NCBI GenBank assembly: GCA_964609395.1 | Contig: CAZSRU010000007.1 | Coordinates: 47 to 64,046, forward strand | DNA from: an uncultured Victivallales bacterium | GTDB taxonomy: Bacteria; Verrucomicrobiota; Kiritimatiellia; UBA8416 | Length of the DNA: 64,000 bases | Direction: 5' to 3' | Part shown: positions 1-64,000 of the stretch, in pieces | Layout: the number at the start of each line of letters is the position of its first letter | Numbering within the stretch: position 1 is the first letter of the stretch | Made by a program: the position numbers and the translations under genes | The notes under the pieces: generated by a model | What the model was told of the DNA's origin: nothing | Database searches by the model: none | What the model saw: the letters and a program-made list of their open reading frames with translations, nothing else

Positions 1-23
1 AAGACCCATCTTTCCATGATCGC

Positions 24-1718
24 TCATGTCACCTTCCGCGAGGGACCCGTCACAATTTCCTTCTGGCGTACGCGGCCCTTCTCGCCTTTCTCGACAAAAA
101 CGGGCTTGCCTGTGAAGGGATCGCGCTCCGTCCAGTACGTCAGCGTGGAATAGGTGGAGGGCGTCGGCGTGAAGATCTGCACCTGCTCCGGCGAAACCTC
201 CAGTTCCTGCGCGGCAAAGGTCTTGAGCTTGCGCATGTCGCCATCGGTGCAGCCCGGATGCGCCGCCATCAGGTAATAGGTCAGGAACTGCGGCTTCCCC
301 GCCCGGCGGGTGGACTCGTTGAACGCCTCGCGGAACGCCTTGAGCGAGGCCGGTCCCGGCTTGCCCATCGCCGCCAGCACGCCCGGCTCGGTGTGCTCGG
401 GTGCCAGTTTCATCTGGCCGGAAACGTGATCGCGCACGACGGCGTCAAGATAACGCTTGCCGTTCCTCAGGTCCGCCATCACCAGGTCGTGCCGGACGCC
501 CGAGGCCACGATCACCCGCTTGACCCCCGGCACCTGCTGCAGGGTCTTGAGCAGGTTCAACTGCCGCCCATGGTCGACCGGCAGCTCGCGGCAGATCGCC
601 GGATACAGGCAGCGCTTACCGCGGCAGGCGCCTGACTCCGCCTTGCGCGTGCATTCGATCCCGTACATGTTGGCCGTCGGTCCGCCGACATCCAGGATCG
701 TGCCACGGAAGGCCGGATGCGCCGCCAGCCGGTGCGCCTCGCGCAGGATCGACGCCTCGCTGCGCATGCAGACGCGCCGCCCCTGATGCACGGCGATCGC
801 GCAGAACCCGCATTCGCCGTAGCAGCCGCGATGGGTCGTGATCGAGAAACGGATCGTGTCCAGCGCCCGCACCTCGCCACCGGCGGCATAGTACGGATGC
901 ACGTCGCGTTCGTAATCCAGCTCGTAGACCGCATCCAGCGCCGGTCCATCCAGCGGCAGCGGCGGCGGTTGCTGCACGTAGTAGCGCGTATCCTGGCGTT
1001 GCGCCAGCGGACGCGCCGTGATCGGGTCGTTGTTGGCATAGAAGGCATGGAACATCCGCGTGAACGCCTCCTTGTCAGCGGCGACGTCCTCGTAGGACGG
1101 CATTTCCACCGCCCCCTCGGGCACGGCGGCGGCAATAAAGCCGACACCACGGATCGCGGTCGGATCCCCGCCGTCGCGCAAGGCGCCGGCCAGGGCGACC
1201 ACGCTGGACTCGGCCATGCCGTAGAGCAGGTAGTCGGCCTTGGCATCGAACAGGATCGAGCGGCGGATGCGGTTCGACCAGAAATCGTAATGCGCCACCC
1301 GCCGCAGGCTCGCCTCGATACCGCCGAGCACGATCGGCGCCGTCTGCTTGAAGCAGCGGCGGATCGCGTTGCTGTAGACCGTTACCGCCCGGTCCGGACG
1401 ACGGTTGTTCTCGCCCCCCGGCGTGAAGTCATCCCGGCGGCGCCTGCGCCCGGAGGCCGTGCGGTTGGCGACCATCGAATCCACGCAGCCGCTCGTCACC
1501 CCCCAGAACAGCGCCGGTTCCCCCAGCCGGGTGAAATCGGCATCCGTCTGCGGCTGCGCCAGGATGCCCACGCGGTAGCCCGCCCGTACCAGACACTTGC
1601 CGATCACAGCGACCCCGGCAAACGGCGAATCGATGTAGGTATCCCCCGTCACCAGGATCACATCCAGCCCCGTCCAGCCCCGCCGCGCCACCTCATCCCT
1701 TGTCGTCGGTAAAAACAT
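24..1718 (-). CDS. ygiQ: YgiQ-family (UPF0313) radical SAM protein. ATG at 1718 gives MFLPTT...; the ORF-track start at 1826 is a GTG inside a repeat/hairpin and is probably not used.
   Basis: HRGCYGECGFCAIAVHQG (CxxxCxxC) radical SAM motif. N-terminal FLPTTRDEVARRGWTGLDVILVTGDTYIDSPFAG aligns with E. coli YgiQ [34 protein letters not shown]. Confidence 0.8.
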   Translation of the reverse strand: MFLPTTRDEVARRGWTGLDVILVTGDTYIDSPFAGVAVIGKCLVRAGYRVGILAQPQTDADFTRLGEPALFWGVTSGCVDSMVANRTASGRRRRRDDFTPGGENNRRPDRAVTVYSNAIRRCFKQTAPIVLGGIEASLRRVAHYDFWSNRIRRSILFDAKADYLLYGMAESSVVALAGALRDGGDPTAIRGVGFIAAAVPEGAVEMPSYEDVAADKEAFTRMFHAFYANNDPITARPLAQRQDTRYYVQQPPPLPLDGPALDAVYELDYERDVHPYYAAGGEVRALDTIRFSITTHRGCYGECGFCAIAVHQGRRVCMRSEASILREAHRLAAHPAFRGTILDVGGPTANMYGIECTRKAESGACRGKRCLYPAICRELPVDHGRQLNLLKTLQQVPGVKRVIVASGVRHDLVMADLRNGKRYLDAVVRDHVSGQMKLAPEHTEPGVLAAMGKPGPASLKAFREAFNESTRRAGKPQFLTYYLMAAHPGCTDGDMRKLKTFAAQELEVSPEQVQIFTPTPSTYSTLTYWTERDPFTGKPVFVEKGEKGRVRQKEIVTGPSRKVT

Positions 1719-1784
1719 GCCTTCAGTCAAACGCGTGCCGCCTGCCTTGTCAACCAGGATCGTGCAAACCGCACAATCTGCCGA

Positions 1785-1886
1785 CTGGAGGGCGAGCGTC
1801 CTCGCGAGCCGCGCCCGGCTAACCACCGCGCACCTTTACAACAACCCTTGCTCCGCATGGCTCGCGAGGACGCTCGCCCTCCATGG
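1785..1886. repeat. 24-26 bp inverted repeat (ctggagggcgagcgtcctcgcgagcc / ggctcgcgaggacgctcgccctcc) separated by a ~48 nt loop. It lies between the R-M gene stop and the ygiQ start. A third copy of the 20-bp core is at 28257-28276.
   Basis: Direct reading of both arms. The core gctcgcgaggacgctcgccc recurs at 1862-1880 (forward), 1793-1811 (reverse) and 28257-28276 (forward). Confidence 0.5.
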
Positions 1887-2051
1887 CACAATTACGCACA
1901 CGCAGCGGGTTCGCAGCCCCCGCTGTACTGTCTGGTGACTTTCACGGTACAGCAGGCGCTGCGAGCCTGCTGTTCTGTCATTATGAGAATTGCTGACCTG
2001 CCAATAGGCCACCGCAGCGAAGGATTCGCATGCCATGGCGCAGACACCTGC

Positions 2052-4880
2052 TTAGAGTAGGCTGACGGCATTCAGATTATGCGCGAGCAGCCGTTCGAGG
2101 ATGGCGTCGTCTGGGAGGTCGGCGGGCCAGCCGTAGGCGGCGGCGACGGCGGCGTCGAGGCGGGCATGGCAGTCGGCCAGCCAGGTGGGGCGGGCATTGT
2201 AGAGCTTGGTTAGGGTGCGGGACTTGCGCTCGGCAGCGCTCATGCCTTCCGGGGCCAGCCAGCGGTCGCGCTTGGCAACCAGATCCCGGGCAGCCTCGGC
2301 GATGGCGTCGGTCGCCGGCGGCAAGGGGAACGTCTCGAAACTGGTTGTCGGCGTGTAGCGGGGGCGGTCCTCAAGCCGGGTGCCCATACTCAGCGCCCAA
2401 ACCTCATGAATCCGGGAATGGAGGATACCGAAGAACGCATCATCGTCACGCGCGAAAACCAGCGTTCCTTGGTTACAGAGGACTTCGGCGGATACCCATA
2501 CAAACAGACGATGTTTTGACACGCCGGGTGTGGCGATATAGCGGGAAAGCCCTTGCAGCGCCGAACGCATCTCCGGTCGAGGCCGGGCATATTGCCACCA
2601 CATACCGCGATAGTCGTCGCGTCGTGTTTCCCGGACAGGCAAAACGTTGGCGCGTACATATTCGAACGGCTTCTCGTACTGGGCGGCTTCCTCGATCGGC
2701 ATGAGCGCAAAGTCGATTGTCCATTTGCAGCGTGATCCCTGGCCAATGTCCACGGCGCTGATGACCGGACGTACAACGTCCGAGTTCGGTTTGCCGTTAG
2801 GATTGCCCTTGTCGGCCAGCATCACGGCTGCCGTTTCCGCATCAATGTCGAATGGGGCTTTCGGGGATGGTCCCATAAAACAGATTCCCAAATTACCGGG
2901 AAGCGTCTTTGCCATTGTGATGTCGGCACACGACGTCAGGTTGGGATTGATGGCGGGCACCTCGCGGCCATCCAGGATTCGCGTTGTTTCGGTGCCGTAA
3001 TCGAAGGCAACCATGCTGACCCGGACATTCGCCCCGTCCAGAACCCAGGGCCGGTCGCTCTCCGCCCAGAAGATCCCGCCGCTATCCTGGATGCGTTTAA
3101 GGACTTCGCGGTTTGCCCCACCGCGTATGCCCTGTGTGGCGAGCAGTCCTGCGCGCTTGCATTTGCCGTCGGCGATATGCGCTCGGGCTTTCTCAAACCA
3201 GTAGCAGCAGAGGTCCGCGAAGGCGGGCACGCGCCCGGCATACAGCGAGAATAGGCGTTCAACGTAGTCGCCGCCGAGTTCCTGCCGGATGCGGTTGCCG
3301 CCCAGGAACGGCGGGTTGCCGATGATGAAGTCCACGGCAGGCCATTCCGGTTCAACAGGTTTACGACAGGCCGGTTCAGGAGATTCCGCATTCCGCGTTC
3401 CGCAATCCGCATTCACAACAATCGCGTCCATCAGACGGATATTCTCGGCGAGCGAGCGCAGGACCGGATCCGCCGAGAACCCGAAGCCGTTAGCGCGAAT
3501 CCATTGCAGCCAGCCGATCCAGACGGTCATCTGCGCGAGGTCATGCGCATAGGGATTCAGCTCGATACCGTAAAGCTGCCAGGGGCCTACTAGCGGCAGG
3601 AACGCACCGAGGCCGTTGTCGCTCCCGTATAGGATCACCTCTTTTTCCAGGTCCTTCAGTCGTAGCAAGGCCATGTAGAGGAAATTCCCGGAGCCACAGG
3701 CGGGGTCCAGCACCTTGACATGCTGCAGCCGGTCAAGGAACCGGTGCAGGATACTCGACGCCTCCCCCTGCGCCTTGCGCTTCGCCGCCGGAGTCATCGT
3801 TTTTGATGCTTTACTGTCTGCAGTCTTCAGTCTTCGGTCTTGAGTCTGCCCCAGTTTCTTCCCCGTTGCTAGCAGGTTCTCGATGGTTGTCCTAGTCTCG
3901 TCCCACTCACGGCGCAGGACCGACATCATCACGGCGTCCACGACAAGCTCGATATCGTCGCGGCTGGTGAAATGCGCGCCGAGTTGCGAGCGTTTGGCCG
4001 GGTCCAGTCCGCGCTCGAACAGGGTGCCGAAAATGGATGGATCAACCGCGCTCCAGTCGAGTGCCGCAGCGGTCGCGAACCGCTTGACAGCATCCATCGG
4101 CAGGTCAAGGACGCTGTGATCGTCGAACAGGCTCCCGTTGAAATGCCGGATGGACTCAAGCCCGAAGTCCCCGCCGGTCGCCATGGTCTCGAAAAGCTGT
4201 TCAAGCAGACGGGCAAAACGGGTTCTGTCACCCCCGGACTTTTCCAGGATGCGCGTGAACACGTTGTCCGGCAGCAGTCCGGCATCTTCCGCGAACAGGC
4301 AGAAGACAATCCGGTCGAGGAAATGCGCCACCGCCGCCGGGTCATTCCCTTGCTTGCGCAGCACATCGGCAATCTCCGCAATCTGCCTGGCCGCGTCCTG
4401 CGTGACGGCGGTACTAGTCCGCCCCGGCCGCAACACTTCCGGGTTATGGAATACCGCCCGCATGATCTCGATGTTTCGCGGTTTGGCCAGGGCTTCCAGT
4501 GGTATGTCGTGGGTGACTTCAACGGTGCCGGTGAAGTTGGTATGGATGACGATGCGGTCAAGATCGCAGACCAGCAGCAGGGGCGGATTTTCCAAAGCGC
4601 TGCGGTAGCGTAGAAGCTGGTCGTAGGCGGCGGCCAAGTCCTTGTGCCTGCCCTTGTACTCGATACCGAAAGCACCCCGCTTCCACACGTCCGCGAAACC
4701 GTCACCGCCGCCGTGCTTGGCCGCGCCCTTCTCGAAACAGAACGTTTCGCCGGTGGGATCCGCTGCGGCAGGCGTCGGGTGATCAAATACGCGGCACAGA
4801 TCGAGAAAATGTTCTTGCGCGGCGGAGCGCTCCTTCAGTTCAACCTTGCGCCATTTGGCAATGAATTCATTGATTGTCAT
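2052..4880 (-). CDS. MmeI-like bifunctional type IIL/IIG restriction-modification enzyme (N-terminal nuclease + N6-adenine DNA methyltransferase). Probable start is MTINEF at 4880; the 59-aa N-terminal extension in the ORF track is encoded by a tandem repeat.
   Basis: N-terminus MTINEFIAKWRKVELKERSAAQEHFLDLCRVF...GFADVWKRGAFGIEYKGRH resembles the MmeI family N-terminal endonuclease domain. GNPPFLGG (NPPF/Y motif IV) and a SAM-binding motif (LDPACGSGNFL) are present. Length is about 940 aa. Confidence 0.75.
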   Translation of the reverse strand: MTINEFIAKWRKVELKERSAAQEHFLDLCRVFDHPTPAAADPTGETFCFEKGAAKHGGGDGFADVWKRGAFGIEYKGRHKDLAAAYDQLLRYRSALENPPLLLVCDLDRIVIHTNFTGTVEVTHDIPLEALAKPRNIEIMRAVFHNPEVLRPGRTSTAVTQDAARQIAEIADVLRKQGNDPAAVAHFLDRIVFCLFAEDAGLLPDNVFTRILEKSGGDRTRFARLLEQLFETMATGGDFGLESIRHFNGSLFDDHSVLDLPMDAVKRFATAAALDWSAVDPSIFGTLFERGLDPAKRSQLGAHFTSRDDIELVVDAVMMSVLRREWDETRTTIENLLATGKKLGQTQDRRLKTADSKASKTMTPAAKRKAQGEASSILHRFLDRLQHVKVLDPACGSGNFLYMALLRLKDLEKEVILYGSDNGLGAFLPLVGPWQLYGIELNPYAHDLAQMTVWIGWLQWIRANGFGFSADPVLRSLAENIRLMDAIVVNADCGTRNAESPEPACRKPVEPEWPAVDFIIGNPPFLGGNRIRQELGGDYVERLFSLYAGRVPAFADLCCYWFEKARAHIADGKCKRAGLLATQGIRGGANREVLKRIQDSGGIFWAESDRPWVLDGANVRVSMVAFDYGTETTRILDGREVPAINPNLTSCADITMAKTLPGNLGICFMGPSPKAPFDIDAETAAVMLADKGNPNGKPNSDVVRPVISAVDIGQGSRCKWTIDFALMPIEEAAQYEKPFEYVRANVLPVRETRRDDYRGMWWQYARPRPEMRSALQGLSRYIATPGVSKHRLFVWVSAEVLCNQGTLVFARDDDAFFGILHSRIHEVWALSMGTRLEDRPRYTPTTSFETFPLPPATDAIAEAARDLVAKRDRWLAPEGMSAAERKSRTLTKLYNARPTWLADCHARLDAAVAAAYGWPADLPDDAILERLLAHNLNAVSLL

Positions 4881-4915
4881 TTGCGGGGCACTATAGACGG
4901 GGCAAGCACACAGGT

Positions 4916-4960
4916 CAAGGTTGCTGCAAGGGTTGCTGCAAGGGGTGCTGCAAGGGGTTT
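4916..4960. repeat. Short tandem repeat, about four copies of caagg(g)(t)tgctg. It lies in the spacer between the R-M gene and the nuclease gene.
   Basis: caaggttgctg caagggttgctg caaggggtgctg caaggggtttgcgg read directly. Confidence 0.4.
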
Positions 4961-4975
4961 GCGGCGGAATGTCGC

Positions 4976-5542
4976 CTACTCCTCCGGTTGCTCCTCTTCC
5001 TTTTTGGGATGGTTCTTGATCCACTCCCACGGCGGAATCGAATTTTCGGTTGCCCAAATACCTTTCTTCTGCTCGATTGCCTTCTGGAAGGCGTTCTTCA
5101 ACTTACCGTAAGCCTCTTTTGGCTTTCCCATAGAAACTGCAAATTGTGCACGCGTCTCAACTAACCATGCATGGCCCTCTTCAACCAAGCGAAGATTGAC
5201 ACATGCTTCGTCTGGCCCAACGAACACCCACGCGCCATGTGATCGATCTTGATCAGTGAGTTCAACAATGTTGACACTCTTGCCCTTCACGAGTTTCTCA
5301 AGAAAAGCCTTCGCTTCCTTGCCGCCCGTCTGTTCGACTCCCGGTGCAGCTACCCCGTCTAGTTCCACATTCCCTTCTGATCGAAGCTGAATCCCATGTT
5401 TGAATAACTTGTTGCTTATCACGATGGTATCACCATCAATGACATCGAGTACCGTAGCCTGGTAACTGAGTGTTCTGGTAGCCCAGCATGTATTGACCAT
5501 CAGTAATCCGAAGCCCATGACTTGTAGCACGATACGTTTCAT
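4976..5542 (-). CDS. Secreted thermonuclease (staphylococcal nuclease/SNase-like) with an N-terminal signal peptide.
   Basis: MKRIVLQVMGFGLLMVNTCWA signal peptide. ATVLDVIDGDTIVI and a downstream SNase-like core are present. Strong SD AGGTGGTG lies 5 nt upstream of the ATG. Local GC is visibly lower than the flanks. Confidence 0.8.
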   Translation of the reverse strand: MKRIVLQVMGFGLLMVNTCWATRTLSYQATVLDVIDGDTIVISNKLFKHGIQLRSEGNVELDGVAAPGVEQTGGKEAKAFLEKLVKGKSVNIVELTDQDRSHGAWVFVGPDEACVNLRLVEEGHAWLVETRAQFAVSMGKPKEAYGKLKNAFQKAIEQKKGIWATENSIPPWEWIKNHPKKEEEQPEE

Positions 5543-5557
5543 ATTATCACCACCTTT

Positions 5558-8500
5558 TTACTCTCCAAGCGCATCTGACCACATTGCCCACGGCAAAATA
5601 TCAACCGCGCCGCCAGAACCAGAACCAATGAGGACGATTTTGCCTTCACTGTTCACAAAAAGCAGGACACTCCAGACTTCCTGTGGAGGTGCGTCCGTTG
5701 CCTTCTTCCACTCGTTCGCGTTGTCTTCGTCGCCTGGGTATGACAGTTCTGGAACGGTAGCCGACGTAAACTGCCATCGGATGTTCCTGATAGGGTCTCC
5801 GGGCTTAAGTGTATCCGCTCCACCTCCCGTGTCTTGATATTCAGGATTTTTGGCCTCGCCGCCTTCATAGGTGTGCGAAAGAGCAAACGACACATTCGTT
5901 TGCGCAACTGAAGCATTGAGAAGCGTGACCAAATACCCGGAGGTATTACTCTGATGCTCACCAAGAGTATCTGCATCCTCGCTAACTGCTGTCTCGAGTG
6001 CCGCCTGCTTGCTGACAATACCTGTTGAGAGAGTCGCCACCTCGATTCCCATGTGCCAGTGGTCGTAGTCCCAAGGGTAAGAGCCAACGCTTCGACTACT
6101 GGGAATGTCGAGTTGGAGCAGGTTTGTGTGAGCCGCATGGAAATTGGTATAGGTGATCGAGGAAAGGCCAGAATCAGGGAAACTGTCATTACTCATTTGC
6201 AGCTTCTGATTCCTGCCAGGTCGAGGATCGAGACAGAATACAATAGTATCAATAATAGCTGCCTTGACATCTACATGCAGCCCGCTGTAGTCCGGGTGCA
6301 TCTCAAGATTTCCCACACCCAGACGCTGCAAATCGTTCCAACTGAAATTCTTCACGACGGCAATCTCATCCCGGCAGCCAGAATAAGGATGCTCAATAAT
6401 GATGCGATCGCCCTGTTGAACACTTGATATCGTCAGGATATTGGATGAAATCGACATTTGAGGAACGGCATTCGAACCATCGTTTAGGCGGATGCTGGCG
6501 TTCAGCCACCCGTCGGCAAAGTGTAGCGCCCCAGTAGTACCAACCCATCTGATGTCGGCTTCAGCGGAAGTGCCCCGCCGATACTTGATATTGACATCCG
6601 CACTATCCAATCCAAGCAGTTGTACATCCCAGTCGACGTTTATCTGATCTGGTTCCGGGAAGGTGGCAATCACCCACTTCTTGCCCGGCGTATCATCGTA
6701 GATCGGTAAAATTGGAAGCGCCGGGTAGTATACATTGGTCAGAACAATAACAACATCTACAGCATCAATCTGATAAGCGGCACCGCAAGGCGACGGAGCA
6801 CCTTCCGGGGTGAAGTCACAATAGAGAGAACTCTGCCCTGACGCGATAGCCGTTACCAAGACGTTCGACCCCGTGTCCGAACCGACTATCTGGAGGTAAT
6901 TCGTATCCACTGACCACAGGTATGTTCCCGGCGTATTCATGTTCAGCACCGCCCTGTAGGTGTTGGTCTGGTCCACACCGAGATAGTAGCCCGGATCGTT
7001 GACCGGTTCAATATCGAGTTCCAGCGCTGTGCTGTTCGAGATTTCGGCGGTATCGCTGAGCGTTCCAATCGTGGTCAGGCAATTCGAGGGGGCCACAAAC
7101 GTCACGGTCAGTTCATTATATGAATAGCCACATTGCGGATAGTCAGCCGAAATATACGTTGCGCCATTGGTGGAGCTGGCGGGAGTCGCCGTATAGCCAT
7201 CCGGCACGCTGTAGGTGAAGACGCCATGCAGCCCGTCCGGGACGATGGTGGCGTCCAGATAAAAGTCATCGGGCCACGAAATAGAGATATCAACATCACT
7301 GAGGAAAACCACCGGGAATGCCACAAAGGCAAAGGGGTAGCCGCAAGCGATGCTATGCGGCGTTCCGAAAAGCCCCGCCGGATCGTGGATGACCATGGGA
7401 TTAGGGGCGGGATCGACCGATAACACCAACGCACCGCCGAGATGATCAGTTGCCCCGCTAAACGACATCGTATGCAACACCGCTCTCGGAAGCTGCAGTG
7501 CGAGATCCTTCACGGGGCTTTCGTGAGAGAATGGCACCGTAAGCGGACCGATCTGAAGCGTGGCAATGCCGTTGCCGGTCCCGCTACCGGTCAGTGCCTG
7601 ATACCCAGCCGAAAGCAGAAAGGTAGCGCCACCTGACTCGTGACTGGTCTCTCCGGCGTCGAGCGGGTTGCTGCCGCCGATGATTTCGGTGTAGTCGGAT
7701 ACTGTATCCCAGTCTGAATCCGCAGCCCATGGATCAGTGCCGTAGATCATCTCCTGATAATTCGTCAACCCGTCGTTGTCGCTGTCCTGAGTTTTTATTG
7801 AGGGGTCGAGCGGATCAAGGCCATGCTTGACAGCCCAGCCGTCGGGAATTCCGCAGCCGGACGATTGCCAGTTGAAGGGATCAGTCATGGCATCGGCTTC
7901 GCCCTTGAACGTGCGCTGTCCCCCGTTGTCCGCAAAGGCGATACCGGCGGCGGCAAATGCCAGGTAGCGCGGATCGGAGGCGTCAACCATCAGGTTATGG
8001 CCATCCAGCAGGCCGTCACCATCGCTGCCGGACTTGAGCGGATCAAGCGGGCCGGAAAGGGCGAGCGTGTAGTAATAACTACTCACCGACACCGTGGACA
8101 CGTGGGAAAGCCCGATCGGAACGTCACGCTCACCATACGTATTCCCCCCCCACGCCACAACGCGGCCATCGGCGCGAACGGCTACACTGTGGGTATATCC
8201 ACCATCAATCGCGATGGCGGCAACCACATTCGTAGCTCCTGAGCACTGTCCGTGGTAATTCCACCCCCAAGCGGCGACCGTACCGTCGGAACGCAGCGCG
8301 AGACTATGCCTATCGCCAGAGGCAATAGCGACGGCATTACTGACCGTTGTTGCCCCGCTGACTTGTCCATAGGAATCCGAGCCCCACCCTTGAACGGTAC
8401 CATCGGAAAGAAGGGCGAGGGAATGGCTAGAACCGGCAGCTACGGCAATTGCATTGGATACTGAAGATGCGCCGAAAACTCTCCCATCATAACCATTCCA

Positions 8501-10003
8501 CCCCCATCCAACAACCGTGCCGTCGTCAAGCAAAGCAAGAGCATGATAATCGCCTGCGGCAATCGAAACCGCATTCGTTACACTTGCAGGCACATTGAGT
8601 TGCCCGTAAGAGTTTGTTCCCCACCCAGCAACGGTACCGTCCTCAAGCAAGGCGAGGCTGTAGCGATCTCCAGCCGCCACTTTAACGGCATTGCTAATAC
8701 CGGCCGCCCCCGATACTTCCCCATTCGCGTCATCACCCCATGCGGAGATGGTGCCATCCGCCCGCGCGGCAAGACAATGCCAATGACCAGCGGAAATACT
8801 GACCGCATCGGTCAGGGAGGCGGGAATAGATGCTTGCCCAGTATCATTGACTCCCCAGTGGGAAATCCGGCTCCAGTTCGCTTCCGCACCGTCTAGCAAG
8901 CCGTCGCCGTCGCTGTCATTCTGGTTCGGATCGGTTCCGGCCTGGTATTCCCCGAGGTTGGTCAGCCCGTCGCTGTCGGCATCGCCCAGGGCATCGGCGG
9001 CATTCAAAGGATCAAGGCCGTGCTGGATTTCCCAGCCGTCGGGCATGCCATCGCCGTCGGTGTCGGTGTTGTAGCGGTCCGTCCCGTAAAGGCGGACTTC
9101 CCGCCCGTCATAGAGTTCGTCGCCGTCGCCGTCATAGTGCGTCCAGGCATCGAGAAAGCGTTTTTCGCCATCTCCGGCGGCGGGGGCGGTGAAGGCGAAG
9201 CTGCCCGCCGCGTTGTTGACGTTGGTAGTCAGCAGGATCTGCCACTGCTGCACCATCAGGTCGTCGCAGGAGAAGATATCGAGTCCTTCGGAAGCCAGCG
9301 TTCCTGACGGCCAGCTCAAGCTGACGTCAACCGTGCCGTTGGTTTGCACGGCCAGCGAGTCGAACGCCAATCCGCTGCCAGTGTAACTGAGGGAGCTGAG
9401 TGCCAGCGGGGTGAAGGTCAGCGATTGCGTTGCGGCAACCGATTCGGTCATGACTTTTTTGATCAGCTCGTCCTCCGTGATCAGCCGGAACCGCACCATG
9501 ATGCGGGAAGGATCGTACAGCGCGACCTGCCAGGCTGCCGTTTCGGCATCAAGGGAGGCAAGATCGGGAAACCGCAGCCGGACATACCAGAGCGGATCGT
9601 ACCCCTTGGGAGCCTTGATCTCGGCAATCACATCACCGACGGCATTCAGGACATGTCGCTCGCCGCTGTCGGGTACTTCTAGGACCGTAATCGGATAAAC
9701 CGTGACGCCATTCTCGCTAGATGGAAGCAACCGCCTGACAAAACGCGATGGAAATGCGTCCGGATCAAATGGCAGCAGCCCGCCGTCCTGTAGGTGGATG
9801 AAATCCGGATCGGGCAACACAATCGGCAGGATTGAATACTGCATCGACTCGAACGCGCTGATCAGGTCAGGCACGTTCTCTACCGCCAGCGACATGTAAC
9901 TGGCATAAAGCGCCTTGTCAAACGGGACGGGCTCGGCGGAAAGATGCACGCTGTCAACAGCATACACGGTCAGGTTGGCAACCATCAGGCAAGCGCTCAA
10001 CAT
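5558..10003 (-). CDS. Giant secreted protein (~1480 aa). It has a signal peptide, thrombospondin type-3-like Ca-binding Asp repeats, a ~7-blade RCC1/BLIP-II beta-propeller, more TSP3-like repeats, and an ~800-aa C-terminal region with no motif I recognise. Start chosen at MLSACLMVANLTVYA (10003); the ORF track extends to 10252.
   Basis: RCC1 repeats are read as GHWHCLAARADGTISAWGDDANGEV... x~7 (SLALLxDGTVxGWGxNxYGQ). TSP3-like DTDGDGMPDGWE, DSDGDGLLDG and DSDNDGLTN are present. A hydrophobic N-terminus follows M84 of the track ORF. Lower GC than the genome. Confidence 0.7.
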   Translation of the reverse strand: MLSACLMVANLTVYAVDSVHLSAEPVPFDKALYASYMSLAVENVPDLISAFESMQYSILPIVLPDPDFIHLQDGGLLPFDPDAFPSRFVRRLLPSSENGVTVYPITVLEVPDSGERHVLNAVGDVIAEIKAPKGYDPLWYVRLRFPDLASLDAETAAWQVALYDPSRIMVRFRLITEDELIKKVMTESVAATQSLTFTPLALSSLSYTGSGLAFDSLAVQTNGTVDVSLSWPSGTLASEGLDIFSCDDLMVQQWQILLTTNVNNAAGSFAFTAPAAGDGEKRFLDAWTHYDGDGDELYDGREVRLYGTDRYNTDTDGDGMPDGWEIQHGLDPLNAADALGDADSDGLTNLGEYQAGTDPNQNDSDGDGLLDGAEANWSRISHWGVNDTGQASIPASLTDAVSISAGHWHCLAARADGTISAWGDDANGEVSGAAGISNAVKVAAGDRYSLALLEDGTVAGWGTNSYGQLNVPASVTNAVSIAAGDYHALALLDDGTVVGWGWNGYDGRVFGASSVSNAIAVAAGSSHSLALLSDGTVQGWGSDSYGQVSGATTVSNAVAIASGDRHSLALRSDGTVAAWGWNYHGQCSGATNVVAAIAIDGGYTHSVAVRADGRVVAWGGNTYGERDVPIGLSHVSTVSVSSYYYTLALSGPLDPLKSGSDGDGLLDGHNLMVDASDPRYLAFAAAGIAFADNGGQRTFKGEADAMTDPFNWQSSGCGIPDGWAVKHGLDPLDPSIKTQDSDNDGLTNYQEMIYGTDPWAADSDWDTVSDYTEIIGGSNPLDAGETSHESGGATFLLSAGYQALTGSGTGNGIATLQIGPLTVPFSHESPVKDLALQLPRAVLHTMSFSGATDHLGGALVLSVDPAPNPMVIHDPAGLFGTPHSIACGYPFAFVAFPVVFLSDVDISISWPDDFYLDATIVPDGLHGVFTYSVPDGYTATPASSTNGATYISADYPQCGYSYNELTVTFVAPSNCLTTIGTLSDTAEISNSTALELDIEPVNDPGYYLGVDQTNTYRAVLNMNTPGTYLWSVDTNYLQIVGSDTGSNVLVTAIASGQSSLYCDFTPEGAPSPCGAAYQIDAVDVVIVLTNVYYPALPILPIYDDTPGKKWVIATFPEPDQINVDWDVQLLGLDSADVNIKYRRGTSAEADIRWVGTTGALHFADGWLNASIRLNDGSNAVPQMSISSNILTISSVQQGDRIIIEHPYSGCRDEIAVVKNFSWNDLQRLGVGNLEMHPDYSGLHVDVKAAIIDTIVFCLDPRPGRNQKLQMSNDSFPDSGLSSITYTNFHAAHTNLLQLDIPSSRSVGSYPWDYDHWHMGIEVATLSTGIVSKQAALETAVSEDADTLGEHQSNTSGYLVTLLNASVAQTNVSFALSHTYEGGEAKNPEYQDTGGGADTLKPGDPIRNIRWQFTSATVPELSYPGDEDNANEWKKATDAPPQEVWSVLLFVNSEGKIVLIGSGSGGAVDILPWAMWSDALGE

Positions 10004-10514
10004 AAACGGCTTTGTTTTCAATATAACTCCATAATCTCTGCATGCAGGCTGCGCTTTCAGCCCGCATGACCAATGAGCCCTTAACCCTGCCCTGCAAATG
10101 GAGAGAAGAAAAGGGCGCGAACTACTGTCAAGCCCTGTGGAGGGACCGCGAAGCCCCTTGGAGGAACATGAAACAGGAGCCGCGCCCACGTGGGGCGCGT
10201 TCCCGCCAGTTCGTTCCTCCAATTGAAAATTCGCGGTTTTCCACAGGAACAATACTTGCGCTAACGCAAAATCTATAATGTCGCTTGTTTTTACTGTTCT
10301 ATATGCCTATGAAATTCTCCAATTCATACATCATTCCACCAATCCAACTGTTATCCACAGTAATCATCTACATTCGCGGTGGCAAGAAATTTTTGCCAAG
10401 TGCCTGATTTAAGCTTTCGAGATGCAACGTAATCCCCGAATTGCAGTTTGACCTGCCCGCCGCGCTCCGGCATGATAGGCGTGACCTTATAAACCAGCCG
10501 AGAGGATCACCATC

Positions 10515-11342
10515 ATGGACATGCCGCTCATGGAAACCGCGTTTGCCGCCGTCGCCAAGACGCTTGACATTGAACAGGCCGATACAGCCCTGATCCTCGG
10601 TTCCGGCTGGAGCGAGGCGGCCGACGCCTTCTCCCCCTCGTCCGAAATCCCCTACAGCGCGATTCCCGGTATGGGGACCACCGGCGTCGCCGGCCATGAA
10701 GGCCGCCTGCGCGTCGCCACCATCGGCAACCGCCGCCTGCTCATCTTCCAGGGACGCCACCACTGGTACGAGGGCCAAGGCTGGACGCCCGTCGGCCTGC
10801 CCGTCTTCATCGCCGCCCGCGCCGGCGTGCGAACCCTGTTGCTGACCAATGCCGCTGGCGGCATCAACCCGTCGTTCGCACCCGGCGACCTGATGCTGGT
10901 GACCGACCACATCAACGCCATCGGCACCAATCCCCTCGTCGGACCGCGCGACGCCCGCTGGGGCGAGCGCTTCCCCGACCAGAGCCACCTCTACGATCCG
11001 GGCCTGCTCGATCACCTGCGCCGGTCCGCCCGCGAGACCGGCATTGCCGTGCGCGAGGGCATCTACCTCGCCACCTCCGGCCCCTGCTACGAGACACCGG
11101 CGGAAGTCCGCGTCTTCCGCGGCATGGGGGCCGACGCCGTCGGCATGTCCACCGTGCCCGAAGCCATCCTCGCCGGGGCTGCCGGCATGCGCGTCGGGGC
11201 CATCTCCTGCATCACCAACCCGGCGGCCGGGGTCGATTCCGCCGCCACGCTCGCCCATGCCGACGTGCTCGACGCCGGACGCCGGGCCATGCCCGCCATG
11301 ACCACCCTGCTGCACCACGCGGTAACCCATGCAAACGCCTGA
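10515..11342 (+). CDS. punA: Purine nucleoside phosphorylase (PNP family I, PunA/XapA-like).
   Basis: ILGSGWS...GHEGRLRVATIGNRRLLIFQGRHHWYEGQG matches trimeric PNP motifs. SD gagagga is upstream. Confidence 0.85.
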   Translation: MDMPLMETAFAAVAKTLDIEQADTALILGSGWSEAADAFSPSSEIPYSAIPGMGTTGVAGHEGRLRVATIGNRRLLIFQGRHHWYEGQGWTPVGLPVFIAARAGVRTLLLTNAAGGINPSFAPGDLMLVTDHINAIGTNPLVGPRDARWGERFPDQSHLYDPGLLDHLRRSARETGIAVREGIYLATSGPCYETPAEVRVFRGMGADAVGMSTVPEAILAGAAGMRVGAISCITNPAAGVDSAATLAHADVLDAGRRAMPAMTTLLHHAVTHANA

Positions 11343-12675
11343 CCCCACACCCGCCACGCCGCCAGACGACCTGCGCCAGGGCGCGCTCGACGTCGCCCGC
11401 CGCCTGCGCGAGGCCGGCTACACCGCCTACTGGGCGGGGGGCTGCGTGCGCGACATGCTGCTCGGCCGCGAGCCGCGCGACTACGACATCGCTACTGACG
11501 CCGTCCCGGACGCCGTCCTCGCGTGCTTTCCCGGGGGCTGCACGGTCGGCAAGAACTTCGCCGTGGTGATTGTTCCCTGGAAGGGGCTGGCCTTCGAGGT
11601 CGCCACCTTCCGGCAGGATCACGGCACCGACGACGGACGCCACCCCGCCGCGATCTCGTTTGCCACCCCGCCGGAGGATGCCGCCCGGCGCGACTTCACC
11701 GTCAATGCCATGTTCCACGACCCCGTCGACGGCAGCGTGCATGACTATGTCGGCGGGCGCGCCGATCTCGCGGCCCGGCTGATCCGCTGCGTCGGCGATC
11801 CCGACCGTCGCTTCGGCGAGGATCACCTGCGCCTGCTGCGGGCCGTGCGCTTCGCCACCACGCTCGACTTCGCGATCGAGCCCGCCACGGCGGCCGCCAT
11901 CCTGCGCAACGCCCCCTCCATCGCGCGCATCAGCATCGAGCGCGTGCGCGACGAATTCACCCGCACCCTGCTCGAGGCCCGCCAGCCCGGCCAGGCCCTG
12001 CGCCTGCTCGACCAGCTCGGGTTGCTCGAGGTCTTCCTGCCGGAGGTCTCCGCCCTTAAATATCAGGAACAGCCGCCCGAATTCCACCCCGAGGGCGATG
12101 TCTTCACCCACACGGCCATGATGCTCGACGCCATGCAGGTGCGCTCTGCCGCCCTTGCCTACGCCGTGCTGCTCCACGACATCGCCAAGCCGGCCACCGC
12201 CTTCCACGACGGGCAGCGGCTGCGCTTTCACGGCCATGCCGAGCACGGGGCCCGCATGGCGGAGAAAATCCTGCGGCGGCTGCGCCTCCCCAACCGGGTC
12301 ATCGAGGAAGTCACCGCCTGCGTCGGGCGGCACATGCGGTTCATGGATGTGCGCAAAATGCGCCGATCCACCCTGCGCCAGCTTGTCGGTTCGCCAACCT
12401 TCGAGACCGAGCTGGAACTGCACCGGCTCGACTGCATTGCCTGCCACGGCCTGATGGAGAACCACGACTTCCTCTGCCAGGCCCGCGACGCCTTCGCCAG
12501 CGAGCCTGTGCTACCGAAGCCCTGGGTCAACGGCCGCGACCTCATCGCCCTGGGCGTCCCGCCCGGCCCCCGCATCGGCGCCCTGCTCAAAACCGCCTAC
12601 GAACTCCAACTCGAAGGCACCCACCCCGACCGCCAGGCCCTGCTCGCCCACATGCGAAACCACCTCGCGCCATAG
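11329..12675 (+). CDS. cca: CCA tRNA nucleotidyltransferase / poly(A) polymerase family protein with an HD domain. It overlaps the PNP gene by 14 nt.
   Basis: GYTAYWAGGCVRDMLLGREPRDYDIATDA is the polymerase-beta head motif. A downstream HD motif (LLHDIAKP...HGHAEHG) is present. Confidence 0.8.
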   Translation: MQTPDPTPATPPDDLRQGALDVARRLREAGYTAYWAGGCVRDMLLGREPRDYDIATDAVPDAVLACFPGGCTVGKNFAVVIVPWKGLAFEVATFRQDHGTDDGRHPAAISFATPPEDAARRDFTVNAMFHDPVDGSVHDYVGGRADLAARLIRCVGDPDRRFGEDHLRLLRAVRFATTLDFAIEPATAAAILRNAPSIARISIERVRDEFTRTLLEARQPGQALRLLDQLGLLEVFLPEVSALKYQEQPPEFHPEGDVFTHTAMMLDAMQVRSAALAYAVLLHDIAKPATAFHDGQRLRFHGHAEHGARMAEKILRRLRLPNRVIEEVTACVGRHMRFMDVRKMRRSTLRQLVGSPTFETELELHRLDCIACHGLMENHDFLCQARDAFASEPVLPKPWVNGRDLIALGVPPGPRIGALLKTAYELQLEGTHPDRQALLAHMRNHLAP

Positions 12676-12717
12676 CCGAGCGTCGGCTGGAGCGGGGATC
12701 ACCACCCTTAAAACAAA

Positions 12718-13058
12718 AGGGTCTTCCGCAGAATCTGTGGGTGGCTTCCCCTGTCCATGTATGACCGACGAAGCGGGTGGATTAAGCGTAACCAAGTAAG
12801 AGTGAGTTTAAGTGTGCGTTCAAGTGTGGGACTAAGTGTTCTGTTCCAACACTTCATCGCACACTTATTCCCAGACTTAATTACACCCTTAGTTGGTTAC
12901 GCTTAAACCACTGTCTTTATCGTTCCCGGCAGCCCACATAATCCTGATACAACATAATTCCGCCCATTCTACATTACAATTGCCACGATATCTACGCCAA
13001 CAGGCCTGATTGGCACCGCCCCGTGATTTTATCTACCCACAGATTCTGCGGAAGACCC
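12718..13058. mobile_element. MITE-like non-coding element (~340 bp). It has 25-bp perfect terminal inverted repeats (gggtcttccgcagaatctgtgggtg), a central ~135-bp imperfect palindrome, and a flanking direct repeat AAACAAAA(A)G that is consistent with a target-site duplication.
   Basis: Left TIR at 12718-12742. Right TIR at 13034-13058 is its exact reverse complement. Flank aaacaaaag is at 12711-12719 and aaacaaaaag at 13059-13068. Nested inverted repeats are gtggattaagcgtaaccaa/ttggttacgcttaaaccac and agtgtgcg/cgcacact. The interior is AT-richer than the flanks. Confidence 0.55.
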
Positions 13059-13097
13059 AAACAAAAAGCCGCCCTTCCCCTGCGGGAAGAGCGGCTC
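13059..13097 (-). terminator. Rho-independent terminator of glnN. The hairpin is agccgcccttccc-ctgc-gggaagagcggct, followed on the minus strand by TTTTTGTTT.
   Basis: The stem-loop lies 20 nt after the glnN stop. The U-tract on the transcribed strand is the complement of aaacaaaaa at 13059-13067. Confidence 0.55.
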
Positions 13098-13116
13098 AAT
13101 GGTCCGATCAGCCGTA

Positions 13117-15240
<2,124 letters not shown>

Positions 15241-15294
15241 GACTACTATTAACGCATTGACATTGCAACCCGCCGATTACTACGGAACACAATT

Positions 15295-15311
15295 AGCAGC
15301 ATATGTGCCAA
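15295..15311 (-). promoter_or_regulatory. Candidate sigma-54 (-24/-12) promoter for glnN: TTGGCACatatgCTGCT on the minus strand.
   Basis: GG and GC elements have the canonical TGGCAC-N5-TTGC spacing. It is ~55 nt upstream of the glnN ATG in a 255-bp AT-rich spacer. glnN is commonly NtrC/sigma-54 dependent (established knowledge). Confidence 0.35.
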
Positions 15312-15494
15312 CATGGGTCATAAAATCGCAAGTCAATCGAAAGCAACAACTTAAGCATTATCCGTATAAAGCAACATATCGTTATGTCTACAATTTTGTC
15401 ACATCATGCGGATCGATGATACATTTATGTCGACATCGCTTTGATGCGACAATAATCGTCAATCGCTATCGTCAGCCGATCAAGACGGATGCGT

Positions 15495-16616
15495 CTACAG
15501 CCGGCGGGCGAGGTCCTTGATACCGCGCGTGGACTGCTCGTCCTCGCTGGCGGTTGAGCGCGCGATGCTGAGCAGGACCGCGCTCATCACGATCGAGATC
15601 ACCAGGCTCGACCCGCCATAGCTGATGAAGGGCAACGGCAGGCCTTTCGTGGGGCCCAGCCCCGTCACCACCACCATGTTGATGGCCGCCTGCAGCGTGA
15701 TCATCATCGTCACGCCGAAACCAAGCAAACGCCCGAAGGCGTCCGGTGCCCGGTTGCTGATCGTCATCCCGCAGATGAAATAGCCGGCGAAAAGCAGCAG
15801 CACCAGCAGCGTCGCCACGAGCCCGAGTTCCTCGGCGACAATTGCCAGGATGAAATCGGTATGCGCCTCGGGCAGGTAGAAACGTTTCTGCATGCTGTTG
15901 CCCAGCCCCACGCCGAAGGCACCGCCGAGGTAGAAGGCGTCGAGCGACTGCATGAGATGGTAAGCCTGATCTGGATATTTTTCAGGCCAAAGAAATGCGA
16001 GCACGCGCCCAAGCCGCACCGGATCGTAGAAAATCATCACCACGAACGCGGCGACTCCCAGTACACCAAGTTCAAGTAAGTAAAGCACCCGCGTGCCGCC
16101 GGCAAACATGATCGCCATGCCAACCAGCACGGCGGTGAAGGTCGTGCCGAAATCCGGCTCCGCGATCACCAGCAGCGCAATGCCCCCCAGCCCGCCCATC
16201 GGGAAGATCAGCCCCTTGCTCAGCAAGTGACCGTATCGCCCGAACCTGGCCATATAGGCGGACATGCCGACGATCACCGCCAGCTTGGAAAGCTCGGAGG
16301 GCTGGAAACGCAGCGGTCCGACCTTGATCCATCGAAAGCTGCCATTGATTTCAAGACCTATGCCTGGAATGAAGACCAGAACCAGCAGGATAACGGTCAG
16401 CACCAGCAGCGGAATGCAATACCGCCTCCAGACGTGGTAATCCAGGCGCGTCACGAGTACGGCCAATGGCAGAGCCAGCACAAGCCAGATAATCTGGCGC
16501 TGCAGGTAGTAGTGAGGGGTCGCAGTCCGGGCGCTGCTGGTGCTGTAGAGCATGACTATGCCCAGCACCACCAGCACCATCACGATCATCGAAAGCAATG
16601 TGGCAGCCCGCCGCAT
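15495..16616 (-). CDS. ftsW: FtsW/RodA/SpoVE-family peptidoglycan glycosyltransferase (cell division protein FtsW).
   Basis: Polytopic membrane protein of 373 aa with FtsW-like blocks (GxxLxINGSxRWI, PSELxKLA, LPEAHTDFI, GLPLPFISYGGSS). It is in the dcw cluster. Confidence 0.85.
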   Translation of the reverse strand: MRRAATLLSMIVMVLVVLGIVMLYSTSSARTATPHYYLQRQIIWLVLALPLAVLVTRLDYHVWRRYCIPLLVLTVILLVLVFIPGIGLEINGSFRWIKVGPLRFQPSELSKLAVIVGMSAYMARFGRYGHLLSKGLIFPMGGLGGIALLVIAEPDFGTTFTAVLVGMAIMFAGGTRVLYLLELGVLGVAAFVVMIFYDPVRLGRVLAFLWPEKYPDQAYHLMQSLDAFYLGGAFGVGLGNSMQKRFYLPEAHTDFILAIVAEELGLVATLLVLLLFAGYFICGMTISNRAPDAFGRLLGFGVTMMITLQAAINMVVVTGLGPTKGLPLPFISYGGSSLVISIVMSAVLLSIARSTASEDEQSTRGIKDLARRL

Positions 16617-16622
16617 TACCTA

Positions 16623-17615
16623 TCAGTCAGCCGACGGGATCACCAGGACCCGCCCCGGCACCAGTGTGTCCGACGTCAGGTTGTTGGCTTTCCGCAGTTT
16701 TGAAATGCTGACGTTGTACTCGGACGCCACGGTCAGGATCGTATCCCCGACCTTGACCGAGTGCGTCGTCGTACGCGCACCGGCGGGCACCGGAGGCTGA
16801 TCGGGCGGCAGTGCGCGAAGGTCAGGCGAGGTGAGCATCGGCTCGACCGGGGCAACCATCATGGCAGCATCCGTGACAACCGGAGGAACCGCCACCGTCG
16901 GCTCGGTCAACGAAGGGACCGCCGGTGCCTTAGCCGTAGCAGTCGGCAGAACCAGCTTCTGTCCAACGACGATCTTGTCGTTCTTGAGGTTGTTCGTCTC
17001 TTTCAGCGCCTTCACCGTGGTGCTATTCCGCTGCGCGATCACCGAAAGGCTGTCGCCCGACTTGACCACGTAATCGCCAGCCGATCTGGAGGCGGGCACC
17101 GCCGGGGCCTGCACAGCGGGTGCCGAGGAGGCAGACGAGGATGCAGACGAGGCTTTTGTCGTTACCTGGCGCGGCTTCGAAAGATCGGCCGATGCCGGCA
17201 TCTTGAGTTTCTGCCCAAGACGGATGACGTTGGCGTTGCTGAGGTTGTTGAGCAGCATGATCTCGGCCTTGGAAACGCCGAAGCGCTGGGCGATCACGGA
17301 CAGTGAGTCCCCCTTGCCGACCACATAGGTCTTGGTCCCGTCTGTGACGACAGGACGCACCGTAGGAGGAGTGACCGGCCTGACAACCGGAACGGGTGTC
17401 GCGGCAGCGGCGGCATCCTTGATGCTCATCGGCCGATAGTGATCCCCCGCCTGCACGGGCGGCAGCACCTCGGATTCGGAAACCGCCGGCGGCATGGTAT
17501 GCTCCGTCGGCAGCGCGACAGGACCTCGCGTGGTCCCGCAACCCTGGATCAGCAAGGCTCCCCCGATCACAACAACATGCACACCCGCCACAACCGCAAT
17601 CAACACGACTCTCAT
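16623..17615 (-). CDS. Triple LysM-domain lipoprotein/secreted protein inserted between murD and ftsW. Start chosen at MRVVLIAVV with SD AGAGGAGAGG.
   Basis: Three LysM repeats (YVVGKGDSLSVIAQRFGVSKAEIMLLNNL; YVVKSGDSLSVIAQRNSTTVKALKETNNL; HSVKVGDTILTVASEYNVSISKLRKANNL). Signal peptide with LLIQGC. The stop is 6 nt before the ftsW ATG. Confidence 0.75.
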   Translation of the reverse strand: MRVVLIAVVAGVHVVVIGGALLIQGCGTTRGPVALPTEHTMPPAVSESEVLPPVQAGDHYRPMSIKDAAAAATPVPVVRPVTPPTVRPVVTDGTKTYVVGKGDSLSVIAQRFGVSKAEIMLLNNLSNANVIRLGQKLKMPASADLSKPRQVTTKASSASSSASSAPAVQAPAVPASRSAGDYVVKSGDSLSVIAQRNSTTVKALKETNNLKNDKIVVGQKLVLPTATAKAPAVPSLTEPTVAVPPVVTDAAMMVAPVEPMLTSPDLRALPPDQPPVPAGARTTTHSVKVGDTILTVASEYNVSISKLRKANNLTSDTLVPGRVLVIPSAD

Positions 17616-17631
17616 TTTACCTCTCCTCTTT

Positions 17632-18978
17632 CTACTGTTTCGCAATCCGACACACAAATTCCCTGAACTGGTCTCCGCGATCCGCATACGATCGGAACTG
17701 GTCAAAGCTGGCACACCCCGGTGAAAGCAGAACCATATCACCGGCTTTCGCATCTTTTCTAGCGGCCATCACCGCTGTTTCAAGATCCCCGCACTGCCGG
17801 CACGGAACACAATCCTGCCAGGCGGCGGCGAACGCCAGAGCTGCTTCTCCAATAAGATAGACAGATTCCACACGTTTTTTCAATACTTCTTTGACAAAAT
17901 CGAGGTCTTTTTCCTTCAACTGCCCGCCGACGATCAGCCGGACCGGAGCGGAGGTCATCTCCAGCGCTGCCTGCAAGGAGGTCAAATTGGTTGCCTTGGA
18001 GTCATTTACGTAGCGGACGCCAGCCACCGTGGCTACCGGCTGCATGCGGTGCGCCAGCGGTACGAATCCGGCAATGACAGCCTCGATCGTGGGGGCGTCA
18101 AGTCCGCAAAGCGTCGCGGCGGCAACCGCGGCGGCCGCCGCCAGCCCGGTCACCGGGTTGTCAAAACCGGTATCGAGCAGGGAGACGCGCACCTCGTCGC
18201 CACCGTCCGCAGGCAGGTAGCGCACCTCGTGCAAGGCCGCATCGAAGCGCGCCGCGCAGTCCTCTCCCGCGCCGAACTTGATCCATGACGGGCTGCAAGC
18301 ACCCGCCGCTTCACGCATCGCCTCGAAATCGGCTTCATAGACTAGGGCGGTATCGCCCGTGCGCATGGCACGGAACTGACGTGCCTTGAGCGCACCATAG
18401 CGGGCCATCGAGCCGTGCCGCCCCAGATGGTCCGGCTGCAGGTTAAGCATGATCCCGATTCGCGGGCGGAACTCGCGCACGAGCTCCAGTTGGAACGAGC
18501 TGACCTCGGCCACGACCCAGTCGAGCGCGTCACTCCGCCCCGCACTCTCGCAAAGGGGGATGCCGTAGTTGCCTGACGGCTCGCTGCGCAATCCACCGGC
18601 GGTCAACAGGTCTGCCAGCAGCTTGACCAAGGTACTCTTGCCATTGGTGCCGGTCACAGCCAGCACGGGGCAGCGGCAATGGTGCCAGCCAAGCTCCAGC
18701 TCCGAGATAACGTCCTTGCAACGCGCTACCATCTCCCTGACCCATGCCGACTGGCAGTCGATGCCCGGGCTGACCACGCACAAACCAAAGTCGCCGGGCG
18801 GCAGTTCGACTGCGTTCGCCACGAACCGGACCCCATCGGGAACCGCGACGGTCCCCGCCCCTCGGTCAACGACCGTCACACGCCATCCCATGCCGGCCAG
18901 CAGCCGCGCGGCCGCCGCGCCGCTGCGTCCCAGCCCCAGCACGAGGGCTTCTCTCACATTTTCTGATATCACGGTCAT
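17632..18978 (-). CDS. murD: UDP-N-acetylmuramoylalanine--D-glutamate ligase.
   Basis: N-terminal Rossmann fold (VLGLGRSG) and Mur ligase P-loop AVTGTNGKST. It is in the dcw cluster. Confidence 0.9.
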   Translation of the reverse strand: MTVISENVREALVLGLGRSGAAAARLLAGMGWRVTVVDRGAGTVAVPDGVRFVANAVELPPGDFGLCVVSPGIDCQSAWVREMVARCKDVISELELGWHHCRCPVLAVTGTNGKSTLVKLLADLLTAGGLRSEPSGNYGIPLCESAGRSDALDWVVAEVSSFQLELVREFRPRIGIMLNLQPDHLGRHGSMARYGALKARQFRAMRTGDTALVYEADFEAMREAAGACSPSWIKFGAGEDCAARFDAALHEVRYLPADGGDEVRVSLLDTGFDNPVTGLAAAAAVAAATLCGLDAPTIEAVIAGFVPLAHRMQPVATVAGVRYVNDSKATNLTSLQAALEMTSAPVRLIVGGQLKEKDLDFVKEVLKKRVESVYLIGEAALAFAAAWQDCVPCRQCGDLETAVMAARKDAKAGDMVLLSPGCASFDQFRSYADRGDQFREFVCRIAKQ

Positions 18979-18988
18979 TCCGGCAATC

Positions 18989-20095
18989 CTAGCGCAGCTT
19001 CAGTGTCAGCAATCCCAGCAAGGCGAACAGGATGGAAAGGATCCAGAAGCGGATCGTCACCTGTGTCTCGCTCCAGCCCAGCTTCTCGAAATGATGATGG
19101 ATCGGTGCCATCCGGAAAATCCGCTTGCCGGTCAGCTTGAAGGAGCCCACCTGCAGGATCACGCTCAGTGCCTCCATGACGAACACACCGCCCACCAGCA
19201 CGAGCACGACTTCCTGCTTGATCAGCACCGCCACAATGGCCACGCCGCCGCCCAGCGCCAGACTACCGGTATCGCCCATGAACACCTTTGCCGGATGGCA
19301 GTTCCACCAGAGGAACCCGAGGCTCGCCCCGGCCATGCTACCGCAGAACACGGCCAGCTCCCCCGCCCCGTCCACATACGGGATATACAGGTAGCTCGCG
19401 AAGATCGCGTGCCCCGCCAGATACGACATCACGAGGTACGACAGCGACACCGAGCTGGTGCACCCGATCGCCAGGCCGTCAAGCCCGTCGGTCAGGTTCA
19501 CGGCATTGGTGGCGCCGACCAGCACTACCAGTACCAGCAGGAACGCGACCACCAGCCCCATGTCGTCCACCAGCGGTGCCTTGTGGAAAGGCACCACCAG
19601 GTGCCGCAGCCGCTCGGCTGTGGCAGGCGTACTGGACAAGGCAACCAGTACCACCAGTGCCCACAGGATCTGCAACCCCATCTTGGCCCTGGCGCTCAGC
19701 CCGCCCGAGTGCCTGCGGCGCAGCTTGGTGTAATCGTCCAAGAACCCGACCGCCCCCATATAGCAGAGCGTCCCGACGGCAAGTTGCACGAACAGGTTCG
19801 ACGGCCGGGCCCACAGCAGGCAGGCCAGCGTCATCGCCACGATGATCAGCACCCCGCCCATCGTGGGTGTGTTCTGCTTGTGCTGGTGGTCGGGCGCATT
19901 GCCTGTACGCACCTGCTGGCCGATCCGGAACGTGCGCAGGTGACGGATCATCCACGGTCCGCACAGGACACAGAGCAGGAAAGCGGTACCGGCCGCACCC
20001 ACGGTGCGGACGGTGATGTACTGGAACACACGGAGCGGCGAATACAGCCCCTCCAGTAACGTTAAATAATACAACATCTGTAAGTCACTCCTCAC
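18989..20095 (-). CDS. mraY: Phospho-N-acetylmuramoyl-pentapeptide transferase.
   Basis: Polytopic membrane protein with MraY blocks (NAVNLTDGLDGLA, MGDTGSLALGG, HHHFE). Confidence 0.9.
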   Translation of the reverse strand: MRSDLQMLYYLTLLEGLYSPLRVFQYITVRTVGAAGTAFLLCVLCGPWMIRHLRTFRIGQQVRTGNAPDHQHKQNTPTMGGVLIIVAMTLACLLWARPSNLFVQLAVGTLCYMGAVGFLDDYTKLRRRHSGGLSARAKMGLQILWALVVLVALSSTPATAERLRHLVVPFHKAPLVDDMGLVVAFLLVLVVLVGATNAVNLTDGLDGLAIGCTSSVSLSYLVMSYLAGHAIFASYLYIPYVDGAGELAVFCGSMAGASLGFLWWNCHPAKVFMGDTGSLALGGGVAIVAVLIKQEVVLVLVGGVFVMEALSVILQVGSFKLTGKRIFRMAPIHHHFEKLGWSETQVTIRFWILSILFALLGLLTLKLR

Positions 20096-20304
20096 CCCAG
20101 AGCATCAGCGACGGCGGATCACCCGTGCCGACGCGCTCGATTTCCAACCGGAACTCCTGCGTCTTGTCCATCAATACCAGCCGCGGCGGCAACGCCGGGC
20201 TCACAGCGTCACGCCTAGCCCCCCCGCTCCGAGGTAACGCCTCGAGATGATCTGTCCGCCTTTGAACCGGAACCGCCATTGCGCTCATGCTGCCTCCTCG
20301 TTAT

Positions 20305-21684
20305 TTACCCGCCTAGTTCATCAATCACCTTTTCCAAAGCCACCCCCCGTGATGCCTTGAAAAGCACGGCATCACCCGGCTGAAGTTGTTCACGCAGCAC
20401 CATCGCGGCCGTATGGGTATCCGAGCAGCGCCAGATGTGCTGGGGATCCATGCCCTGGCGGCGCGCCCCGTCGGCGATGCCTGCGGCCCGCGGCCCCACC
20501 GTCAGCAGCCCCGCCCAGTCGCCAGCGGCGGCCGTCTCGCTTCCAAGCGTTTCATGCGCGGCCTGTTCGGTCCCGCCGATCTCCAGCATGTCGCCCAGCA
20601 CCAGCCAGCGCCGGCCGCTGCAGCCCAGTCCGGCAAAGGTCTTCAGTGCCGCCCGCATACTGGCCGGGTTGGCGTTGTACGCATCATTGATCAGCAGGCA
20701 CCCGCCGGCATGGACCTCCTGCCAGCGCATCGGCAACGGCTGGTAGCGGTCCAGTCCCTGCGTGATCAGGTCCCAGGACATCCCGGCCTCGCGACCGACC
20801 AGGATCGCGAACCCGGCATTGAGCGCATTGTGCCGGCCCGCCCAGGGCCACGGAAACACATGCGACCCGCCACCGGACCGCTCGGTCGCCAGCAGCCGCT
20901 TGCCCGCCTCATCGTGCTGGAGCACGAGATCGGCATCACCCTCCAGCGAGACCGTCCGCAGCGGGCAGGGGACCATCGCGCGCAACAGCGGGAACCAGCG
21001 GTCGTCGCGGCACAGGAAGGCCCTCCCGTCGGGTGGCAACGAGCGCAGCAGCTCGCCCTTTTCCCTGGCAATCCCTTCCTCCGATTCAAAATGCTCGAGA
21101 TGCACGGGCCCGATCATGGTCACCACGCCCCAGTCGGGTTTCAGTACTGCACTCAGGCGGCGGATCTCGCCGGGATGGTTCATGCCCGCCTCGAAGACGC
21201 CATAGCGCGCCTGCGGCGACATCGCCAGCAGGCTCAACGGCAGGCCGATCTCGTTGTTCCAGTTTCCGCAGGTCCTGGCCGTCTCGCCTGTCGCCGACAA
21301 CACCGAGGCGGTCATTTCCTTGACCGTCGATTTCCCGACGCTGCCGGTGACCCCGACCACCAGCGGGGCGATTTCTTGCCGATACGCCGCGCCCAGAGCC
21401 GACAAGGCCGCCTGGGTGTTGTCCACCACCAGCAGCGGCAGCCCATCCGAGCCGGCCGGGCTCCCGGCGGATTCCTCGATCATGGCGGCAGCCGCCCCGG
21501 CCTCGAATGCATTCGCGACAAAGGCGTGCCCGTCGAACCGCTCGCCCCGCAACGCCACATAAAGCGCATCCTGGACCCGCCGTCGCGAATCGTTCACCAC
21601 GGCGGCAACCGGTCGCTCCGGCAGGCGCGTCCACTGCCCCCCCGTCACCGTTGCCAGCCATGCGGCATCATAACCCGACATCAT
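20305..21684 (-). CDS. murF: UDP-N-acetylmuramoyl-tripeptide--D-alanyl-D-alanine ligase. Start chosen at MMSGYD with SD GGAGAAAGAGG; the ORF-track extension is spurious.
   Basis: Mur ligase P-loop VGVTGSVGKST and C-terminal domain. Position is between murE and mraY. Confidence 0.85.
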   Translation of the reverse strand: MMSGYDAAWLATVTGGQWTRLPERPVAAVVNDSRRRVQDALYVALRGERFDGHAFVANAFEAGAAAAMIEESAGSPAGSDGLPLLVVDNTQAALSALGAAYRQEIAPLVVGVTGSVGKSTVKEMTASVLSATGETARTCGNWNNEIGLPLSLLAMSPQARYGVFEAGMNHPGEIRRLSAVLKPDWGVVTMIGPVHLEHFESEEGIAREKGELLRSLPPDGRAFLCRDDRWFPLLRAMVPCPLRTVSLEGDADLVLQHDEAGKRLLATERSGGGSHVFPWPWAGRHNALNAGFAILVGREAGMSWDLITQGLDRYQPLPMRWQEVHAGGCLLINDAYNANPASMRAALKTFAGLGCSGRRWLVLGDMLEIGGTEQAAHETLGSETAAAGDWAGLLTVGPRAAGIADGARRQGMDPQHIWRCSDTHTAAMVLREQLQPGDAVLFKASRGVALEKVIDELGG

Positions 21685-21700
21685 CGCCTCTTTCTCCTGA

Positions 21701-23164
21701 TTACCGTTCCGCCAAGGCGGCCTGAGCCTCATCCACATCATTGAAGGGGGCCGAGACGCCCGCGATCTCCTGGTAGGTCTCATGCCCCTTGCCAGCAATC
21801 AGCACGGTGTCGCCCGCCCGGGCCGCCGCCACGGCGGCACGGATGGCCTCACGACGATCCACAACGACCTCGACGCTGCCCCTGTCGAGTCCTTCCAAAA
21901 TGTCGGCGATGATCGCTTCCGGTTCCTCGTGGCGGGGGTTGTCGGTGGTCACCCAGACGCGATCCGCCAGTGCCACCGCCACCGCTCCCATCTTGGCGCG
22001 CTTGGTGCGATCCCGGTTACCGCCGCAGCCGAAGACGACCATCAGCCGGCCTGCCGTCAGCGGGCGCAGGGCCGACAAGACATTGCGCAGGGCATCGTCG
22101 GTATGCGCGTAGTCCACGAACACGCTGAAGGGAACCTTTGCGGGCACCCGCTCCAGCCGCCCGCGGACCTTCGTCACCCCGGCAATGGCCTCCACTGCCG
22201 CCGCCGGCTCGCACCCCATCACCACGCCCATACCGAAGGCCGCCAGCGCATTGGCGATATTGTGCCGGCCGGGAATGCAGACGCGGGCGGGAAACGTTCC
22301 CCAGGGGGAAGCCAGGCTGAACTCGCTGCCGGCGGCGGAAAGCTGGACTTCCTCAGCCGCGATATCCATCCGGTCCTCCTCCAGCCCGTATTGCAACCGC
22401 TGGCAGCAGAGCGACTCGCCCATCAACCGCTGTCCCCAGGGGTCATCGCGGTTGATCACGGCGGTCGAGGCCGCCTCCAGCCCGCGGAACAGCAGCGCCT
22501 TGGCCTCGTAATAGGCCTCCATCGAGCCATGATAGTCAAGATGGTCGTGCGTCAGGTTGGTAAAGCCCGCCACCTTGAACGGGATCTCCGCCACGCGCTG
22601 CTGCACCAGCGCGTGCGACGAGACCTCCAGCACGGCACTGCGGCACCCGGTCGTCACCATCTGGCGCAGCAGGTTCTGCAGCGTCACGGCGTCCGGCGTC
22701 GTCCGGGGGGCCGCGATCACGCGCGAGCCGATCTCGTAGGCCACCGTGCCGATCAGCCCCGGCTCGAGCCCCGCGCGCTGTAGCACGGCCCGCAGCATCA
22801 TGGACACCGTGGTCTTGCCGTTCGTGCCGGTCACCCCGGCCACCAGCAAGGCGCGCGCCGGGTACCCGTTGAACGCCCCCGCCAGTTGCGCGGCGGCCAG
22901 CCGGGCATCCTTGACCGTGATCACCGCCGCCTCGAGGCGGCTGACGGGAGCACGCTCGCAGACCACGGCCACCGCGCCGCGCCGCACGGCGTCCTCCGCG
23001 TACTGCAGCCCATCGGTCGCCGTTCCCGGCACCGCCACGAAGACCCAGTCCGCCCGGACCTCGCGCGAGTACAGCGCGATGCCCTTGACCTCGGCATTCG
23101 CGGCCAGGCGGGCACACTCACCCCCGGTAATCTTCTTTACGTCTGACAACTGCATTTGCAACAC
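21701..23164 (-). CDS. murE: UDP-N-acetylmuramoyl-L-alanyl-D-glutamate--2,6-diaminopimelate ligase.
   Basis: AGVTGTNGKTT P-loop. The DNPR motif region (TTDNPRHEEPEAI) is typical of the meso-DAP-adding MurE. Confidence 0.9.
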   Translation of the reverse strand: MLQMQLSDVKKITGGECARLAANAEVKGIALYSREVRADWVFVAVPGTATDGLQYAEDAVRRGAVAVVCERAPVSRLEAAVITVKDARLAAAQLAGAFNGYPARALLVAGVTGTNGKTTVSMMLRAVLQRAGLEPGLIGTVAYEIGSRVIAAPRTTPDAVTLQNLLRQMVTTGCRSAVLEVSSHALVQQRVAEIPFKVAGFTNLTHDHLDYHGSMEAYYEAKALLFRGLEAASTAVINRDDPWGQRLMGESLCCQRLQYGLEEDRMDIAAEEVQLSAAGSEFSLASPWGTFPARVCIPGRHNIANALAAFGMGVVMGCEPAAAVEAIAGVTKVRGRLERVPAKVPFSVFVDYAHTDDALRNVLSALRPLTAGRLMVVFGCGGNRDRTKRAKMGAVAVALADRVWVTTDNPRHEEPEAIIADILEGLDRGSVEVVVDRREAIRAAVAAARAGDTVLIAGKGHETYQEIAGVSAPFNDVDEAQAALAER

Positions 23165-23166
23165 CC

Positions 23167-24924
23167 CTAATCCACACCACCGTGGAACGTACCCGCGCGG
23201 GCATTCTCCGCCTCGCGATTGGCCACACTGAGGACTTGGATACCGAGATACCGGCTGACCTCGCCGGCGATCGCACCGAAAGCCGGAGCCGCCACCTGCC
23301 CGCCGTAATAGAGCGGCTTGGGATTGTCCACCACCACGATAATGCCGATTTCCGGCTCTTCAACCGGCAGGAAGCCGACGAACGAGGCCACATAGTCGGT
23401 CGCGGAATAGCCGCCGGCGACCGGTTTCTGGGCCGTGCCGGTCTTGCCCGCCACGCGCATCTCGCCGATCCGGGCGCGCCGACCGGTGCCGCCATCTTCC
23501 GTGGCATCCGCCAGCAATTCACGCATCAGGGCCGCGGTCTCGGGCCGGATCACGCGCGCCACGATTTCCGGCCGCCCCTCGTGCACGACCTGCCCGTCGG
23601 CGTCGAGCACCCGTCGCACGACATAGGGCCGCATGCGGTAGCCGTCGTTGGCGATGGTGCAGAAAAGGCCCAGGATCTGCAGGCCGGTCGTGGCGATGCC
23701 CTGGCCGATCGGGATGCGCGTCGGACTGATGCCGTACCATTTCGATGGCGGATGGAAGATCCCCGCCTCCTCGCCGGGCAGATCGATCCCTGTCAAATCC
23801 CCGAAACCGAAGTCCCGCAGATACCGGTAAAGCCGCTCGTTGCCCAGCATCAAGGCGACTTTGGCCGTCAGGATGTTGCTCGACTTCTTGAGACCGTCGG
23901 CAACGGTCAGGTTACCGTATCCGTGCGTATCACGCAGCAGCTTGCCCTTGTAGTACCAGCCGCCGTTCTCGCAGTCGAAGAGTGTATCCTTGGTGACGAT
24001 CCCCTCGTTGAGCGCCGCCGCGAAGGTCGCCGCCTTGAGGGTCGAGCCCGGCTCGTAGTTGGTTCCGACCGCCCGGTTGAGGCGCACATCGGGCGGGGTC
24101 TCGTAGAAGCGGTTCAGGTCGAACGCCGGTCGCGACACCATCGCCAGGATCTCGCCGGTCTTGACCCGCTGGACGATGCTCCATGCCGCCGAGGCGTTGA
24201 ACTCCACCATCACCCCGTCGATGACCTTCTCGACAATATGCTGCACGTTGCGGTCGATCGTCAGTTCGACGCAATTGCCCTGCTTGCCAGGCTCGTAGCG
24301 CTCGCGGTCCAGGTACATTTCCTGGCGCAGCGCGTTCAGCCGGCCTTGCACCACGCCGGGCCGCCCCTTGAGCATCGGGTCGAACCGCTGTTCCACCCCG
24401 GCACTGCCGACGCCCTCGTAGTTGACAAAGCCGAGCACATGGCACATGAACGAGCCATACGGGTAATGCCGGACATTGGAATCCTGGAAGAAGATCCCCG
24501 GCAGGTGTGCCCCGGCGATCGACGCAACCAGATCCTCCTGCGCGAAGCGCTGCAGCCGCACATAGCGGCGAGACGACTGGTTGAGCTTTACCGCCACCTC
24601 GTCGACATCCATCGCCAGCGCTTCCGCCAGCCCGGAAGCCACGGCGGCCACGGCGTTGGAGGCCACCACGAGCGAGGGATCCGCGCAGACGTCCTTGACC
24701 GGCAGATCCAATGCCAGGATGTTGGCCGCGCCGCCGCGGTCGACGATCGAGCCGCGCCGCCCGCGCAGTTCCTCGTGGAACTGGCGCAACCGGTCGATCC
24801 GGTCCCGCCGTCCCTCGTGCGGCCCCAGATGCAAAAAGGCCAGGCGCACGCCCAGCCCTGTCACCAGCAGCAGATACACGACGGCACTGACGCCGAAACG
24901 CACAAACATGCGTCGATCATTCAT
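23167..24924 (-). CDS. ftsI: Penicillin-binding protein 3 / peptidoglycan D,D-transpeptidase FtsI.
   Basis: STLK (GSTLKAATFAAAL), SSN (KKSSNIL) and KTG (AGKTGTAQK) motifs. N-terminal membrane anchor. Position is after ftsL. Confidence 0.85.
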   Translation of the reverse strand: MNDRRMFVRFGVSAVVYLLLVTGLGVRLAFLHLGPHEGRRDRIDRLRQFHEELRGRRGSIVDRGGAANILALDLPVKDVCADPSLVVASNAVAAVASGLAEALAMDVDEVAVKLNQSSRRYVRLQRFAQEDLVASIAGAHLPGIFFQDSNVRHYPYGSFMCHVLGFVNYEGVGSAGVEQRFDPMLKGRPGVVQGRLNALRQEMYLDRERYEPGKQGNCVELTIDRNVQHIVEKVIDGVMVEFNASAAWSIVQRVKTGEILAMVSRPAFDLNRFYETPPDVRLNRAVGTNYEPGSTLKAATFAAALNEGIVTKDTLFDCENGGWYYKGKLLRDTHGYGNLTVADGLKKSSNILTAKVALMLGNERLYRYLRDFGFGDLTGIDLPGEEAGIFHPPSKWYGISPTRIPIGQGIATTGLQILGLFCTIANDGYRMRPYVVRRVLDADGQVVHEGRPEIVARVIRPETAALMRELLADATEDGGTGRRARIGEMRVAGKTGTAQKPVAGGYSATDYVASFVGFLPVEEPEIGIIVVVDNPKPLYYGGQVAAPAFGAIAGEVSRYLGIQVLSVANREAENARAGTFHGGVD

Positions 24925-25321
24925 GCCGCTCCATCCTGCCCAATCCGGCGTATTGACGCGTTTCCGCCATCAATCCGTCCGGCTCGTCGCCACCCGTCAA
25001 CAGGCCCGCGTCCGCCAGCAGCACGACCTGCTGTCCGGTGGGCCAGTCCATCTTGACACCGTTGCGCGCCAGGATCCGCTCCATGTTCTGGGGCGAACGC
25101 ATCCGGGTCCACTTCAATTCCTCGTTCAGGTAGCGCTCGGTCAGCTCCGCATCCGCACGTTCCAGCGCCTTGATCTCCGCCCCCATCGCCTCGCAGCGCG
25201 AAAGCATCCAAAGGTAGGCCAGCGCCGCCAGACCGGCAACGACCAGCAGCGAGGCGAAAGGCACCGGGAACAAATACCCGTCCACCCGTTTCTTACGATT
25301 CCGTTTACGTCGTGCTTTCAT
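24917..25321 (-). CDS. ftsL: FtsL-like cell-division protein (single TM + coiled coil). Start chosen at MKARRKRNRKK with SD GGGAGG.
   Basis: Small bitopic protein between rsmH and ftsI. It has a basic N-terminus, a TM helix LFPVPFASLLVVAGLAALAYL, then a heptad-rich segment. Confidence 0.5.
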   Translation of the reverse strand: MKARRKRNRKKRVDGYLFPVPFASLLVVAGLAALAYLWMLSRCEAMGAEIKALERADAELTERYLNEELKWTRMRSPQNMERILARNGVKMDWPTGQQVVLLADAGLLTGGDEPDGLMAETRQYAGLGRMERHE

Positions 25322-25397
25322 CAATATCCTCCCGTTTTGCGTGTCGCGTGTCGCGTGTCGATACCGCTGATTCGCAACACTCGACACCCCAATCGCG

Positions 25398-26327
25398 TCA
25401 CCCTGCCAACCGTTCCGCCACCCGGAGCCGCGACGAACGCGACCGCGCATTCGCCGCGCATTCGTCCGGGGACGGCTGGACCGCTTTACGCGTGATTCGC
25501 CGCACCGCCGGCAAGTCGCCCACCCAGCGTTCGCCGCCTGCCGCCTGCGCCTCCCAGCGTCCCTCGTGCTCCCTGAAAAACTGTTTCACGCAGCGATCCT
25601 CCAGGCTATGGAAACTGATCACCGCCATCCGCCCCCCCGTCTTCAGCAGTCGCAGCCCCGCCTGCAACCCCCGCCCGATCCCGTCAAGCTCACCGTTGAC
25701 CTCCATCCGCAACGCCTGGAAACTCTGCGTTGCCGGATGCTGCCGCCGTCCCCGGCGCCCCCCCTTCGCGTCCTCGATCAACGCGGCCAGCGCCCCGGTG
25801 GTCGCCAAGGGCTCCTGCTCCCGCCGCGCCACGATCCGCCGCGCGATCCGCCGCGCCTCACGCTCCTCTCCCAGCCGCCAGAGCAGCTCGCGCAGCTCGG
25901 TTTCCGGATAGGTGTTGACCACCACCGCCGCCGTCAACTCCTGCCCCTGGTCCATGCGCATGTCCAGCGGACCGTCCTGCATGAAACTGAACCCGCGCGC
26001 CGCCGTGTCCAACTGCTCGGACGACACCCCGAAATCCATCACCACGCCATCGACCGCATCCACCCCGGCCTCACCCAGCAACCGCGACATGTCGGCATAG
26101 TTGCCACGCAAGGCGCGGAACCTCTTCCCGAACCGCGCCAGCCGCTGCCCGCTGCGCTCCAGCGCGTCGGCGTCGCGGTCGATCCCGTAAAGCACCCCGC
26201 CCGGCCCCAGCCGCTCCAGCACCGCCTCGGCATGACCACCAGATCCCAACGTCCCGTCCACATACACGCCGTCTTCACGTACGCCCAGCAGTTCAACCGT
26301 CTCCTTGAGCAATACCGACTGATGCAT
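25398..26327 (-). CDS. rsmH: 16S rRNA (cytosine1402-N4)-methyltransferase RsmH (MraW).
   Basis: MHQSVLLKETVELLGVREDGVYVDGTLGSGGHAEAVL is the canonical RsmH N-terminus. Confidence 0.9.
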   Translation of the reverse strand: MHQSVLLKETVELLGVREDGVYVDGTLGSGGHAEAVLERLGPGGVLYGIDRDADALERSGQRLARFGKRFRALRGNYADMSRLLGEAGVDAVDGVVMDFGVSSEQLDTAARGFSFMQDGPLDMRMDQGQELTAAVVVNTYPETELRELLWRLGEEREARRIARRIVARREQEPLATTGALAALIEDAKGGRRGRRQHPATQSFQALRMEVNGELDGIGRGLQAGLRLLKTGGRMAVISFHSLEDRCVKQFFREHEGRWEAQAAGGERWVGDLPAVRRITRKAVQPSPDECAANARSRSSRLRVAERLAG

Positions 26328-26370
26328 GTATCCCCCTCACGCGCAGACTCGAGTAAGCCCCACCTCCCCG

Positions 26371-26802
26371 TCAGAAATCCACATATAGGCCGGCCTCGAC
26401 CAGCCTCGCCTGATCCACCTCGCCGCTGTCCACCAGATTGTCCGGATTCCAGAGCTGGAACTTGTCCATCGCCCCGATCATCTGGACCTGGTCGGTAATC
26501 CCCGCGAAACTCAACAACTTGTCCTTGATCCGCACCCGCCCCTGCGTGTCCCACGACACCAGGTCCGAGGCCGCCCCGAGCGTCCGGGTGAATTCCATCA
26601 CCTTGCGGTCCGCCATCGAATGCCGGCGGATCTTGTCCAGCTTGCGCGCCATTTCCGCCGCCGGCAGGACATTCAGGCAGCGCTCATGGAAGTCCGGCAG
26701 CACGAAAAGGCTCTTCGGGTCGCCAACCTGCGCCCGCCAGACCGCCGGAATCGTCAGCCGCTTCTTCGGATCAAGGGCATGCAGGAAATCGCCGACGAAC
26801 AT
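26371..26802 (-). CDS. mraZ: Transcriptional regulator MraZ. Start chosen at MFVGDFLHALDPKKR with SD GGAGG.
   Basis: MFVGDF...LDPKKRLTIP matches the MraZ N-terminal repeat. It is the first gene of the dcw cluster. Confidence 0.85.
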   Translation of the reverse strand: MFVGDFLHALDPKKRLTIPAVWRAQVGDPKSLFVLPDFHERCLNVLPAAEMARKLDKIRRHSMADRKVMEFTRTLGAASDLVSWDTQGRVRIKDKLLSFAGITDQVQMIGAMDKFQLWNPDNLVDSGEVDQARLVEAGLYVDF

Positions 26803-26867
26803 GCCGATGCCTCCGATATCCTCTACCAATGCTGGACTGTCTTGATCCACAACTATCACCCCATGCT

Positions 26868-26894
26868 TTGACACTTCTTGACACCATTTGACAC
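26868..26894 (-). promoter_or_regulatory. Three direct repeats of GTGTCAA (minus-strand sense) with exact 10-bp periodicity upstream of mraZ. Candidate MraZ operator/promoter region.
   Basis: Plus strand reads ttgacac at 26868, 26878 and 26888. MraZ is known to bind arrays of short direct repeats upstream of its own gene (established knowledge). A-tracts follow at 26925-26960. Confidence 0.45.
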
Positions 26895-27115
26895 TTCGCC
26901 CCACCAAACGTCAAGCGTTTTTCAAAAAAAAATAGACTACTGAAAAAAAAACGCTTGTTTGCCTGTCTTTTCACGTTGAAAATCCGGCTTGCACTGCACG
27001 CCTCATGCGATTACACTCACCCGGCAAATGACACTTAATTGGGGTTCTTTCAAGCAAAGGGTTTTGCAGGCGGGAACACCGGGCCGGTCAGATCAAGAGA
27101 GGGAGGAGCATCAAT

Positions 27116-28204
27116 ATGGCAGCCGTTGCAGCATGGAATCCATTCGAGGATTGGAAACACAGGGACATTGACTGGGTACGGGTCGATATCAGCAAGGAAG
27201 ACCTCCTGAAATTCACGCAGCGCAGCTACGTCAAGGGCTTTTTCCATGCGCTCGGTTTCCTGGCGATTCTGGCGGCCACGGGCGGCTTTGCCTGGTGGGC
27301 ATTCATGGAGCAGCGGTGGGTGCTCATGGTGTTGGCGCTCTACCTGCACGGCTTGGTGTACGGGCATTTCGGCGACGCGATCCACGAGTTGGACCATGGC
27401 ACCGTGTTCCCCGGTAAGTGGCTGAACCGCGTCTTCGTCACGCTCTACGGCTGGCTCGACTGGCCGTGGAACCCCCACCTGTACCGCATCAGCCACCTGA
27501 ACTACCACCACCGCTACACCCTGCATCAGGGCAGCGACGGGGAAGACACACCCAACTACGTGGAATTCAAATGGCGCAACGTTTACGACCTTTTTTTGAA
27601 TGTCCTCCACTGGAAGAGACTGTTCCATAACCTGGGCCGCCTTTTCACCCTCAAGCCCACCAGCTGGCGCGGGAGTGGATACCAGTTGGACACCTGGGAG
27701 CAGTTCGTCCTGCAGCGCGCCAGCGAGAAGGATCGCAAGGCAGTGCGCGACTTCGCGGTGTTCTTGCTCGTCAGCCACGTGCTGTTCGTTTCCGCCTGCC
27801 TCTACCTTGGCATCAGCGGCATCGTTCCCGGACTCTGGTTCCTGCCGGTGCTGATCACGTTCGCTCCCTTCTATGGGCCGTATTTCCACGGGGCGCTTTG
27901 CAGTACGCACCAGCACGCTGCCTGCGAAGCCAACCACCCGGATTTTCGCATCAGCTGCGGCTCCGCAAGGCTCGATCCATTGAGCTCGTTCCTGTACTGG
28001 CATATGGAGTACCACATCGAGCATCATATGTTCGCCGCTATCCCCTGCTACAACCTCAAGGCCTTCCGCGCCTTCGTGGAGGACCAGATGCCGCCGATGA
28101 AATGGTCGGTTCCACGTCTCAAATGGCTGCATGGGGTCTGCCGGACAAAATACGGGAGCTGGCAAAACTGGCGCGAAAACTTCGGACGCTGGAAAGGCGT
28201 CTGA
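27116..28204 (+). CDS. Membrane fatty-acid desaturase family protein.
   Basis: Three His boxes (HELDHG, HLNYHHRY, HIEHHMF) and hydrophobic segments. SD gagggagg is upstream. Confidence 0.8.
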   Translation: MAAVAAWNPFEDWKHRDIDWVRVDISKEDLLKFTQRSYVKGFFHALGFLAILAATGGFAWWAFMEQRWVLMVLALYLHGLVYGHFGDAIHELDHGTVFPGKWLNRVFVTLYGWLDWPWNPHLYRISHLNYHHRYTLHQGSDGEDTPNYVEFKWRNVYDLFLNVLHWKRLFHNLGRLFTLKPTSWRGSGYQLDTWEQFVLQRASEKDRKAVRDFAVFLLVSHVLFVSACLYLGISGIVPGLWFLPVLITFAPFYGPYFHGALCSTHQHAACEANHPDFRISCGSARLDPLSSFLYWHMEYHIEHHMFAAIPCYNLKAFRAFVEDQMPPMKWSVPRLKWLHGVCRTKYGSWQNWRENFGRWKGV

Positions 28205-28347
28205 TTGGGGTATGTGAGCAGGGACGATCCCAATTTGCCTTTTCATGCGCAACAGCTCGCGAGGACGCTCGCCCCCCATCTGAGTGGACAGCGCTTTATT
28301 GCCGTATGGGGTTGCTTCATCGACGCCTGTTCCGCTATCCTCTGACC

Positions 28348-29385
28348 ATGCGCGGAAAAACAGTAAACCAGGTTCGAATGGGCGTGCGATTGGCGACGGC
28401 ATGCTGCGCCCTGGCGTTGTTCCCGGCCTGCACCTCAGGCCAGGAATGGGAGGTCGACTGGGATGCCGTCACGCGTGCCGGAACGGCGGTTGCTCAAGGC
28501 ATCGAGAAAAGCCCGCTCGCAAAGCAGCTTGCCAGCATGTCCGGACAGGTCGAGCTGGACTGGGAATTGACCGGACGGCTGATCGAACAGGTGCTGGACG
28601 AGACGTCGTGGGAACAAGTGGTGGCCCTGCGCCCTTATGCCGAGCTGGCATTGCAACGGCTGACGCAGATCGAGGGCGGCGACCTGCTCGCCGTATGGTT
28701 CCGCCAGCGCCTTGAGTATCTGCAGGTGGCGGAAGAGTACACGAAACCGCTCCCGCCGCCCACACCGCCCCTGCCACCGCCACCACCCAAGCGCCCCGGC
28801 ACGGAGCCTCCCCGTCCGACGACGCCAACCGTGCGCCCGCCGGTTCCCCGGAAACACAAGGTGAACCTGGAGCAGGACATGAAGACGTGGACGGCGCGCC
28901 TGCCGGCGAGCCCGGTCCCGCTGGCGGAAAAGCTGGCTCCCGATCTGAAGTCGATTTTCAAGGCGGAAGGCGTACCCGGCGAGCTGATCTGGCTGGCCGA
29001 GGTTGAATCCGCGTTCAACCCGAAAGCGAAAAGCCCGGTTGGCGCGGTCGGGCTTTACCAGTTCATGCCAGCCACAGCCGCGCGTTTCGGGCTGGAGACC
29101 GCCCCCGTGGATCAGCGCACCGACCCGCAACAAAGCGCCACGGCGGCAGCCCGCTATCTGCGCCTGCTGCACAGGCGGTTTGCAGACTGGCCGCTCGCCG
29201 TGGCGGCCTACAATGCCGGCGAGGGCCGAGTGGGGCAGACGCTGAAAAAACACAACGGACGGCGGTTCGAGGACATTGCCGACGCCCTGCCGATCGAGAC
29301 CCGAATGTATGTGCCCCGCGTCGCCGCGGTGATCCTGCGCCGCGAGGGCGCGGACCTGCGGCAGTTGCCCCCACCCACCCGCTAA
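28348..29385 (+). CDS. Lytic transglycosylase (SLT-domain) lipoprotein. Start chosen at MRGKTVNQ; the ORF-track N-terminal extension overlaps repeat sequence.
   Basis: LIWLAEVESAFNPKAKSPVGAVGLYQFMPATAARFGL and AAYNAGEGRV (SLT catalytic region). Signal/lipobox LALFPAC. A Pro-rich linker is present. Confidence 0.7.
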   Translation: MRGKTVNQVRMGVRLATACCALALFPACTSGQEWEVDWDAVTRAGTAVAQGIEKSPLAKQLASMSGQVELDWELTGRLIEQVLDETSWEQVVALRPYAELALQRLTQIEGGDLLAVWFRQRLEYLQVAEEYTKPLPPPTPPLPPPPPKRPGTEPPRPTTPTVRPPVPRKHKVNLEQDMKTWTARLPASPVPLAEKLAPDLKSIFKAEGVPGELIWLAEVESAFNPKAKSPVGAVGLYQFMPATAARFGLETAPVDQRTDPQQSATAAARYLRLLHRRFADWPLAVAAYNAGEGRVGQTLKKHNGRRFEDIADALPIETRMYVPRVAAVILRREGADLRQLPPPTR

Positions 29386-29400
29386 CCCGAAAACGCGGGG

Positions 29401-29430
29401 TTGACGGGCGGAGGGAGTGTTTATACAATT
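29401..29430 (+). promoter_or_regulatory. Sigma-70-like promoter: TTGACG - 17 nt - TACAAT.
   Basis: ttgacgggcggagggagtgtttatacaat read directly, ~35 nt upstream of the ATG at 29467. Confidence 0.4.
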
Positions 29431-29466
29431 CAATACGGTTTGAATGCTGGAGGCCGGGTGAAGTGT

Positions 29467-29940
29467 ATGCATAACGTGGTTGAAAAGTGTATTTCCGATG
29501 CGGGGAATCTGGCGCAGGCCTTCGGGTTGGGCCGGGTGGTCGGACAGATCTATGCCTTCCTCTATTTCTCGCCGGTGCCCTGCGGGTTGTCCGATATGCA
29601 GCAGGCGCTCGGCATCAGCAAGGGCAGCGCCAGCACGTGCGTGCGCCAGCTCGAACAGTGGGGCGCGGTGAACAAGGTCTGGGTCAAGGGCGACCGCCGC
29701 GATTACTACTCTGCCAATGACTGGTTCGGCAAGGTGCTCAAGAATGTGCTGACGGATGTCATCGCGGGCCGCTTTGCCGGCCGCGATACGTTCTATGATG
29801 AGTTGGAGCAGGATCTGGCGGCGGACGGCAATGGCGAGGGAACCGACTTCATCCGCGGGCGCCTGGCGCATATCCGCCAGTTCGAGGACAAGGCGAAGAA
29901 GACCTGGGGAAACCCGTTCCTCCAGCATTTCCTGAAATGA
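29467..29940 (+). CDS. Winged-helix transcriptional regulator, GbsR/MarR-like.
   Basis: IYAFLYFSPVPCGLSDMQQALGISKGSASTCVRQLEQWGAVNKVWVKGDRRDYYSA fits an HTH-wing pattern. Its stop abuts the cyclase gene stop. Confidence 0.5.
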   Translation: MHNVVEKCISDAGNLAQAFGLGRVVGQIYAFLYFSPVPCGLSDMQQALGISKGSASTCVRQLEQWGAVNKVWVKGDRRDYYSANDWFGKVLKNVLTDVIAGRFAGRDTFYDELEQDLAADGNGEGTDFIRGRLAHIRQFEDKAKKTWGNPFLQHFLK

Positions 29941-32124
29941 TCACTTCGTAAGCATGTTGGTGACGCCGTCCCAGTCGTCGGGCGGTGGGCTCTGCCGGTA
30001 ATCACGGCAGCGGGCCGCAAGCTTGATCGCGGGGCCGTCGCCCTGTTCCACGAGCGGTTCCAGTTGCGCGAGGGCCCGGTCCCATTGCCGCTGGCGGTAG
30101 GCGGCAAGGGCCTCGGTATAGCGCGTGACCGCGTCGGCAAACGGATGTCCGGGCGTATTGGCCCCCAGTAGCTCGATCATGTGTTCGGCCTGGGTCTTGC
30201 CCTTGACGCGCACGGCGTCGACCTCGCGAAAGACGAACTCCGTATCACCGGCGGCATCGGCAGTACTCTGGCTGACGAAGACCATCGCCCCGTACATCTT
30301 GGTAATCCCCTGGATCCGCGCGCCCAGGTTCATGGTGTTGCCCATCGCCGTGTAGTTCATGCGGCTTTCCGATCCCATGTTGCCGATCACGACCTCGCCG
30401 GTACACATCCCCGTGCGGGCGAAAATCGTCGTGCGGCAACCGGCCTCCTGGAAGGCGGGCTGCAGGGTCTTGACCTTCTCCGCCATACGCAGCGTGGCAC
30501 GGCAGGCGCGGGCGGCGTGGTCGGGCAAGGGATTGGGGGCGCCGAAAACGGCGACGATCTCGTCACCGATGAATTTATCCACAAAGCCGCCCTCCGCGAT
30601 GATGATGTCGGTCATGGCATCGAGGTAGATGTTCATGAAGCGCACGACCTGCTCGGGCGAGAGCGATTCGGAGGTCGTGGTGAAGTCGGCCACATCGGTG
30701 AACAGGACGGTGCACTCGCGACGCTCGCCTCCGAGCCGGACCTTTTCGGGATCCGCGATCAGGTTCTCGACGACACTGCTGTCGAGGTAATGCTCGAAGA
30801 TACCGCGCACCATGCGGCTATGCCGCCGCTCGGTCAGGTAATTGGTCAGGTTGGCGACCATGAACGTGCCAACCACGCCCAGGGAGGGCGCGATGATCTC
30901 GACAAACCAATCCGCGCGGGCGAGGGCGGCATAGCCGCCAGCGGCGATGGCGGCCAGCAGTAGCAGGGGCGTGGCGATCACGATCGTGGTGTGCCGCCGC
31001 CCCAGGTTGGCGGCGGCGGCGGTGACGAGGGCGGGTAGCAGGATCAGCAGGAACGTCACCGCGCGCGGCACGCGCGTGACGGACTCGCCGCGCAGCAGGT
31101 TGGCCAGCGCGGTGGCCTGGATCTCGATGCCAGGGATGGAGTTTGTGAGTGGTGTAGCCCAATCGTCGAACGATCCGGTCGCGGTCGAGCCGATGAAGAC
31201 GATCTTGTTGCTGAATGCAACCGGATCGATTTCAGGATCCATGCCGGCGTCCTGCCGGCTCACGCCCCGCAGGATATTGAAGGCACTATGATGATCAAAC
31301 GGGCTTGTCCGACCTTCTGGCGGGCGGTACCAGTGCAGGAACGCCGTGGCCGTATTGTCAATCGCGATCATGTCGTTACCCATGCGCAGGCACCCCGGCT
31401 CAAGGCGCAGGGCATCTCCCGGACGCAGGAAGGCGGCGGCGGCCAATGCCTGGCTTTTGACGACGGTGTCCTCGAAACGTGCCAGCAGGGCATGCCGTCG
31501 GCAGATGTTGTCGCTTTCGGGGACTTGGGTGGCAAAACCGATGGCGGCGGAGGCATCGGTCAAGGCTGGGGCAGGCAGTCCGCCGGTCTCGTAACTCCGC
31601 ATAGCGGGAATCGTGCCGGTGTCGCCATCAAATGCCGCCTCCCGTTTGAGTGCCTCGCGTTTCCCGGGTTCGACGGCTTCGCCTTTCGTATAGAGCAGGC
31701 AGGAATGGACCACGTTCGAGGTGAAGCGTGTGGCTGCTGCCAGTGCCGCGTCGGAGTCGGCCCCGCTGATTTCGGGGCGGTCATTGTCGGGTTCGGTAAA
31801 GAACATGTCGAACACGACGGCGCGGGCACCGGCCTGGTGAAGAAAACCGATCATCTTGGCGTAGAACTCACGAGGCCATGGCCAGCCGTGCTGGATCGTG
31901 CGCGAGACCAGCTCCAGGCTGGTCTGATCGATCAGCACCATTGAAATACCCGCCGGTGTGCCCTGCGAGGCGTCCCAGGGCGGCAGGCGGCGGAACCGCG
32001 CGTCGAGCGTCTTGAACTCAAGCGTCTCCAGCGAGCCGAGCAGCCACAGTGCCATGACCGCACCGGCGCAGGCCACGGTGATCAGCAGCCCTTGCAGGGC
32101 CTTGTTACGAAGCAGCTTTTTCAT
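29941..32124 (-). CDS. CHASE2 sensor-domain adenylate/guanylate cyclase (class III).
   Basis: N-terminal TM + periplasmic CHASE2-like region, TM helices, then the cyclase homology domain (TVLFTDVADFTT, FIGDEIVAVFGAP). Confidence 0.85.
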   Translation of the reverse strand: MKKLLRNKALQGLLITVACAGAVMALWLLGSLETLEFKTLDARFRRLPPWDASQGTPAGISMVLIDQTSLELVSRTIQHGWPWPREFYAKMIGFLHQAGARAVVFDMFFTEPDNDRPEISGADSDAALAAATRFTSNVVHSCLLYTKGEAVEPGKREALKREAAFDGDTGTIPAMRSYETGGLPAPALTDASAAIGFATQVPESDNICRRHALLARFEDTVVKSQALAAAAFLRPGDALRLEPGCLRMGNDMIAIDNTATAFLHWYRPPEGRTSPFDHHSAFNILRGVSRQDAGMDPEIDPVAFSNKIVFIGSTATGSFDDWATPLTNSIPGIEIQATALANLLRGESVTRVPRAVTFLLILLPALVTAAAANLGRRHTTIVIATPLLLLAAIAAGGYAALARADWFVEIIAPSLGVVGTFMVANLTNYLTERRHSRMVRGIFEHYLDSSVVENLIADPEKVRLGGERRECTVLFTDVADFTTTSESLSPEQVVRFMNIYLDAMTDIIIAEGGFVDKFIGDEIVAVFGAPNPLPDHAARACRATLRMAEKVKTLQPAFQEAGCRTTIFARTGMCTGEVVIGNMGSESRMNYTAMGNTMNLGARIQGITKMYGAMVFVSQSTADAAGDTEFVFREVDAVRVKGKTQAEHMIELLGANTPGHPFADAVTRYTEALAAYRQRQWDRALAQLEPLVEQGDGPAIKLAARCRDYRQSPPPDDWDGVTNMLTK

Positions 32125-32187
32125 AGTAATTTCTGGATGCGCATTGACTTTATGACTAATGACTTCGTGACGCCGGGCACCGAATCT

Positions 32188-34230
<2,043 letters not shown>

Positions 34231-34279
34231 TAAATATCCTAGGCATTAACTTTAACGAAATTGGTCGTGATTTCACCGT

Positions 34280-34507
34280 CGCCCTACAATGGTATGGAAA
34301 TCCAATGCAACCGGCAAACGTTTTCTCCTCAATGCATATCCTGCTGGGAGCGGATCTGTCCCGCAATCCCATCCCGCCTTCCACGATGGCGGTTTCGGTT
34401 TCGGCGGGGTTGTCGATGATGCGGTCGATCTGGCGGTCGGAGGCGCTGTTCTGGGGTTCAAGCAGGTCGAGGATGTTCGGGTTCTGCTCCGCCGCTTTCT
34501 TCTTGTT
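34280..34507 (-). pseudogene. GC-rich coding-like remnant (KKKAAEQNPNILDLLEPQNSASDRQIDRIIDNPAETETAIVEGG...) lacking a start codon. It is a probable 3' fragment of a disrupted methyltransferase/R-M-type gene. Its core is ~90% identical to 46440-46516.
   Basis: The open frame begins directly after the exonuclease gene stop. Codon third positions are GC-rich, like the host. Shared core is gtcgaggatgttcggg.t.t.ctccgccgctttcttcttgtt. Confidence 0.35.
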
Positions 34508-35677
34508 TTAAATCATTTCTACCGACATGAAATCACTTACATGACATACCGCGATGCCATAGTCCCTTGCCTTCTCAATCTTGCCCGTGCGTGAATCTTT
34601 CTCACCGCAATTTACAAGTAAGTTTGTTTGCTTCGTAACATTAGCACTTGGCAAATACCCATTTTCAACAGCCCACGGGAACAGTGTTTCATAACGATCT
34701 ACAACAACGTCTTTTACCACCAGTTCATTTGTAAAGCATACGACTTTTAATCCAGGCACGATTTCTTTGATGAGTGTAAAATGCACGGACGTATTGAACC
34801 CGAAAAGGGTTGCAAGCTCCTCTAGGTCGGAAAATTCATCCCACGTGATCTTCCCGTCCTCATAGTAATCGGCGATTAGCCCAAGCATGGCCTTTCGTAG
34901 CTCATTTTGTGCAACTTTCTTGTCAATCTGGATGCTGGCGATCCGATCCATTTCGTTTGCATCAAAAACCCGATCTTCGCAGATTTCTTCTATCAATCGG
35001 TTGAACAAGTCAATGCTCACCTCATCCTTCCTGTCCCCCCATCCGTCGAATGCTTTCAAGCTATGTGTCGTTCTTTGCTTTGCTTTAACAGGGAACATGG
35101 GGTCGTGTTCATTTTGCAAAAAGCCACGATACACATCCATATCATAAATATGGCACGTATGCTTGACTCCCTCTTTCTGCTGAATCATGAAAAGTTCTCG
35201 AACCATGTTAACATCATCCTCAGCCTTATGTTCTTGAGTGATGTCAATGCCCCTTCGCTGCAAAGACTCATACAATCGATTGCCTCCCATGCCAAACCGG
35301 TGTTGCTCTGTCTTGCATGTGCAGATATAGCTCATTGGCTGGGGGTCAATTCCAGCAGCAAGGAATTCTGCGAATAGAAATTTAAGATCAAATTGAACGT
35401 TATGGCCGACAATAATTTTACCGAACATCTGATCGTACACTGTACGAGCAATCTCGGAGAACAACGGTGCACCTGTTATCATGTCGCGATCAATCCCGTT
35501 GATTTCAGTTATCCGTGCAGGTATTGGATGGCCAGGATCTATCAATGTCGTAAAACAACCACCGACTTTGCTGTAAATGCATATTTCCAGAATACCGCAT
35601 CCCCTCTTTGGGGAAAGTCCTGTTGTCTCAAGGTCTAGGAATACCAACTGATTCTCATCATTTTTTAAAAACATCAT
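34508..35677 (-). CDS. DnaQ-like DEDDh 3'-5' exonuclease fused to a C-terminal BRCT-like domain.
   Basis: Exo I FLDLETTGLSP, Exo II HNVQFDLKFL, Exo III H..AEDDV. The C-terminal ~80 aa (GLKVVCFTNELVV...NLLVNCGEKDSRTGKIEKARDYGIAVCHVSDF) has a BRCT-like pattern. The ATGATG start with AGGAG SD lies 20 nt inside the upstream channel gene. Low GC. Confidence 0.75.
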   Translation of the reverse strand: MMFLKNDENQLVFLDLETTGLSPKRGCGILEICIYSKVGGCFTTLIDPGHPIPARITEINGIDRDMITGAPLFSEIARTVYDQMFGKIIVGHNVQFDLKFLFAEFLAAGIDPQPMSYICTCKTEQHRFGMGGNRLYESLQRRGIDITQEHKAEDDVNMVRELFMIQQKEGVKHTCHIYDMDVYRGFLQNEHDPMFPVKAKQRTTHSLKAFDGWGDRKDEVSIDLFNRLIEEICEDRVFDANEMDRIASIQIDKKVAQNELRKAMLGLIADYYEDGKITWDEFSDLEELATLFGFNTSVHFTLIKEIVPGLKVVCFTNELVVKDVVVDRYETLFPWAVENGYLPSANVTKQTNLLVNCGEKDSRTGKIEKARDYGIAVCHVSDFMSVEMI

Positions 35678-36497
35678 GTTGCTGCTCCTGATCTATTTTT
35701 TTGCCGTTTTCAAGCGCTTCCAGACGACGGCTGATGGTTTTCAGTTCGTTTAGGATTTCTTCAGCTTGGTTTTCGCGGGGATTCTGTATGAAAAACAATG
35801 CAACGTAGGCCGTGAAGGCACCAAGCATGCCAACGCCGGCGACCATCAAGATGGCGGCAATGATCCGCCCCGTTAGCGTGACGGGATAAAAATCACCGTA
35901 TCCGACTGTGGTGATGGTCACAAACGACCACCAAATGGCGTCGGATGCCGTCTTTATGTTGCTGTCCGGCGCGGTCTCACAATTCAATATGGCAATAGAG
36001 GACGACACTATCAAGAGAAAGGAAATCATCGAAACGCTGGCGAGGGTACCTTTTGCGCGATTCGCGAAGATGACCTTAGCAATATGCCTTGTAGATCGGA
36101 TTCCACGAAGAATTCTGAGAATGCGGATGATTCTGATCAACCTTCCCCACCGAAGCAGCGAAATGTTAGGAATACTCGACAACAGATCAATCCACCCCCA
36201 CTTCAAATATCCCAGACGGTTTTTGGATCGGATGACGTTGAACACAAAATCACCGATAAAAACCAGGCAGATAAGATTGTCGATATACGTCAGCAGGGAG
36301 GATGTTTCTGCCGGAAGCGTGACAATGGTGTCTACAAATAGTGCGCCCAGTACATAGACGCAAAGAATGAGCATCACGATCTGCCAGATGGCAGCCACGT
36401 TTTCTTTATCAATGCCTTTTGATAAACGATTTATCATGATTGATGGATTTCCTAGCCAGATAACCACGGCCGCACTGTATATATTTTCTTCGGCCAT
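35658..36497 (-). CDS. Voltage-gated K+ channel homolog (6TM, Kv/KvAP-like, no RCK domain). Start chosen at MAEENIYS; the ORF-track N-terminal 73 aa are a duplicated transposase-gene fragment.
   Basis: S4 voltage sensor RWGRLIRIIRILRILRGIRSTR (Arg every third residue). Pore helix + selectivity filter TTVGYGD. S5/S6 helices. Low GC. Confidence 0.75.
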   Translation of the reverse strand: MAEENIYSAAVVIWLGNPSIMINRLSKGIDKENVAAIWQIVMLILCVYVLGALFVDTIVTLPAETSSLLTYIDNLICLVFIGDFVFNVIRSKNRLGYLKWGWIDLLSSIPNISLLRWGRLIRIIRILRILRGIRSTRHIAKVIFANRAKGTLASVSMISFLLIVSSSIAILNCETAPDSNIKTASDAIWWSFVTITTVGYGDFYPVTLTGRIIAAILMVAGVGMLGAFTAYVALFFIQNPRENQAEEILNELKTISRRLEALENGKKIDQEQQHDVFKK

Positions 36498-36509
36498 GTC
36501 CAGATCGGC

Positions 36510-36995
36510 GATACGGGCGGCCCAGGCGTTCATGGCAAGGCATTGCTCGCGGGTGTGCTTGGCGGGGGGGGGGCTTCTTCCGGCGGGCGGCAGGCGAGGA
36601 TGAGGAGTCGGCCTTGCAGGCAGAGGTCGAAGTACTGGCCGCGCGGCTTGAAGCAGGCGTCGAACCCGTCGGGCTTGATGAGTTAATCGGGGTAAGCTTT
36701 CAGTATGGCATGCCACAGGTCATAGACCAGCCAGCCGTCTTCGTTGAGCCGTGCGCGATTGTCGGCGCAATGGGCGAAGAGCGGGCGGCGCTCGTGGGTC
36801 GTCATCGTGATCATGTAGAAGGCGGGGGCTCGGTAGTCCTGGCAGGGGCTGCGGCGGTTCATTCACCCCTCCTTTGGCGGGGCGTGAACGCCCCTTGTGG
36901 GACTGGATACGCGCACACGCAGCAGACATGCGCCATCCGGCACGTGAGCCGTAATACAATCCCGATCCCGTGTTCACACGGGAGCCGCTGCCCGC
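36510..36995 (-). pseudogene. Internally deleted tandem copy of the RAYT-like gene. It retains the 3'-end fragment (36510-36680, ~170 bp, matching 37055-37225) fused to the promoter/5'-end fragment (36690-36990, ~300 bp, matching 37765-38085), and it includes REP-like hairpins.
   Basis: Direct comparison of the two copies. The truncated frame MNRRSPCQDYRAPAFYMITMTTHERRPLFAHCADNRARLNEDGWLVYDLWHAILKAYPD* stops after ~58 codons. Confidence 0.6.
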
Positions 36996-37001
36996 ACACG
37001 C

Positions 37002-37928
37002 TCATTCATTTTCCCCCATCCCGTGCAGTTCCGCGTCGGCGGCGGCGATGGCAGCGGCCCAGTGGTTCATGGCCAGGCATTGCTCGCGAGTGAGCTTGGC
37101 GGGGGCTTCTTCCGGCGGGCGGCAGGCGAGAATGAGCAGCCGGCCTTGCAGGCAGAGGTCGAAGTACTGGCCGCGCGGCTTGAAGCAGGTGTCGAAGCCG
37201 TCGGGCTTGATGAGGATGACTTCGCCACCGGCATCCAGTGCCGCGCGGGCAATGGCCTTTTCCCCCGGCGAGATGAAGGGCGAGACGATGACCGCGCCCT
37301 CGCCAACCCGCTTGAGCGTGGCCTGTCGCTCGGCGTCCAGTTCCGGTTGAGTAACCCGCCGCGAGACCCGCAGGGAATGCATCTCGGGTTTATCGAGAAG
37401 GAACAAGTTGCCGTAGCCCGTCCAAGGTTCGTCCGGCGGTAACCGGGCATGGCGAAGATTGTTGACACGGCGGAAAAGGTCGGGGTGCGCCTTCTTGAGG
37501 CAGTAGCGGCGGGGATTGTCGCAAAGGTAATGGGTATAGGCTTTCAGCGCGCCCCGGCGCCAGACGCACAGGTCGTGGTATCCGGGGCTCCACACGGTCA
37601 GTCTGGGATTTCCGTATTTCTTGCGCAGAGCGCTGGTGACCTGCGACTTGAACGCCCGCAAGGGCACACCCACGCTCTGTTGCATGCTGGCGGTCACCCG
37701 CACGATGCCGTGGAGGTGATCGGGCATGATCACCAGCGTGGAGAGCGCCACTTCGGGGTAGGTTTTCGGCATGGCATGCCATAGGTCATAGACCAGCCAG
37801 CCGTCTTCGTTCAGCCGTGCGCGGTTGTCGGCGCAATGGGCGAAGAGCGGGCGGCGCTCGTAGGTCGTCATCGTGATCATGTAGAAGGCGGGAGCTCGGT
37901 AGTCCTGGCAGGGGCTGCGGTGGTTCAT
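37002..37928 (-). CDS. HuH Y1 transposase of the IS200/RAYT (REP-associated tyrosine transposase) family with a ~160-aa C-terminal extension of unknown function. Start chosen at MNHRSPCQ with SD GGAGGT.
   Basis: IMPDHLHGIV (HuH motif) and AYTHYLCDNPRRY (catalytic Tyr / Y..NP motif) align with RayT LPEHMHCIW and DYRHHVDYIYINPVKH. REP-like hairpins GGGGCGTGAACGCCCC and CCCGTGTTCACACGGG lie upstream. Confidence 0.7.
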   Translation of the reverse strand: MNHRSPCQDYRAPAFYMITMTTYERRPLFAHCADNRARLNEDGWLVYDLWHAMPKTYPEVALSTLVIMPDHLHGIVRVTASMQQSVGVPLRAFKSQVTSALRKKYGNPRLTVWSPGYHDLCVWRRGALKAYTHYLCDNPRRYCLKKAHPDLFRRVNNLRHARLPPDEPWTGYGNLFLLDKPEMHSLRVSRRVTQPELDAERQATLKRVGEGAVIVSPFISPGEKAIARAALDAGGEVILIKPDGFDTCFKPRGQYFDLCLQGRLLILACRPPEEAPAKLTREQCLAMNHWAAAIAAADAELHGMGENE

Positions 37929-38085
37929 GAGTACCTCCGCTGGCGGGGCGTGAACGCCCCCCGTGGTACTGGATACCGGGTTCGCGCCGGCTCCGCCTTG
38001 GGCGCGAACGCCCCGTGCACGCCGCAGCATCCAGTTCCGGTCGCGTGTTCACACGGGAAGCCTTGCCAACTGCCGCTCATGCTTC
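37765..38085. repeat. Repeat B copy 2: upstream region and 5' end of the RAYT-like gene with REP-like hairpins (ggggcgtgaacgcccc; ggttcgcgcc...ggcgcgaacc; cccgtgttcacacggg). It lies directly after the atpG stop.
   Basis: ~90% identical to 36690-36990. The hairpins were read directly. Confidence 0.6.
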
Positions 38086-38114
38086 TGCTCCCATCTAGCA
38101 CAAACCGTCCTTTC

Positions 38115-38963
38115 CTAGCGGTACATGCCCGCGACGATTTCGAGCATTTCGGTGGTGATGTTCTCCTGGCGCAGGCGGCTGTAGCGCTTGCGCAGGCCCG
38201 TGAGCATCTCGCCGGCATTCTCGGCGGCGCGGCTCATGGAGAGCTGGCGCTGGGCGTGTTCCGAGGCGGCGCTGTTATGGAAGGCGTCGTGGATCGCGCG
38301 GCGGACGTATTCCGGCAGCAGGCTGTCGATCAGCGCCTGCGCGGAAGGCTCGATCGGCGGGGAGGCGGGGGCGGCGGGCGCCGTCGCACCGGAAGCGGGG
38401 ACGAGGGTGGTGATCGGCAGCAGTTGCTGCACGGTGATCTCCTGGCGGCTGCGGGTGATGAAATCCCAGTACAGCAGATGCACTTCGCGAAACCGGCCGC
38501 TGCCGAAGTCGTCCATCATGCGATCAGCCAGCCCCTCGATCTGCTCGACCCGCTCCAGCGGGGCGAGCTGCCGGCGCACAGCCCGGTTGTACGGCACCTT
38601 GCCGCTCATCAGGAGATGCACGGTGTCATCGCCGTGCTGCTCGACGAACGTCGTGACCGCCTTCATCAGGACCGTGTTGAACGTGCCGCACAAGCCGCGG
38701 TCGGCCCCGAACACAAGCAGCGCGATGGCGTTCCCGCCCGCCCGCGGCTGCATCAGCGGGTGGGACTCCGCACCGGACGGCAGACCGCGGTCGGCCAGGT
38801 TCAGCAGGGCCAGCAGGCGCCCGGTGTACTCGTCGGCATTGGCGATGCGCCGCTGCTCCTGGACGAGCTTGGCGCTGGCCACCTTCTGCAGGGTGCTGGT
38901 GACCTTGCGGATCTGCGCCGTCGTGCCGATGCGCCGCTTGATGTCTGATAACGCTGTTGCCAT
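38115..38963 (-). CDS. atpG: F1 ATP synthase gamma subunit.
   Basis: MATALSDIKRRIGTTAQIRKVTSTLQKVASAKL... and C-terminal ITTEMLEIVAGMYR are canonical. Confidence 0.9.
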   Translation of the reverse strand: MATALSDIKRRIGTTAQIRKVTSTLQKVASAKLVQEQRRIANADEYTGRLLALLNLADRGLPSGAESHPLMQPRAGGNAIALLVFGADRGLCGTFNTVLMKAVTTFVEQHGDDTVHLLMSGKVPYNRAVRRQLAPLERVEQIEGLADRMMDDFGSGRFREVHLLYWDFITRSRQEITVQQLLPITTLVPASGATAPAAPASPPIEPSAQALIDSLLPEYVRRAIHDAFHNSAASEHAQRQLSMSRAAENAGEMLTGLRKRYSRLRQENITTEMLEIVAGMYR

Positions 38964-38987
38964 GATGCGGGTTCACCTGGTTGACGG

Positions 38988-40622
38988 TTACTCCTCGGAA
39001 CGAGCTGGAGAGTTGCCGGATTGGACGGCGGTGTTCATCAGGCGGGTCTCGTGGTGCTCCATCGGGGGGACGACACGCTTGCGGTCGAACATCACGGCCG
39101 CCTCGGTGGGGACAAAGACCGTCTTGAACGCGGTCAGGGATGTCGTCAGCTCGCCTTCGGTCTCCTTTGAAAGCTCGCCGGTCCCGGCAATCGCGCGGCC
39201 AATGGTGGGATAGGCCCCGTCGAGCAGGCGGAACCACTCGTGCTCGAAGCGGGCGATGTCGGCCAAAGCGATATCGTCGAGCCAGCCGTTGATCGCGGCC
39301 CACATGATGCAGACCTGCTTCTCGACCGGCAACGGTGCCCCCGCGGGCTGCTTGAGGATCTCGGCGAGACGTTCGCCGCGATGGAGCTGCTTGAGCGTGG
39401 CCTTGTCCAGGTCGGTGGTCAACTGGGCGAAGGAGGCCACCTCGCGGTATTGCGCCAGGTCCATGCGCAGCTTGATCGCCACTTGCTTCATCGCCTTGAT
39501 CTGGGCATTGCTTCCGACGCGCGAGACGCTGAGGCCGACGTTGATCGCGGGGCGGAAGCCCTGGTGGAAAAGGTCCGGCTCGAGGTAGATCTGGCCATCG
39601 GTGATCGAGACCAGGTTCGTGGGGATGTAGGCCGAATAGTCGCCTTCCTTGGTCTCCACGATCGGCAGGGCGGTCAGCGAGCCGCCGCCCTGGTGCGAGG
39701 CCAGGCGTCCAGCCCGCTCGAGCAGCCGGCTGTGCAGATAGAAGATGTCGCCGGGGAAGGCCTCGCGGCCGGGGGGGCGGCGCAGCAACAGCGAGATCTC
39801 GCGGTAGGCCACGGCATGCTTGTAGAGATCGTCGTAGACGATCAGGGCATCCTCGCCGCGGTCGCGGAAGAATTCCGCCATGCAGCAGCCGGCAAAGGGG
39901 GCGATGTACTGCAGCGGGGCCGAGTCGCCGGCACTCGCGGCCACCACGATGGTGTGGCGCAGGGCGTCGGCCTGGCGCAGGATCTCGACCACGTTGACGA
40001 TCGTCGACATCTTCTGGCCGATGGCGACGTAGACGCATTTGACGCCGGTGGCGGCCTGATTGATGATCGCGTCGACGGCGAGGGTCGTCTTGCCGGTCTG
40101 GCGATCACCGACGATCAGCTCGCGCTGGCCACGGCCGATGGCGGTCATGGCATCGATCGCCTTGAGGCCGGTCTGCAAGGGGACGTGGATCGATTCGCGC
40201 TCGGCAATGCCCGGCGCGTCGGTTTCCACCAGGCGGGTCTCGGCCTTCGGCAGCGGTCCCTGGCCGTCGATCGGTTTACCCAGCGGGGTGACGACACGCC
40301 CCAGCAGGGCGTCGCCGACCGGCGCTTCCAGCACGCGGCGCGTGCGCTTGACAACATCGCCTTCCTGGATATGCATGCCGTTACCCAGCACGATCACACC
40401 GACATGCCGGCGTTCCAGATTCATGACCACACCGTAGACATCGTTCGGGAAGAGCACCATCTCCTCGGCCATGACGCCGGGCAGGCCATCCACATGCGCG
40501 ATGCCATCGCCGATGGCGGTCACGTGGCCGATCTCGTCGGTCGTGACATCCGGCGCGTACGCGGCGGCATTGGCTTCAAGGATCGCCTTGATACCGGCTA
40601 TATCGAGTTTGATTTCAGGCAT
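38988..40622 (-). CDS. atpA: F1 ATP synthase alpha subunit. Start chosen at MPEIKLDIAG; the ORF-track 188-aa N-terminal extension is a spurious GC-rich frame.
   Basis: Walker A GDRQTGKT and alpha-subunit blocks. ~544 aa with a short C-terminal extension. Confidence 0.9.
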   Translation of the reverse strand: MPEIKLDIAGIKAILEANAAAYAPDVTTDEIGHVTAIGDGIAHVDGLPGVMAEEMVLFPNDVYGVVMNLERRHVGVIVLGNGMHIQEGDVVKRTRRVLEAPVGDALLGRVVTPLGKPIDGQGPLPKAETRLVETDAPGIAERESIHVPLQTGLKAIDAMTAIGRGQRELIVGDRQTGKTTLAVDAIINQAATGVKCVYVAIGQKMSTIVNVVEILRQADALRHTIVVAASAGDSAPLQYIAPFAGCCMAEFFRDRGEDALIVYDDLYKHAVAYREISLLLRRPPGREAFPGDIFYLHSRLLERAGRLASHQGGGSLTALPIVETKEGDYSAYIPTNLVSITDGQIYLEPDLFHQGFRPAINVGLSVSRVGSNAQIKAMKQVAIKLRMDLAQYREVASFAQLTTDLDKATLKQLHRGERLAEILKQPAGAPLPVEKQVCIMWAAINGWLDDIALADIARFEHEWFRLLDGAYPTIGRAIAGTGELSKETEGELTTSLTAFKTVFVPTEAAVMFDRKRVVPPMEHHETRLMNTAVQSGNSPARSEE

Positions 40623-40766
40623 GGGCAGCAGACTAAGCCTTCGCCGCGCAATTTTCAACCTGTAAACGCAGTTGTCAATGGAAGTTGCTGCCCGCTTGAC
40701 GTCCGTCCGTGCTTCGGGGTAGCTTGGTGGCGGTTCATTTTGGGGAATACAGCGAGCGAGGTCAGC

Positions 40767-41798
40767 GTGAGAGAGACGGACAGTAGAGGCAGGGACGGAG
40801 GCGGTCCGGGGGCGGCGATCGGGATCACGATGGGCGATGCGGCGGGAGTCGGCCCCGAGCTGTGCCTGCGGGTGCTGCGCCTGCCTGCGGTAACGGGCCT
40901 TTGCCGTCCGGTGGTCTTCGGCAGCGCCGCCCTGCTGCGGCGGGTTTCCGGGGTCTGCGGGATCCCGTTCGAGGCGGAGGTGGTGCCAGTTGCCGACCTG
41001 CTGGCCGACGGGTTGCCGCCGGGCGGGCATCCGCTTGTGGCGGACTGTGGCGTACCGGAGGCGGAGGCGGTAACGCCGGGGGTGGTGCAGGCCGCCTGCG
41101 GGGCCGCCGCCTTCCGCTACGTGCAACTGGCAGTGCAGGCGGCGCAGCAGGGGTGTATCCGGGCGGTGGTGACGGCCCCGCTGCACAAGGAAGCGCTACA
41201 GCTTGCCGGGGTTCCCTATCCGGGGCACACCGAAATGCTGGCCGCGCTGACCGGGACCCGGCGCTATTGCATGATGATGGCATCCCCCGTCATCAACGTC
41301 TGCCTGGCGACGACGCATATCGCCCTCGCCCAGGTGGCGTCGGAACTGACCGTGTCGCGCATCGGCGAGGTCATCCGGCTGGCGGACGCCGCCATGCGCC
41401 GCTTCGGCAGGCAGGCTCCGCGCCTGACCGTCTGCGGGCTGAATCCCCACGCGGGCGAGCACGGCCTGTTCGGCGACGAGGAACAGCGACTGATCCTGCC
41501 AGCGGTGCTGGCGGCTCGCGCGGACGGCCTGCAGGTCAGCGACCCGCTGCCGCCCGATACCGCCTTCATCCCGTCCCTGCGGGAAAGGACCGACGCCTAC
41601 ATCGTGATGTACCACGACCAGGGGTTGATCCCGTTCAAGATGCTGGCGTTCGAGACCGGGGTCAACGTCACGCTCGGGCTGCCGCTGGTGCGGACCTCCG
41701 TCGACCACGGCACCGCCTTCGACATCGCCTGGCGGGGCAAGGCCTCGCCCGAAAGCCTGACAGCGGCCATACAGACCGCCATCCACCTGTCCGCCTGA
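40767..41798 (+). CDS. pdxA: 4-hydroxythreonine-4-phosphate dehydrogenase PdxA (GTG start with GAGG SD; ATG at 40827 is an alternative).
   Basis: ITMGDAAGVGPE, LTVCGLNPHAGE and VTLGLPLVRTSVDHGTAFD match PdxA motifs. It diverges from atpA. Confidence 0.8.
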   Translation: MRETDSRGRDGGGPGAAIGITMGDAAGVGPELCLRVLRLPAVTGLCRPVVFGSAALLRRVSGVCGIPFEAEVVPVADLLADGLPPGGHPLVADCGVPEAEAVTPGVVQAACGAAAFRYVQLAVQAAQQGCIRAVVTAPLHKEALQLAGVPYPGHTEMLAALTGTRRYCMMMASPVINVCLATTHIALAQVASELTVSRIGEVIRLADAAMRRFGRQAPRLTVCGLNPHAGEHGLFGDEEQRLILPAVLAARADGLQVSDPLPPDTAFIPSLRERTDAYIVMYHDQGLIPFKMLAFETGVNVTLGLPLVRTSVDHGTAFDIAWRGKASPESLTAAIQTAIHLSA

Positions 41799-41804
41799 CC
41801 TGGT

Positions 41805-42449
41805 TCAGAGCAGGGCATTCTCCAGGACGGCAAGTCGCGCGTCGAGCGCCGCGATCTTGTCTTCCAGCATCGCGATCCGGTCCCCGGAGCCTGCTTCTGG
41901 CGCGGGAGACCACACTGGCTGGATTGCCGCCTCATTCCCTTCCTCACCTGTCTCGCAGAACGTCTGGGCGTACCTTTCCTCGCGCATTCCTGATGAGGCG
42001 GGAATGGTTCTGACAAAGACGGATTCGCCCCAGTGCATCAGGCTGTTGAGGATGTTCTTGACGGTTGCCGGCGAATCGATGGCCACGATCCGCTGGGTGT
42101 GCGTGCGCAGTTCCCCGGCGGTCTGCGCGCCGCGCAGCAGCAGTTCGCAAAGCACGGCGGTTTCCTCCGGGCTGAACTTGAAGTGCGTGAGCAGCTCGTG
42201 ACGGAACCGCACGACCCGGCTGCCAGCCAGGGTCACCTGGGCGACCAACCGATGGTCGTAGCGTAGCGATTCGAGGGCGTGCTCCACATCCGATTCCGTC
42301 AGCAGCATGACGGGATCCCGGTTTGATTTCTGGTTGCAGGCCGCCACGAGGCTGTTGCGGCTGATCGGATAATATTCCGGCGTCGTCAATTCCTTCTCGA
42401 TCATGCATCCGAGAACACGCGCCTCAACGGGGTTGAGCTTGATATCCAT
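41805..42449 (-). CDS. yceH: YceH/DUF480 (UPF0502) family protein. Start chosen at MDIKLNPVEARVLG with SD CAGGAGGT.
   Basis: EARVLGCMIEKELTTPEYYPISRNSLVAACNQKSNRDPVM and LLRGAQTAGELR closely parallel E. coli YceH. Confidence 0.8.
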   Translation of the reverse strand: MDIKLNPVEARVLGCMIEKELTTPEYYPISRNSLVAACNQKSNRDPVMLLTESDVEHALESLRYDHRLVAQVTLAGSRVVRFRHELLTHFKFSPEETAVLCELLLRGAQTAGELRTHTQRIVAIDSPATVKNILNSLMHWGESVFVRTIPASSGMREERYAQTFCETGEEGNEAAIQPVWSPAPEAGSGDRIAMLEDKIAALDARLAVLENALL

Positions 42450-42575
42450 ATACGACCTCCTGGTTGCCATTGGATTAGACCACAACACATGTGCGCTTAC
42501 AAGTTTGAATCATTTGACTTTGAGTACAACGCGGCTTATGCTCCATTTCTTCTGAAACGTGACATGGGAGGCGTG

Positions 42576-42992
42576 ATGGACTGTATCTTCTGCAAGCTGG
42601 TGGCCGGAATAATACCCTCGACCCGGATCTACGAGGATGAGGAGACACTGGCATTCCTCGATATCGCCCCGATCATCAATGGCCATACGCTCGTGATCCC
42701 GAAGACGCATGTCGATCCGTTGACCGCCGCACCGCCGGCCATCCTGGCGGCCTGCATGGCGACGGTGCAGCGCGTGGCGCAGGCCCAGCTCGATGCCCTG
42801 GGGGCTGATGGCGTCAACGTCCACCTGGCCAACGGCGCCGCCGCCGGCCAGGTCGTGCCGCATCTGCATTTCCACGTGATCCCCCGGTTCGCCAATGACG
42901 GCCACCATTGGAACTGGCATGGGCATGCGTACGGGAACATGGCGGAGATGCAGGCGTTGGGCAGCAAATTAAAGACCGCCATCAACCGGTAA
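42576..42992 (+). CDS. HIT (histidine triad) family hydrolase. Start chosen at MDCIFCK with SD GGGAGG.
   Basis: HLHFHVIPR histidine triad. CIFCKLVAG is the Zn-binding N-terminus typical of HinT-like proteins. Confidence 0.8.
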   Translation: MDCIFCKLVAGIIPSTRIYEDEETLAFLDIAPIINGHTLVIPKTHVDPLTAAPPAILAACMATVQRVAQAQLDALGADGVNVHLANGAAAGQVVPHLHFHVIPRFANDGHHWNWHGHAYGNMAEMQALGSKLKTAINR

Positions 42993-42996
42993 CTTT

Positions 42997-43395
42997 TTGA
43001 ATTATTTAAACATGCTAGAGAAACTGAAAGCCATCTGCCAGCAGGATCCGCGCTACGATATGGAGGCGTATGTTTTCCTGCGTGAGGCACTCGAGTACAC
43101 TGCCAAGATGCTGGACAAGCCCCGCAAAGGCCCCGCCCACCACGTCAGCGGGCGGGAATTGAGCGAGGGGTTCCGCGACCTGGCGCTGCAATCGTTCGGC
43201 CCGCTCGCGCTGCATGTGCTCCACGACTGGGGACTCTACCGCACCGAGGATATCGGCGAGCTGGTATTCAACCTGGTCGAGGCTGGCGAACTGGGCAAGA
43301 CCAACGAGGACAAGCGCGAGGATTTCGCCAACGGATACGATTTCGACGAGGCTTTTGAAAAACCATTCCTACCGGAAAACAAGGAACCAATATGA
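42997..43395 (+). CDS. Conserved hypothetical protein (132 aa, acidic C-terminus).
   Basis: The ORF abuts the M16 peptidase gene with an ATGA overlap. No motif recognised. Confidence 0.4.
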   Translation: MNYLNMLEKLKAICQQDPRYDMEAYVFLREALEYTAKMLDKPRKGPAHHVSGRELSEGFRDLALQSFGPLALHVLHDWGLYRTEDIGELVFNLVEAGELGKTNEDKREDFANGYDFDEAFEKPFLPENKEPI

Positions 43396-46019
43396 TGGAG
43401 AAAATCACGGCAATCTCGATGATGGCCCTGACCGCCAGCACGGTGGTCGGTGGCGGTGAGCCGGACGCCGTCGTGGACGTACTGCGCCGCGAGAACGAAC
43501 GGATCGAGCGGTTCACGCTCGGCAACGGGCTCGAATGCCTACTCAAGGCCGATGCGGCCGCACCGGTGGTCTCCGTGCAGTTCCGAATCGGCTGCGGGTC
43601 CATGCACGAGGACCAGTACCTTGGCAGCGGCATTTCCCACGCCATCGAGCACATGCTCTTCAAGGGCACCCCGACCCGCGCCCCCGGCACGGTCACCCGC
43701 GAGATCAACGAGGCGGGCGGGCGGGTCAACGCCTATACGACCCTCGACCGCACTGTCTACTTTGCCGACTTGCCGTCCGCCCGCTGGAAAACCGGTTTCG
43801 ACGTGCTCGCGGACGCGGTGATGAACGCCGCGTTCCCGGAGGAGGAATGGAAGCTGGAGCGGGAGGTAATCCTGCGCGAGGTGGCCATGGGCGAGGACAG
43901 CCCGGACCGTGTGCTGGGCAAGGTGCTCTGGCAGACCGTCTTCCGCGCCGATACCCGCCGCCACCCCGTCATCGGCTACCCCGACGTATTCACCACGCTG
44001 ACGCGCGAGGATCTGGTCGCCTGCTACAACCGTCATTACACCCCGGACAACACCATCCTGGTGATGGTCGGCGACATCGACACCGCCGAGGTCCGCGCGT
44101 ATATCACCGGAAAGCTGGCCGACTTCAAGCGCCGTCGGCGCGCCCCGGTCATCCTGCCGGACGAGCCGCCACAGGTCTCGCCCCGTTTCGAGCGCCTGAC
44201 CGGCGACTACGAGATCGGGCGCCTCGCCGCCGCCTGGCCGGCGGTCGACATCCGCCATCCCGACGCCCCCGCCCTGGACATCCTGACCGCCGTGGCCGGC
44301 CAGGGGCGCTCCTCGCGGTTGCATCGCTCGCTCGTCGAGGACCGCCGCCTGCTGCACAGCGTCTCGGTCTGGTCCTATACGCCGGGCCGTCCGGGCCTGC
44401 TCGGCCTGGGCGCGGAGTTCGACCCCGAGCAGGAGGAAGCGGCCGTCGCCGCCATCCGGCAAGAACTCGAATACCTCAAGACCGTCCCCTTCACCGAAGC
44501 CGAGGTCGCCAAGGCCGTGCGTTCGGCACTGACCCAGCAAATCGGCGAACTGACCACGATGAACGGCCAGGCCGCCCGTTTCGGTAGTGACCTGGAATTG
44601 ACCGGCGACCCGCGTTTCAGCGAAGGCTGGCTCGAGCAGCTTCGCACGGTGACTCCGGCCGATCTCACGCGTGTCGCCCGCGAATACCTGGTCCCTGCCA
44701 GGCAGTCGCTCGTGCTGCTGGTACCCAAAGCCGACGGAGACGCCGGCGCGCTAAACATCACGGCGGACGCCCCTGCCAAACCGGTGACGCACACCATGAC
44801 GCTTGACAGCGGGGCCGCACTGATCGTGCGGGAAGACAACCGCCTCCCATTCGTCCATATCGCTGTGGCACTGCAGGGCGGCACCCGGGCCGAAACCGCC
44901 ACCAATAGCGGAATCACGACCCTGATGGCCGAACTGCTGCTGCGGGGGACAACCGCGCTTAGCCGTGAGCAGATTGCCCTGACGGTGGAATCGCTCGGGG
45001 CCTCGCTAAGCGCCTACAGCGGCTACAACGCCTTCGGCCTTTCGGCCCGCTGCCTCAGCAATGATGCAGGAACGCTGATCAGCCTGCTGGCCGACTGCCT
45101 CATAAACCCGCTGTTCGAAGAGAGCGAGATCGACCGCCAGCGAGTGCTTCAGCTCGCCAGTATCCGGCAGCAGACCGAGCAGCCGATGGCCCTTGCCGGC
45201 CAGCAACTGCGGGAACTGCTTTTCCTCGGCCACCCCTACCGCTTCGACCCCCAAGGCACGGCGGAAACCGTCAGCGCCCTGACGCGCGACGACCTGGTCG
45301 CTCATCACAGTCGCCTGACCGTGGCGGGTAACCTGGCGATCTCGATCGTCGGTGCCATCAGTACCAACGAGGCCCGCCGCCTGGCCGAAAGCGCCTTTGC
45401 CGGCATCGTTGCCGGTGCGGCACCCACCCTGGCCCCGGACGCGCCAGCGCCGACCCTGCCGGCAAGGCTCGAGCAGGAAGTCCCGCGCGAGCAGGCCATC
45501 GTCATGGCCGGGTTCCCCGGCGTGACCGTCTTTGATGCGCGCCAGGACGCGCTGGATGTCCTGCAGACCGCCATGAGCGGCCTCTCGTCCGATCTCGCGC
45601 TCGAGATCCGCGACAAGCGCGGGCTGGCCTATTTCACCGGCGCGATGCAGCAGGCCGGGATCGATCCCGGCATGTTCGCCCTCTACGCCGGCACCCGCCG
45701 CGAGGCCGCCGCCGAGGTCGAGGCCCTGTTCCTGGCGGAAATCGGCCGATTGACAGAAACGGGACTGCGCGAGGACGAACTGGCCCGGGCCAAGGCACAG
45801 CTCACGGCCGATCACGCCATGCGCCTGCAGAACACCCTGTCCATCGCCCGCGACTGCGCGTTGAACGTCCGCTACGGGCTCGGTGCGGATTACCTCTTCA
45901 CCCGTCCCGAGCGGATCGCCGCCGTGACGGCCGAGAATGTCCGCGACGCCGCCCGCCTCGTTTTCGCCCCCGGCAAAATGGCCGTTTCGGTCATCCTGCC
46001 CTCCGGCGCGAAGCCATAA
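43392..46019 (+). CDS. Tandem M16 (pitrilysin/insulinase) family zinc peptidase with a signal peptide.
   Basis: HAIEHMLFKGT (inverted HxxEH zinc motif) in the first unit. The second M16-like unit is inactive-type. N-terminal hydrophobic segment. Confidence 0.8.
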   Translation: MMEKITAISMMALTASTVVGGGEPDAVVDVLRRENERIERFTLGNGLECLLKADAAAPVVSVQFRIGCGSMHEDQYLGSGISHAIEHMLFKGTPTRAPGTVTREINEAGGRVNAYTTLDRTVYFADLPSARWKTGFDVLADAVMNAAFPEEEWKLEREVILREVAMGEDSPDRVLGKVLWQTVFRADTRRHPVIGYPDVFTTLTREDLVACYNRHYTPDNTILVMVGDIDTAEVRAYITGKLADFKRRRRAPVILPDEPPQVSPRFERLTGDYEIGRLAAAWPAVDIRHPDAPALDILTAVAGQGRSSRLHRSLVEDRRLLHSVSVWSYTPGRPGLLGLGAEFDPEQEEAAVAAIRQELEYLKTVPFTEAEVAKAVRSALTQQIGELTTMNGQAARFGSDLELTGDPRFSEGWLEQLRTVTPADLTRVAREYLVPARQSLVLLVPKADGDAGALNITADAPAKPVTHTMTLDSGAALIVREDNRLPFVHIAVALQGGTRAETATNSGITTLMAELLLRGTTALSREQIALTVESLGASLSAYSGYNAFGLSARCLSNDAGTLISLLADCLINPLFEESEIDRQRVLQLASIRQQTEQPMALAGQQLRELLFLGHPYRFDPQGTAETVSALTRDDLVAHHSRLTVAGNLAISIVGAISTNEARRLAESAFAGIVAGAAPTLAPDAPAPTLPARLEQEVPREQAIVMAGFPGVTVFDARQDALDVLQTAMSGLSSDLALEIRDKRGLAYFTGAMQQAGIDPGMFALYAGTRREAAAEVEALFLAEIGRLTETGLREDELARAKAQLTADHAMRLQNTLSIARDCALNVRYGLGADYLFTRPERIAAVTAENVRDAARLVFAPGKMAVSVILPSGAKP

Positions 46020-46229
46020 TCAAGGTTTTCGCTGCGATCTGGCCGTCAGCAGCAGCATCGGGCCGACAAAGAATGCTTTCCCGATGAAGTAGAGCCCGAT
46101 CCCCGTGGAGACGGCATCGTTTCCATGGTCGAGTCCGGTCTTGGTCAGGATCCACAGACCCGCGCCGAGACAGAACACAAACGCCAGGAAAGCCGAAACC
46201 GTGCATGCCTTCACCATTCTCTCATCCAT
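46020..46229 (-). CDS. Small membrane protein (two predicted TM helices, 69 aa).
   Basis: MDERMVKACTVSAFLAFVFCLGAGLWIL...GIGLYFIGKAFFVGPMLLL. SD GGAGAT is 6 nt upstream. Confidence 0.35.
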   Translation of the reverse strand: MDERMVKACTVSAFLAFVFCLGAGLWILTKTGLDHGNDAVSTGIGLYFIGKAFFVGPMLLLTARSQRKP

Positions 46230-46366
46230 GTCATCATCTCCTTTTGCGCCCAATTGTCTCGATGTTAAGGATTCATTATTATGTACCTTCTCGCCAGCCA
46301 ATTTCGCCATTCTTCAAACGCTGGGGTGCCTTGGATGGTTGAAATATGCTTTTCAAACGTACAACC

Positions 46367-46516
46367 GATCACATGCGATTGAGCACCGCAGTTTCCATCC
46401 CGTACAAACCGGCGACGATGGCGTTGATGCGGGTTTCGGTGGCGCTGATCTGCGTTTCGAGCTGGTCGAGGATGTTCGGGGTCTTCTCCGCCGCTTTCTT
46501 CTTGTTCAAGTCCAGC
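46367..46516 (-). pseudogene. 49-codon GC-rich ORF/remnant MLDLNKKKAAEKTPNILDQLETQISATETRINAIVAGLYGMETAVLNRM. It resembles the C-terminal end of R-M methyltransferase-type proteins (...LYG.TE...) and is homologous to 34400-34507.
   Basis: It lies 22 nt after the HTH gene stop. Its core is near-identical to the remnant beside the exonuclease gene. Confidence 0.3.
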
Positions 46517-46538
46517 ATGCGTTGCGGCGCAACTGGCT

Positions 46539-46844
46539 TTACGCTTCAACCAGGTATTCAGGATGGCGCTCTGCAATTTCCAGCAGACGCAGGGCAGGAC
46601 CGGACGGTTTGCGGCGACCTTGTTCCCAACTGATTTCCGTATCGCGGGCAACGCCCAATACACGAGCGAATACAGCCTGGCTTACGCCCAGTGCTTTGCG
46701 AATGCGCACAATATCTTTTGACGGGCGTTCTTCGGGTAATTCCGGGATCGGCACGCGTTTCGTTTTTAGCGTTATCTTCCCCTGTGCATGCGCCAGCACC
46801 TCGTTCAGGCTTTCCGTAAGTTCAACGAATAATTCTTTCTTCAT
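46539..46844 (-). CDS. XRE-family HTH protein of the COG2944/HigA-like antitoxin type.
   Basis: LGVSQAVFARVLGVARDTEISWEQGRRKPSGPALRLLEIAERHPEYL is the characteristic HTH + ...EQGRR.PSG.A..LL tail. Confidence 0.7.
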   Translation of the reverse strand: MKKELFVELTESLNEVLAHAQGKITLKTKRVPIPELPEERPSKDIVRIRKALGVSQAVFARVLGVARDTEISWEQGRRKPSGPALRLLEIAERHPEYLVEA

Positions 46845-47042
46845 TCCTATACTCTGATAAGTTCAGTAATACGCCTCGTGAAGATGCTTGTCTCAATAAA
46901 TGTGACGTGATGTTTCATATAACTATATGACTATGTACAATAGACCGTTCAGTCTTCCGATGCAAGAACGTTTTTATATTTGTCGGCAATTAGTCGCGTT
47001 CCACTATGGACAAATCGTCAATGGCGCTGTTCATCACATTGT

Positions 47043-50000
47043 TCATTTCTCTGCTCCGTAAAGCTCCGCGACGGCGGAGTCGAGGGTGGCGGTTAGGGCG
47101 GCGAGTTGGTTTTTGCGGTTTTCGGTTTCGTGCGGGGAGCCGGGGGCGGCGAGTTGTTGCCGCAGGGCGATGAGCTGATCGACTAGGGCGATGAGCTGGC
47201 GGACTTTCTCCGGTCCGGCCTCCTCGGGCGGGATGACCGGGGCGGTCTCGATGTATTGCTTGGAGAATTTGATGTAGCCGCCGCGCAGGTTGGTACTTTG
47301 CGCCGCGATGATGTCGCCGAATTGAGAGGAGTTCATCAAGGCCAGCAGGTATTTGATCGGGTAGGCGGCGGTTTTGGGTCGGATGCCGTAGAAGGGGCCG
47401 CTGCCGCCGCCGGTCATGTAGAGTCCGGTGGTGTCGAGCATGACGGTCGGCCGCTGCGCGGTGACCTGGATGATGAGCTTATCGGCGTCCATCTGCGTAA
47501 GATTCTGCGAACGGCCGAAGGCGTACCAGCGGTCGTGCTTCCATTTGCCCCGTTCACGCTGTCGCAAGGTATCACGATTTTCGCAGAGATAGGTCCAGCC
47601 TTTCGGGTATTTGTGCTCAAGCGTTTCCGCCGTCATCAGTTCGGCTTTGCCGTTGACGATCTCGTAGGGGAAGATGATGCGGGCTACCGGTTGCGGCGTG
47701 GTGTAGGCACTAAGTTCCCCGGTCAGCAGGAACGGTCGAGTGAGACCGCGTTCGATTTTCGAGTCAAGCGGGACAACAAATACGTTGTCGGCACTGGTTT
47801 GAAGGCCGACGAAGATGTGCGCGACATCGCCAAGCTTGGTTTTTAGCCTGTCGAGGCGTTCGAGCGTCCCTGCGTTCTTCCCGGTGATGAAGTTCCAGGG
47901 TTCGTCGGTGAGCAGCTTGTTGGGTGTCGTGCCGATGATGGATGCGCCGTCTTTCCTTGGTTTACGAATCCGGTAGAGGGCGGCGGCTTCCTTGAGGGTC
48001 GGTGTGGTGCTTGTGCTCTGATGAACAGGCGAGACGCCTGTGCAACTTTTGGGTTCCTGTTCGGAACGCCATTCGGCAAGATCCGGCACCAGCCGATGTG
48101 AACAGGTTGTCATGCTTGCTTTTTCGAGAAACAGCAAACATGTATAGGTGGTTGCCCCCGCGAAGACCTGCTGGTCGCCGAAGTGGACAAGGTGCCTCAG
48201 GTGCTGTCCTGCGGTGATGATTTTGCGCAATGGCCGTCCGTATTGCGCGTTGATGAACTTGTGTGGCAGGATGTAGCCCATGCTGCCGTTAGGGTTGAGA
48301 AGCTGGAGTGCCTTTTCCACGAAGACGACGTAGATGTCGTAGTTGCCTGCCGATGCCGCATGGTACAGCGTCTTGTAAAGTTCGACTTCAGCCGGTGCCC
48401 ACTCCTTCATGGTCTGGATGCGGATATACGGCGGATTGCCGATGATGCAGTCGAAGCCGCCGCCGCCGTCAAACACCCTTGCGAATGCCTGTTTCCAGTC
48501 GAAGACGTTGATGCGGTAACGGTCATCCTCGGACAGCAGGGAAAGCTCCTGCTGGCGATAAATCTCCGGGCCGATGAGGGAGTTGCCGCATTTGATGTTG
48601 CCGCCGAGGTCGGGCAGGATGCGCTGGCGCTCGCTGAGGAAGTCGCGCTGGAGCTGCTGTTGGGTTTCGCCCTCCAGCACCTTGAGCAGTAGCGAGAGCT
48701 TGGTGACTTCAACCGCCTGGGAGTCGATGTCCACCCCGTGGATGCTGTTGAGCAATATGCGCTTGCGTTCGGCGGTGGTGAGTCGCCAGGTGTCGCCAGC
48801 GGCCTGGTAAATCTTTGGTGCTTTCCCGGCGGCGTTGCGTCTGGCTTTTTCGAGATCGAGTTCGCCGGTGGCGGGATCGGCGGTGTATTGCCTTAAATGC
48901 CAGTCGAGCAGGTATTGGTAGGCGACGATCAGGAACGAGCCGGACCCGCAGGCGGGATCCAGCACCTTGATCTCGGCGGCTTTGGCCATGGAGACGGGCT
49001 GGGGCTTTCCGGGATCTTCGCCATCGAGGAGCCGTCCGAGGGTATTCTGGACGATGTAGTCGACGATGTAGCTGGGGGTGTAGTAGACGCCGCCCGCCTT
49101 GCGGACTTCGGGCTTTTCCTCGATTTTGGCCTGATGGCCGTCGGTCAAGCGGATGGTCTTGCCCAGGAACTGCTCGTAGACTTGGCCGAGGATGTCGGCG
49201 GACAGGACGGAGAATTCGTAGGGGGAGTCCGGGTAGTAGAGGTTCTTGAGGATGTCCTTGAGGATCTTGTCGTCGATCTCCAGATGCGTGGTGAGCGTAT
49301 CGGGGGAGCCGGTGCGGCCTTTTTCGCCGGAGTCGAAGTGGAAGAGCCCGGAGTTGTAGCGTGCATCAGCCTGGTGGAAGAGCTGCTGTAGGCGGGTGTA
49401 GGTGCGCGGACCGTTGAGCAGTGCCTGCAGGCGGCCGTAGTCCTCGGTGCCGCGGTCCTCGCAGATGCGCAGGAAGATGATCCGGTCGATGGTCTTCTGC
49501 ACGGCGAGGTTGAGATCGCGGACGGTGAGGCCGGGGTTGCGGATGGCGAGGTTGCGGGCGAGCAGGTCGCGCCAGCGTTCGATCTCGGCCAGGAAGGTAT
49601 CGTCCACCGCGCCGGTGCCGCGTTTGCCCTTGGCGGTTTCGGCGTATTTGTCGAAGGAGCCGCGCAGGATGGCGTCGCGGGAAAAGACCGCCGCTATCTC
49701 GTTCCATTTGTCGACGTACTGGTCGAATGTGTAGTAGAGGATACGGGCCTTGGCGGGGCGGTCGGCCTTTTCCGGTTTGACGCGGGTGTCGTAGACGGCC
49801 AGCTCTTCGAAGTCGGAAAGAATGGAAAGCGGGAGCTTGGCGGACCAGCCGTAGCGGCGGAGCTGGTAGGCGGGGGCGATGTCAACGTCGATATTGACCG
49901 AGGGCTTCTTGGCCTCGACGAAGAACTTGCGGGTGCCGCCGATGCGGAAACAGTAGCCGGGAGCCTTGGTATAGCCGCCGATGCGGATGGCGTCCTCATG

Positions 50001-50183
50001 GATGACGTCCTTGTAGGCGTCGGCATAGCCCGCCTTGTTGTCGACGTCCCAGCCCAGGGCAGTAAAGAACGGGTCGAGGAACTCGCGGCGCAGTTCGGTC
50101 TCGTTATAGCCGCCGGAGGTGTAGTGCTCGCGGTGCAGGGTGAAGGTCTCGCACAGGGCGCGTATGCTTTCGGGTGCCGGCAT
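47043..50183 (-). CDS. Bifunctional type IIG restriction-modification enzyme (Eco57I/AcuI-like): N-terminal HsdR-N-like nuclease domain + N6-adenine methyltransferase + target-recognition region.
   Basis: N-terminal ...HYTSGGYNETELRREFLDPFFTALGWDV...YKDVIHED. LDPACGSGSFL (SAM binding). GNPPYIRIQ (motif IV). 1046 aa. SD AAGGAAAA. Confidence 0.8.
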   Translation of the reverse strand: MPAPESIRALCETFTLHREHYTSGGYNETELRREFLDPFFTALGWDVDNKAGYADAYKDVIHEDAIRIGGYTKAPGYCFRIGGTRKFFVEAKKPSVNIDVDIAPAYQLRRYGWSAKLPLSILSDFEELAVYDTRVKPEKADRPAKARILYYTFDQYVDKWNEIAAVFSRDAILRGSFDKYAETAKGKRGTGAVDDTFLAEIERWRDLLARNLAIRNPGLTVRDLNLAVQKTIDRIIFLRICEDRGTEDYGRLQALLNGPRTYTRLQQLFHQADARYNSGLFHFDSGEKGRTGSPDTLTTHLEIDDKILKDILKNLYYPDSPYEFSVLSADILGQVYEQFLGKTIRLTDGHQAKIEEKPEVRKAGGVYYTPSYIVDYIVQNTLGRLLDGEDPGKPQPVSMAKAAEIKVLDPACGSGSFLIVAYQYLLDWHLRQYTADPATGELDLEKARRNAAGKAPKIYQAAGDTWRLTTAERKRILLNSIHGVDIDSQAVEVTKLSLLLKVLEGETQQQLQRDFLSERQRILPDLGGNIKCGNSLIGPEIYRQQELSLLSEDDRYRINVFDWKQAFARVFDGGGGFDCIIGNPPYIRIQTMKEWAPAEVELYKTLYHAASAGNYDIYVVFVEKALQLLNPNGSMGYILPHKFINAQYGRPLRKIITAGQHLRHLVHFGDQQVFAGATTYTCLLFLEKASMTTCSHRLVPDLAEWRSEQEPKSCTGVSPVHQSTSTTPTLKEAAALYRIRKPRKDGASIIGTTPNKLLTDEPWNFITGKNAGTLERLDRLKTKLGDVAHIFVGLQTSADNVFVVPLDSKIERGLTRPFLLTGELSAYTTPQPVARIIFPYEIVNGKAELMTAETLEHKYPKGWTYLCENRDTLRQRERGKWKHDRWYAFGRSQNLTQMDADKLIIQVTAQRPTVMLDTTGLYMTGGGSGPFYGIRPKTAAYPIKYLLALMNSSQFGDIIAAQSTNLRGGYIKFSKQYIETAPVIPPEEAGPEKVRQLIALVDQLIALRQQLAAPGSPHETENRKNQLAALTATLDSAVAELYGAEK

Positions 50184-50480
50184 GGGTGGTTTTCCTTGTT
50201 TGCAAAGTCGTTGGGGTTACGTCCTTGCAACATATCACCGTAGCGCGTGTGGCGTCTATTCCAAATTATTTGAGGGCACACTCCACCCTTCCCGGCATTC
50301 AGAACCGGGTTTTTCGATGCGTCTGCGGCTGGCCTTGGCGTTTGCTCTGGCTGTTCTTCTTGCAGCCCCAGTCGCAGTTGATTGGCAAATCAGCCAGATT
50401 GGCCTCCAGATCGCGTTCGAGTTGCTGTTGCAGGCGTTTAGTTCCGTTGGTTCGGAGCTGAAGCAATATACCTTATAAAA

Positions 50481-50524
50481 CCCCTCGCTGTGCCCGGCTT
50501 CAAGCGGGCACAGCGAGGGGTTTT
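50481..50524. terminator. Bidirectional intrinsic terminator: 16-bp perfect stem cccctcgctgtgcccg/cgggcacagcgagggg flanked by AAAA (5') and TTTT (3').
   Basis: Read directly. It follows a small signal-peptide-like ORF (50318-50478) and lies between the R-M locus and gcvH. Confidence 0.55.
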
Positions 50525-50710
50525 GCAAGAGCCTCATTTGTAATGTTTTTGGCTTTTACGTGAATCAATCAGTATATTTTTAATGGTTTCTGATTTTTTG
50601 TTGTTGACGAGTTGTCCGCAGTGTGATGAAAGGTGCGTGCATTCTGATTGTGCAGGCGCGGTAGCGACCTGCCCCGAACAACCCCGAGCAGACCGGAGAG
50701 AGGAGCAAGC

Positions 50711-51103
50711 ATGACCCCGAGTGACAGACGGTACACGGAAACACATGAATGGGTAAAGATCGAGAAGGGCCTGGCGGTGGTCGGGATTTCCGACTATGCA
50801 CAGGAAGCTCTCGGCGACATCACGTTTGTCGAACTGCCCGAGACCGACCATAACGTCGAGCAGGAGGAGGAATGCGGCGTGATCGAGTCGGTCAAGGCCG
50901 CCAGCGATATCTACGCGCCGATCAGCGGCATGATCGTCGAGATCAACGATGCCCTCGACGGCACCCCCGAGATCATCAACGAGGATCCCTACGGCGAAGG
51001 CTGGATCTTCAAACTGGCCAACTATGACGAGGAACAGCTCGAGGAACTGCTCGATGCCGCCGATTACGAGGCCCTGCACGAGGACGAAGAGGACGACGAG
51101 TAG
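50711..51103 (+). CDS. gcvH: Glycine cleavage system H protein. Start chosen at MTPSDRRYTETHEW with SD AGGAG.
   Basis: Lipoyl-lysine region ESVKAASDIYAP and HEWVKIE N-terminus. Confidence 0.85.
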   Translation: MTPSDRRYTETHEWVKIEKGLAVVGISDYAQEALGDITFVELPETDHNVEQEEECGVIESVKAASDIYAPISGMIVEINDALDGTPEIINEDPYGEGWIFKLANYDEEQLEELLDAADYEALHEDEEDDE

Positions 51104-51176
51104 CGGCGGCCCTTGGGTGGCCAAAATGATGCGGGAAGAAACGTTGGGGAATTGAAGTTATAGGCAAGTAAGGAAA

Positions 51177-52526
51177 ATGAGTTATACAGCCAATACCCCC
51201 GCCCAGCAGCGCGAGATGCTGGATGCCTGCGGTGCCGCATCGACCGATGCCTTCTTCGAGGTCATCCCCCCCTCGCTGCGGGCAGGTGCGCTCAACCTGC
51301 CCCCCGCCCGCTCGGAGTTCGAGGTGCGGAACTATTTCCAGCGGGCGGCCGCCCGTAACGCGGGGCCGCTGACGCTGTTCCTCGGCGGCGGCGTGTATGA
51401 CCACTTCATTCCCGCCGCCGTGGACGCGCTGGCCGGCCGCAGCGAGTTCTACACGGCCTACACGCCCTACCAGCCCGAAGTCTCGCAGGGGACACTGCAG
51501 GCGATCTACGAGTACCAGAGCAGCATCTGCCGCCTGACGGGGATGGACGTCTCCAACGCCTCGCTCTACGACGGCGGCACGGCCCTCTGCGAAGCCTGCC
51601 AGATGGCCATCCACGCCACCAAGCGCAGCCGGATCGTGCTGGACGGCGGGATCAATCCGGTCTACCGCACGATGATCCGGACCTACACGGCCAACCTGTC
51701 GATCGGCCTGGACGAGGTTCCGGTCTCCCACGGCCAGAGCAACCGCGCGGCACTCGCGGCGGCAATCACGGGCGAGACGGCGGCCGTAATCCTTCAGAAC
51801 CCCAACTTCTTCGGTGTCATCGACGATCACAGCGATATCGCCGAGGCCTGCCATACGCAGGGGGCGCTGGTAATCCAGTCGGTCTACCCGGTCGCCATGA
51901 GCGTACTCAAGACGCCCGGTGAATGCGGGGTCGACATCGTGACCGGCGAGGGGCAGTCGCTGGGCATCCCGCTGAGTTTCGGCGGGCCCTATCTCGGGTT
52001 CATGGCCACCACCAGCACGCTGGTGCGCAAGATGCCGGGGCGCCTGGTCGGACGCACGCGCGACCGCGAGGGGCGCGACGCCTTTGTACTGACCCTGCAG
52101 GCACGTGAGCAGCATATCCGCCGCGACAAGGCCACCTCGAACATCTGCACGAACCAAGCACTCTGCGCCCTGCGCGCCCATATCCACATGTCCTTGCTCG
52201 GCCCCGCCGGCCTGCGGGAGGTCGCGGAACTGTGCCTTTCCAAGACGCGTTACGCGATCAAGCGCCTCAAGGCGATCCCCGGCGTCGAGGTGATGGAAAG
52301 CAGCCCTGTTTTCAACGAATTCACCGTGCGGCTGCCGATGGATGCCAATGAACTGGTGAACCGGCTGATCGAGCGCGGCATCGCCGCCGGCCTGCCGCTG
52401 GGCCGCTTCTACCCCGGTATGGACAATTACCTGCTGGTGGCGGTCACGGAGAAGCGCACGCGCTACGAGATCGGCATGCTGGCCGAAACGATTGAATCCG
52501 TCCTGCGTCAGGAGGCGATACTGTGA
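51177..52526 (+). CDS. gcvPA: Glycine dehydrogenase (decarboxylating) subunit 1.
   Basis: MSYTANTPAQQREMLDACG N-terminus typical of GcvPA. ~449 aa. A 4-nt overlap with gcvPB. Confidence 0.9.
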   Translation: MSYTANTPAQQREMLDACGAASTDAFFEVIPPSLRAGALNLPPARSEFEVRNYFQRAAARNAGPLTLFLGGGVYDHFIPAAVDALAGRSEFYTAYTPYQPEVSQGTLQAIYEYQSSICRLTGMDVSNASLYDGGTALCEACQMAIHATKRSRIVLDGGINPVYRTMIRTYTANLSIGLDEVPVSHGQSNRAALAAAITGETAAVILQNPNFFGVIDDHSDIAEACHTQGALVIQSVYPVAMSVLKTPGECGVDIVTGEGQSLGIPLSFGGPYLGFMATTSTLVRKMPGRLVGRTRDREGRDAFVLTLQAREQHIRRDKATSNICTNQALCALRAHIHMSLLGPAGLREVAELCLSKTRYAIKRLKAIPGVEVMESSPVFNEFTVRLPMDANELVNRLIERGIAAGLPLGRFYPGMDNYLLVAVTEKRTRYEIGMLAETIESVLRQEAIL

Positions 52527-53980
52527 GTGTCATCTTTGAGAAATCCATTCCCGGCCGCCGTGGTGTCAAGCTTCCCCGCGTCGATGTCCCGGTCGATAGC
52601 GAGATCCCGGCCAACCTGCGGCGGCAATCCCCGCTGCCACTGGCCGAACTGTCCGAGCTGGATGTCGTGCGCCACTTTACCGGATTGTCGAAAAAGAACT
52701 TCAGCATCGACGGCGGTTTCTATCCGCTGGGCTCCTGCACGATGAAGTACAATCCCAAGATCACCGAGGTGATCGCCTCGCTCGACGGATTCATGAACCT
52801 GCACCCGTTCCTGCCGCAGCTCCGCCACGGCGGGCTGCTCGTGCAGGGGGCTCTGGAAGTGATGCACACCTTCGAGCAGATACTCTGCGAGATCGGCGGC
52901 ATGGATGCCTTCACCCTGCACCCGATGGCGGGTGCGCACGGCGAGATGACCGGCATGATGCTGATCGCGGCCTACCACCGAGACAAGGGCAACCGGAAAC
53001 GGGTGGTCCTGATTCCCGACGAGGCGCACGGGACGAACCCCTCCAGCGCGGCCATCGCGGGTTTCGCCACCCAATCCATCCCGACCGACCCGACCACCGG
53101 CATGCTCGACCTGGAGGCGCTGGAAGCGGCCGTCAACAACGACACGGCCGCGATCATGCTGACCAACCCCAACACGCTGGGCATCTTCAACCGCCATATC
53201 CAGACGGTCGCCGAGATCGCGCACCGGCACGATGCCCTCGTCTATTACGACGGTGCCAATCTCAACGCGATCCTCGGGCGGTTCCGTCCGGGCGATGCCG
53301 GCGTCGACGTGATGCACATCAACCTGCACAAGACGTTCTCCACCCCCCACGGCGGCGGCGGGCCCGGCGCGGGCCCAGTCGGCGTGCGCAAGCATCTCGA
53401 GCCGTACCTGCCGATCTCACGCATCCAGAAACGCCGCGACAACTCCTACACACTCGAGTACGATTATCCGAAGTCGATCGGCTACATCGCACCCTTCTAC
53501 GGCAACTTCCTGATCGTGCTGCGCGCCTGCGCCTACTGCATGCTGCAAGGGGCGGAAGGGATGCTGGAGATCAGCGAACAAGCGGTCCTGAACGCCAACT
53601 ACATGATGAACCGGCTCAAGGATGTCTACGAGCTGCCCTACGACCAGACCTGCATGCACGAGTTCGTGCTGTCGGCCAAGCGCCAGGCGGCCAAGGGCGT
53701 GCATGCCATGGATATCGCCAAGGCGCTGATGGACCGCGGCTTCCACCCGCCCACGGTCTACTTCCCGCTGATCGTCAAGGAAGCCATGATGATCGAGCCG
53801 ACCGAATCCGAGAGCAAGGAGACGCTCGACCAGTTCATCGACGCCATGCGCGAGATCGCCGCGCTGGCGGAATCCGACCCTGCATCCGTAACCGCCGCCC
53901 CGCTGACCACGCCGGTCGCTCGGCCGGACGAGCAACTGGCAGCCCGCCAGATGGACTTCGCCTACAATCGGGGATCCTGA
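52523..53980 (+). CDS. gcvPB: Glycine dehydrogenase (decarboxylating) subunit 2 (PLP-binding).
   Basis: GTG start with GGAGG SD. PLP-lysine region NLHKTFSTPHGGGGPG. Confidence 0.9.
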   Translation: MSVIFEKSIPGRRGVKLPRVDVPVDSEIPANLRRQSPLPLAELSELDVVRHFTGLSKKNFSIDGGFYPLGSCTMKYNPKITEVIASLDGFMNLHPFLPQLRHGGLLVQGALEVMHTFEQILCEIGGMDAFTLHPMAGAHGEMTGMMLIAAYHRDKGNRKRVVLIPDEAHGTNPSSAAIAGFATQSIPTDPTTGMLDLEALEAAVNNDTAAIMLTNPNTLGIFNRHIQTVAEIAHRHDALVYYDGANLNAILGRFRPGDAGVDVMHINLHKTFSTPHGGGGPGAGPVGVRKHLEPYLPISRIQKRRDNSYTLEYDYPKSIGYIAPFYGNFLIVLRACAYCMLQGAEGMLEISEQAVLNANYMMNRLKDVYELPYDQTCMHEFVLSAKRQAAKGVHAMDIAKALMDRGFHPPTVYFPLIVKEAMMIEPTESESKETLDQFIDAMREIAALAESDPASVTAAPLTTPVARPDEQLAARQMDFAYNRGS

Positions 53981-53982
53981 CC

Positions 53983-54468
53983 ATGGATGCCGATTTCATG
54001 TCCCTGTTCGACAACCCGTGTTTCTGGGCAGCGTTCTGGTCATGGACGATCGCGCAATCCGTCAAGATGCTCTGCGCACTCAGCCGGACCCGGCGACTGG
54101 ACTTCAGCTACCTGGTCAGCACGGGTGGAATGCCCAGCGCGCACTCCGCCTTCGCCACCGGCATGGCGACCTCGATCGGGCTCGAGGCCGGCTTCGGTTC
54201 CCCGGTTGTCGTTGTGGCGATGGCCTTTGCCATGATCACCATGTTCGATGCCTCGACCGTCCGCCGCGCGGCGGGCCAGCAAGCCCGCCTGCTCAACGAG
54301 ATGATCGCGGAACTGTTCAAGGAGCACCACCTGTCGGAAGTCAAACTCAAGGAGCTGCTCGGCCATACCCGGCTCGAGGTCTTGATGGGCGCGGTTATCG
54401 GAGTCCTGACCGCCCTGCTGGTCGTGTCGAAGTCGTCAGCATCCGTCTGCTTTAATCCCGTACCCTAG
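53983..54468 (+). CDS. Divergent PAP2/DUF212 (YuiD-like) membrane protein.
   Basis: GGMPSAHSAF motif and hydrophobic helices. It is 2 nt after the gcvPB stop. Confidence 0.65.
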   Translation: MDADFMSLFDNPCFWAAFWSWTIAQSVKMLCALSRTRRLDFSYLVSTGGMPSAHSAFATGMATSIGLEAGFGSPVVVVAMAFAMITMFDASTVRRAAGQQARLLNEMIAELFKEHHLSEVKLKELLGHTRLEVLMGAVIGVLTALLVVSKSSASVCFNPVP

Positions 54469-54470
54469 CC

Positions 54471-55235
54471 ATGAAAACCACTTCATCTTCGCAGACAGGT
54501 GCCCGCGCGCAGGTCCACGGCAGCCCAGGCTCGCGTGTCCGTCTGCTGGGACTCGGACACAGCCTATGGCCGCTGGTGCTGGTCTTCATCGCGCTTGGCT
54601 ACCTGATCCGCGCCGCGCTGCCCGTACCCGCGCTATCCTCTGGCGTCACCGGCCTGTTGTTCCTGGCGCTGGCCGTTGCCGTCGCGGCCGCCGCCAACTA
54701 CAGCCGTGACCGGCTGCAACGCTATCTCAAGGGCGCGCGGGGCGAGGAAGCCGTCGCCCGTGCACTCGACCGCCTGCCGGCGGGCTGGCACGTCTTTCAC
54801 GGCGTGGCCCTGGATGACTCGCCGTTATCCTCCGGCGGCGGCGCGGATATCGACCATGTCGTCGTCGCCCCGCACGCCATCTTCGTGATCGAGACCAAGA
54901 ACTGGAGCGGCGAGATCACCGCCCCTCACGATACGCTGCTGTGCGACGGCCAGCCACCCGACCGCGATCCGCTCGAACAGGCCAAGGCCGCGGCCAGCGG
55001 GTTGCGCCAGCGGCTGACGAAGGCAACCGGCGAGGAGACCGCTGAACGACCGATCATCCCGGTCGTCTGCTTCTGCGGCGGCACGCGGCCACGGGGCATC
55101 ACCGGACTGGCCGGGGTTATGATTTGCAACGAGGAGGGACTCTGCGCTATGATGCAGTCGCACCGGGAGGCGTCATTGCCCGCCGCCTACCGCGATGCGG
55201 CCATTAGCATACTAAAGGCGGCTGTGGAGAAGTGA
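54471..55235 (+). CDS. NERD (nuclease-related domain) protein with an N-terminal membrane anchor.
   Basis: KGARGEEAVARALDRLPAGWHVFHGV...ADIDHVVVAPHAIFVIETKNWSGEI fits the NERD core. Two N-terminal TM helices. Confidence 0.7.
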   Translation: MKTTSSSQTGARAQVHGSPGSRVRLLGLGHSLWPLVLVFIALGYLIRAALPVPALSSGVTGLLFLALAVAVAAAANYSRDRLQRYLKGARGEEAVARALDRLPAGWHVFHGVALDDSPLSSGGGADIDHVVVAPHAIFVIETKNWSGEITAPHDTLLCDGQPPDRDPLEQAKAAASGLRQRLTKATGEETAERPIIPVVCFCGGTRPRGITGLAGVMICNEEGLCAMMQSHREASLPAAYRDAAISILKAAVEK

Positions 55236-55356
55236 AGCCAGCGCACGGAGGACGGGCAAAAACGAGTGGGTAACTAAAATGTAGCCCAGTTGCGCCGCAA
55301 CTGAGGCAACGGGATGCGCATACAATTTCGCAAATCCCCGCGGGCATAGACAAGCC

Positions 55357-56091
55357 ATGCATGAGATAGAAAGAACCGTCATCATCGCGCTCCCGACCGT
55401 GTTCGGGATCGACCTTAGCATCACCAACGAGATCGTGCTGCTCTGGATCGCCGCCCTGGCCTGCTTCACGGTCCTGACGCTCGCCTGCCGCCGCAAGGCC
55501 CTCGTCGCCACGGGTGTCTTCCCGAACCTGATGGAGGCGCTGATTGACTTCATCGACCGCAGCGCCGGCCGCGAGATCCTCGGCAAGCAGGCGTCGCGCT
55601 GGTCCACCTTCCTGCTCACCCTCTTTTTCTTCATCCTCTTCAGCAACCTGATGTCACTGGTCCCCCTGCCCTCGCACGTCAAGGCCATGACCTCCAGCAT
55701 GAGCGTGACGGGCGCTCTGGCACTGGTCGTCTTCGCCGTCACGGTCGTGGTCAATATACGCCAGCACGGCCTGATCGGGTTCCTCGCGCGTTTCGCCCCG
55801 CCGGGGCTGCCGCTGGCGGTACGGATCTTCGCCTTCCCGATCGAGGTGGTCAGTTGGCTCGCCCGGCCGCTGTCACTGGCCATCCGCCTGTTCGCCAACA
55901 TCCTGGCCGGGCATGCGCTGATCCTGATCTTCCTGGGCATGGCCGCCTCCAGCACCTGGTTCCTCAAGCCCCTGCCCTATGCCGGGGCCGTGGTCATGAG
56001 CGTCTTCGAGCTGCTGGTCGGTTTCCTGCAGGCCTTTATCTTTACATTGCTGGCCGGAATGTATATCAAGGACGCCATGGATTCGCACTGA
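55357..56091 (+). CDS. atpB: Fo ATP synthase a subunit.
   Basis: Polytopic protein with the conserved essential Arg region LAIRLFANILAGH. Confidence 0.85.
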   Translation: MHEIERTVIIALPTVFGIDLSITNEIVLLWIAALACFTVLTLACRRKALVATGVFPNLMEALIDFIDRSAGREILGKQASRWSTFLLTLFFFILFSNLMSLVPLPSHVKAMTSSMSVTGALALVVFAVTVVVNIRQHGLIGFLARFAPPGLPLAVRIFAFPIEVVSWLARPLSLAIRLFANILAGHALILIFLGMAASSTWFLKPLPYAGAVVMSVFELLVGFLQAFIFTLLAGMYIKDAMDSH

Positions 56092-56415
56092 GGAAGTCAC
56101 CCGGTATCAGCGGCGCAACCAATGACCTATCGGGTGCAAGCCGATGCTCGCTTATCCCTGAGCGGGCGGGACGGGCACCACCCGTGTTCCTACTGGCGGC
56201 TGGATGAAAACGGTCATCTTAGGTTGCACCTGTATTTCCGTCGCCACGGCGGCGATGGGTAACTGAGATACCCCGTCGATCTGATCTCAGATACCGCTTC
56301 ATCTCCGCCGTCAACACATCCCAATCCCCATTCGCATAATTAGCGAAATTCGCGGTTAAACTCCCCGAGCACAATGCCTATAGCCTGCGGTCTACAGTCT
56401 CTCTATGCGTGGATA

Positions 56416-57651
56416 TCAGATGGCGTTCCAGGGGATGGCGATGGCATGCTCGGAGAGTCGATAGGGAAGGCTTCCCCCGTAGACAATAACGCCGGGTTGC
56501 GCGGTAGAGTAAGTGCTGCGAAAGGCCTGTATGCCACGCGTGTCGTGATTTGAAAGACGTGTCGCCGCTTTGAACTCGATCGGGAACAGCTTGCCGTTGT
56601 AGTCAAGGACGGTATCGACTTCTGCGCCGTTCTGGGTACGCCAATGGTACATGGTGGGCGCGAGCGAAAGTCGCTGAATCTGGCGGTGAATCCAGCCAAC
56701 ACCCCAGGACTCGAAGAGATTCCCGAAATGCGGGCTGGCCAGCAGGCTTTCGGGCGATGGAATGGCGTTGAGATAGCAGGCGAGCCCCGTGTCCTGAAGG
56801 TGTCCTTTGGGCTTTGCACTGAGTTTCTTGATGGCATTGCCGGAATAGGCCGGTAATTCTAGCCATTGATAGGACCATACGAGCAGGTTCAGCCAGGCAC
56901 GGGCAGTCTTGGGGGTGATTCCCAGTTCGCGACCGAACTGGGCTTGTAAGATCTCCTGGCCGGTCAGGGCACCGCAGAGTCGCAGGAAGCGGCCGAAGTG
57001 CGCCATGTCGGAGAGGTCTGCCATGCGCCGCACGTCCCGCTCAACATAGGTTTGCACGTACGATCCCAAGTAAGCCGGAACATCCTCGTCATCCAGCGGT
57101 ACAAGGGCCGGTAAAGCACCCCGCCATAGGTGCCGGCACAATGAGTGCCGTGTTTCAAGAGTCAGAATGCTGTTGATGTTGTCCGCGAATCCATTAGCGT
57201 CTGATAGATAGTCCACCAACCAGCTTTGAGCATCGGCTTTGCCGGCCTCTTCCGCCGGGGTGAGTCCATCGAGGCGCAGTATGCCGACGCGTCCTGCCAG
57301 ACTTTCCGAAACATCACGCAGAACTGCCAGATTCTGGGAGCCTGTCAGAAAATACTGTCCCGTCCCATCGGAACAATCCACGCGTCGTTTGAGTGCCGGC
57401 AGAAGTTCCGGTGCGTATTGCACTTCATCCAGAATGAGCGGTGAACTGAATGTGCCCAGAAACTGGTCCGGATCGCTGCGGGCCCCGTATAGATCTTGAA
57501 CGGGGTCGAACACGACTTTGCGGACATTCGGGAAAACATGCTCCAGGAGCGTGCTCTTGCCAACCTGTCTCGCCCCAGCGACGAGTACGGTTTTGAACGC
57601 CTTGGCATGACGAAGAAGTCTCGGTTCCAAGTGTCGGTTTAGATAGTTCAT
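56416..57651 (-). CDS. AAA+ ATPase of the DUF4143 family (COG1373-like), inserted between atpB and atpE. Start chosen at MNYLNRHLEP; the ORF-track extension is spurious.
   Basis: Walker A VLVAGARQVGKST, Walker B ILDEVQ, C-terminal DUF4143-like region. Confidence 0.75.
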   Translation of the reverse strand: MNYLNRHLEPRLLRHAKAFKTVLVAGARQVGKSTLLEHVFPNVRKVVFDPVQDLYGARSDPDQFLGTFSSPLILDEVQYAPELLPALKRRVDCSDGTGQYFLTGSQNLAVLRDVSESLAGRVGILRLDGLTPAEEAGKADAQSWLVDYLSDANGFADNINSILTLETRHSLCRHLWRGALPALVPLDDEDVPAYLGSYVQTYVERDVRRMADLSDMAHFGRFLRLCGALTGQEILQAQFGRELGITPKTARAWLNLLVWSYQWLELPAYSGNAIKKLSAKPKGHLQDTGLACYLNAIPSPESLLASPHFGNLFESWGVGWIHRQIQRLSLAPTMYHWRTQNGAEVDTVLDYNGKLFPIEFKAATRLSNHDTRGIQAFRSTYSTAQPGVIVYGGSLPYRLSEHAIAIPWNAI

Positions 57652-57658
57652 GCCTGTT

Positions 57659-57686
57659 AAATTACCAAGGTATACAGTATTGTCAA
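57659..57686 (-). promoter_or_regulatory. Sigma-70-like promoter for the AAA ATPase gene: TTGACA - 16 nt - TAATTT (minus strand), with a short leader.
   Basis: Reverse complement of 57652-57690 reads attattgacaatactgtataccttggtaatttaacaggcATG. Confidence 0.45.
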
Positions 57687-57867
57687 TAATGATTATAATG
57701 GCAATTAATACAAACCAATAGCGACCGGCGCAACTCGTAATCCGCTCTCGTCGCCCGCTCTCGTCCACCGGCTCCACAAGAATTTCAAATCCCGAGCAGC
57801 AGTCTTTCTTTGTGCCATTCGCGCTATCCTTAATTCGCGCCTTGTCGTCGGGGCCGGAATCATGTAG

Positions 57868-58230
<363 letters not shown>

Positions 58231-58254
58231 CGCACGACACACGGGGTATGCCTC

Positions 58255-58761
58255 ATGGGCCATTTCGATGCAGGTCTGTTCTTCTGGGCTCTCGCGACCT
58301 TCGCGGGGCTGATGTTGCTGCTTTCGCGCTTTGCCTTCAAGCCGTTGCGCGAGATGCTGCAGCGCCGCGAGGAGACGATCCGCGATGCCATCCGGCAGGC
58401 CGAGACCACGCGCCTGGAGGCGCGCCACTTGTTCGAGCAGCAGCAGGCCGGCATCGCCGAGGCGCGCCAGCAGTCACGCGAGGCGATCGAGGAGGGGCAC
58501 CGCATCGTGGCCGGCATCAAGCAGGAGGCGGCCGAGGCCGGACGCCAGCAGACCGAGCTGCTGCTGGAGCGTGCCCGCAGCGAGATCGAGAACGAGACCC
58601 GCAAGAGCCTTGACGACCTGAAGGGGACCGTCGCCGCGCTGTCGGTGCGCATCGCCCGCCAGATCATCCGTGAGAATCTCGACGAGAAACGCCACGAGGA
58701 GCTGGCCGACCAGTTCATCGAGCGCCTGAAGAAGAACCGTAATGAGCCCCGCAAACGATAA
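58255..58761 (+). CDS. atpF: Fo ATP synthase b subunit.
   Basis: N-terminal TM helix then a long charged coiled coil (REMLQRREETIRDAIRQAE...). Confidence 0.85.
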   Translation: MGHFDAGLFFWALATFAGLMLLLSRFAFKPLREMLQRREETIRDAIRQAETTRLEARHLFEQQQAGIAEARQQSREAIEEGHRIVAGIKQEAAEAGRQQTELLLERARSEIENETRKSLDDLKGTVAALSVRIARQIIRENLDEKRHEELADQFIERLKKNRNEPRKR

Positions 58762-59281
58762 ACCCGCCGTCTACGCACGGGCGCTGCACGCCGTCACCGA
58801 GGCAAACCACTGCATCGAGGCGGTGTCCGCCGACCTTGGCCACCTGATCGATTTCATGCACAAAAACCCGTCCGTCCGCCAGTTCCTGGCCAGTGATGAC
58901 GTCACCGCCCCCGGCAAGCAGAACGCCCTGGCGGAGCTGCTCGGGGGGCAACTGCATCCGCTGCTCGTGCCCTTCACGCTGCTGCTGGCCGCCGCCGGCG
59001 ATATCGACCTGCTTGCCCCCCTGGCTGCCGCCTTCACCGCCACCACCGCCGGCGACACGCAGATCGAGGTCGGCGAGATCCACAGCGCCGTCGCCCTCTC
59101 GCCGGAGCGCCTGGCCGTGATCGAGGCCGAGGTCGGCCGGACGCTCAACCGCACGGTCCGCCTGCAACCGCACGTCATGAACAACATCCTCGGCGGCATC
59201 CGCGTCAAGATCGGCGACACCATCATCGACGGCACCCTCGACACCCAGTTGGAAGAAGCCCGCCGCCACCTGCTCGAGTGA
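58742..59281 (+). CDS. atpH: F1 ATP synthase delta subunit (OSCP).
   Basis: It overlaps the atpF 3' end. 179 aa with OSCP-like pattern (VYARALH..., ...LAVIEAEVGRTLNRTV). Confidence 0.8.
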   Translation: MSPANDKPAVYARALHAVTEANHCIEAVSADLGHLIDFMHKNPSVRQFLASDDVTAPGKQNALAELLGGQLHPLLVPFTLLLAAAGDIDLLAPLAAAFTATTAGDTQIEVGEIHSAVALSPERLAVIEAEVGRTLNRTVRLQPHVMNNILGGIRVKIGDTIIDGTLDTQLEEARRHLLE

Positions 59282-61029
59282 CAAATGATATGACACGCCA
59301 CCCCGCCCGGAAACGGTTGTTGTTCCTACAGTTACCTCGTCTCGATCCAGACGTTTCCGCGCCGGGGGAAAACGTCATGCTGGCCGCCGCCTGCCTGACG
59401 TATGCGCTGCGGCGTTCGCCAGAAGTAAGGCACTGGCGGTTGCTGGAGGCCTCTGCCGCACAGGACAACCTGGCGGATGCGCCCCTGCTGGCGCATCTGG
59501 CGGAACTGCGACCGGACTGCATCGCCACCACCGCCTACCTCTGGAACGTGGAGCGGACGCTGCGGCTGCTGCAGGACCTCAAACGCCTGCTCCCCACCCT
59601 GCGCGTCGTGCTTGGCGGCCCCGAAGCCGCGCACGAGCACACGCTGCTCTTCCGCGCCGACTCTCCGTGCGATGCGATTGCCATCGGCGAGGGCGAAACG
59701 GTCTTCCCGGCCATACTGCAGTCACTTCGCACCGGGGAACATCCCGATATCGAAACCGTGGTCACCCGCCTACAGGTGCCTGCGGTCAAGGGCCAACCGT
59801 CTGAGTGGACCTGGGGAACCCGACCACGGACGCTGCCCGCCCTGATCGACATCCTGCCCCCGCCAGCCGCCCGCGTCAACCGCCCGGATGCGCACGGCAT
59901 GGCCTACCTTGAAACCAGCCGTGGATGCCCCCTGCGCTGCGCCTTCTGCTGCTACAATCTCCGCCGCGCCGGCAGCAGTTCGCTCCCGCCCGAGAACGTT
60001 TTTCGGCGTGTCCGGATCCTGCAACGCCGGGGCGCTCGCGAGATCAGGCTGGTGGACCCAACCTTCAATGCCCACCCGCAGTTCGACGTCGTCGTCGCCA
60101 CCCTGGCACGTGCCAATCGCGACCGCAAGATCGCCTTTTTTGTCGAGATCCGGGCCGACACCCTGACCGAGGACCAGGCACGTCAACTGGCACAGGCCGG
60201 GGTGACCGAGGCGGAGGTCGGCATCCAGAGCACCGATCCGGCCGTGTTACGAATCCTGCAGCGCGGCACGAATCCCGCTCGCGTATTGCGCGGTATCGGC
60301 TACCTTCAGCAGCACGGCATCCGCCCCACGATCGACTTCATGTATGGGTTGCCAAGGCAGGATCGCCAGGATATCGACCGTTCCCTGCAGTGGCTGGAAA
60401 ACGTTCCCGATTCGCATCCGCAATTCCTCCCGCTCCTGCTGCTGCCGGGCACCGAACTGCGCGACCGGGCGGCCGAACTGAAACTGAAAGCACAGCCCCT
60501 GCCGCCCTACCGCGTCCTATCCACCGACAGGCTGAGCACCCGCGACCTGCGTGAGATCGAGAACGAGGCGGCTGAGCGCCTCGGGGCATTCGACGCCCCG
60601 ACCGAAACGTTTGCCGGCCGCCGGTTGCCGGATCTTTTCCCCGACCAGTCCCGTTGTGCTGCCCCCTTTGACCTGACAGACCTGCCGCCGGCTTCGGCAA
60701 ACCGCCAGACCCTGTACCTGCGCGGACATGATCTGTTCCAGCAGCGGGCAAGGCTTTCCGCCATCTTGCGGCATGCCATCAAGTCGGAACCCGATATCCT
60801 GTGGCAGTTTGTTCTCGAACCATTCCAGGAGGAACCGCTGGATCTGCTGGATGAACTGCTGACCGTCTTGAGTCGCCAACCCTCGCACTGGCTCGACCGC
60901 CTGCTCGCCCCCCCCGGTCAGCGCATACTGGCGGCACGACGGCTCTTCATCCGCCCCGTACGCGGCACCCGCGTTTCCCCCGACTGGCTAACCGCCTGCG
61001 ACGACCTCATCGCCTGCAGCTCGCATTGA
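59278..61029 (+). CDS. B12-binding-domain radical SAM protein (class B radical SAM).
   Basis: SRGCPLRCAFCCY (CxxxCxxC) after an N-terminal Rossmann-like B12-binding region. GTG start overlapping the atpH stop; the alternative ATG is 59290. Confidence 0.75.
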   Translation: MTNDMTRHPARKRLLFLQLPRLDPDVSAPGENVMLAAACLTYALRRSPEVRHWRLLEASAAQDNLADAPLLAHLAELRPDCIATTAYLWNVERTLRLLQDLKRLLPTLRVVLGGPEAAHEHTLLFRADSPCDAIAIGEGETVFPAILQSLRTGEHPDIETVVTRLQVPAVKGQPSEWTWGTRPRTLPALIDILPPPAARVNRPDAHGMAYLETSRGCPLRCAFCCYNLRRAGSSSLPPENVFRRVRILQRRGAREIRLVDPTFNAHPQFDVVVATLARANRDRKIAFFVEIRADTLTEDQARQLAQAGVTEAEVGIQSTDPAVLRILQRGTNPARVLRGIGYLQQHGIRPTIDFMYGLPRQDRQDIDRSLQWLENVPDSHPQFLPLLLLPGTELRDRAAELKLKAQPLPPYRVLSTDRLSTRDLREIENEAAERLGAFDAPTETFAGRRLPDLFPDQSRCAAPFDLTDLPPASANRQTLYLRGHDLFQQRARLSAILRHAIKSEPDILWQFVLEPFQEEPLDLLDELLTVLSRQPSHWLDRLLAPPGQRILAARRLFIRPVRGTRVSPDWLTACDDLIACSSH

Positions 61030-61238
61030 GCGACTTGTCCCGCGTGGACACGATCTTTGCATAAAGCCATATTGGCTTTAGGACAAGGGCCTCGGTCTCT
61101 TTAGCCCGACATGCTTACTGCCGTTGGTGCCGTACTTTTCCATCAACCGCATCCCCATCTCCGCATGCCAGTGAAAGCTGTCGCGGTCATTGATGTCCAG
61201 CGGGTTATCCAGATGAGGCATGGATCTTCATTCGTGGC

Positions 61239-62411
61239 TCACCCTTCTTTCTGATTAATGCCTGGCAGCAGGATGTCACCCTCATGAAGCAAGCGATCTT
61301 CAGCAAAAGCCTGGCGTAACACATCCTCAATTCCAGGGATAATCGTAATCTGAGCGCCGTTTTCAGAAGTACATGTTTCTCCTTCGACCGGGCGGACGGG
61401 ACAGGCCCGGTGAATCGCACCGACTACCATGGTCTGGCGGGAGGCAAGCTCAAGATCGCAGATGAATGACGATCCTCCCTGCACCGCATCAAGCACCGCG
61501 TCCATCATCGCATGGCGCGCACCGGCACCCCCGCCGGTGGTTAGCCCGATCGGCTTACCGCCGCGCGGACTGATGGTAATACGGTTGTGAGTCATTAGAA
61601 TCTCGCCTTTTGTTCCCAAAATATGGATCTCCGGCTCAAATGTCTTCTTGCACGCGTGAGAAGCGTAAAACCGGATCGGCACCCCTTCCTCCGTTGTAAT
61701 ATGCATGCAGGCGGTATCGGCACTCTCGATGGCATTGGCCCTGTAGATCTCTGCATCCACCGATACGGGGATTGCCGCCTCGCGCTCGGTCGCGCCAGCC
61801 TGGAAAAGCATCATCATCAGCTCATGTGCCACGGCGTTGTTGAAAGGGGAGTCGTTAACGACGGCGTTCCCAACCGTGAGCCGGCCTGCCCAGCTGTTGC
61901 GCGTATAGTAAGAGTGGTCCCGCGGCCACATGACCAGGCACTTGATAGACTCCAGCTTGCCAATTGTCCCGTTCAGGATGTGACGCTTAGTATCCATGGT
62001 CGACTGGGCGTACATCTGCTGATAACCAACGGCTACGGTCCTGCCTGCTTTCTGTGCCGCTATCTGCATGGCTCGCACATCTTCGATACAGCCCGCCGCA
62101 GGCTTCTCCACAAGCACGTTCATCCCCGCCTCCAGCGCCGCCAGGGTCATTGGCCGGTGGAGGGGCGTCCCTGTGGGAATCATGCACAGTTCCGCCCTGC
62201 CGGAGAGTTCGGTCAGCATCACCCGGTAGTCGTCAAAAACACGACAGCCCAGTTCATTCAGGCGCGTACATTTGTCCGTTTCTTCAGTCGGATTAATAAT
62301 CGTTGCACCCGCGATCCCGACTTTGCCTGCCGCTTGCGCCGCAAGCAGCAGATCGTAATGAACCCGCCCATAACCTGACACACCGATTATACAGGATCGA
62401 ATCATAATCAT
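61239..62411 (-). CDS. Gfo/Idh/MocA-family NAD(P)-dependent oxidoreductase.
   Basis: N-terminal Rossmann fold IGVSGYGRVHYD and EKP motif (VLVEKPAA). Confidence 0.8.
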   Translation of the reverse strand: MIMIRSCIIGVSGYGRVHYDLLLAAQAAGKVGIAGATIINPTEETDKCTRLNELGCRVFDDYRVMLTELSGRAELCMIPTGTPLHRPMTLAALEAGMNVLVEKPAAGCIEDVRAMQIAAQKAGRTVAVGYQQMYAQSTMDTKRHILNGTIGKLESIKCLVMWPRDHSYYTRNSWAGRLTVGNAVVNDSPFNNAVAHELMMMLFQAGATEREAAIPVSVDAEIYRANAIESADTACMHITTEEGVPIRFYASHACKKTFEPEIHILGTKGEILMTHNRITISPRGGKPIGLTTGGGAGARHAMMDAVLDAVQGGSSFICDLELASRQTMVVGAIHRACPVRPVEGETCTSENGAQITIIPGIEDVLRQAFAEDRLLHEGDILLPGINQKEG

Positions 62412-62576
62412 TCACCTCGCCGTTTCAGGCACGCCCTTGGACTCCAATTTAGATGTGGAACGGAGATAATATACAACGTGATCGGCACTATGGCAATAGA
62501 CTGTTATTGGACACATGGTTCAAAACGACTAAAACGACTATTGACGCCCCTGCCACCATCCGACTAGAGTTCCCTG

Positions 62577-64000
62577 ATGATTCAACGGACCGTATTCCAA
62601 CCGATGTTACAGAATAAAACCGCGTGGCGGGTGGCGGCTGCCACCCTGCTGCTGGTGGGGCTGGTCGGTTGCCGGTCCGCGGCCTGGCACCGCGACAAGG
62701 CTGACAAGGTGGCCAGCCGCAACCTAGCCGCCGCACAGACTGCCGCCTTCGGACGGGAGGAGCCGCTGACGCTCGAAACCGCTGAAGAGCAGCTCCGCCA
62801 GCGGCTTTTCCGCGACCAGGCGTTGCCCACCGCCCTCGCGCTGGACGAAGCCGCGACCGCCAGCAACAGCGTCCCCGTCATAATCACGCTGACGCCGGAA
62901 ACCGCACTTCAGGTGGCCGCCCGCAACAGCCGCGAGTTCCAGGAGGCCAAGGAGACGCTCTACCGGGCCGCGCTGGACCTGGATCTGGAGCAGGCAGCCT
63001 TCCGCAATACCTTTGCCGCCATGTTCAGTGGCGCGTACAACCAGGCGGACGCCAGCGGTAGCGAAACCGTCCGTTCCACCCAAAGCTCGGGATCGACGGA
63101 GGTCACACACCGGTTCCGCAACGGGGTCGAGATGTCGGGCAGTATCGCCGTCGATCTGGTAAAGCTGCTGACGCAGGACTCCGCCTCCTCGCTGGGCCTG
63201 CTGGCCGATGCCGGGATCTCCATCCCGCTGCTGCGCGGCGCAGGCCGCGATATCGTCGCCGAGCCCTTGCGGCAGGCGGAGAGGAACCTACTGTATGCCG
63301 TCTACACCTTTGAGCGGTTCAAGCGCGACTTCGCCGTCCGCATCATCAGCAACTATATCAGCGTCCTGCAGGCCGCCCAGCAGATCCGCAATGCCGAACA
63401 GAACTACAAGAGCCTGATCACCGCCACACGCCGGGCCCGGCGGCTGGCCGATGCCGGACGCCTGCCCGAATTCCAGTACGATCAATCGGTCCAGAACGAG
63501 CTGCGCGCCCGCTCACGCTGGATCCAGGCACTGGACAATCTGGCACAAAGCATGGACCGCTTCACCATGCTGCTGGGGCTGCCCCCCGACGCCCGCATCG
63601 AACTCGACCAGCAAATCCTCCGGGACTTGAACGAGAGCATCCTGGCGTCCGTCGCCACCACGGCAGCCACCACCACCAGCGAGATCCCGCCCGCTGACGC
63701 GCCGGTGGACCTGGCGGTCCCGGCACCGACGCCCGACGACACGCTCGGCATGACCGACGAACGGGCGATCACGTCCGCGCTCGAGAACCGGCTCGATCTG
63801 CGGATCGCCGGGATGGAAGTCGACGACGCCCGCCGGCGCATCAAGGTGGCCGAGGACAACCTGCGGGCCGAGCTGACGCTTTTCGGCAGCGTCCAGAGCG
63901 GGGCCCGCCGTTCCGGTTCGAGCGCTACCGAAGATGATGCCCGGCTGGATAACCTGGACTCTAGCGCCCTGCTCACGCTGAACCTGCCATTCAACCGCAC
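62577..64000 (+). CDS. TolC-like outer-membrane efflux protein, lipoprotein-type (LVGC). It is partial at the 3' end and not in the ORF track because it runs off the window. The start could equally be 62604.
   Basis: Manual translation gives MIQRTVFQPMLQNKTAWRVAAATLLLVGLVGC...LQVAARNSREFQEAKETLYRAALDLDLEQAAFRNTF... This is the OEP-family helical repeat pattern. Candidate promoter TTGACG-18-TAGAGT at 62541-62570. Confidence 0.55.
   Translation, partial: MIQRTVFQPMLQNKTAWRVAAATLLLVGLVGCRSAAWHRDKADKVASRNLAAAQTAAFGREEPLTLETAEEQLRQRLFRDQALPTALALDEAATASNSVPVIITLTPETALQVAARNSREFQEAKETLYRAALDLDLEQAAFRNTFAAMFSGAYNQADASGSETVRSTQSSGSTEVTHRFRNGVEMSGSIAVDLVKLLTQDSASSLGLLADAGISIPLLRGAGRDIVAEPLRQAERNLLYAVYTFERFKRDFAVRIISNYISVLQAAQQIRNAEQNYKSLITATRRARRLADAGRLPEFQYDQSVQNELRARSRWIQALDNLAQSMDRFTMLLGLPPDARIELDQQILRDLNESILASVATTAATTTSEIPPADAPVDLAVPAPTPDDTLGMTDERAITSALENRLDLRIAGMEVDDARRRIKVAEDNLRAELTLFGSVQSGARRSGSSATEDDARLDNLDSSALLTLNLPFNR

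What the first reader, a model, noticed from the sequence alone, without database searches (positions are those of the whole stretch)
4900..10450. Lower-GC block encoding a secreted thermonuclease and a giant secreted RCC1-propeller/TSP3 protein, adjacent to an MmeI-like R-M gene.
From roughly 4.9 to 10.4 kb the sequence is clearly AT-richer than the flanks (ygiQ, PNP). The three minus-strand genes run giant protein, then SNase-like nuclease 16 nt later, then the MmeI-like enzyme. A secreted DNase next to a huge Ca-binding propeller protein could be a surface/biofilm or predation-related module. The AT-rich 10.0-10.5 kb spacer probably holds its promoter.
Basis: partly seen in the sequence, partly recalled or inferred. 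Interest (0 to 1): 0.55.

Follow-up and report, generated by a model that had tools for sequence, protein, structure and literature searches.

The report
Exported effector with dead-nuclease partner
An 8.7-kb strain-variable insert in an uncultured bacterium carries an ordinary MmeI-type restriction enzyme and a two-gene operon: a large exported protein ending in an uncharacterised enzyme-like domain, followed by a small exported protein with a nuclease fold that has lost its catalytic residues, so it probably acts as the large protein's binding partner and not as a DNase.

Summary
The GC dip is real but narrower: 0.49-0.53 at 5.0-7.0 kb and 0.49 at 10.0-10.5 kb, against a window mean of 0.62. 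The true variable unit is 1762-10438. Relatives with 91-94% identical ygiQ lose homology exactly there, and one carries a Type II R-M system at that site.

The "thermonuclease" has the SNase fold but lacks the catalytic set (R35E, D40A, T41A, E43G, R87H). These positions vary across its family, yet the gene is under purifying selection (dN/dS 0.16-0.28).

The 1487-aa protein is a mosaic: signal peptide, unknown N-domain, TSP3, RCC1 propeller, TSP3, Ig-like domains. It ends in a rare C-terminal domain (53 clusters among 1.84 billion representatives) with no family match, a confident model (pLDDT 92), no structural neighbour, and invariant D/H/H/H/Y/R.

In 12 of 12 loci with a related C-terminal domain, an SNase-like gene follows within 0-33 nt. 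More distant members are followed by exported TPR proteins. The last ~190 aa of the large protein plus the first ~130 aa of the partner recombine as one low-GC cassette.

Best reading: an exported effector with a cognate inhibitor- or immunity-like partner, next to an independent MmeI-family gene in an R-M hotspot. Function is inferred, not shown.

The parts
1762..10438 (.). Strain-variable insert (8.7 kb) between ygiQ and the PNP/CCA genes
   Evidence: Homology to relatives (L041 at 89-91% nt; L042, L043 and L046 at 94% nt) stops at window 1761 on the ygiQ side. For L041 it also stops at 10439 on the PNP side. L041 holds a 3.5-kb Type II R-M cassette there instead.
5558..10021 (-). Large exported mosaic protein gene (1487 aa from TTG 10021; database gene callers use ATG 9985, 1475 aa, which removes part of the signal peptide)
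   Evidence: ORF and start context. Pfam RCC1_2 x6, WD40_RLD and TSP3_bac. Identical gene on three other public contigs.
9137..10021 (-). Signal peptide (aa 1-21) and N-terminal domain of unknown family (aa ~22-295)
   Evidence: No Pfam hit at E<=5. Only 4 homologous clusters in 5.8 billion proteins. Orthologues keep signal peptides. The domain is also encoded upstream of the distant family member in L022.
8873..9136 (-). First block of bacterial TSP3 calcium-binding repeats (aa ~296-383)
   Evidence: PF18884 hit. NCBIfam CglD/MtsD hits fall in this stretch only.
8129..8824 (-). RCC1-like beta-propeller (aa ~400-631)
   Evidence: PF13540 x6 at 6.6e-55 and PF25390 at 4.6e-38.
6845..8104 (-). 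Second TSP3 block and middle region (aa ~640-1059), shared with a protein that has a different C-terminus (P0019)
   Evidence: 58-62% identity to P0019/L020 over aa 676-1090. Weak Amuc_1099_fam hit on the TSP3 part.
5561..6844 (-). Conserved C-terminal module (CTD, aa 1060-1487): an Ig-like beta part followed by an alpha/beta core (about 5561-6352) with invariant D146, N166, Q213, S249, D259, H262, H264, H324, Y336 and R353 (numbered within the 428-aa fragment)
   Evidence: 53 clusters in 1.84 billion representatives. No Pfam, NCBIfam, PHROG or PDB sequence hit. AF2 pLDDT 91.7 and pTM 0.90. Foldseek PDB and BFVD best E-values 0.02 and 0.18, with the listed PDB hits almost all Ig-type. Motifs shown.
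5150..6120 (-). Recombination cassette: last ~190 aa of the large protein plus first ~130 aa of the SNase-like partner. This is also the lowest-GC stretch.
   Evidence: Nucleotide identity to L007 is 0.92-0.97 here against 0.75-0.87 in the flanks. To L005 it is 0.45-0.56 here against 0.77-0.89 in the flanks. dS is 0.12-0.22 here against 0.46-0.91. Amino-acid profiles. Partner identity tracks this part of the CTD.
4976..5542 (-). Exported SNase-fold protein without the catalytic residues (188 aa), translationally coupled to the large gene (15-nt spacer with AAGGTGGTGA)
   Evidence: PF00565 at 1.1e-9. AF2 pLDDT 78. Foldseek to staphylococcal nuclease at E 3.6e-8 and TM 0.75. R35E, D40A, T41A, E43G and R87H. 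dN/dS 0.16-0.28.
4890..4956 (-). MmeI gene promoter-like site (TTGACC-17-TATAGT, 4918-4890; ATG about 9 nt after the -10 box) preceded by a 12-nt tandem repeat x3.2 (4919-4956)
   Evidence: Best sigma-70 match in 1700-10600. TRF score 69. Hexamers are conserved in L005 and L007, with repeat copy number 1 and 2 there.
2052..4880 (-). MmeI-family Type IIL/IIG restriction-modification enzyme (942 aa)
   Evidence: Pfam MmeI_N, MmeI_hel, MmeI_Mtase and MmeI_TRD. PADLOC REase_MTase_IIG at 1.3e-265. Aligns to MmeI structure 5HR4 with D-X9-E-X-K, DPACGSGNFL and NPPF conserved.
10022..10438 (-). AT-richer leader/spacer upstream of the large gene (GC 0.49). It belongs to the variable insert. The promoter is not located.
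   Evidence: GC. Homology to L041 ends at 10439. No minus-strand sigma-70 match. A GC-rich hairpin lies at 10199-10181.

Best explanation
Window 1762-10438 is a strain-variable insert in a recombination hotspot between ygiQ and the PNP/CCA genes. It holds two functionally separate units on the minus strand.

Unit 1 (10021 to 4976) is a two-gene operon. The first gene encodes a Sec-exported 1487-aa mosaic protein. Its parts are an unknown N-domain, calcium-binding TSP3 repeats, an RCC1 propeller, more TSP3, Ig-like domains, and a rare uncharacterised C-terminal alpha/beta domain (CTD). The invariant Asp, three His, Tyr and Arg residues (plus a nearly invariant Tyr-Glu next to the third His) look like the active site of a metal-dependent hydrolase. 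The second gene is translationally coupled and encodes an exported 188-aa protein with the staphylococcal-nuclease fold that has lost the catalytic and calcium-binding residues.

I propose the small protein is not a DNase. It is the cognate protein-binding partner of the C-terminal domain. Most likely it is a periplasmic inhibitor or immunity-like protein that keeps the effector domain harmless to the producer, or to kin, until it is exported. Specificity would be set by the C-terminal ~190 aa of the effector and the OB-fold core of the partner, which are exchanged together as one low-GC cassette.

Unit 2 (4918 to 2052) is a complete, independently promoted MmeI-family Type IIL R-M enzyme. Its adjacency reflects the hotspot's R-M cargo, not a joint mechanism.

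Shown: gene content, folds, loss of catalytic residues, conserved pairing, cassette mosaicism, and site variability. Inferred: enzymatic nature of the CTD, physical binding, and the inhibitor/immunity role.
For: Pairing:
- In 12 of 12 independent loci whose CTD is 45-86% identical to this one and that have downstream DNA, the next gene (0-33 nt away) is an exported SNase-like protein.
- It is duplicated in tandem or internally in L025 and L035.
- L024 shows a run of partner-type genes: SNase-like, TPR, HEAT-like, SNase-like.
- CTDs at 31-37% identity (L021, L022, L037, L038) are instead followed by exported TPR proteins; the one at 27% (L039) is followed by an exported protein of unknown family. 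An unrelated fold in the same position fits a binding role, not a catalytic one.

Dead active site:
- R35E, D40A, T41A, E43G and R87H in the window protein. The same columns are variable across 12 partners.
- The SNase fold is retained and dN/dS is 0.16-0.28.

Cassette:
- Window 6120-5150 is 92-97% identical to L007 where the flanks are 75-87%, and 45-56% identical to L005 where the flanks are 77-89%.
- dS is 0.12-0.22 in the cassette against 0.46-0.91 outside.
- Partner identity tracks the C-terminal part of the CTD (r 0.94; partial r 0.80) better than the N-terminal part (0.86; 0.50).
- L020 shows replacement of the CTD by a beta-helix domain plus a different downstream gene, leaving a remnant of the SNase-like gene.

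CTD as an enzyme-like domain:
- Invariant D146, N166, Q213, S249, D259, H262, H264, H324, Y336 and R353 in 31 sequences that are 24-86% identical to this one.
- Confident model.

Hotspot and independence of MmeI:
- for the hotspot.
- Own promoter-like site.
- L004 and the termite-gut loci have the pair without MmeI.
Against: - No toxin, hydrolase or any other family could be assigned to the CTD by sequence or by fold, so enzymatic activity is a guess from conservation.
- No dedicated delivery apparatus or known polymorphic-toxin trafficking or pre-toxin domain is present; there is only a Sec signal peptide.
- The CTD core is conserved across the family, not polymorphic.
- Gene-wide dN/dS is below 1, with no sign of diversifying selection at this resolution.
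- The cassette inference rests on three pairwise comparisons.
- The MmeI gene also follows the pair in a relative whose proteins are only 44-56% identical (L027). A functional tie is therefore not excluded.
- One partner (L023) keeps D21, D40, E43 and R87 with R35K, so some family members may still cut nucleic acid.
- Physical interaction was not modelled or measured.
Confidence: 0.4

Rival explanations
1. The partner is a steric chaperone, foldase or anchor, like the lipase-specific foldase Lif encoded next to secreted lipase LipA. The exported SNase-fold protein helps the C-terminal domain fold, or holds it at the envelope. It neither inhibits it nor confers immunity.
For: The same facts that support a cognate binding partner apply here: invariant adjacency and translational coupling, co-divergence and cassette exchange, and replacement by TPR proteins, a classic chaperone scaffold, in distant members. 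One partner (P0010/L023) carries a C-terminal membrane anchor, as Lif carries an N-terminal one.
Against: Tandem duplicated partners and runs of partner-type genes (L025, L035, L024) are more typical of immunity arrays than of chaperones. So are discrete divergent alleles of the cassette inside otherwise 80-88% identical genes.
Confidence: 0.22
2. One reading: an active secreted thermonuclease works beside a large Ca-binding propeller adhesin in biofilm remodelling, eDNA scavenging or predation.
For: Pfam SNase hit and SNase fold. Signal peptides on both proteins. TSP3 and RCC1 modules are typical of surface proteins, and NCBIfam CglD and MtsD hits fall in the TSP3 part. D19 and D21 are retained, and there is an invariant family-specific Asp at the position of SNase L37.
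Against: R35, D40, T41, E43 and R87 are E, A, A, G and H, and these columns are unconstrained in the family. From established SNase enzymology, loss of any one of R35, E43 or R87 lowers kcat by orders of magnitude. Distant family members use a TPR protein in the same position.
Confidence: 0.1
3. The SNase-fold protein is a non-catalytic nucleic-acid or glycan binder, using OB-fold ligand binding, that works with the large protein, for example by tethering it to extracellular DNA or a polymer matrix.
For: Non-catalytic SN domains that bind ligands are known, as in Tudor-SN, which appears among the structural matches. The gene is under purifying selection.
Against: The SNase nucleotide-contact residues K84, Y85, Y113 and Y115 are deleted or replaced. 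The mature protein is acidic (pI 5.7). Co-exchange with the CTD's C-terminal part and substitution by TPR proteins point to protein-protein recognition.
Confidence: 0.1
4. All three genes form one functional module, with MmeI acting together with the exported pair, for example as a composite defence or conflict island that moves as a unit.
For: The triad recurs in L005, L007 and L027, the last at only 44-56% protein identity. All three lie inside the variable insert.
Against: MmeI-family enzymes are self-sufficient single-chain R-M systems. This one has its own promoter-like site. The pair occurs without MmeI in L004, L025, L032, L033, L034 and L035. PADLOC finds nothing for the large protein and only a weak SNc hit for the partner. 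One set of proteins is extracytoplasmic and the other acts on cytoplasmic DNA.
Confidence: 0.05

Closest known systems
Polymorphic toxin-immunity loci (CdiA-CT/CdiI, Rhs-CT/RhsI and the systems catalogued by Zhang et al. 2012, PMC3482391)
   Same: A large exported multidomain protein whose C-terminal part and the small gene immediately downstream form a lower-GC unit. That unit is exchanged by recombination and occurs as divergent alleles. Downstream partner genes can be duplicated. One relative (L020) shows C-terminus replacement.
   Different: There is no T5SS, T6SS or T7SS, no RHS or filamentous-haemagglutinin repeats, no pre-toxin or releasing-peptidase domain, and no recognised toxin domain. 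The C-terminal domain core is conserved across the family and not hypervariable. The partner is an exported pseudo-nuclease, a fold I did not find among the listed immunity families (no SNase-type immunity family in that paper's text). Toxicity and immunity are untested.
Secreted lipase LipA and its foldase Lif (Pseudomonas/Burkholderia) - from my own knowledge
   Same: A Sec-exported enzyme with a dedicated exported partner encoded directly downstream, in a cognate pairing.
   Different: Unrelated folds. Lif is a helical membrane-anchored protein. No evidence here for a folding requirement.
Staphylococcal nuclease / thermonuclease family (PF00565; S. aureus Nuc, NucI)
   Same: Same fold (Foldseek TM 0.75, E 3.6e-8). 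DGDT motif. A signal peptide, as in secreted bacterial SNases. The C-terminal PPWEW motif is shared with a wider clade of exported bacterial SNase homologues.
   Different: The catalytic and Ca-binding residues R35, D40, T41, E43 and R87 are replaced. The NCBIfam NucI score is 24.8 against a cut-off of 250. It resembles the non-catalytic SN domains of Tudor-SN more than an enzyme.
MmeI (Type IIL restriction-modification; structure 5HR4)
   Same: Same four-domain architecture, D-X9-E-X-K nuclease motif, SAM motif I and NPPF motif IV.
   Different: An ordinary divergent member. The recognition sequence is unknown. It appears to be transcribed from a near-leaderless promoter behind a variable 12-nt repeat.
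TSP3-repeat surface proteins of Myxococcus (CglD, MtsD) and the Amuc_1099 family
   Same: Share bacterial thrombospondin type-3 calcium-binding repeats.
   Different: Similarity is confined to the repeats and scores are far below the family cut-offs (48.6 against 400; 47.5 against 800; 45.8 against 50). No other domain is shared.

Membership tests
Staphylococcal nuclease (thermonuclease, PF00565) | SNase OB-fold | tested here: met
   Pfam 39.1 bits against a cut-off of 21. AF2 model matches S. aureus nuclease structures at E 3.6e-8 and TM 0.75.
Staphylococcal nuclease (thermonuclease, PF00565) | Ca2+ ligands D21, D40 and T41 | tested here: not met
   D21 is kept, but D40 is A and T41 is A. Across 12 partners D21 is D/N/T/K/I and D40 is A/R/D/V.
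Staphylococcal nuclease (thermonuclease, PF00565) | Catalytic residues R35, E43 and R87 | tested here: not met
   They are E, G and H in the window protein, and the columns vary across the family.
Staphylococcal nuclease (thermonuclease, PF00565) | Ca-dependent DNase/RNase activity | not testable with these tools
   Needs an enzyme assay.
MmeI-family Type IIL/IIG R-M enzyme | N-terminal nuclease, helical spacer, gamma-class N6A MTase and TRD in one chain | tested here: met
   PF20464, PF20465, PF20473 and PF20466 are all above their cut-offs. PADLOC REase_MTase_IIG at 1.3e-265 over residues 1-936.
MmeI-family Type IIL/IIG R-M enzyme | PD-(D/E)xK motif D-X9-E-X-K, SAM motif I and NPPF motif IV | tested here: met
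   The alignment to 5HR4 shows gfaDvwkrgafgiEyK, DPACGSGNFL and GNPPF.
MmeI-family Type IIL/IIG R-M enzyme | Cleavage about 20/18 nt from an asymmetric site, with single-strand methylation | not testable with these tools
   Needs biochemistry or a methylome.
RCC1-like beta-propeller | Tandem RCC1 blades | tested here: met
   Six RCC1_2 hits at 6.6e-55. The RCC1-like domain model scores 131.9 bits, below its cut-off of 150.
Polymorphic toxin-immunity system | C-terminal domain varies between otherwise conserved proteins and recombines as a cassette with the downstream gene | tested here: inconclusive
   Cassette mosaicism and one C-terminus replacement (L020) fit. However, the CTD core is conserved in all family members.
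Polymorphic toxin-immunity system | Recognised trafficking, repeat or pre-toxin modules (T5SS/T6SS/T7SS, RHS, FHA, PT-VENN and the like) | tested here: not met
   Pfam and NCBIfam find only RCC1 and TSP3. There is only a Sec signal peptide.
Polymorphic toxin-immunity system | Known toxin domain, with toxicity neutralised by the downstream protein | not testable with these tools
   The CTD matches no known family or structure. Toxicity needs an experiment.
Genomic island / variable hotspot | Deviant composition, and absence from the same site in close relatives | tested here: met
   GC and GC3. L041 carries a different cassette between the same flanks. L042, L043 and L046 differ upstream of ygiQ.
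Genomic island / variable hotspot | Integrase, tRNA target or flanking direct repeats | tested here: not met
   No tRNA or Rfam hit in the window. No transposase homologue in the window. No repeats seen at the break points.

The most novel reading that the evidence does not exclude
The C-terminal domain and its pseudo-nuclease partner define a new class of Sec-exported effector-immunity pair in uncultured bacteria. The effector would be a novel-fold metal-dependent hydrolase. Specificity toward an OB-fold, ex-nuclease immunity protein would be reshuffled by exchange of a ~1-kb cassette. More distant branches use TPR proteins as immunity instead.
Probability: 0.25. Interest if true: 0.65.

Novelty: new variant of a known kind. 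Interest (0 to 1): 0.42.

Why it matters
- It corrects an annotation that would otherwise spread. "Thermonuclease" and "endonuclease YncB" are the names attached to this family, yet the protein is a pseudo-enzyme.
- It defines a rare domain family with no current description. The family has a confident predicted structure, a clear set of candidate catalytic residues, and an obligate neighbour, which makes its function directly testable.
- If the pair proves to be effector and inhibitor/immunity, it would add a nuclease-derived OB fold to the known immunity scaffolds. It would also show cassette exchange in a system that has only a Sec signal.
- If not, it remains an ordinary variable-region cargo of surface-protein and R-M genes.

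Tried and rejected
- **Genome collection scan.** I scanned one genome per GTDB species with the SNase-like profile. It returned only distant SNases (24-38% identity; Nitrospirae, deltaproteobacteria, Bacteroidales and others). None of them sits beside a CTD gene. No close relative is in that collection, and the organism's taxon could not be assigned.
- **Mobile-element origin.** The CTD was absent from the IMG/VR viral scan and from tblastn against plasmid and phage collections. I rejected a known plasmid or phage origin.
- **RNA features.** Rfam and tRNA scans of the whole window found nothing, so this is not a tRNA-linked island.
- **Partners of distant CTD loci.** Profile comparison of the SNase-like family with the genes downstream of distant CTD loci showed no relationship. 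Those genes turned out to be TPR or HEAT-like.
- **CTD annotation.** Pfam, NCBIfam and PHROGs on 31 members, a profile search of PDB sequences, and Foldseek against PDB and BFVD gave nothing beyond Ig-like matches. The model included the Ig-like part, which may have masked weak hits to the alpha/beta core.
- **Defence-system membership.** PADLOC found nothing for the large protein and only a weak SNc+LTD hit (2.6e-4) for the partner.
- **Transposases.** Y1-transposase homologues seen beside related loci have no counterpart in the window.
- **Promoter in the 10.0-10.5 kb spacer.** The simple sigma-70 scan finds no minus-strand site there.
- **Literature.** Searches for an SNase-like immunity protein or a TSP3/RCC1 secreted module found no description.


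Full report
**1. Observation**

The minus strand between ygiQ (24-1826) and a PNP_UDP_1 gene (10515-11342, plus strand) carries three ORFs:
- 5558-10252, the large gene.
- 4976-5542, 188 aa.
- 2052-5057, the MmeI-like gene.

Pfam assigns them as follows:
- The large gene has RCC1_2 x6 (6.6e-55) and TSP3_bac (6.7e-18).
- The 188-aa protein matches SNase (1.1e-9).
- The third ORF has all four MmeI domains.

The real starts are probably further in than the ORF limits.
- For the large gene, TTG 10021 sits 5 nt behind GGAG and gives MKTKPFMLSACLMVANLTVYA|VD, a standard Sec signal peptide. Database gene callers use ATG 9985, which truncates that peptide.
- For MmeI, the start is ATG 4880 (MTINEF...), as called in public records. 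This removes the apparent overlap with the SNase-like gene.

The large gene's stop and the SNase-like ATG are 15 nt apart, with AAGGTGGTGA between them.

The GC dip is real but narrower than stated.
- It is 0.49-0.53 at 5001-7000 and 0.49 at 10001-10500.
- It is 0.56-0.60 at 7000-10000, like the MmeI gene at 0.61.
- The 2-kb window at 5001-7000 lies 2.5 SD below the window mean.
- GC3 is 0.53 for the SNase-like gene and for the last 428 codons of the large gene, against 0.82-0.89 in the housekeeping flanks.

**2. Is it an island?**

The window is part of a 69-kb metagenome contig, and identical copies exist in two other datasets. The YgiQ protein's 90% cluster contains relatives on other contigs.
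- In L041, CCA/PNP and ygiQ are 89-91% identical in nucleotide sequence to the window. Homology stops at window 10439 and 1761. The 3.5 kb in between (GC 0.45-0.54) encodes a Type II methyltransferase, a Type II restriction enzyme and a 421-aa protein.
- In L042, L043 and L046, ygiQ is 94% identical. Homology again stops at 1761, about 40 nt upstream of the ygiQ ATG and just before its TTGACA box. Small unrelated genes follow.

The variable unit is therefore 1762-10438 and includes the MmeI gene. It sits in a hotspot that carries R-M cargo in at least two states. No tRNA, integrase or flanking repeat marks it.

**3. The "thermonuclease"**

The predicted structure (pLDDT 78) matches staphylococcal nuclease (TM 0.75, E 3.6e-8) and also the non-catalytic SN domains of Tudor-SN. 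Three independent alignments with S. aureus nuclease and with canonical bacterial homologues place VELDGVAAPG opposite FRLLLVDTPE and SHGAW opposite GRGLA. This gives R35E, D40A, T41A, E43G and R87H. Only D19 and D21 survive.

Across 12 partner proteins these columns read as follows:
- D21: D/N/T/K/I
- R35: E/I/K/L/R/Q/P
- D40: A/R/D/V
- E43: G/R/N/E/A/K

They are therefore unconstrained. The nucleotide-contact residues K84 and Y85 are deleted.

The gene is still under purifying selection, with dN/dS 0.16-0.28. The protein is thus a conserved pseudo-enzyme. Classical SNase catalysis is very unlikely.

**4. The large protein**

It is a mosaic. In 1487-aa numbering:

| Residues | Module |
|---|---|
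| 1-21 | Signal peptide |
| ~22-295 | N-domain with no family; only 4 homologous clusters |
| 296-383 | TSP3 repeats |
| 400-631 | RCC1 propeller |
| ~640-770 | Second TSP3 block |
| 676-1090 | Middle region, 58-62% identical to P0019, which has a different C-terminus |
| 1060-1487 | C-terminal module (CTD) |

An exhaustive HMMER search found the CTD in only 53 clusters among 1.84 billion representatives. It usually lies at the C-terminus of large proteins. The other modules in those proteins differ: TSP3, glucodextranase-B, PA14, cadherin-like, Big and OmpA.

No Pfam, NCBIfam, PHROG or PDB sequence match exists for the CTD. The AlphaFold model is confident (pLDDT 91.7, pTM 0.90). It shows an Ig-like beta part followed by an alpha/beta core. 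Foldseek finds only weak Ig-type matches in PDB (best E 0.02) and nothing in BFVD.

In 31 sequences 24-86% identical to this one, D146, N166, Q213, S249, G254, D259, H262, H264, H324, Y336 and R353 are invariant. The motifs are VVKNFSWNDLQRLG, IPSARGVGxxPxDxxHxH, HTYE and GDPIRNI. That pattern looks like a metal-dependent active site. This is inference.

**5. Conserved pairing**

I gathered CTD loci from the protein hits and from a metagenome scan. In every locus with a CTD 45-86% identical to this one and with downstream DNA, the next gene encodes a signal-peptide-bearing SNase-like protein. It starts 0-33 nt after the stop. There are 12 such loci: window, L004, L005, L007, L023, L025, L027, L029, L032, L033, L034 and L035.

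Further observations:
- In termite-gut-type contigs the partner is a double SNase-like protein and is duplicated in tandem (L025, L035).
- L024 holds a run of SNase-like, TPR, HEAT-like and SNase-like genes.
- CTDs at 31-37% identity (L021, L022, L037, L038) are followed by exported TPR proteins; the 27% one (L039) by an exported protein of unknown family.

An unrelated fold in the same slot, together with the decayed active site, argues that the partner's job is protein binding.

**6. Cassette**

Against L007, nucleotide identity is 0.75-0.87 along the large gene. It jumps to 0.92-0.97 between about 6120 and 5150. It then falls to 0.73-0.75 over the end of the SNase-like gene and the spacer behind it.

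Against L005, the same segment drops to 0.45-0.56 while the flanks are 0.77-0.89.

Synonymous divergence tells the same story:

| Comparison | Cassette dS | Neighbouring segments dS |
|---|---|---|
| L007 | 0.12-0.22 | 0.46-0.91 |
| L005 | saturated | 0.63-0.81 |

The segment covers the last ~190 aa of the large protein, which hold the His motifs, and the first ~130 aa of the partner, which form the OB core. It coincides with the GC minimum.

Over 66 locus pairs, partner identity follows the C-terminal part of the CTD (r 0.94; partial r 0.80) more closely than the N-terminal part (r 0.86; partial r 0.50). The pairs are not independent, so this is descriptive.

In L020 the CTD has been replaced by a beta-helix domain plus a different downstream gene. 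The first 40 codons of an SNase-like gene are left behind, cut by a Y1-transposase element. In L007 a DDE transposase truncates the large gene.

**7. MmeI**

The enzyme aligns with MmeI (5HR4), with D-X9-E-X-K, DPACGSGNFL and NPPF intact. It scores 1.3e-265 against a Type IIG model.

The best sigma-70-like site in the whole insert is TTGACC-17-TATAGT at 4918-4890, about 9 nt before the ATG. It is conserved in L005 and L007 and lies behind a 12-nt repeat with 3, 2 and 1 copies respectively.

The triad recurs in L005, L007 and L027, the last with MmeI at 56% identity. The exported pair also occurs without MmeI in six loci. I read the R-M gene as an independent neighbour. A tie is not excluded.

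**8. Mechanism proposed**

Both products are exported by Sec. The partner binds the C-terminal subdomain of the effector domain in the periplasm. There it acts as a cognate inhibitor or immunity-like protein. Alleles of the interface are reshuffled as a cassette.

- Shown: folds, loss of catalytic residues, pairing, mosaicism and the hotspot.
- Inferred: catalysis by the CTD, physical binding, and the inhibitory role.

Rival explanations are a foldase-type chaperone, a ligand-binding accessory, an active nuclease, and a three-gene module. They are listed with their tests.

**9. Comparison and verdict**

The closest analogues in how it would work are polymorphic toxin-immunity cassettes and the lipase-foldase pair. 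It is a member of neither. It has no known trafficking or toxin domain, and no activity has been shown.

- The SNase-like protein belongs to the SNase fold family but fails the catalytic criteria.
- The R-M gene is an ordinary MmeI-family member.
- The C-terminal and N-terminal domains belong to undescribed families.

Overall this is a real, moderately interesting feature. Its headline annotation (secreted DNase) is probably wrong. Its more interesting content is a rare domain with an obligate pseudo-nuclease partner exchanged as a cassette.

Noticed in passing
window 4919-4956 and 4890-4918: A 12-nt tandem repeat (CCCTTGCAGCAA, 3.2 copies), each unit containing a TTGCAG -35-like hexamer, lies directly upstream of the MmeI promoter-like site. 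The copy number is 3 here, 2 in L007 and 1 in L005. The ATG is only about 9 nt after the -10 box, suggesting a near-leaderless mRNA and possibly repeat-dependent expression.
   Followed up: partly
window 33500-37000: The strongest GC trough in the window (0.45-0.51) encodes an RNase_T-type exonuclease-domain protein (34508-35677) and an ion-channel protein (35658-36716). It is probably another acquired segment.
   Followed up: partly
window 47043-50183: A second single-chain Type IIG R-M gene (Eco57I/MmeI_Mtase/TaqI_C domains, 1046 aa) lies in a lower-GC stretch (0.55-0.59). An AAA_14/DUF4143 ATPase at 56416-57777 also sits in a GC dip.
   Followed up: partly
window 10181-10199: A perfect GC-rich hairpin (CGCGCCCCACGTGGGCGCG followed by a T-containing tail) lies on the minus strand, inside the long leader upstream of the large gene's start. 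Its role as attenuator, terminator of an upstream transcript or structural element is unknown.
   Followed up: no
L020 7333-8001, 12570-12779, 12841-13866; L004 2460-2825; L021 12021-13040: Y1 (HUH) transposase-like genes sit beside related loci in three separate contigs. In L020 one element interrupts an SNase-like gene after codon ~40, and a second copy directly precedes a large protein that shares the window protein's middle region.
   Followed up: partly
L007 1-1092: A DDE (IS4-type) transposase replaces the 5' two-thirds of the large gene in this 85%-identical relative. What is left is a 759-aa ORF with no signal peptide, so the large gene is probably inactivated there while the partner and MmeI remain.
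   Followed up: partly
L022 149-13989: A distant CTD protein (34% identity) with its TPR partner sits on a 107-kb contig next to a C39-like peptidase, a DNA polymerase III beta clamp, an ATP-dependent DNA ligase, DUF3150 and DUF1257. This context looks like a large phage or plasmid. Its N-domain is split into two short ORFs upstream.
   Followed up: no
L041 4373-5638: The relative's cassette at the same site carries, after the Type II R-M pair, a 421-aa protein with only weak similarity to the prenyltransferase/squalene-hopene cyclase alpha-alpha toroid. Its function is unknown.
   Followed up: no
window 9985-10021: Public gene calls for the large protein start at ATG 9985 (1475 aa), which removes half of the signal peptide. 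TTG 10021 behind GGAG restores a canonical one, so automated localisation predictions on the database entry would be misleading.
   Followed up: yes
L009-L015, L019 (match coordinates): A wider clade of signal-peptide-bearing SNase homologues ends in PPWEWKK. It occurs in Nitrospirae, deltaproteobacterial and Bacteroidales genomes. Several members also have substitutions at D40 or E43 (for example GIACP, GVECP), hinting that loss or change of the canonical site is common in this clade.
   Followed up: partly

Follow-up and report, generated by a model that had tools for sequence, protein, structure and literature searches.

What occupies the gap between two convergent genes in this 64-kb stretch of DNA (hereafter the window), and is it host sequence or a mobile element? 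The gap, 441 nt of non-coding DNA, runs from the stop of a cca-type gene (12675) to that of glnN (13117). The former (11329-12675, plus strand) encodes a 448-aa PolyA_pol/HD protein of the CCA-adding/poly(A) polymerase family, the latter (13117-15210, minus strand) a type III glutamine synthetase, and these family matches confirm the convergent flanks that the first-pass annotation had named. The best named relatives of both genes come from Verrucomicrobia, Kiritimatiellia and Lentisphaerae MAGs, which places the host in the PVC group. For the 707-aa glnN product, read from a TTG start, we found no exact record; JGI (3300020048, Ga0207193_1000529) calls a 697-aa form. The same annotation had placed a MITE in this gap, and our analysis bears it out: window 12719-13058 is very probably an ISL3-family MITE, a non-autonomous transposable element 340 bp long and non-coding, whose end is that of ISL3 elements, which carries an 8-bp target duplication and which has homologous short copies at unrelated loci.

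The element is bounded by 24-nt terminal inverted repeats (TIRs), GGGTCTTCCGCAGAATCTGTGGGT, whose left copy (12719-12742, plus strand) and right copy (13035-13058, minus strand) are exact reverse complements at 24/24 bp. Position 25 is unpaired (G12743 vs T13034); the repeats had been described as 25 bp starting at 12718, bounding a 341-bp unit, and while their perfection and the element itself stand, the start moves and the lengths shrink by one base. Dinucleotide-preserving shuffles of the window gave no TIR match, even with up to 3 mismatches allowed. Both TIRs are directly abutted by the perfect 8-mer AAACAAAA (12711-12718 and 13059-13066), so that the direct repeat holds as a target-site duplication at 8 bp and not at the 9-10 bp first proposed, the longer version differing between the two sides. 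Across the 64-kb window, a TIR search (up to 3 mismatches) and blastn with the element returned only the element itself. Its base composition also sets it apart: G+C is 48% overall and 42-48% in 100-nt windows of the interior, against 65-73% in the flanks and 62% in the whole window, i.e., about 14 points under the window average, and all copies that we examined show the same offset (48-52% vs 56-64% in the host flanks). Pfam search of the element's ORFs gave no match and no reading frame is conserved between copies, in agreement with the AT-richer, non-coding interior noted from the letters. We considered a small protein and rejected it, since the frames are not conserved and the substitutions that separate the window copy from its relative at locus L058 in a shared open frame are, by eye, mostly amino-acid changing.

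The family assignment comes from the ends. An exact scan of one genome per GTDB species recovered the first 19 nt of the TIR in at least 92 stretches, which, among the matches listed, belong to Victivallales/Lentisphaerae, Kiritimatiellae, Verrucomicrobiota, Planctomycetota, Vicinamibacterales (Acidobacteriota) and scattered other phyla. Among these listed matches, a great many TIR cores lie no more than about 50 nt from the end of a contig, which is to be expected because repeats break short-read assemblies. In long-read MAGs, the TIRs are paired about 1.58-1.9 kb apart and enclose ORFs of 416-418 aa, which match Pfam DDE_Tnp_ISL3 (PF01610; 2.8e-73, 1.5e-75) together with ISL3 HTH and Zn-ribbon domains. 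One such TIR-bounded ISL3 element (L002, 5569-7147) is present in many identical copies in a single Vicinamibacterales MAG. The left inverted repeat (IRL) of autonomous ISL3 elements (L002, L033, L077) is identical to the window TIR at 24/24 positions, whereas their right inverted repeat (IRR; L002 7124-7147, L077 3726-3749) differs from it at 4-5 positions. This right repeat overlaps the C-terminus and stop codon of the transposase (ACC CAC AGA TTC TGC TGA, i.e., THRFC*; the C-termini read THRFC* or THKFC*). The autonomous transposases are only 52-65% identical to one another, yet the 24-nt end is conserved across phyla, which the coding constraint on a right repeat that encodes the transposase C-terminus may help to explain.

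The target site points the same way. Of 31 TIR pairs in other genomes, 24 lie between perfect 8-bp duplications, whether the element is full-length or short, and the centre of the duplicated target is rich in A+T (74-88% over positions -6 to -3). An 8-bp target duplication at AT-rich targets is the textbook ISL3 signature, which AAACAAAA fits. Matching TIR, 8-bp duplication, small size and absence of coding capacity, as expected of an ISL3-derived MITE, are all found here. The window element differs from an ISL3 insertion sequence in having no transposase, in carrying the IRL type at both ends where autonomous copies have a distinct IRR, and in sharing nothing with them beyond the terminal 24-28 nt. 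The restriction of the match to these 24-28 nt rules out a deleted transposase gene as the origin of the core. No ISL3 transposase was found in the 64-kb window by tblastn, nor any Pfam match or conserved ORF within the element, which is therefore a non-autonomous ISL3-type element. The clearest autonomous copies lie in Acidobacteriota and Planctomycetota, and TIR matches in PVC-group MAGs are mostly at contig ends; full-length ISL3 partners in the PVC-group MAGs are thus something we infer. The TIR is absent from viral contigs. A named IS could not be given to the element, as the nearest annotated plasmid ISL3 (Paraburkholderia, 58% amino-acid identity) is without this TIR.

The insertion lies at the end of the glnN transcription unit. 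On the minus strand, 13097->13066 forms the glnN intrinsic terminator, a hairpin of 14 pairs (9 of them G-C) with a 4-nt loop and the tail TTTGTTTGGG; it is host sequence outside the element, and the right copy of the duplication (13059-13066), read on this strand, is its U-tract, as had been proposed. The earlier statement that the element is inserted in the terminator is right as to position, and needs amending as to its consequence: the duplication regenerates the U-tract beside the hairpin, which is still followed by UUUUUGUUU, so that the terminator was probably not disabled. The target AAACAAAA is one of few AT-rich 8-mers in a 62% G+C genome. An empty site was sought on both sides. In relatives whose cca is 92-94% identical, the match ends precisely at the stop codon and other genes follow, and where glnN is 87-94% identical the neighbours differ too; these glnN relatives possess analogous terminators of hairpin and U-tract without the element. 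From the duplication we predicted the empty-site junction as ...CCCTTAAAACAAAAAGCCGCCC... (spanning form ...CACCCTTAAAACAAAAAGCCGCCCTT...), and the 22-mer gave 0 matches in an exact scan of the metagenome contig collection. Because the neighbours of the relatives differ and homology reaches exactly as far as the stop codons, the position of the element is a synteny breakpoint. The cca/glnN junction itself is specific to this lineage when compared with L096-L101 and L107-L109. In L107, the closest (94%) relative, the DNA just past the glnN terminator (about 4720-4830) forms a periodic palindrome of another kind, with some 5 CCAACA/TGTTGG units in each arm; hairpins built of short tandem units seem to be common in this lineage.

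Between the TIRs, the element contains a hairpin. The first-pass annotation had described an imperfect palindrome of about 135 bp (12777-12912); the palindrome is real and extends further, over the 163 nt of 12763-12925. Its left arm (12763-12840, plus strand) and right arm (12848-12925, plus strand) are 74% complementary and flank a 7-nt loop (12841-12847, plus strand), and each arm is composed of units of about 12 nt, AAGTGTG followed by 5 variable nt. The predicted fold is strong on either strand, with a minimum free energy of -75.3 kcal/mol on the plus and -76.1 kcal/mol on the minus strand (z = -8.0 and -8.8). A short subterminal spacer (12743-12762, plus strand) joins the left TIR to the hairpin; it is conserved in L058 and L044 and aligns with the left end of a larger, gene-carrying relative at L104. 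On the other side, a conserved 'tail' (12926-13034, minus strand) leads to the right TIR. In eight divergent copies, 91.6% of arm cells are paired and 12 of 51 pairs have changed on both sides, values reached in 0 of 500 shuffles, and slid controls are paired at 31-40%. In these eight family members compensatory changes maintain the base-pairing of right arm with left, even where the arms stand about 760 nt apart around a gene, which shows the complementarity to have been kept, presumably by selection or by homogenisation. The counts of G.U and A.C cells, 15 vs 10, indicate no strand of a putative RNA. Searches of Rfam gave no family at gathering score, returning generic hairpin (miRNA-precursor) matches of 19-28 bits against cut-offs of 79-100.

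The origin of this core is indicated by larger relatives. At L104 (4610->3510, 1101 bp) we found the TIRs, subterminal spacer, arms and tail in the same arrangement as in the window element, with 767 nt between the arms where the window has 7. This interval holds, on the opposite strand, a 253-aa ORF for a tandem '23S rRNA-intervening sequence protein'/four-helix-bundle protein (PF05635, 2.7e-24, in two matched stretches; TIGR02436, 5.5e-20). As judged from the sequence, the likely ribosome-binding site follows directly on the end of one arm, and the stop codon marks the start of the other. The left arm of the window copy is homologous to the arm just 3' of this stop codon in L104, L110 and L112, and the tail is upstream of the passenger gene in the same three loci. 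The L104 protein has 832 homologues at E <= 1e-5, and among the matches listed most are on contigs of about 1-2 kb, which points to a repeat. The relatives differ in how much of the vehicle they keep: L110 (1380-2335) has gene and arms and no recognisable TIRs, while L112 (1410-2360), L113 and L117 have one good and, by eye, one decayed TIR. At L091, the loop still has both ends of the PF05635 ORF, as an intermediate of deletion might. With neither gene nor TIRs, the arm module is present at L091 7531-7713 and L005 4776-4854 as well; found thus without ISL3 TIRs, it exists apart from the MITE. Other TIR-associated PF05635 genes show a similar design with different sequence. L009 (1750-2409) is a 660-bp TIR-bounded PF05635 unit with the 8-bp duplication AAATTAAT, and its gene, like that of L005 (6872-7258), is bracketed by unrelated inverted repeats that are also made of short periodic units, of the GTACGAG type in L009 and L005 vs the 12-nt AAGTGTG type in L104, L110 and L112. 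By sequence comparison, then, the core of the window element is a gene-less form of a passenger cassette and not the remnant of a transposase. Hairpin modules of the window type without ISL3 TIRs were also seen at L103 (105-350) and L105 (1671-1825), and in L088 and L103 the loop holds an extra, GC-rich secondary palindrome of about 135 nt. No publication connecting PF05635 genes with periodic inverted repeats and ISL3 ends turned up in the library that was searched in full text, which is no proof of novelty.

In the sense used by ISfinder, these larger relatives count as mobile insertion cassettes. Mobile insertion cassettes (MICs) are TIR-bounded non-autonomous elements with passenger genes, such as MIC231 of Bacillus cereus, and L104 (1101 bp) and L009 (660 bp, with its 8-bp duplication) are likewise bounded by ISL3 TIRs and carry PF05635 as their only passenger. 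The window copy departs from this type by having lost its passenger, and MIC231 belongs to a different IS family. Among bacterial MITEs whose hairpins affect transcripts are the Correia elements of Neisseria and the enterobacterial ERIC/REP-type repeats. These are, like the window element, small, non-coding and TIR-bounded, have a target duplication, lie in intergenic DNA near terminators and can form a long RNA stem-loop. They differ in transposase family and end sequence, and the hairpin described here is internal, separate from the TIRs, and known from sequence alone.

Transcription of the window hairpin could come from either side. A promoter-like site (TAGATA-17-TAGAAT) lies in the tail on the minus strand, 12994->12966; it is a match to a sigma-70-like consensus only, and its -10-like GTAGAAT is partly conserved in the gene-carrying relatives, there upstream of the passenger gene. 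If active, the site would transcribe the hairpin and run antisense into the 3' end of cca. Where relatives carry the gene, the cassette is read from the opposite strand, which corresponds to the glnN direction. The first-pass annotation had suggested a structured RNA made by read-through from cca; the hairpin of the window copy is most likely a relic and at most would add a stable stem-loop to any read-through transcript from cca. The effect of the element at this locus is probably small, given its place between two convergent gene ends and the U-tract restored by the duplication.

Short copies resembling that of the window occur elsewhere. The closest, L058 1727-2073 in a Victivallales MAG, is 83% identical to the whole 340 bp from end to end; the two agree at the arm-loop-arm junction (GTGTTYTGTTCCAACAC), and L058 lies in unrelated flanks with a perfect 8-bp duplication of its own, ATAAAACC. 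More distant copies were found at L091 84-471 (Kiritimatiellae), at L088 (Verrucomicrobiota), in parts of L057 and L044, and at metagenome loci L102-L106. The genome and metagenome scans returned no copy more than 83% identical to the window element; the metagenome scan with the family pattern yielded 5 loci only, among which the window's own contig is not found, so that it says little on copy number. That two independent insertion sites have this junction in common speaks for mobilisation of the short form as such, as opposed to its origin by deletion at this locus, and hence for its spread. Two other, independent assemblies of this genome break off within the element, contig k141_271671 at window 12857 and a Logan contig at 12744. 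If k is 141 for the former, as its name suggests, and 31 for Logan, these ends would lie 1-4 nt from the de Bruijn branch point expected for a repeat starting at 12719, which suggests indirectly that more than one context exists for the element, or for its left 140 nt at the least, in the samples behind those assemblies.

Taken together, these observations suggest the following course of events. An ISL3 transposase encoded elsewhere in the genome would bind both IRL-type ends, cut an AT-rich target with an 8-bp stagger and insert the element there; in this case the target would be AAACAAAA, the U-tract of the glnN intrinsic terminator. The resulting target duplication would leave a U-tract after the hairpin, and glnN termination would probably be unaffected. 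In the ancestral arrangement, as represented by the larger relatives with the same TIRs, two 78-nt arms would bracket the ribosome-binding site and ORF of a PF05635 protein; in the window copy the gene would be gone and its arms joined by the 7-nt loop into the 163-nt hairpin. This gene-less short form would then have spread, as its presence with the same junction at an unrelated locus in another genome suggests.

Two other histories of the locus were weighed against that of a mobilised short form. The stretch might be a chance or host-derived intergenic palindrome with fortuitous poly-A flanks rather than mobile DNA, a reading that can appeal to the A-rich, low-complexity duplication, to the single copy in the window and to the fact that no empty site was recovered. 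It would leave to coincidence a TIR identical at 24/24 positions to ISL3 ends and present in at least 92 stretches of other genomes, 8-bp duplications in 24 of 31 independent pairs, a homologous element at the unrelated locus L058, a G+C content about 14 points below the window average, and the absence of the element 3' of the glnN terminator in relatives; we regard it as effectively refuted. Alternatively, a cassette like that of L104, or a full IS, may have inserted here and been internally deleted later, so that the 340-bp form never transposed. Larger relatives of identical architecture do exist (the 1101-bp L104, and L102/L106), and L091, with both ORF ends, has the look of an intermediate in such a deletion. 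Against this stands L058, where the short form with the same junction, GTGTTYTGTTCCAACAC, is found at an unrelated locus with a different 8-bp duplication; either the deletion is older than two or more insertions, or it was the short form itself that was transferred and inserted. Decay in place is for this reason a very unlikely account of the window copy.

More is to be said for the view that the hairpin, and not the MITE, is the functional unit. Here the 163-nt structure would be selected as RNA (or DNA), like the stem of an ORF-bearing intervening sequence (IVS), acting through RNase III processing or through stabilisation or termination of transcripts, whether on cca read-through or on a minus-strand transcript of its own, and the ISL3 TIRs would be a vehicle only. 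Pairing kept across eight divergent copies, including those with arms about 760 nt apart, would follow from such selection, as would the strong fold on both strands (z about -8 to -9); the module occurs without ISL3 TIRs (L091 7531-7713, L110, L005 4776-4854), other PF05635 genes (L009, L005) lie within unrelated periodic inverted repeats, and known IVSs are stems around an S23p ORF that are cut by RNase III (PMC4990558). However, homogenisation at the DNA level can also produce compensatory change in inverted repeats, the ratio of G.U to A.C (15 vs 10) identifies no transcribed strand, and no Rfam family reaches its gathering score. In addition, the window copy has lost the enclosed gene and sits between convergent gene ends, where little regulation is expected. 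We therefore consider this reading rather unlikely for the window copy. Its more specific variant, in which the core is the ORF-less form of a self-contained module of stem plus S23p/PF05635 gene, built like an ORF-bearing IVS and travelling in ISL3-type TIRs, is in our view doubtful, and is put forward tentatively.

The comparison with IVSs that underlies this variant has clear limits. IVSs occupy helix 9, 25 or 45 of 23S rRNA, and the window element, located between the coding genes cca and glnN and without an ORF, is ruled out as a 23S rRNA IVS. Complementary termini that form a long stem, which define IVSs with or without an S23p ORF, are nonetheless found at 12763-12925. The relatives enclose a PF05635 gene between long complementary arms, the window copy has the arms only, as ORF-less IVSs do, and in both cases G+C is under that of the host. 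Unlike an IVS, the element is outside an rRNA gene, its arms (74-78 nt) consist of 12-nt units, it is TIR-bounded with a target duplication, and it is described here at the level of DNA sequence. In the ORF-bearing 23S rRNA IVSs of Coxiella and Leptospira, the S23p ORF lies inside a stem that is cut by RNase III, and IVSs have been proposed to be remnants of transposition or mobile elements (PMC4990558).

The ISL3-type MITE reading has consequences beyond this locus. It adds a hitherto undescribed lineage of MITEs from uncultured bacteria of the PVC group, with an end sequence that is common, base for base, to ISL3 elements in Acidobacteriota, Planctomycetota and other phyla; this sequence is a useful annotation marker and explains why MAG contigs so often end there. 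The core ties '23S rRNA IVS protein' genes enclosed in long compensating stems to a defined transposon vehicle, so that the movement of IVS-type modules becomes testable. If the module variant were true, it would provide a concrete route, by a DDE transposon, for the spread of IVS-type modules, a question open since the 1990s (hypotheses in PMC4990558), and the periodic arms would be a functional RNA stem, i.e., an RNase III substrate or an mRNA panhandle, and not just transposon debris.

Two further palindromes were observed in the window. An intergenic one of 98 bp at 1786-1883 has perfect 25-nt arms (TGGAGGGCGAGCGTCCTCGCGAGCC and its complement) around a 48-nt loop and could represent a further small repeat element or else a structured RNA. 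The other, a hairpin at 50472-50529, has 25-nt arms that are 92% complementary, a loop of 8 nt and A/T-rich shoulders to left and right, and resembles an intrinsic terminator that acts in both directions.

Follow-up and report, generated by a model that had tools for sequence, protein, structure and literature searches.

A low-GC gene pair within an atp operon couples a Kv-type potassium channel to an exchangeable nuclease and may represent a restriction-linked conflict module

We describe two overlapping genes that interrupt the atp operon in a 64,000-nucleotide stretch of DNA (the window) and that encode a voltage-gated K+ channel of the Kv type followed by a DEDDh 3'-5' exonuclease. We tentatively favor reading this block as a horizontally mobile two-gene conflict module that is linked to restriction genes and joins a conserved channel to a nuclease that can be exchanged. 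For such a putative module, defense against phages or other invading DNA would be the most likely role, and an anti-virus role of the cassette is plausible. The features on which the analysis draws, including those compared with two loci that carry close relatives of the channel (L007 and L182), are as follows.

32472..33872, minus strand: atpD (ATP synthase beta), the downstream boundary of the insert
33889..34230, minus strand: DUF2442 ORF directly upstream of atpD, of intermediate GC3 (0.59), a piece of the mosaic insert
34414..34507, minus strand: downstream limit of the cassette, where a restriction-modification (RM) gene has left a C-terminal remnant (..NKKKAAEQNPNILDLLE..) that begins 1 base past the exonuclease stop
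34508..35677, minus strand: DEDDh 3'-5' exonuclease, 389 aa (exonuclease, 1-175; helical middle, ~180-305; BRCT, ~308-389)
35658..35695, minus strand: channel/exonuclease junction, with AGGAG, 7 nt, and then the ATGATG exonuclease start
35658..36437, minus strand: Kv/KvAP-type 6TM K+ channel gene, identified by Pfam, S4, and TVGYGD; alternative starts at 36497 and 36533 (source annotation)
36422..36505, minus strand: upstream border of the cassette; homology to L007 and L182 stops at 36421, homology to the RayT copy runs from 36506, and GC falls at ~36485
36506..37020, minus strand: second RayT-like copy, internally deleted and frameshifted, whose 3' end runs into the channel ORF
37002..38030, minus strand: intact RayT-like (REP-associated tyrosine transposase-like) gene of host-like GC3 (0.80)
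38115..38963, minus strand: atpG (ATP synthase gamma), the upstream boundary of the insert
46020..47042, minus strand: site downstream of the type IIG gene, the position of the cassette in relatives; here it holds other genes and remnants
47043..50183, minus strand: type IIG RM gene, 1046 aa, with orthologues that immediately precede the channel cassette in L007 and L182

The channel ORF is intact (35658..36716, minus strand), with a likely ATG at 36437 or 36497, and homology to its relatives begins at DKENVAAIWQ. Its product matched Pfam Ion_trans (E = 3e-18; 66.3 bits vs. 25) and Ion_trans_2 (E = 1.9e-16; 60.2 bits vs. 22.5), both over the curated cut-offs, while no further Pfam domain and no ligand domain was found. 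Read in translation, the S4 segment (RWGRLIRIIRILRILRGIRSTR) carries a full arginine ladder, with a basic residue at every third position, and the selectivity filter is TVGYGD. The best PDB sequence matches were KcsA and Kv1.x; the match to NCBIfam K_channel_Meth was weak (44.6 bits vs. an equivalog cut-off of 300), and no PADLOC model matched at E<=1. The gene is under purifying selection (dN/dS of 0.09-0.21 at dS of 0.45-1.4) and belongs to a family of more than 6,500 relatives, most of which have ordinary neighbors. To our knowledge, the function of small prokaryotic Kv channels is still largely unknown. We considered the short, coiled C-terminal tail as a partner-specific adaptor, but since this tail is present across the whole family, it is not a special adaptor, and the idea was dropped.

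The exonuclease carries the Exo I (DxE), Exo II (D), and Exo III (H-x4-D) residues on an RNase H-like fold, and its C terminus has a BRCT fold. It is a full-length match to the PADLOC model PDLC05027 for PDC-S48 (E = 1.8e-44; residues 12-385 against 7-403 of 411), and its PADLOC matches were limited to PDC-S48 and DEDDh models. PDC-S48 is a single-gene phage-defense candidate of computational origin only, and our literature search turned up neither papers naming it nor experimental support for it. Although the DEDDh domain lies nearest to the DinG-N, PolC, and epsilon type, the protein scored below all NCBIfam dnaQ equivalog cut-offs (TIGR01406, 55.1 vs. 222.7; PRK05711, 50.1 vs. 196). Close homologues form only ~20 clusters among 5.8 billion proteins, and the DEDDh-helical-BRCT architecture as such is widespread (2,426 representatives at E<=1e-30). 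Beyond the close subfamily, P0296 is nearest (40% identity across 376 aa); it is a fusion in which a signal peptide, an extracytoplasmic domain, and one transmembrane (TM) helix are joined to the exonuclease; this anchoring implies that exonucleases of the type work at the membrane in at least one lineage. We also looked for channel-exonuclease fusions, and none was found among 54 exonuclease matches or the top 150 representatives, the nearest to one being the TM-anchored variant P0296.

The two genes overlap by 20 nt, with the channel stop at 35658 and the exonuclease ATGATG at 35677. The presence of AGGAG and ATGATG inside the 3' end of the channel gene implies translational coupling. The overlapping layout recurs elsewhere, with 11 nt in L182 and 23 nt in both L007 and a third locus, L008, and at none of the four closest-clade loci (window, L007, L008, and L182) did we find an intergenic gap or a promoter belonging to the partner gene. 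The first-pass annotation had proposed a 6TM Kv-type channel without a ligand domain, a DEDDh exonuclease with a C-terminal BRCT domain, and an operon-like unit with an AGGAG Shine-Dalgarno sequence for the ATGATG start, and on all of these points our analysis agrees with it; the motif lies 7 nt before the ATG.

The block is the lowest-GC segment of the window (0.439 vs. a mean of 0.618, sd 0.053). Between 34500 and 36500, the GC profile runs at 0.43-0.49 compared to 0.62-0.69 in the flanks, and GC3 is 0.46 and 0.55 for the cassette genes compared to 0.84-0.91 for the atp genes. The atp genes are arranged as atpA, atpG, a 4.2-kb insert, atpD, and atpC, with the cassette lying between atpG and atpD. 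The earlier description of a low-GC block of foreign composition inserted into the atp operon is thus supported, while that of a neighboring transposase is weakened. The element in question is a RayT-like gene (37002..38030), related to this family but below the curated cut-offs (NCBIfam REP_Tyr_transpos, 51.6 vs. 80; Pfam Y1_Tnp, 17.6 vs. 23), together with a degenerate copy. The duplicated RayT gene provides the sole repeats, and the cassette is bounded by neither inverted nor direct ones, so that transposon-like ends were dropped. Promoter and terminator scans gave chance-level results only.

We then compared 178 fetched loci that contain a relative of the channel. Three of these (L007, L008, and L182) encode channels at least 75% identical to that of the window, and in all three a nuclease gene overlaps the 3' end of the channel gene. 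The L182 channel is 79% identical at the protein level. A second ORF overlaps its stop by 11 nt and starts with MSVKIDENLIVFLDLETTGLSPKRGCGILEICIYSKD; the 37 residues of this partner that can be read are 84% identical to the exonuclease N terminus. DNA homology between L182 and the window crosses the junction while the upstream flank differs, and the linkage of channel and exonuclease persists at a channel dS of ~1.1. The notion that the pair never co-occurs elsewhere thus fails. In L007 and L008, where the channels are 79-84% identical, the overlapping partner is a SAP/winged-helix protein with a FokI-like nuclease domain, from a family of ~511 aa without a PADLOC model. At 50-75% channel identity (~50 loci), a credible overlapping downstream gene was seen only in L015, whose channel (56% identical) overlaps the gene of a DEDDh-DinG helicase set among metabolic genes. 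We left L015 ambiguous as a third instance of the pair, given its metabolic neighbors and the fact that DEDDh-DinG can be a housekeeping helicase. The coupled channel-nuclease architecture was found in four loci only, which fall in a single narrow clade of channels and whose source organisms are probably close relatives.

In the window, L007, and L182, the cassette is also linked to restriction genes. The type IIG gene of the window lies ~10 kb from the cassette and is 91% and 93% identical at the nucleotide level to its orthologues in L007 and L182, respectively. The cassette of L007 begins 18 nt downstream of a type IIG RM gene (PADLOC REase_MTase_IIG, 1.3e-34), and that of L182 begins 3 nt past the remnant of one, the orthologue there having shrunk to 81 codons. 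In the window, the corresponding site (46020..47042) contains a truncated toxin start, an MqsA/HTH antitoxin-like ORF (46539..46844), a 49-codon RM C-terminal remnant (46369..46518), and a small membrane ORF. The RM remnant that borders the cassette at 34414..34507 is 82% identical to positions 46413-46506. The cassette therefore borders RM genes or their remnants in three contexts, and it occupies different sites within otherwise near-identical ones.

We also scanned immediate neighbors against PADLOC at E<=1e-10, using 50 loci whose channels share at least 50% identity with that of the window and, as a control, 40 loci whose channels share less than 42%. Enrichment beside the channels was not clear, at ~8/80 neighbor proteins in the closer clade vs. 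~5/80 in the distant relatives, and the first 80 neighbor proteins fell into 102 different Pfam families, many of them housekeeping. An early impression gained from hand-picked downstream genes (PDC-S37, ZacA, NsnA/GmrSD, and NYN) was not upheld by this distant-relative control. We therefore rejected general defense-island enrichment of the channel family as evidence. Plasmid and phage collections contained no close relative of either protein; temperate phages yielded "ion transporter" genes at 30% identity, and beyond these there were only generic DEDDh domains. In scans of viral contigs the channel and the exonuclease were never together. A literature search on Kv or K+ channels in defense islands and on DEDDh-BRCT defense genes returned nothing specific.

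The main rival to the module, which we regard as possible if doubtful, is that two independent accessory genes share one hotspot and one transcript, the exonuclease being a lone PDC-S48-type candidate and the channel an unrelated moron, perhaps for K+ homeostasis or separate exclusion, with the overlap a product of operon compaction only. Of the loci fetched for exonuclease homologues, the six closest (L001-L006; 54-62% identity), which represent three distinct contexts, lack a channel, and the homologues there stand alone, in L001 adjoining a PDDEXK_13/REase-ARP gene; PDC-S48, which the exonuclease matches over its full length, is likewise defined as a single-gene candidate. A SAP-FokI-like relative also occurs alone, beside a CI/LexA-like repressor in a provirus (L185), and neither nuclease family thus needs the channel. 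The settings in L001 and L185 are ones in which defense genes typically lie, which speaks in favor of the module. Nor are channels confined to the pairing: those of L170, L172, and L173, ~70% identical, are found alone, including as cargo of an integrase/Rep_trans element, and distant homologues are carried by temperate phages (phrog_7872, 8.5e-45). In the window, moreover, the site behind the RM gene is a gene-turnover site with unrelated remnants. What independent genes do not readily account for is that all four closest-clade loci have an overlapping nuclease partner, at three different junctions (20, 11, and 23 nt) and at no locus with a gap or a partner promoter; that the linkage of channel and exonuclease has outlasted a channel dS of ~1.1; and that the second gene, where exchanged, is again a nuclease in the same overlapping position. 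The original proposal of an undescribed accessory or defense module accordingly survives in part, strengthened by the PDC-S48 match, the RM borders, and L182, and weakened by the channel-free homologues and the mostly ordinary contexts of the channel family.

A second rival, which we consider unlikely, is abortive infection of the RexAB type, in which the exonuclease-BRCT protein would sense phage DNA or replication intermediates and open the channel, so that ion flux kills or arrests the cell. The two genes do combine a nucleic-acid-binding protein with an ion channel, and the BRCT and helical domains could act as sensor modules. Channel effectors are known from Hailong HalA (PMC13434031), and membrane effectors also from CBASS and type III CRISPR. 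However, it is the channel that is constant and the nuclease, with its catalytic residues intact, that varies, a pattern more in keeping with exchanged effectors than with exchanged sensors. Apart from the short family-wide tail, the channel lacks any cytoplasmic domain for binding a ligand or partner, and its intact voltage sensor implies gating by voltage and not by a partner. On general electrophysiological grounds, a K+-selective pore (TVGYGD) pulls the membrane toward the K+ equilibrium potential and neither depolarizes nor collapses it. The idea, put forward in the first-pass annotation, of a nuclease sensor acting through a membrane-depolarizing channel thus finds no support.

A housekeeping origin, in which an ordinary K+ channel happens to lie beside a DnaQ paralogue for proofreading or repair, is highly improbable. 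The DEDDh domain does resemble Pol III epsilon and the DinG N-terminal exonuclease, the channel gene of L015 overlaps one for DEDDh-DinG amid metabolic genes, and the three-part architecture is widespread, but the composition and mobility data argue strongly against it, with a GC3 of 0.46-0.55 vs. 0.84-0.91 in neighboring core genes, an interrupted atp operon, and a cassette at different sites in otherwise near-identical contexts, as do dnaQ scores far under cut-off (e.g., 55 vs. 223 bits) and the scarcity of close homologue clusters (~20). Neither protein is a housekeeping orthologue.

In the mobile conflict module that we tentatively prefer, a conserved tetrameric K+ channel with a voltage sensor would be transcribed together with, and translationally coupled to, an exchangeable DNA nuclease. 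Since the channel is conserved and the nuclease exchanged, as effectors usually are in modular defense systems, the nuclease (here DEDDh-BRCT) fits the part of effector. The channel may place or license the nuclease at the inner membrane, where its voltage sensor would respond to the disturbance of membrane potential and K+ that accompanies genome injection. Carried to its most specific form, which is a distinctly speculative and improbable proposal, the Kv channel would be an infection sensor, and an injection-induced change in potential or K+ would cause a docked, exchangeable nuclease (DEDDh-BRCT or FokI-like) to destroy the entering DNA.

If the pair works as a unit, a Kv-type voltage-gated channel would join the membrane components of bacterial immunity, a physiological role would be suggested for small prokaryotic Kv channels, and the pair would be a further case, after Zorya, of nuclease effectors being exchanged while the membrane partner stays constant. 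Were the channel also to sense infection, this would constitute a previously undescribed membrane-potential-sensing immunity, built on the channel type that underlies animal excitability. Regardless of how the pair functions, the DEDDh-helical-BRCT (PDC-S48-like) and SAP/winged-helix/FokI-like families are candidate stand-alone defense genes.

Each component of the pair has known counterparts. The channel resembles KvAP/MVP-type channels in its Ion_trans and Ion_trans_2 domains, S4 arginine ladder, TVGYGD filter, and length of ~250 aa, but differs in lying in a mobile cassette and being coupled to a nuclease. The exonuclease resembles PDC-S48 in its full-length match and in the stand-alone genes of its close homologues; PDC-S48 is a single gene, whereas in the window and in L182 the exonuclease is coupled translationally to a Kv-type channel encoded upstream. 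Among stand-alone DEDDh defense exonucleases (ISG20-like "TONDO", Cap18, and Cas2-DEDDh), a BRCT tail and channel coupling are not described, and the DEDDh domain here is set apart as nearest to the DinG-N/PolC/epsilon type. As a pairing of a nucleic-acid-related protein with a membrane ion channel, the cassette recalls lambda RexAB, although in RexAB the genes stand in the opposite order, the RexB channel is 4TM and non-selective, and RexA is no DEDDh nuclease.

Three further systems invite comparison. Hailong is a two-gene defense operon of HalA, a DNA-gated tetrameric ion channel, and HalB, a nucleotidyltransferase (PMC13434031), and like the cassette it pairs a tetrameric channel with a nucleic-acid enzyme. 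However, HalB makes the oligo-dA that keeps HalA closed, while the partner here is, by sequence and fold, a degradative DEDDh exonuclease; by description, HalA is also set apart by a cytoplasmic oligonucleotide-binding crown, in place of which the present channel has a voltage sensor. Kiwa, a two-gene operon often found near mobile elements, combines the membrane tetramer KwaA with the cytoplasmic DNA-binding partner KwaB (PMC13434031), and resembles the cassette in having one gene for a tetrameric protein of the membrane and one for a cytoplasmic partner that targets DNA. It shows no homology by PADLOC; KwaB binds DNA but is no nuclease, and KwaA is a 4TM sensor without an ion-selective pore. 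Zorya, which detects a disturbed envelope when a phage enters and then breaks down DNA locally (PMC13434031), is likewise not homologous: the present channel is a 6TM K+ channel and not a MotAB-like proton stator, has no PADLOC match to ZorA or ZorB, and belongs to a module of two genes whose function we only infer. What Zorya and the cassette have in common is a conserved ion-conducting membrane component (ZorAB in Zorya) with variable nuclease or DNA-targeting partners (ZorC/D and ZorE), and by analogy the cassette would follow the same logic as Zorya and Kiwa, in which a membrane sensor is joined to a DNA-targeting partner.

Two intact open reading frames, both on the minus strand, make up the cassette in the window:

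35658..36437 or 36497, minus strand, channel gene (likely start, an ATG at either upper coordinate)
34508..35677, minus strand, exonuclease gene (389 aa)

The upstream gene encodes a six-transmembrane K+ channel, which exceeds the cut-offs of the Pfam models Ion_trans (3e-18) and Ion_trans_2 (1.9e-16) and matches no other Pfam domain; its best solved relatives are KcsA and Kv1.x. In translation, its S4 reads RWGRLIRIIRILRILRGIRSTR and its filter TVGYGD. The exonuclease starts at an ATGATG 20 nt inside the channel frame, with an AGGAG 7 nt before it, an arrangement that implies translational coupling. The block has the lowest GC of the window (0.439 vs. a mean of 0.618, sd 0.053), and the GC3 of its two genes is 0.46 and 0.55, compared to 0.84–0.91 in the atp genes. 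The descriptive part of the first-pass annotation, i.e., the reading frames, channel features, overlap, AGGAG and low GC, was thus confirmed throughout. With a dN/dS of 0.09–0.21, the channel is under purifying selection.

We then analyzed the exonuclease, in which a DEDDh domain is followed by a helical middle and a C-terminal BRCT domain. All dnaQ equivalog models scored far below their cut-offs, so this is not a replicative proofreader. Its full length matched PDC-S48 (E 1.8e-44), a single-gene phage-defense candidate of PADLOC, and it is a new member of that candidate family; the channel had no PADLOC match. Close homologs were restricted to ~20 clusters (54–62% identity) among 5.8 billion proteins, and none of the six homolog loci, representing three distinct contexts, had a channel: one adjoins a PDDEXK_13/REase-ARP gene, two lie inside a run of small ORFs of unknown function and three have ordinary genes on both sides. 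The architecture itself is common (2,426 representatives at E<=1e-30 in a profile search). The nearest representative beyond the close subfamily, P0296 (622 aa; 40% identity over 376 aa), has a DEDDh-helical-BRCT body preceded by a signal peptide, an extracytoplasmic domain of ~150 aa and a single TM helix (IPIGSITITFLLAISALSL, followed by RRKSR), and is a membrane-anchored relative of the exonuclease.

Among the 178 loci fetched with a channel relative, three had a channel at least 75% identical, and these differed from the remainder in their gene arrangement. One of these, L182, encodes a 79% identical channel whose stop is overlapped by 11 nt by the next ORF; this ORF begins MSVKIDENLIVFLDLETTGLSPKRGCGILEICIYSKD, the exonuclease N terminus, and is 84% identical to ours over the 37 residues preceding the contig end. 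DNA homology between the window and L182 runs from channel codon ~10 on through the gene junction. The same channel–exonuclease pair therefore recurs in a second context. In the other two (L007 and L008; channels 79–84% identical), DNA homology ends ~70 nt before the channel stop, and a different nuclease, a SAP/winged-helix protein with a FokI-like domain, replaces the second gene in the same overlapping position. Since the window channel is nearer to that of L007 (dS 0.45) than to that of L182 (dS 1.1), the exchange of partners is relatively recent and the channel–exonuclease linkage old. The replacing family (proteins P0176-P0295) includes:

L007:1705-2919, SAP-FokI-like protein
L008:7109-8644, SAP-FokI-like protein
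L185:4001-5518, SAP-FokI-like protein

It is large (at least 391 clusters, mostly in PVC-group bacteria) and well conserved at ~511 aa; besides a helical N-terminal region, its members have winged helices, a SAP domain and a cleavage domain of FokI-like type. No member matched PADLOC. The L185 member has no channel and neighbors a CI/LexA-like repressor within a provirus, and we consider the family a candidate stand-alone defense nuclease.

A type IIG restriction-modification gene (47043-50183, minus strand, 1046 aa) lies elsewhere in the window; its 3′ part has 91% DNA identity to L007 41-913, where 18 nt separate the end of the gene from the start of the channel, and its 5′ part has 93% DNA identity to L182 662-873, where an 81-codon remnant precedes the channel with a gap of 3 nt. 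In these relatives, therefore, the cassette lies directly downstream of the type IIG gene, again with a GC (0.47–0.49) below that of the upstream flank (0.59–0.61). In the window, this position (46020-47042) holds other material instead, ~1 kb of low-GC "junkyard":

46020..46310, small membrane ORF
46369..46518, restriction-modification C-terminal remnant, 49 codons
46539..46844, MqsA/HTH antitoxin-like ORF
within 46020-47042, truncated RelE/HigB-like toxin start

Immediately after the exonuclease stop, a 94-nt stretch (34414-34507) shares 82% identity with 46413-46506 of the remnant, so the cassette carries restriction-locus sequence at its 3′ side and a degenerate RayT copy at its 5′ side; it has no terminal repeats. 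Together, these results show that the cassette is a foreign, mobile, restriction-linked two-gene unit.

It sits in a 4.2-kb mosaic, with atpG on one side and atpD on the other, that also includes a RayT-like gene, a second copy of it with an internal deletion and a DUF2442 ORF. The RayT-like gene is tandemly duplicated (36506-37020 vs. 37043-38095; pieces 81–95% identical), the second copy being frameshifted and missing the segment equivalent to 37215-37752; L009 has a RayT-like gene as well, 65 nt past the end of a channel of 70% identity. The DUF2442 ORF (33889-34230, minus strand; Pfam 4.2e-14), directly upstream of atpD, has an intermediate GC3 (0.59). It is not accompanied by a DUF4160 partner gene and is probably a further fragment of foreign origin in the atpG–atpD gap. 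A second low-GC stretch (2052-10252; ~0.50 at 5000-6500) contains a 188-aa secreted, staphylococcal-nuclease-like ORF (4976..5542), assigned by eye only, with a ~1000-aa methyltransferase/RM-like ORF (2052..5057) on one side and, on the other, a 1564-aa surface protein with RCC1 repeats (5558..10252).

The channel family is very large (>6,500 matches), and its coiled C-terminal tail is family-wide. Distant relatives (<45% identity) have housekeeping neighbors (e.g., Suv3-like helicase, G6PD and PALP enzymes). Relatives of ~70% identity were found alone, once within an integrase/Rep_trans element: L172 (2073-8573) has its 70% identical channel as cargo in a small integrative element, which comprises a tyrosine integrase, two HTH_17 genes and Rep_trans and whose insertion site is flanked by Rce1-like and IMPDH genes. 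At first look, the genes downstream of channel relatives were often defense genes (PDC-S37, ZacA, NsnA/GmrSD and NYN), an impression that a systematic neighbor scan did not uphold: strong PADLOC matches among immediate neighbors numbered ~8/80 in the >=50% clade vs. ~5/80 in the <42% clade, and Pfam content was very heterogeneous. We therefore do not claim a defense linkage for the whole family. In L010:1220-4180 and L174:7239-12758, a giant DUF4011-AAA_11/12-MTES-DUF3320 helicase-nuclease matching PDC-S37 (E 2.9e-266) follows ~70% identical channels, one of them from Victivallis vadensis, by 233–480 nt. Four loci with channels ~41% identical share a downstream ~455-aa protein (L074:6715-8082, L141:2639-4009, L142 and L151:5753-7120), whose start lies anywhere from 1 nt ahead of the channel stop to 12 nt past it and which has no Pfam or PADLOC match; this is a second conserved channel–partner pair. 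In Stutzerimonas/Pseudomonas-type loci (L045, L046, L048, L060, L112, L121, L122, L125 and L136), a ~789-aa Suv3-like helicase follows at ~+85 to +92 nt; it matches PD-Lambda-1 (E down to 2e-174 in L060, L112 and L136, the three of these loci covered by the control scan) but, being conserved across species, may be a core rather than a defense gene. In L015, the channel overlaps a DEDDh-DinG gene amid metabolic genes, an ambiguous instance of the pairing.

We tentatively read the cassette as a coupled module of channel and nuclease, whose proteins, we infer, would act together in defense. What varies is the catalytically intact nuclease, and what stays constant is the membrane protein; the effector is therefore more likely the nuclease, with the channel serving for sensing or anchoring. 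Phage genome injection perturbs membrane potential and K+, and the voltage sensor might read this disturbance. The main rival, two independent accessory genes co-resident at one hotspot, draws on the finding that all three gene families (channel, exonuclease and SAP-FokI-like) also occur alone, and we consider it somewhat less likely. The first-pass annotation had proposed the reverse, an Abi-type logic with a nuclease sensor and a depolarizing channel; RexAB and Hailong are systems of this type. This reading is unlikely because no domain for binding a partner or ligand is present in the channel and a K+-selective pore does not depolarize under usual gradients. A housekeeping role is highly improbable for this pair.

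In the literature searched, we found no description of PDC-S48 itself or of any pairing between a Kv-type channel and a nuclease. Stand-alone DEDDh exonucleases with auxiliary domains have recently been reported as anti-phage genes (10.64898/2026.06.30.735675). In Zorya and Kiwa, a constant membrane sensing part is joined to a nuclease or DNA-targeting partner as effector (PMC13434031). The cassette resembles them in combining a membrane component with a DNA-targeting partner, and the coupling of channel and nuclease, as seen at four loci, appears to be new within this kind of system.

Follow-up and report, generated by a model that had tools for sequence, protein, structure and literature searches.

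What kind of genetic entity has come to lie between the ATP synthase genes atpG and atpD in the DNA of an uncultured Victivallales bacterium, and what relationship does it have to the unusual genes that surround it? In the stretch of 64,000 nucleotides that was analyzed (the window), these two genes are separated by an inserted block of ~4.2 kb that contains an intact gene for a 308-aa protein (unit 1), an internally deleted tandem copy of this gene (unit 2), a K+-channel/exonuclease cassette and a DUF2442 gene (Table 1). On balance we favor the interpretation, with some reserve, that unit 1 and unit 2 are tandem copies of a low-copy element, one that belongs to the IS200/IS605-RAYT superfamily and carries a new domain fusion. 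The element now looks rarely mobile.

Table 1. Features of the atpG-atpD region discussed in the text, listed in the direction of transcription; position 1 is the first nucleotide of the window
Feature	Position	Strand	Remarks
atpG (ATP synthase gamma)	38115-38963	(-)	left flank of insertion
Left edge of unit 1	38058-38095	(-)	20-37 nt past atpG stop
Distal (D) hairpin, unit 1	38042-38057	(-)	CCCGTGTGAACACGCG on gene strand; one stem mismatch
Third, degenerate P-like palindrome	38000-38013	(-)	GGGCGCGAACGCCC; gene strand GGGCGTTCGCGCCC
Proximal (P) hairpin, unit 1	37945-37960	(-)	GGGGCGTGAACGCCCC; gene strand GGGGCGTTCACGCCCC
Intact HUH-DprA gene	37002-37928	(-)	308 aa; start MNHRSPCQ
Y1 HUH domain		(-)	residues ~1-150
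HUH motif, M68-P-D-H71-L-H73	37710-37727	(-)	residues 68-73, MPDHLH
Tyr motif, AYTHY134LCDN138PRR	37506-37541	(-)	AYTHYLCDNPRR; residues 130-141; Y134 at 37527-37529
DprA-like domain	37029-37436	(-)	residues ~165-300
D hairpin between the copies	36966-36983	(-)	TCCCGTGTTCACACGGGA; also TCCCGTGTGAACACGGGA
P hairpin, unit 2	36879-36894	(-)	GGGGCGTGAACGCCCC; gene strand GGGGCGTTCACGCCCC
5' fragment of deleted copy	36683-36862	(-)	59-codon ORF; TAA at deletion junction
3' fragment of deleted copy	36506-36682	(-)	residues ~239-298
K+ channel, voltage-gated type	35658-36533	(-)	low GC; Ion_trans, Ion_trans_2
DEDDh exonuclease, BRCT-like tail	34508-35677	(-)	low GC; full-length match to PADLOC candidate PDC-S48
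DUF2442 gene	33889-34230	(-)	right end of block; stop 16 nt before atpD start (33872)
atpD	32472-33872	(-)	right flank of insertion

The N-terminal half of the intact protein is a Y1 HUH nuclease of the IS200/IS605-RAYT superfamily, in agreement with an earlier note on this DNA that had recognized a HuH/RAYT-like transposase from its HUH and tyrosine motifs. A search of the PDB with the single 308-aa sequence gave no match and profiles were needed. The N-terminal profile matches ISDra2 TnpA at E = 1.6e-5 and RAYT at 1.5e-4, and the motifs align with those of ISDra2 TnpA and E. coli RAYT: MPDHLH (MPDHxH) coincides with the HUH motif of ISDra2 TnpA and Y134 with its catalytic Y132. No variation is seen at M68, P69, H71 and H73 in either alignment, the 20 diverse members included, and D70 is nearly invariant; Y134 and N138 are likewise invariant in the diverse members. 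An AlphaFold2 model of the protein (mean pLDDT 88.8) was compared with known structures by Foldseek, in which the HUH half matches the TnpA proteins of ISDra2, IS608 and IS200 and the E. coli RAYT 4er8 at E-values of 6e-7 to 1e-5 (for 4er8, target-normalised TM-score 0.62, rmsd 3.1 A). REP_Tyr_transpos is the top NCBIfam match of the protein (E = 6.9e-14, residues 13-141), with a score of 51.9 bits that is below the NCBIfam RAYT cutoff of 80, and Pfam Y1_Tnp, at 17.9 bits, is under its threshold of 23. A ribosome-binding site, GGAGG, precedes the gene at 37934-37938.

As a rule, Y1 HUH transposases and RAYTs are minimal enzymes of one domain, for which single-stranded DNA (ssDNA) is supplied through host replication. 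The C-terminal extension of the protein examined here, ~150 aa in length, had been noticed earlier and was thought to lack any recognizable motif, but it is a divergent DprA-like Rossmann domain, backed by both fold and sequence profile and conserved family-wide. Foldseek matches this half to DprA (3uqz, 4ljk) and ShosA at E-values of 2e-5 to 1e-3, the match to the DprA Rossmann-fold domain being at 2e-4 to 1e-3, and an independent sequence profile of the domain finds the DprA of H. pylori at 2e-4 and that of S. pneumoniae at 6.5e-3, aligning the first strand-helix-strand of the domain (GNxFLLD...VS) with the H. pylori protein. The domain is DprA-related and lies outside the curated DprA/Smf family; the Pfam DprA model (DNA_processg_A) does not match it, and Pfam, PADLOC and PHROGs yielded nothing for the C-terminal half and only a weak Y1_Tnp match for the whole protein. 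DprA itself acts in transformation, where it handles incoming single strands and loads RecA. Proteins that consist of the C-terminal domain only proved to be fragments or split gene calls; in the case from Oligosphaera, the gene is broken by an in-frame repeat tract.

Proteins that combine the HUH and DprA-like domains form a large family (253 cluster representatives at E<1e-30), mostly in Kiritimatiellia, Lentisphaerae and Verrucomicrobia. There are 783 word-indexed matches that span the full length of the protein. Pfam has no model for the fused architecture or for its C-terminal half, and we found no description of the fusion in the part of the literature that was covered. Insertion contexts are many and unrelated across loci, and the sequence common to independent copies begins immediately 5' of the D hairpin and ends at the ATCGC codons in the last helix, with no fixable shared short motif in their left flanks. 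Copies within one genome are 57-93% identical, and paralogues at different sites of one chromosome are 88-93% identical. Such paralogues, like the variety of insertion contexts, favor mobility in the past. Carriage of the family by phages or plasmids is essentially absent. Among the loci examined there was no sign of a movement event, be it an identical pair at two sites, an empty site or a circle junction.

Unit 2 of the window can be aligned with unit 1 over 36687-36910 (with 37753-37976, 91% match over 224 nt), 36566-36682 (with 37098-37214, 95%) and 36506-36568 (with 37043-37105, 86%), and the leaders match at 72% (36954-37020 with 38029-38095). It has no counterpart of 37215-37752, which amounts to an internal deletion of 538 bp and bears out the internally deleted tandem duplicate of the earlier note. 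The 5' fragment, with 90% amino acid identity to residues 1-59 of the intact protein, is one codon longer than the 58 codons first counted. In the 3' fragment a G-run at 36566-36575 is expanded by 5 nt, causing a frameshift; similarity to the intact copy weakens past ATCGCC (~36510) and is gone by ~36490, where low-GC DNA starts. Unit 1 is complete and evolves under purifying selection. Unit 2 is a pseudogene in which the 538-bp deletion came first and the stop codon and frameshift followed. Divergence between the copies amounts to 5-14% in the coding fragments and 28% in the leaders, with distinct indels, and since the coding fragments retain 86-95% identity the second copy is neither an artefact nor recent. 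Internally deleted copies also exist in loci L017, L018 and L019 and among metagenome proteins. L018 is a deleted ortholog of the intact L033 that arose in place by deletion between short direct repeats, and, together with the divergence of the two units, it leaves the recent activity that had been read into the duplicate unsupported. Slippage accounts cleanly for the L018 junction, with its CTTTG microhomology, while the origin of the deletions in the window and in L017 is less clear, given the 4-nt fillers at their junctions (TTAA, TTAG).

The gene is preceded by a module that consists of a D hairpin, a pairable spacer (ACTGGAT...ATCCAGT) and a P hairpin whose core is inverted relative to that of D. 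In unit 1, ACTGGAT follows the D hairpin and pairs with the ATCCAGT that precedes the P hairpin, which is situated 6 nt upstream of GGAGG; the third palindrome of this leader is a 54-nt-spaced partial duplicate within it. The imperfect copy CGCGTGTTCACACGGG at 38042-38057 resembles the palindrome TCCCGTGTTCACACGGGA between the two gene copies. The similarity of unit 1 to unit 2 begins at 38095 and that to its closest relative, L002, at ~38078 (TGAGCG). The next module starts with TGAGCG, whose TGA serves as the stop codon (37002-37004) of the intact gene, and the D hairpin between the copies may be the right end of unit 1, the left end of unit 2, or both.

The sequence GTGTRAACAC occurs 2 times in the 64 kb, where 0.09 occurrences are expected, and none of 100 shuffles reached 2. 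Among the homologues, hairpins are found before nearly every gene and after about half of them, with the GT-NN-AC cores kept and the stems varying. Nearly all loci have a D hairpin upstream, and ~11 of 20 have one downstream. Some loci have nothing downstream; several carry a whole second module (D + P) 3' of the gene, an arrangement that a simple left-end/right-end model does not predict. The stems covary (33 and 46 double-change cells, a score reached in 0 of 500 shuffles), with only the outer pairs unbiased, because the inner four were selected for in the hairpin alignments. A family member of 36% identity has a different hairpin, again flanking the gene on both sides. Folding of the entire leader as DNA does not exceed that of shuffled sequence (z -1.04), so that support is limited to the hairpins taken singly. 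No Rfam family matches within 33500-38500, and promoter and terminator scans remained at chance level.

The comparison of these hairpins with REPs in the earlier note holds for their upstream position and form, but not for dispersal, as in the window and in the other loci covered they are found beside the gene only, with one exception. There are no modules in the rest of the window, and a third module or repeat was looked for beyond the low-GC genes and not found. The exception is a single stray palindrome, with 6-bp arms, in L011, the only one in the flanks of ~20 other loci, and in an exact scan only 2 stretches of the JGI metagenomes matched the D+ACTGGAT pattern, which is not a REP-like dispersal. 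The hairpins resemble REPs in form and differ from them in abundance. One of the two JGI stretches is probably a chance match inside a coding region.

The element lies at one end of a small foreign-gene island in the atpG-atpD spacer. The called start of the K+-channel gene reuses the last codons of the dead copy, and the channel gene overlaps the exonuclease gene by 20 nt. A mechanically derived ORF of 352 aa (35658-36716) joins the 3' fragment of unit 2 to the channel; the earlier note had rightly objected to this fusion, and in an independent gene call the channel begins at 36533 and has 291 aa. We considered whether the exonuclease travels with HUH-DprA genes and rejected this, since its homologues lie in other contexts without such a gene. 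Any mechanistic link to the low-GC "cargo" would be hypothetical, and the island genes are treated here as neighbors rather than proven cargo.

If the element works by analogy to IS608 and ISDra2, its HUH domain would recognize the hairpins in ssDNA, H71 and H73 would hold a metal ion, and Y134 would cut the strand via a 5'-phosphotyrosine link and rejoin it at or near D hairpins, the outcome being excision and re-insertion on ssDNA. The DprA-like domain might conceivably provide extra ssDNA binding or dimerisation, and possibly a contact with RecA. The tandem pair could have originated through insertion of the second unit beside the end of the first or, alternatively, through unequal exchange or over-replication between flanking modules, and the internal deletion could have come about by slippage between short repeats.

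A less likely interpretation is that of a domesticated and vertically inherited RAYT-like gene instead of a transposon, where a resident single-copy HUH-DprA enzyme would maintain, copy or process its own flanking hairpin modules in the manner of RAYT/REPIN systems or serve a host ssDNA function. In exact look-ups, the protein of the window and the proteins P0062, P0375, P0028, P0010 and P0079 each occurred in one context across many samples. Orthologous positions persist in related genomes (L004/L033/L018 and L011/L014), a behavior closer to that of a resident gene than to that of an active insertion sequence, and purifying selection acts strongly on both domains (dN/dS 0.05-0.2 in each). Modules flank the gene on both sides, L045 having an inverted copy among them, and their number varies among strains and loci, as in the 43-nt unit by which L045 and L046-54 differ and the 2+3 D copies of L004. 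The JGI annotation of some members as RayT also fits. Domestication is harder to reconcile with the scarcity of dispersed modules in the window, in the flanking DNA of the other genomes and in the JGI scan, with a score under the NCBIfam RAYT cutoff, with the frequent loss of the gene via internal deletions and with the divergent paralogues at unrelated sites of one genome. The transposable element of low copy number remains the reading that we prefer.

Two related proposals would connect the gene with its neighbors. We regard it as improbable that HUH-DprA and its hairpin modules constitute a new kind of ssDNA capture platform, in which the nuclease would nick its own 3' hairpin, the DprA-like domain would recruit RecA or incoming ssDNA, and foreign genes (e.g. 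K+-channel/PDC-S48) would lodge at the 3' boundary, even in core operons (atp, str and pst among them). It seems quite improbable that the gene, together with its 3' module, forms an integron-like recombination hot spot for the lodging of foreign cassettes, which would explain the presence of accessory and defence genes inside core operons. Consistent with capture, low-GC DNA begins near where the similarity of the dead unit fades, and three orthologous loci differ between the gene 3' end and a NUDIX gene, where they contain the module only, a 650-nt segment (46% GC) or a 1-kb ThuA-like gene. Defence-type neighbors recur (MmeI/Eco57I restriction-modification, HigBA-like genes and PDC-S48), and the unit in L030 is flanked by duplicated pieces of neighboring genes. 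However, most loci have ordinary housekeeping neighbors, neither a hairpin module nor a repeat marks the far end of the putative cassettes, cassette arrays are absent, the exonuclease homologues occur apart from HUH-DprA genes, and L020 has its accessory genes on the 5' side. An assembly or chimera artefact is, in our view, a very improbable explanation of the tandem duplicate. The sequence is metagenome-derived and repeats can mis-assemble, but the two copies have diverged and carry distinct indels, an ENA contig, representative of three that carry this protein, has the same arrangement, a separate Logan contig spans the atpG/unit 1 junction, and analogous deleted copies and module-gene-module structures exist in unrelated assemblies.

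The element shares with the IS200/IS605 TnpA proteins (ISDra2, IS608/ISHp608 and IS200) the Y1 HUH fold with equivalently placed HUH and Tyr motifs, and with their elements a single small gene that is bracketed, in about half of the loci, by same-strand hairpins in place of terminal inverted repeats, in which the stems covary and the structure is kept. In contrast to TnpA, the HUH-DprA protein is twice as long, because of the fused domain; the leader includes an additional hairpin whose core is inverted, the right boundary is inside the 3' end of the ORF, and there is no tnpB partner. Near-identical copies or recent transposition, as known for IS200/IS605, were not seen among the available loci, where HUH-DprA copies are few and diverged and show no sign of current transposition. 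With the RAYT/REPIN systems (E. coli 4er8) the gene has in common a low copy number, a fixed position, and cognate palindromes on both sides that are sometimes inverted and variable in number; its fixed sites and orthologous loci fit a single-copy, vertically inherited gene of the IS200-related Y1 type, as a RAYT is. It differs in that its palindromes are not dispersed genome-wide in the DNA available, the hairpin core is GT-NN-AC and not the GTAG or CGTC tag of RAYT/REP, the protein has the additional DprA-like domain, and the gene is often lost.

A DprA-like Rossmann fold relates the C-terminal domain to DprA/Smf (DNA processing protein A; SLOG superfamily) and ShosA. Unlike DprA, which is a stand-alone RecA loader, the domain is fused to a nuclease, has neither a SAM nor a winged-helix domain, and carries an SPFISxGE motif in place of the glycine-rich loop. 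Integrons and the rolling-circle capture elements IS91/ISCR are similar in having a recombinase gene that adjoins structured single-strand sites, with foreign genes alongside, and in their head-to-tail tandem units. The HUH-DprA neighbors, by comparison with integron cassettes, have no attC-like sites or repeated ends and form no arrays, and the enzyme is of the Y1 type, neither a tyrosine recombinase nor Y2.

The conserved fusion of HUH and DprA-like domains appears to be new, and suggests that the cutting and joining of single strands are coupled in a different way to strand binding or recombination, in a large family that is concentrated in the poorly studied Planctomycetes-Verrucomicrobia-Chlamydiae. 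Its covarying hairpins are ready substrates for biochemistry, and perhaps for the development of ssDNA-insertion tools. The locus described here also indicates that an insertion of 4.2 kb, with a candidate defence gene in it, can be tolerated within a core operon (atpG-atpD).

The 308-aa protein matches only Y1_Tnp in Pfam, at a sub-threshold 17.9 bits, with no Pfam model recognizing its C-terminal domain, and the REP-associated tyrosine transposase in NCBIfam, at E 6.9e-14 and with a score short of the model cutoff. An AlphaFold2 model based on 51 homologues (mean pLDDT 88.8) contains two domains. In Foldseek searches of the PDB, the N-terminal domain was matched to TnpA of ISDra2, IS608 and IS200 and to the E. 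coli RAYT (E 6e-7 to 1e-5); for the C-terminal domain the matches were DprA itself, from H. pylori and S. pneumoniae, and ShosA, a DprA-like protein (E 2e-5 to 1e-3). A profile of 20 diverse N-terminal domains matches ISDra2 TnpA (1.6e-5) and RAYT (1.5e-4), with MPDHxH aligned to the HUH motif of both and the invariant Y134 to the catalytic Y132 of ISDra2, which upholds the IS200/RAYT-type HUH and tyrosine motifs proposed in the earlier note. A profile of 30 C-terminal domains matches DprA of H. pylori (2e-4) and S. pneumoniae (6.5e-3), with the match falling on the strand-helix-strand that opens the Rossmann fold. The predicted folds, TnpA/RAYT type followed by DprA type, are confirmed in this way from sequence alone, and the C-terminal half, in which no motif had been recognized, can now be described as DprA-like.

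The full two-domain architecture is represented by 783 word-indexed matches, nearly all spanning 94-97% of the query, and by 253 cluster representatives (E<1e-30) in an exhaustive search. Named members come from Kiritimatiellia, Lentisphaerae/Victivallales, Verrucomicrobia/Opitutaceae and Akkermansia-labelled bins, with a single one from a Spirochaetaceae-labelled bin; the family is essentially absent from the plasmid and phage collections that we searched. Invariant residues occur in the N-terminal domain (the HUH histidines, Y134 and D137-N138-P139-R140-R141) as well as in the C-terminal domain (G-Y-G-N-x-F-L-L-D, S-P-F-I-S-x-G-E and K-P-x-G...C..G-R), and close pairs give dN/dS values of 0.05-0.2 for each of the two domains, from which we conclude that both halves are functional. 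A search of the literature for a fusion of HUH (Y1) and DprA found no description, and what is new here is the conserved fusion together with its covarying hairpin modules. One subfamily, with proteins of 440-560 aa (P0139, P0144, P0270 and the product of locus L055, 5179-6504, of Oligosphaera ethanolica), has, in the loop that joins the HUH strand to the Tyr helix, a long in-frame insertion of GC-rich, low-complexity tandem repeats; in the O. ethanolica isolate, the gene caller split the gene and put an opposite-strand ORF through the repeats.

Nearly every homologue is preceded by a distal hairpin (D) of the form stem-GT-GA/AA-AC-stem and, ~60-100 nt past it and near the gene start, by a proximal hairpin (P) with the inverted core, stem-GT-TC/TT-AC-stem. 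P ends 6 nt ahead of the ribosome-binding site in the window and lies within about 50 nt of the start at other loci, and the sequences ACTGGAT and ATCCAGT, between D and P, are able to pair. The stem sequences vary by lineage with pairing retained: the D alignment is 86.9% paired with 33 double-change cells and the P alignment 90.3% paired with 46, where the inner four pairs were the selection criterion for the hairpin sequences and the unbiased test is that of the outer pairs only. The covariation score was reached by 0 of 500 shuffles, and slid controls were only 30-57% paired. Such covarying stems speak for a single strand that is folded and against a double-stranded operator; a folded strand fits how Y1 transposases read their ends.

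A D hairpin, and at times a full D+P module, also lies 3' of the gene in about half of the loci, overlapping its stop codon in several. The closest relative (L002/L043, 90% aa identity), with mscL on one side and a hydrogenase-like gene on the other, is built as module-gene-module without a second gene, and a 36%-identity member has a different hairpin (GGCGCGCTTGAGCGCC), copies of which surround the gene, two of them direct and one inverted. A 43-nt hairpin unit is present once or twice when L045 is compared with L046-L054 (about 4870-4935), and L004 (1961-2010, 2990-3065) has two D hairpins before the gene and three after it at 25-27 nt spacing; since the number of units differs between strains and loci, the modules evidently expand and contract.

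The earlier note had called these hairpins REP-like. The palindromes are general in the family; they are gene-linked ends, however, and not dispersed REPs. In the fetched loci and the window, perfect palindromes of the D/P type are almost confined to ~150 nt around HUH-DprA genes, with none away from the gene in the rest of the 64-kb window and one stray 6-bp-arm palindrome (L011) in the flanks of ~20 other genomes. When JGI metagenomes were scanned for exact D+ACTGGAT, two stretches came up, one of them the L002-type element. The second stands alone within a 377-aa coding region (L042, 6066-6095) with no HUH-DprA gene nearby, and might be a matter of chance or a relic.

Layout of the atpG-atpD interval in the window
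Feature	Positions	Strand	Remarks
atpG	38115-38963	-	flank of region
Leader, unit 1	38095-37929	-	
Intact HUH-DprA gene	37928-37002	-	308 aa
Second leader	37020-36863	-	
5' fragment of HUH-DprA gene	36862-36683	-	59 codons, TAA at end
3' fragment of HUH-DprA gene	36682-36506	-	
K+ channel gene	35658-36533	-	40-47% GC
DEDDh exonuclease gene	34508-35677	-	20-nt overlap with channel gene
DUF2442 gene	33889-34230	-	stop 16 nt ahead of atpD start
atpD	32472-33872	-	opposite flank of region

The interval between atpG and atpD, on the minus strand, holds an intact unit, an internally deleted tandem duplicate, the low-GC genes and a DUF2442 gene. GC is 62-68% in both units and in the host DNA, and the module that follows the intact gene supplies, with its first TGA, the gene's stop codon. 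The earlier note had described the HUH/Y1 gene, the hairpins and the deleted copy correctly, and its interpretation is largely right, with three changes needed, in the C-terminal domain, the hairpins and the age of the duplicate. The two copies match at 91% across 224 nt of the 5' part, at 95% and 86% in two pieces of the 3' part and at 72% in their outer leaders. Missing from the second copy are 538 bp that lie at 37215-37752 in the first, and expansion of a G-run at 36566-36575 shifts its frame; what had been taken for a sign of recent activity is an old, decayed copy. This divergence also excludes an assembly artefact; the tandem structure recurs on an ENA contig standing for three contigs with the 308-aa protein, and its left junction on a separate Logan contig. 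As had been suspected, the mechanical ORF 35658-36716 wrongly merges the channel gene with the dead 3' fragment; an independent gene call starts the channel at 36533.

Deleted copies retaining both gene ends were found repeatedly, as in L017 (residues 4-66 joined to 212-295), L018 (1-49 joined to 256-295) and L019 (residues 4-53), and several metagenome proteins of the family have in-frame deletions. L018 occupies the orthologous position to the intact L033 (flanks 88% identical), and its two gene ends meet cleanly at CTTTG, a 5-nt microhomology, which indicates that deleted copies arise in place by slippage; the junctions of the window and L017 contain 4-nt fillers. Between independent copies, the shared sequence begins a few to ~20 nt upstream of D and ends with the ATCGC codons for a conserved Ile-Ala of the last helix, past which their C-terminal tails are unrelated. 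The strong match of the two window copies stops at ATCGCC, with a looser resemblance that may extend ~27 nt further, through GAAAAT; it follows that the low-GC DNA starts within about 36490-36510, near the fading similarity of the dead unit.

Homologues occupy many unrelated sites, usually co-oriented with the upstream gene: between rpsG and fusA with HigBA-like genes, after pstB beside MmeI-type restriction-modification genes, after an Ech/Mbh-type hydrogenase operon, after pdhAB or rpoN-alr, and beside NUDIX, MsrAB or glycoside hydrolases. In one complete chromosome a deleted copy accompanies two intact copies that have diverged, and the paralogues there, 88-93% identical at different sites, show that the element moved in the past. 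Each protein that was looked up exactly has a single site across many samples, and orthologous positions are kept between related genomes, both of which argue against current activity. In our reading the unit is an IS200/IS605-RAYT-type element, low in copy number and seldom active today; the main rival is a RAYT-like domesticated state of the gene. That the element is a capture platform for foreign genes has a low probability. The differing DNA between the gene's 3' end and a NUDIX gene in the orthologous trio L004/L033/L018, together with the window arrangement, speaks for it and hints that the 3' boundary attracts insertions, but neighbours are ordinary at most loci, and the neighbouring genes carry no hairpin or repeat.

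The channel (voltage-gated type) and exonuclease genes form a low-GC (40-47%) cassette (34508-36533, minus strand) inside the atp operon. The exonuclease, which carries a BRCT-like tail, matches the PADLOC defence candidate PDC-S48 over its full length (E 1.8e-44); homologues at 54-62% identity lie in different surroundings, where neither a K+ channel nor an HUH-DprA gene is seen. The DUF2442 gene is preceded by ~280 nt of higher-GC DNA that reads like a gene fragment (…AAEQNPNILDLLEPQNSASDRQIDRIIDNPAETETAIVEGG), and the stretch (33889-34507, minus strand) may be what is left of a DUF4160/DUF2442-type gene pair. Other GC anomalies of the window, where the background is about 60-68%, lie at 5001-7000 (50-52%), 11001-12000 (73%), 56001-58000 (55-57%) and 61001-62000 (56%).

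An MmeI/Eco57I-type restriction-modification gene (1046 aa; window about 46540-47930, minus strand; L001 1-1390), followed by an MqsA-like antitoxin, lies in a GC dip ~9 kb from the element. Genes of the MmeI type are directly upstream of the units of L019, L007 (a fragment) and L030, and share an end, the ...LTPEEIxxVE tail, exactly at the D hairpin. The L030 unit is flanked by diverged duplicates of adjacent genes (7871-7955, 9008-9073, 9085-9169, 13770-13835): one repeats the 85 nt at the start of the MmeI-type gene (92% identical) and is fused to that family's C-terminal tail in a 26-aa mini-ORF, and the other, of 66 nt (95% identical), comes from inside a Zn_ribbon_Top1 gene 4.7 kb off.
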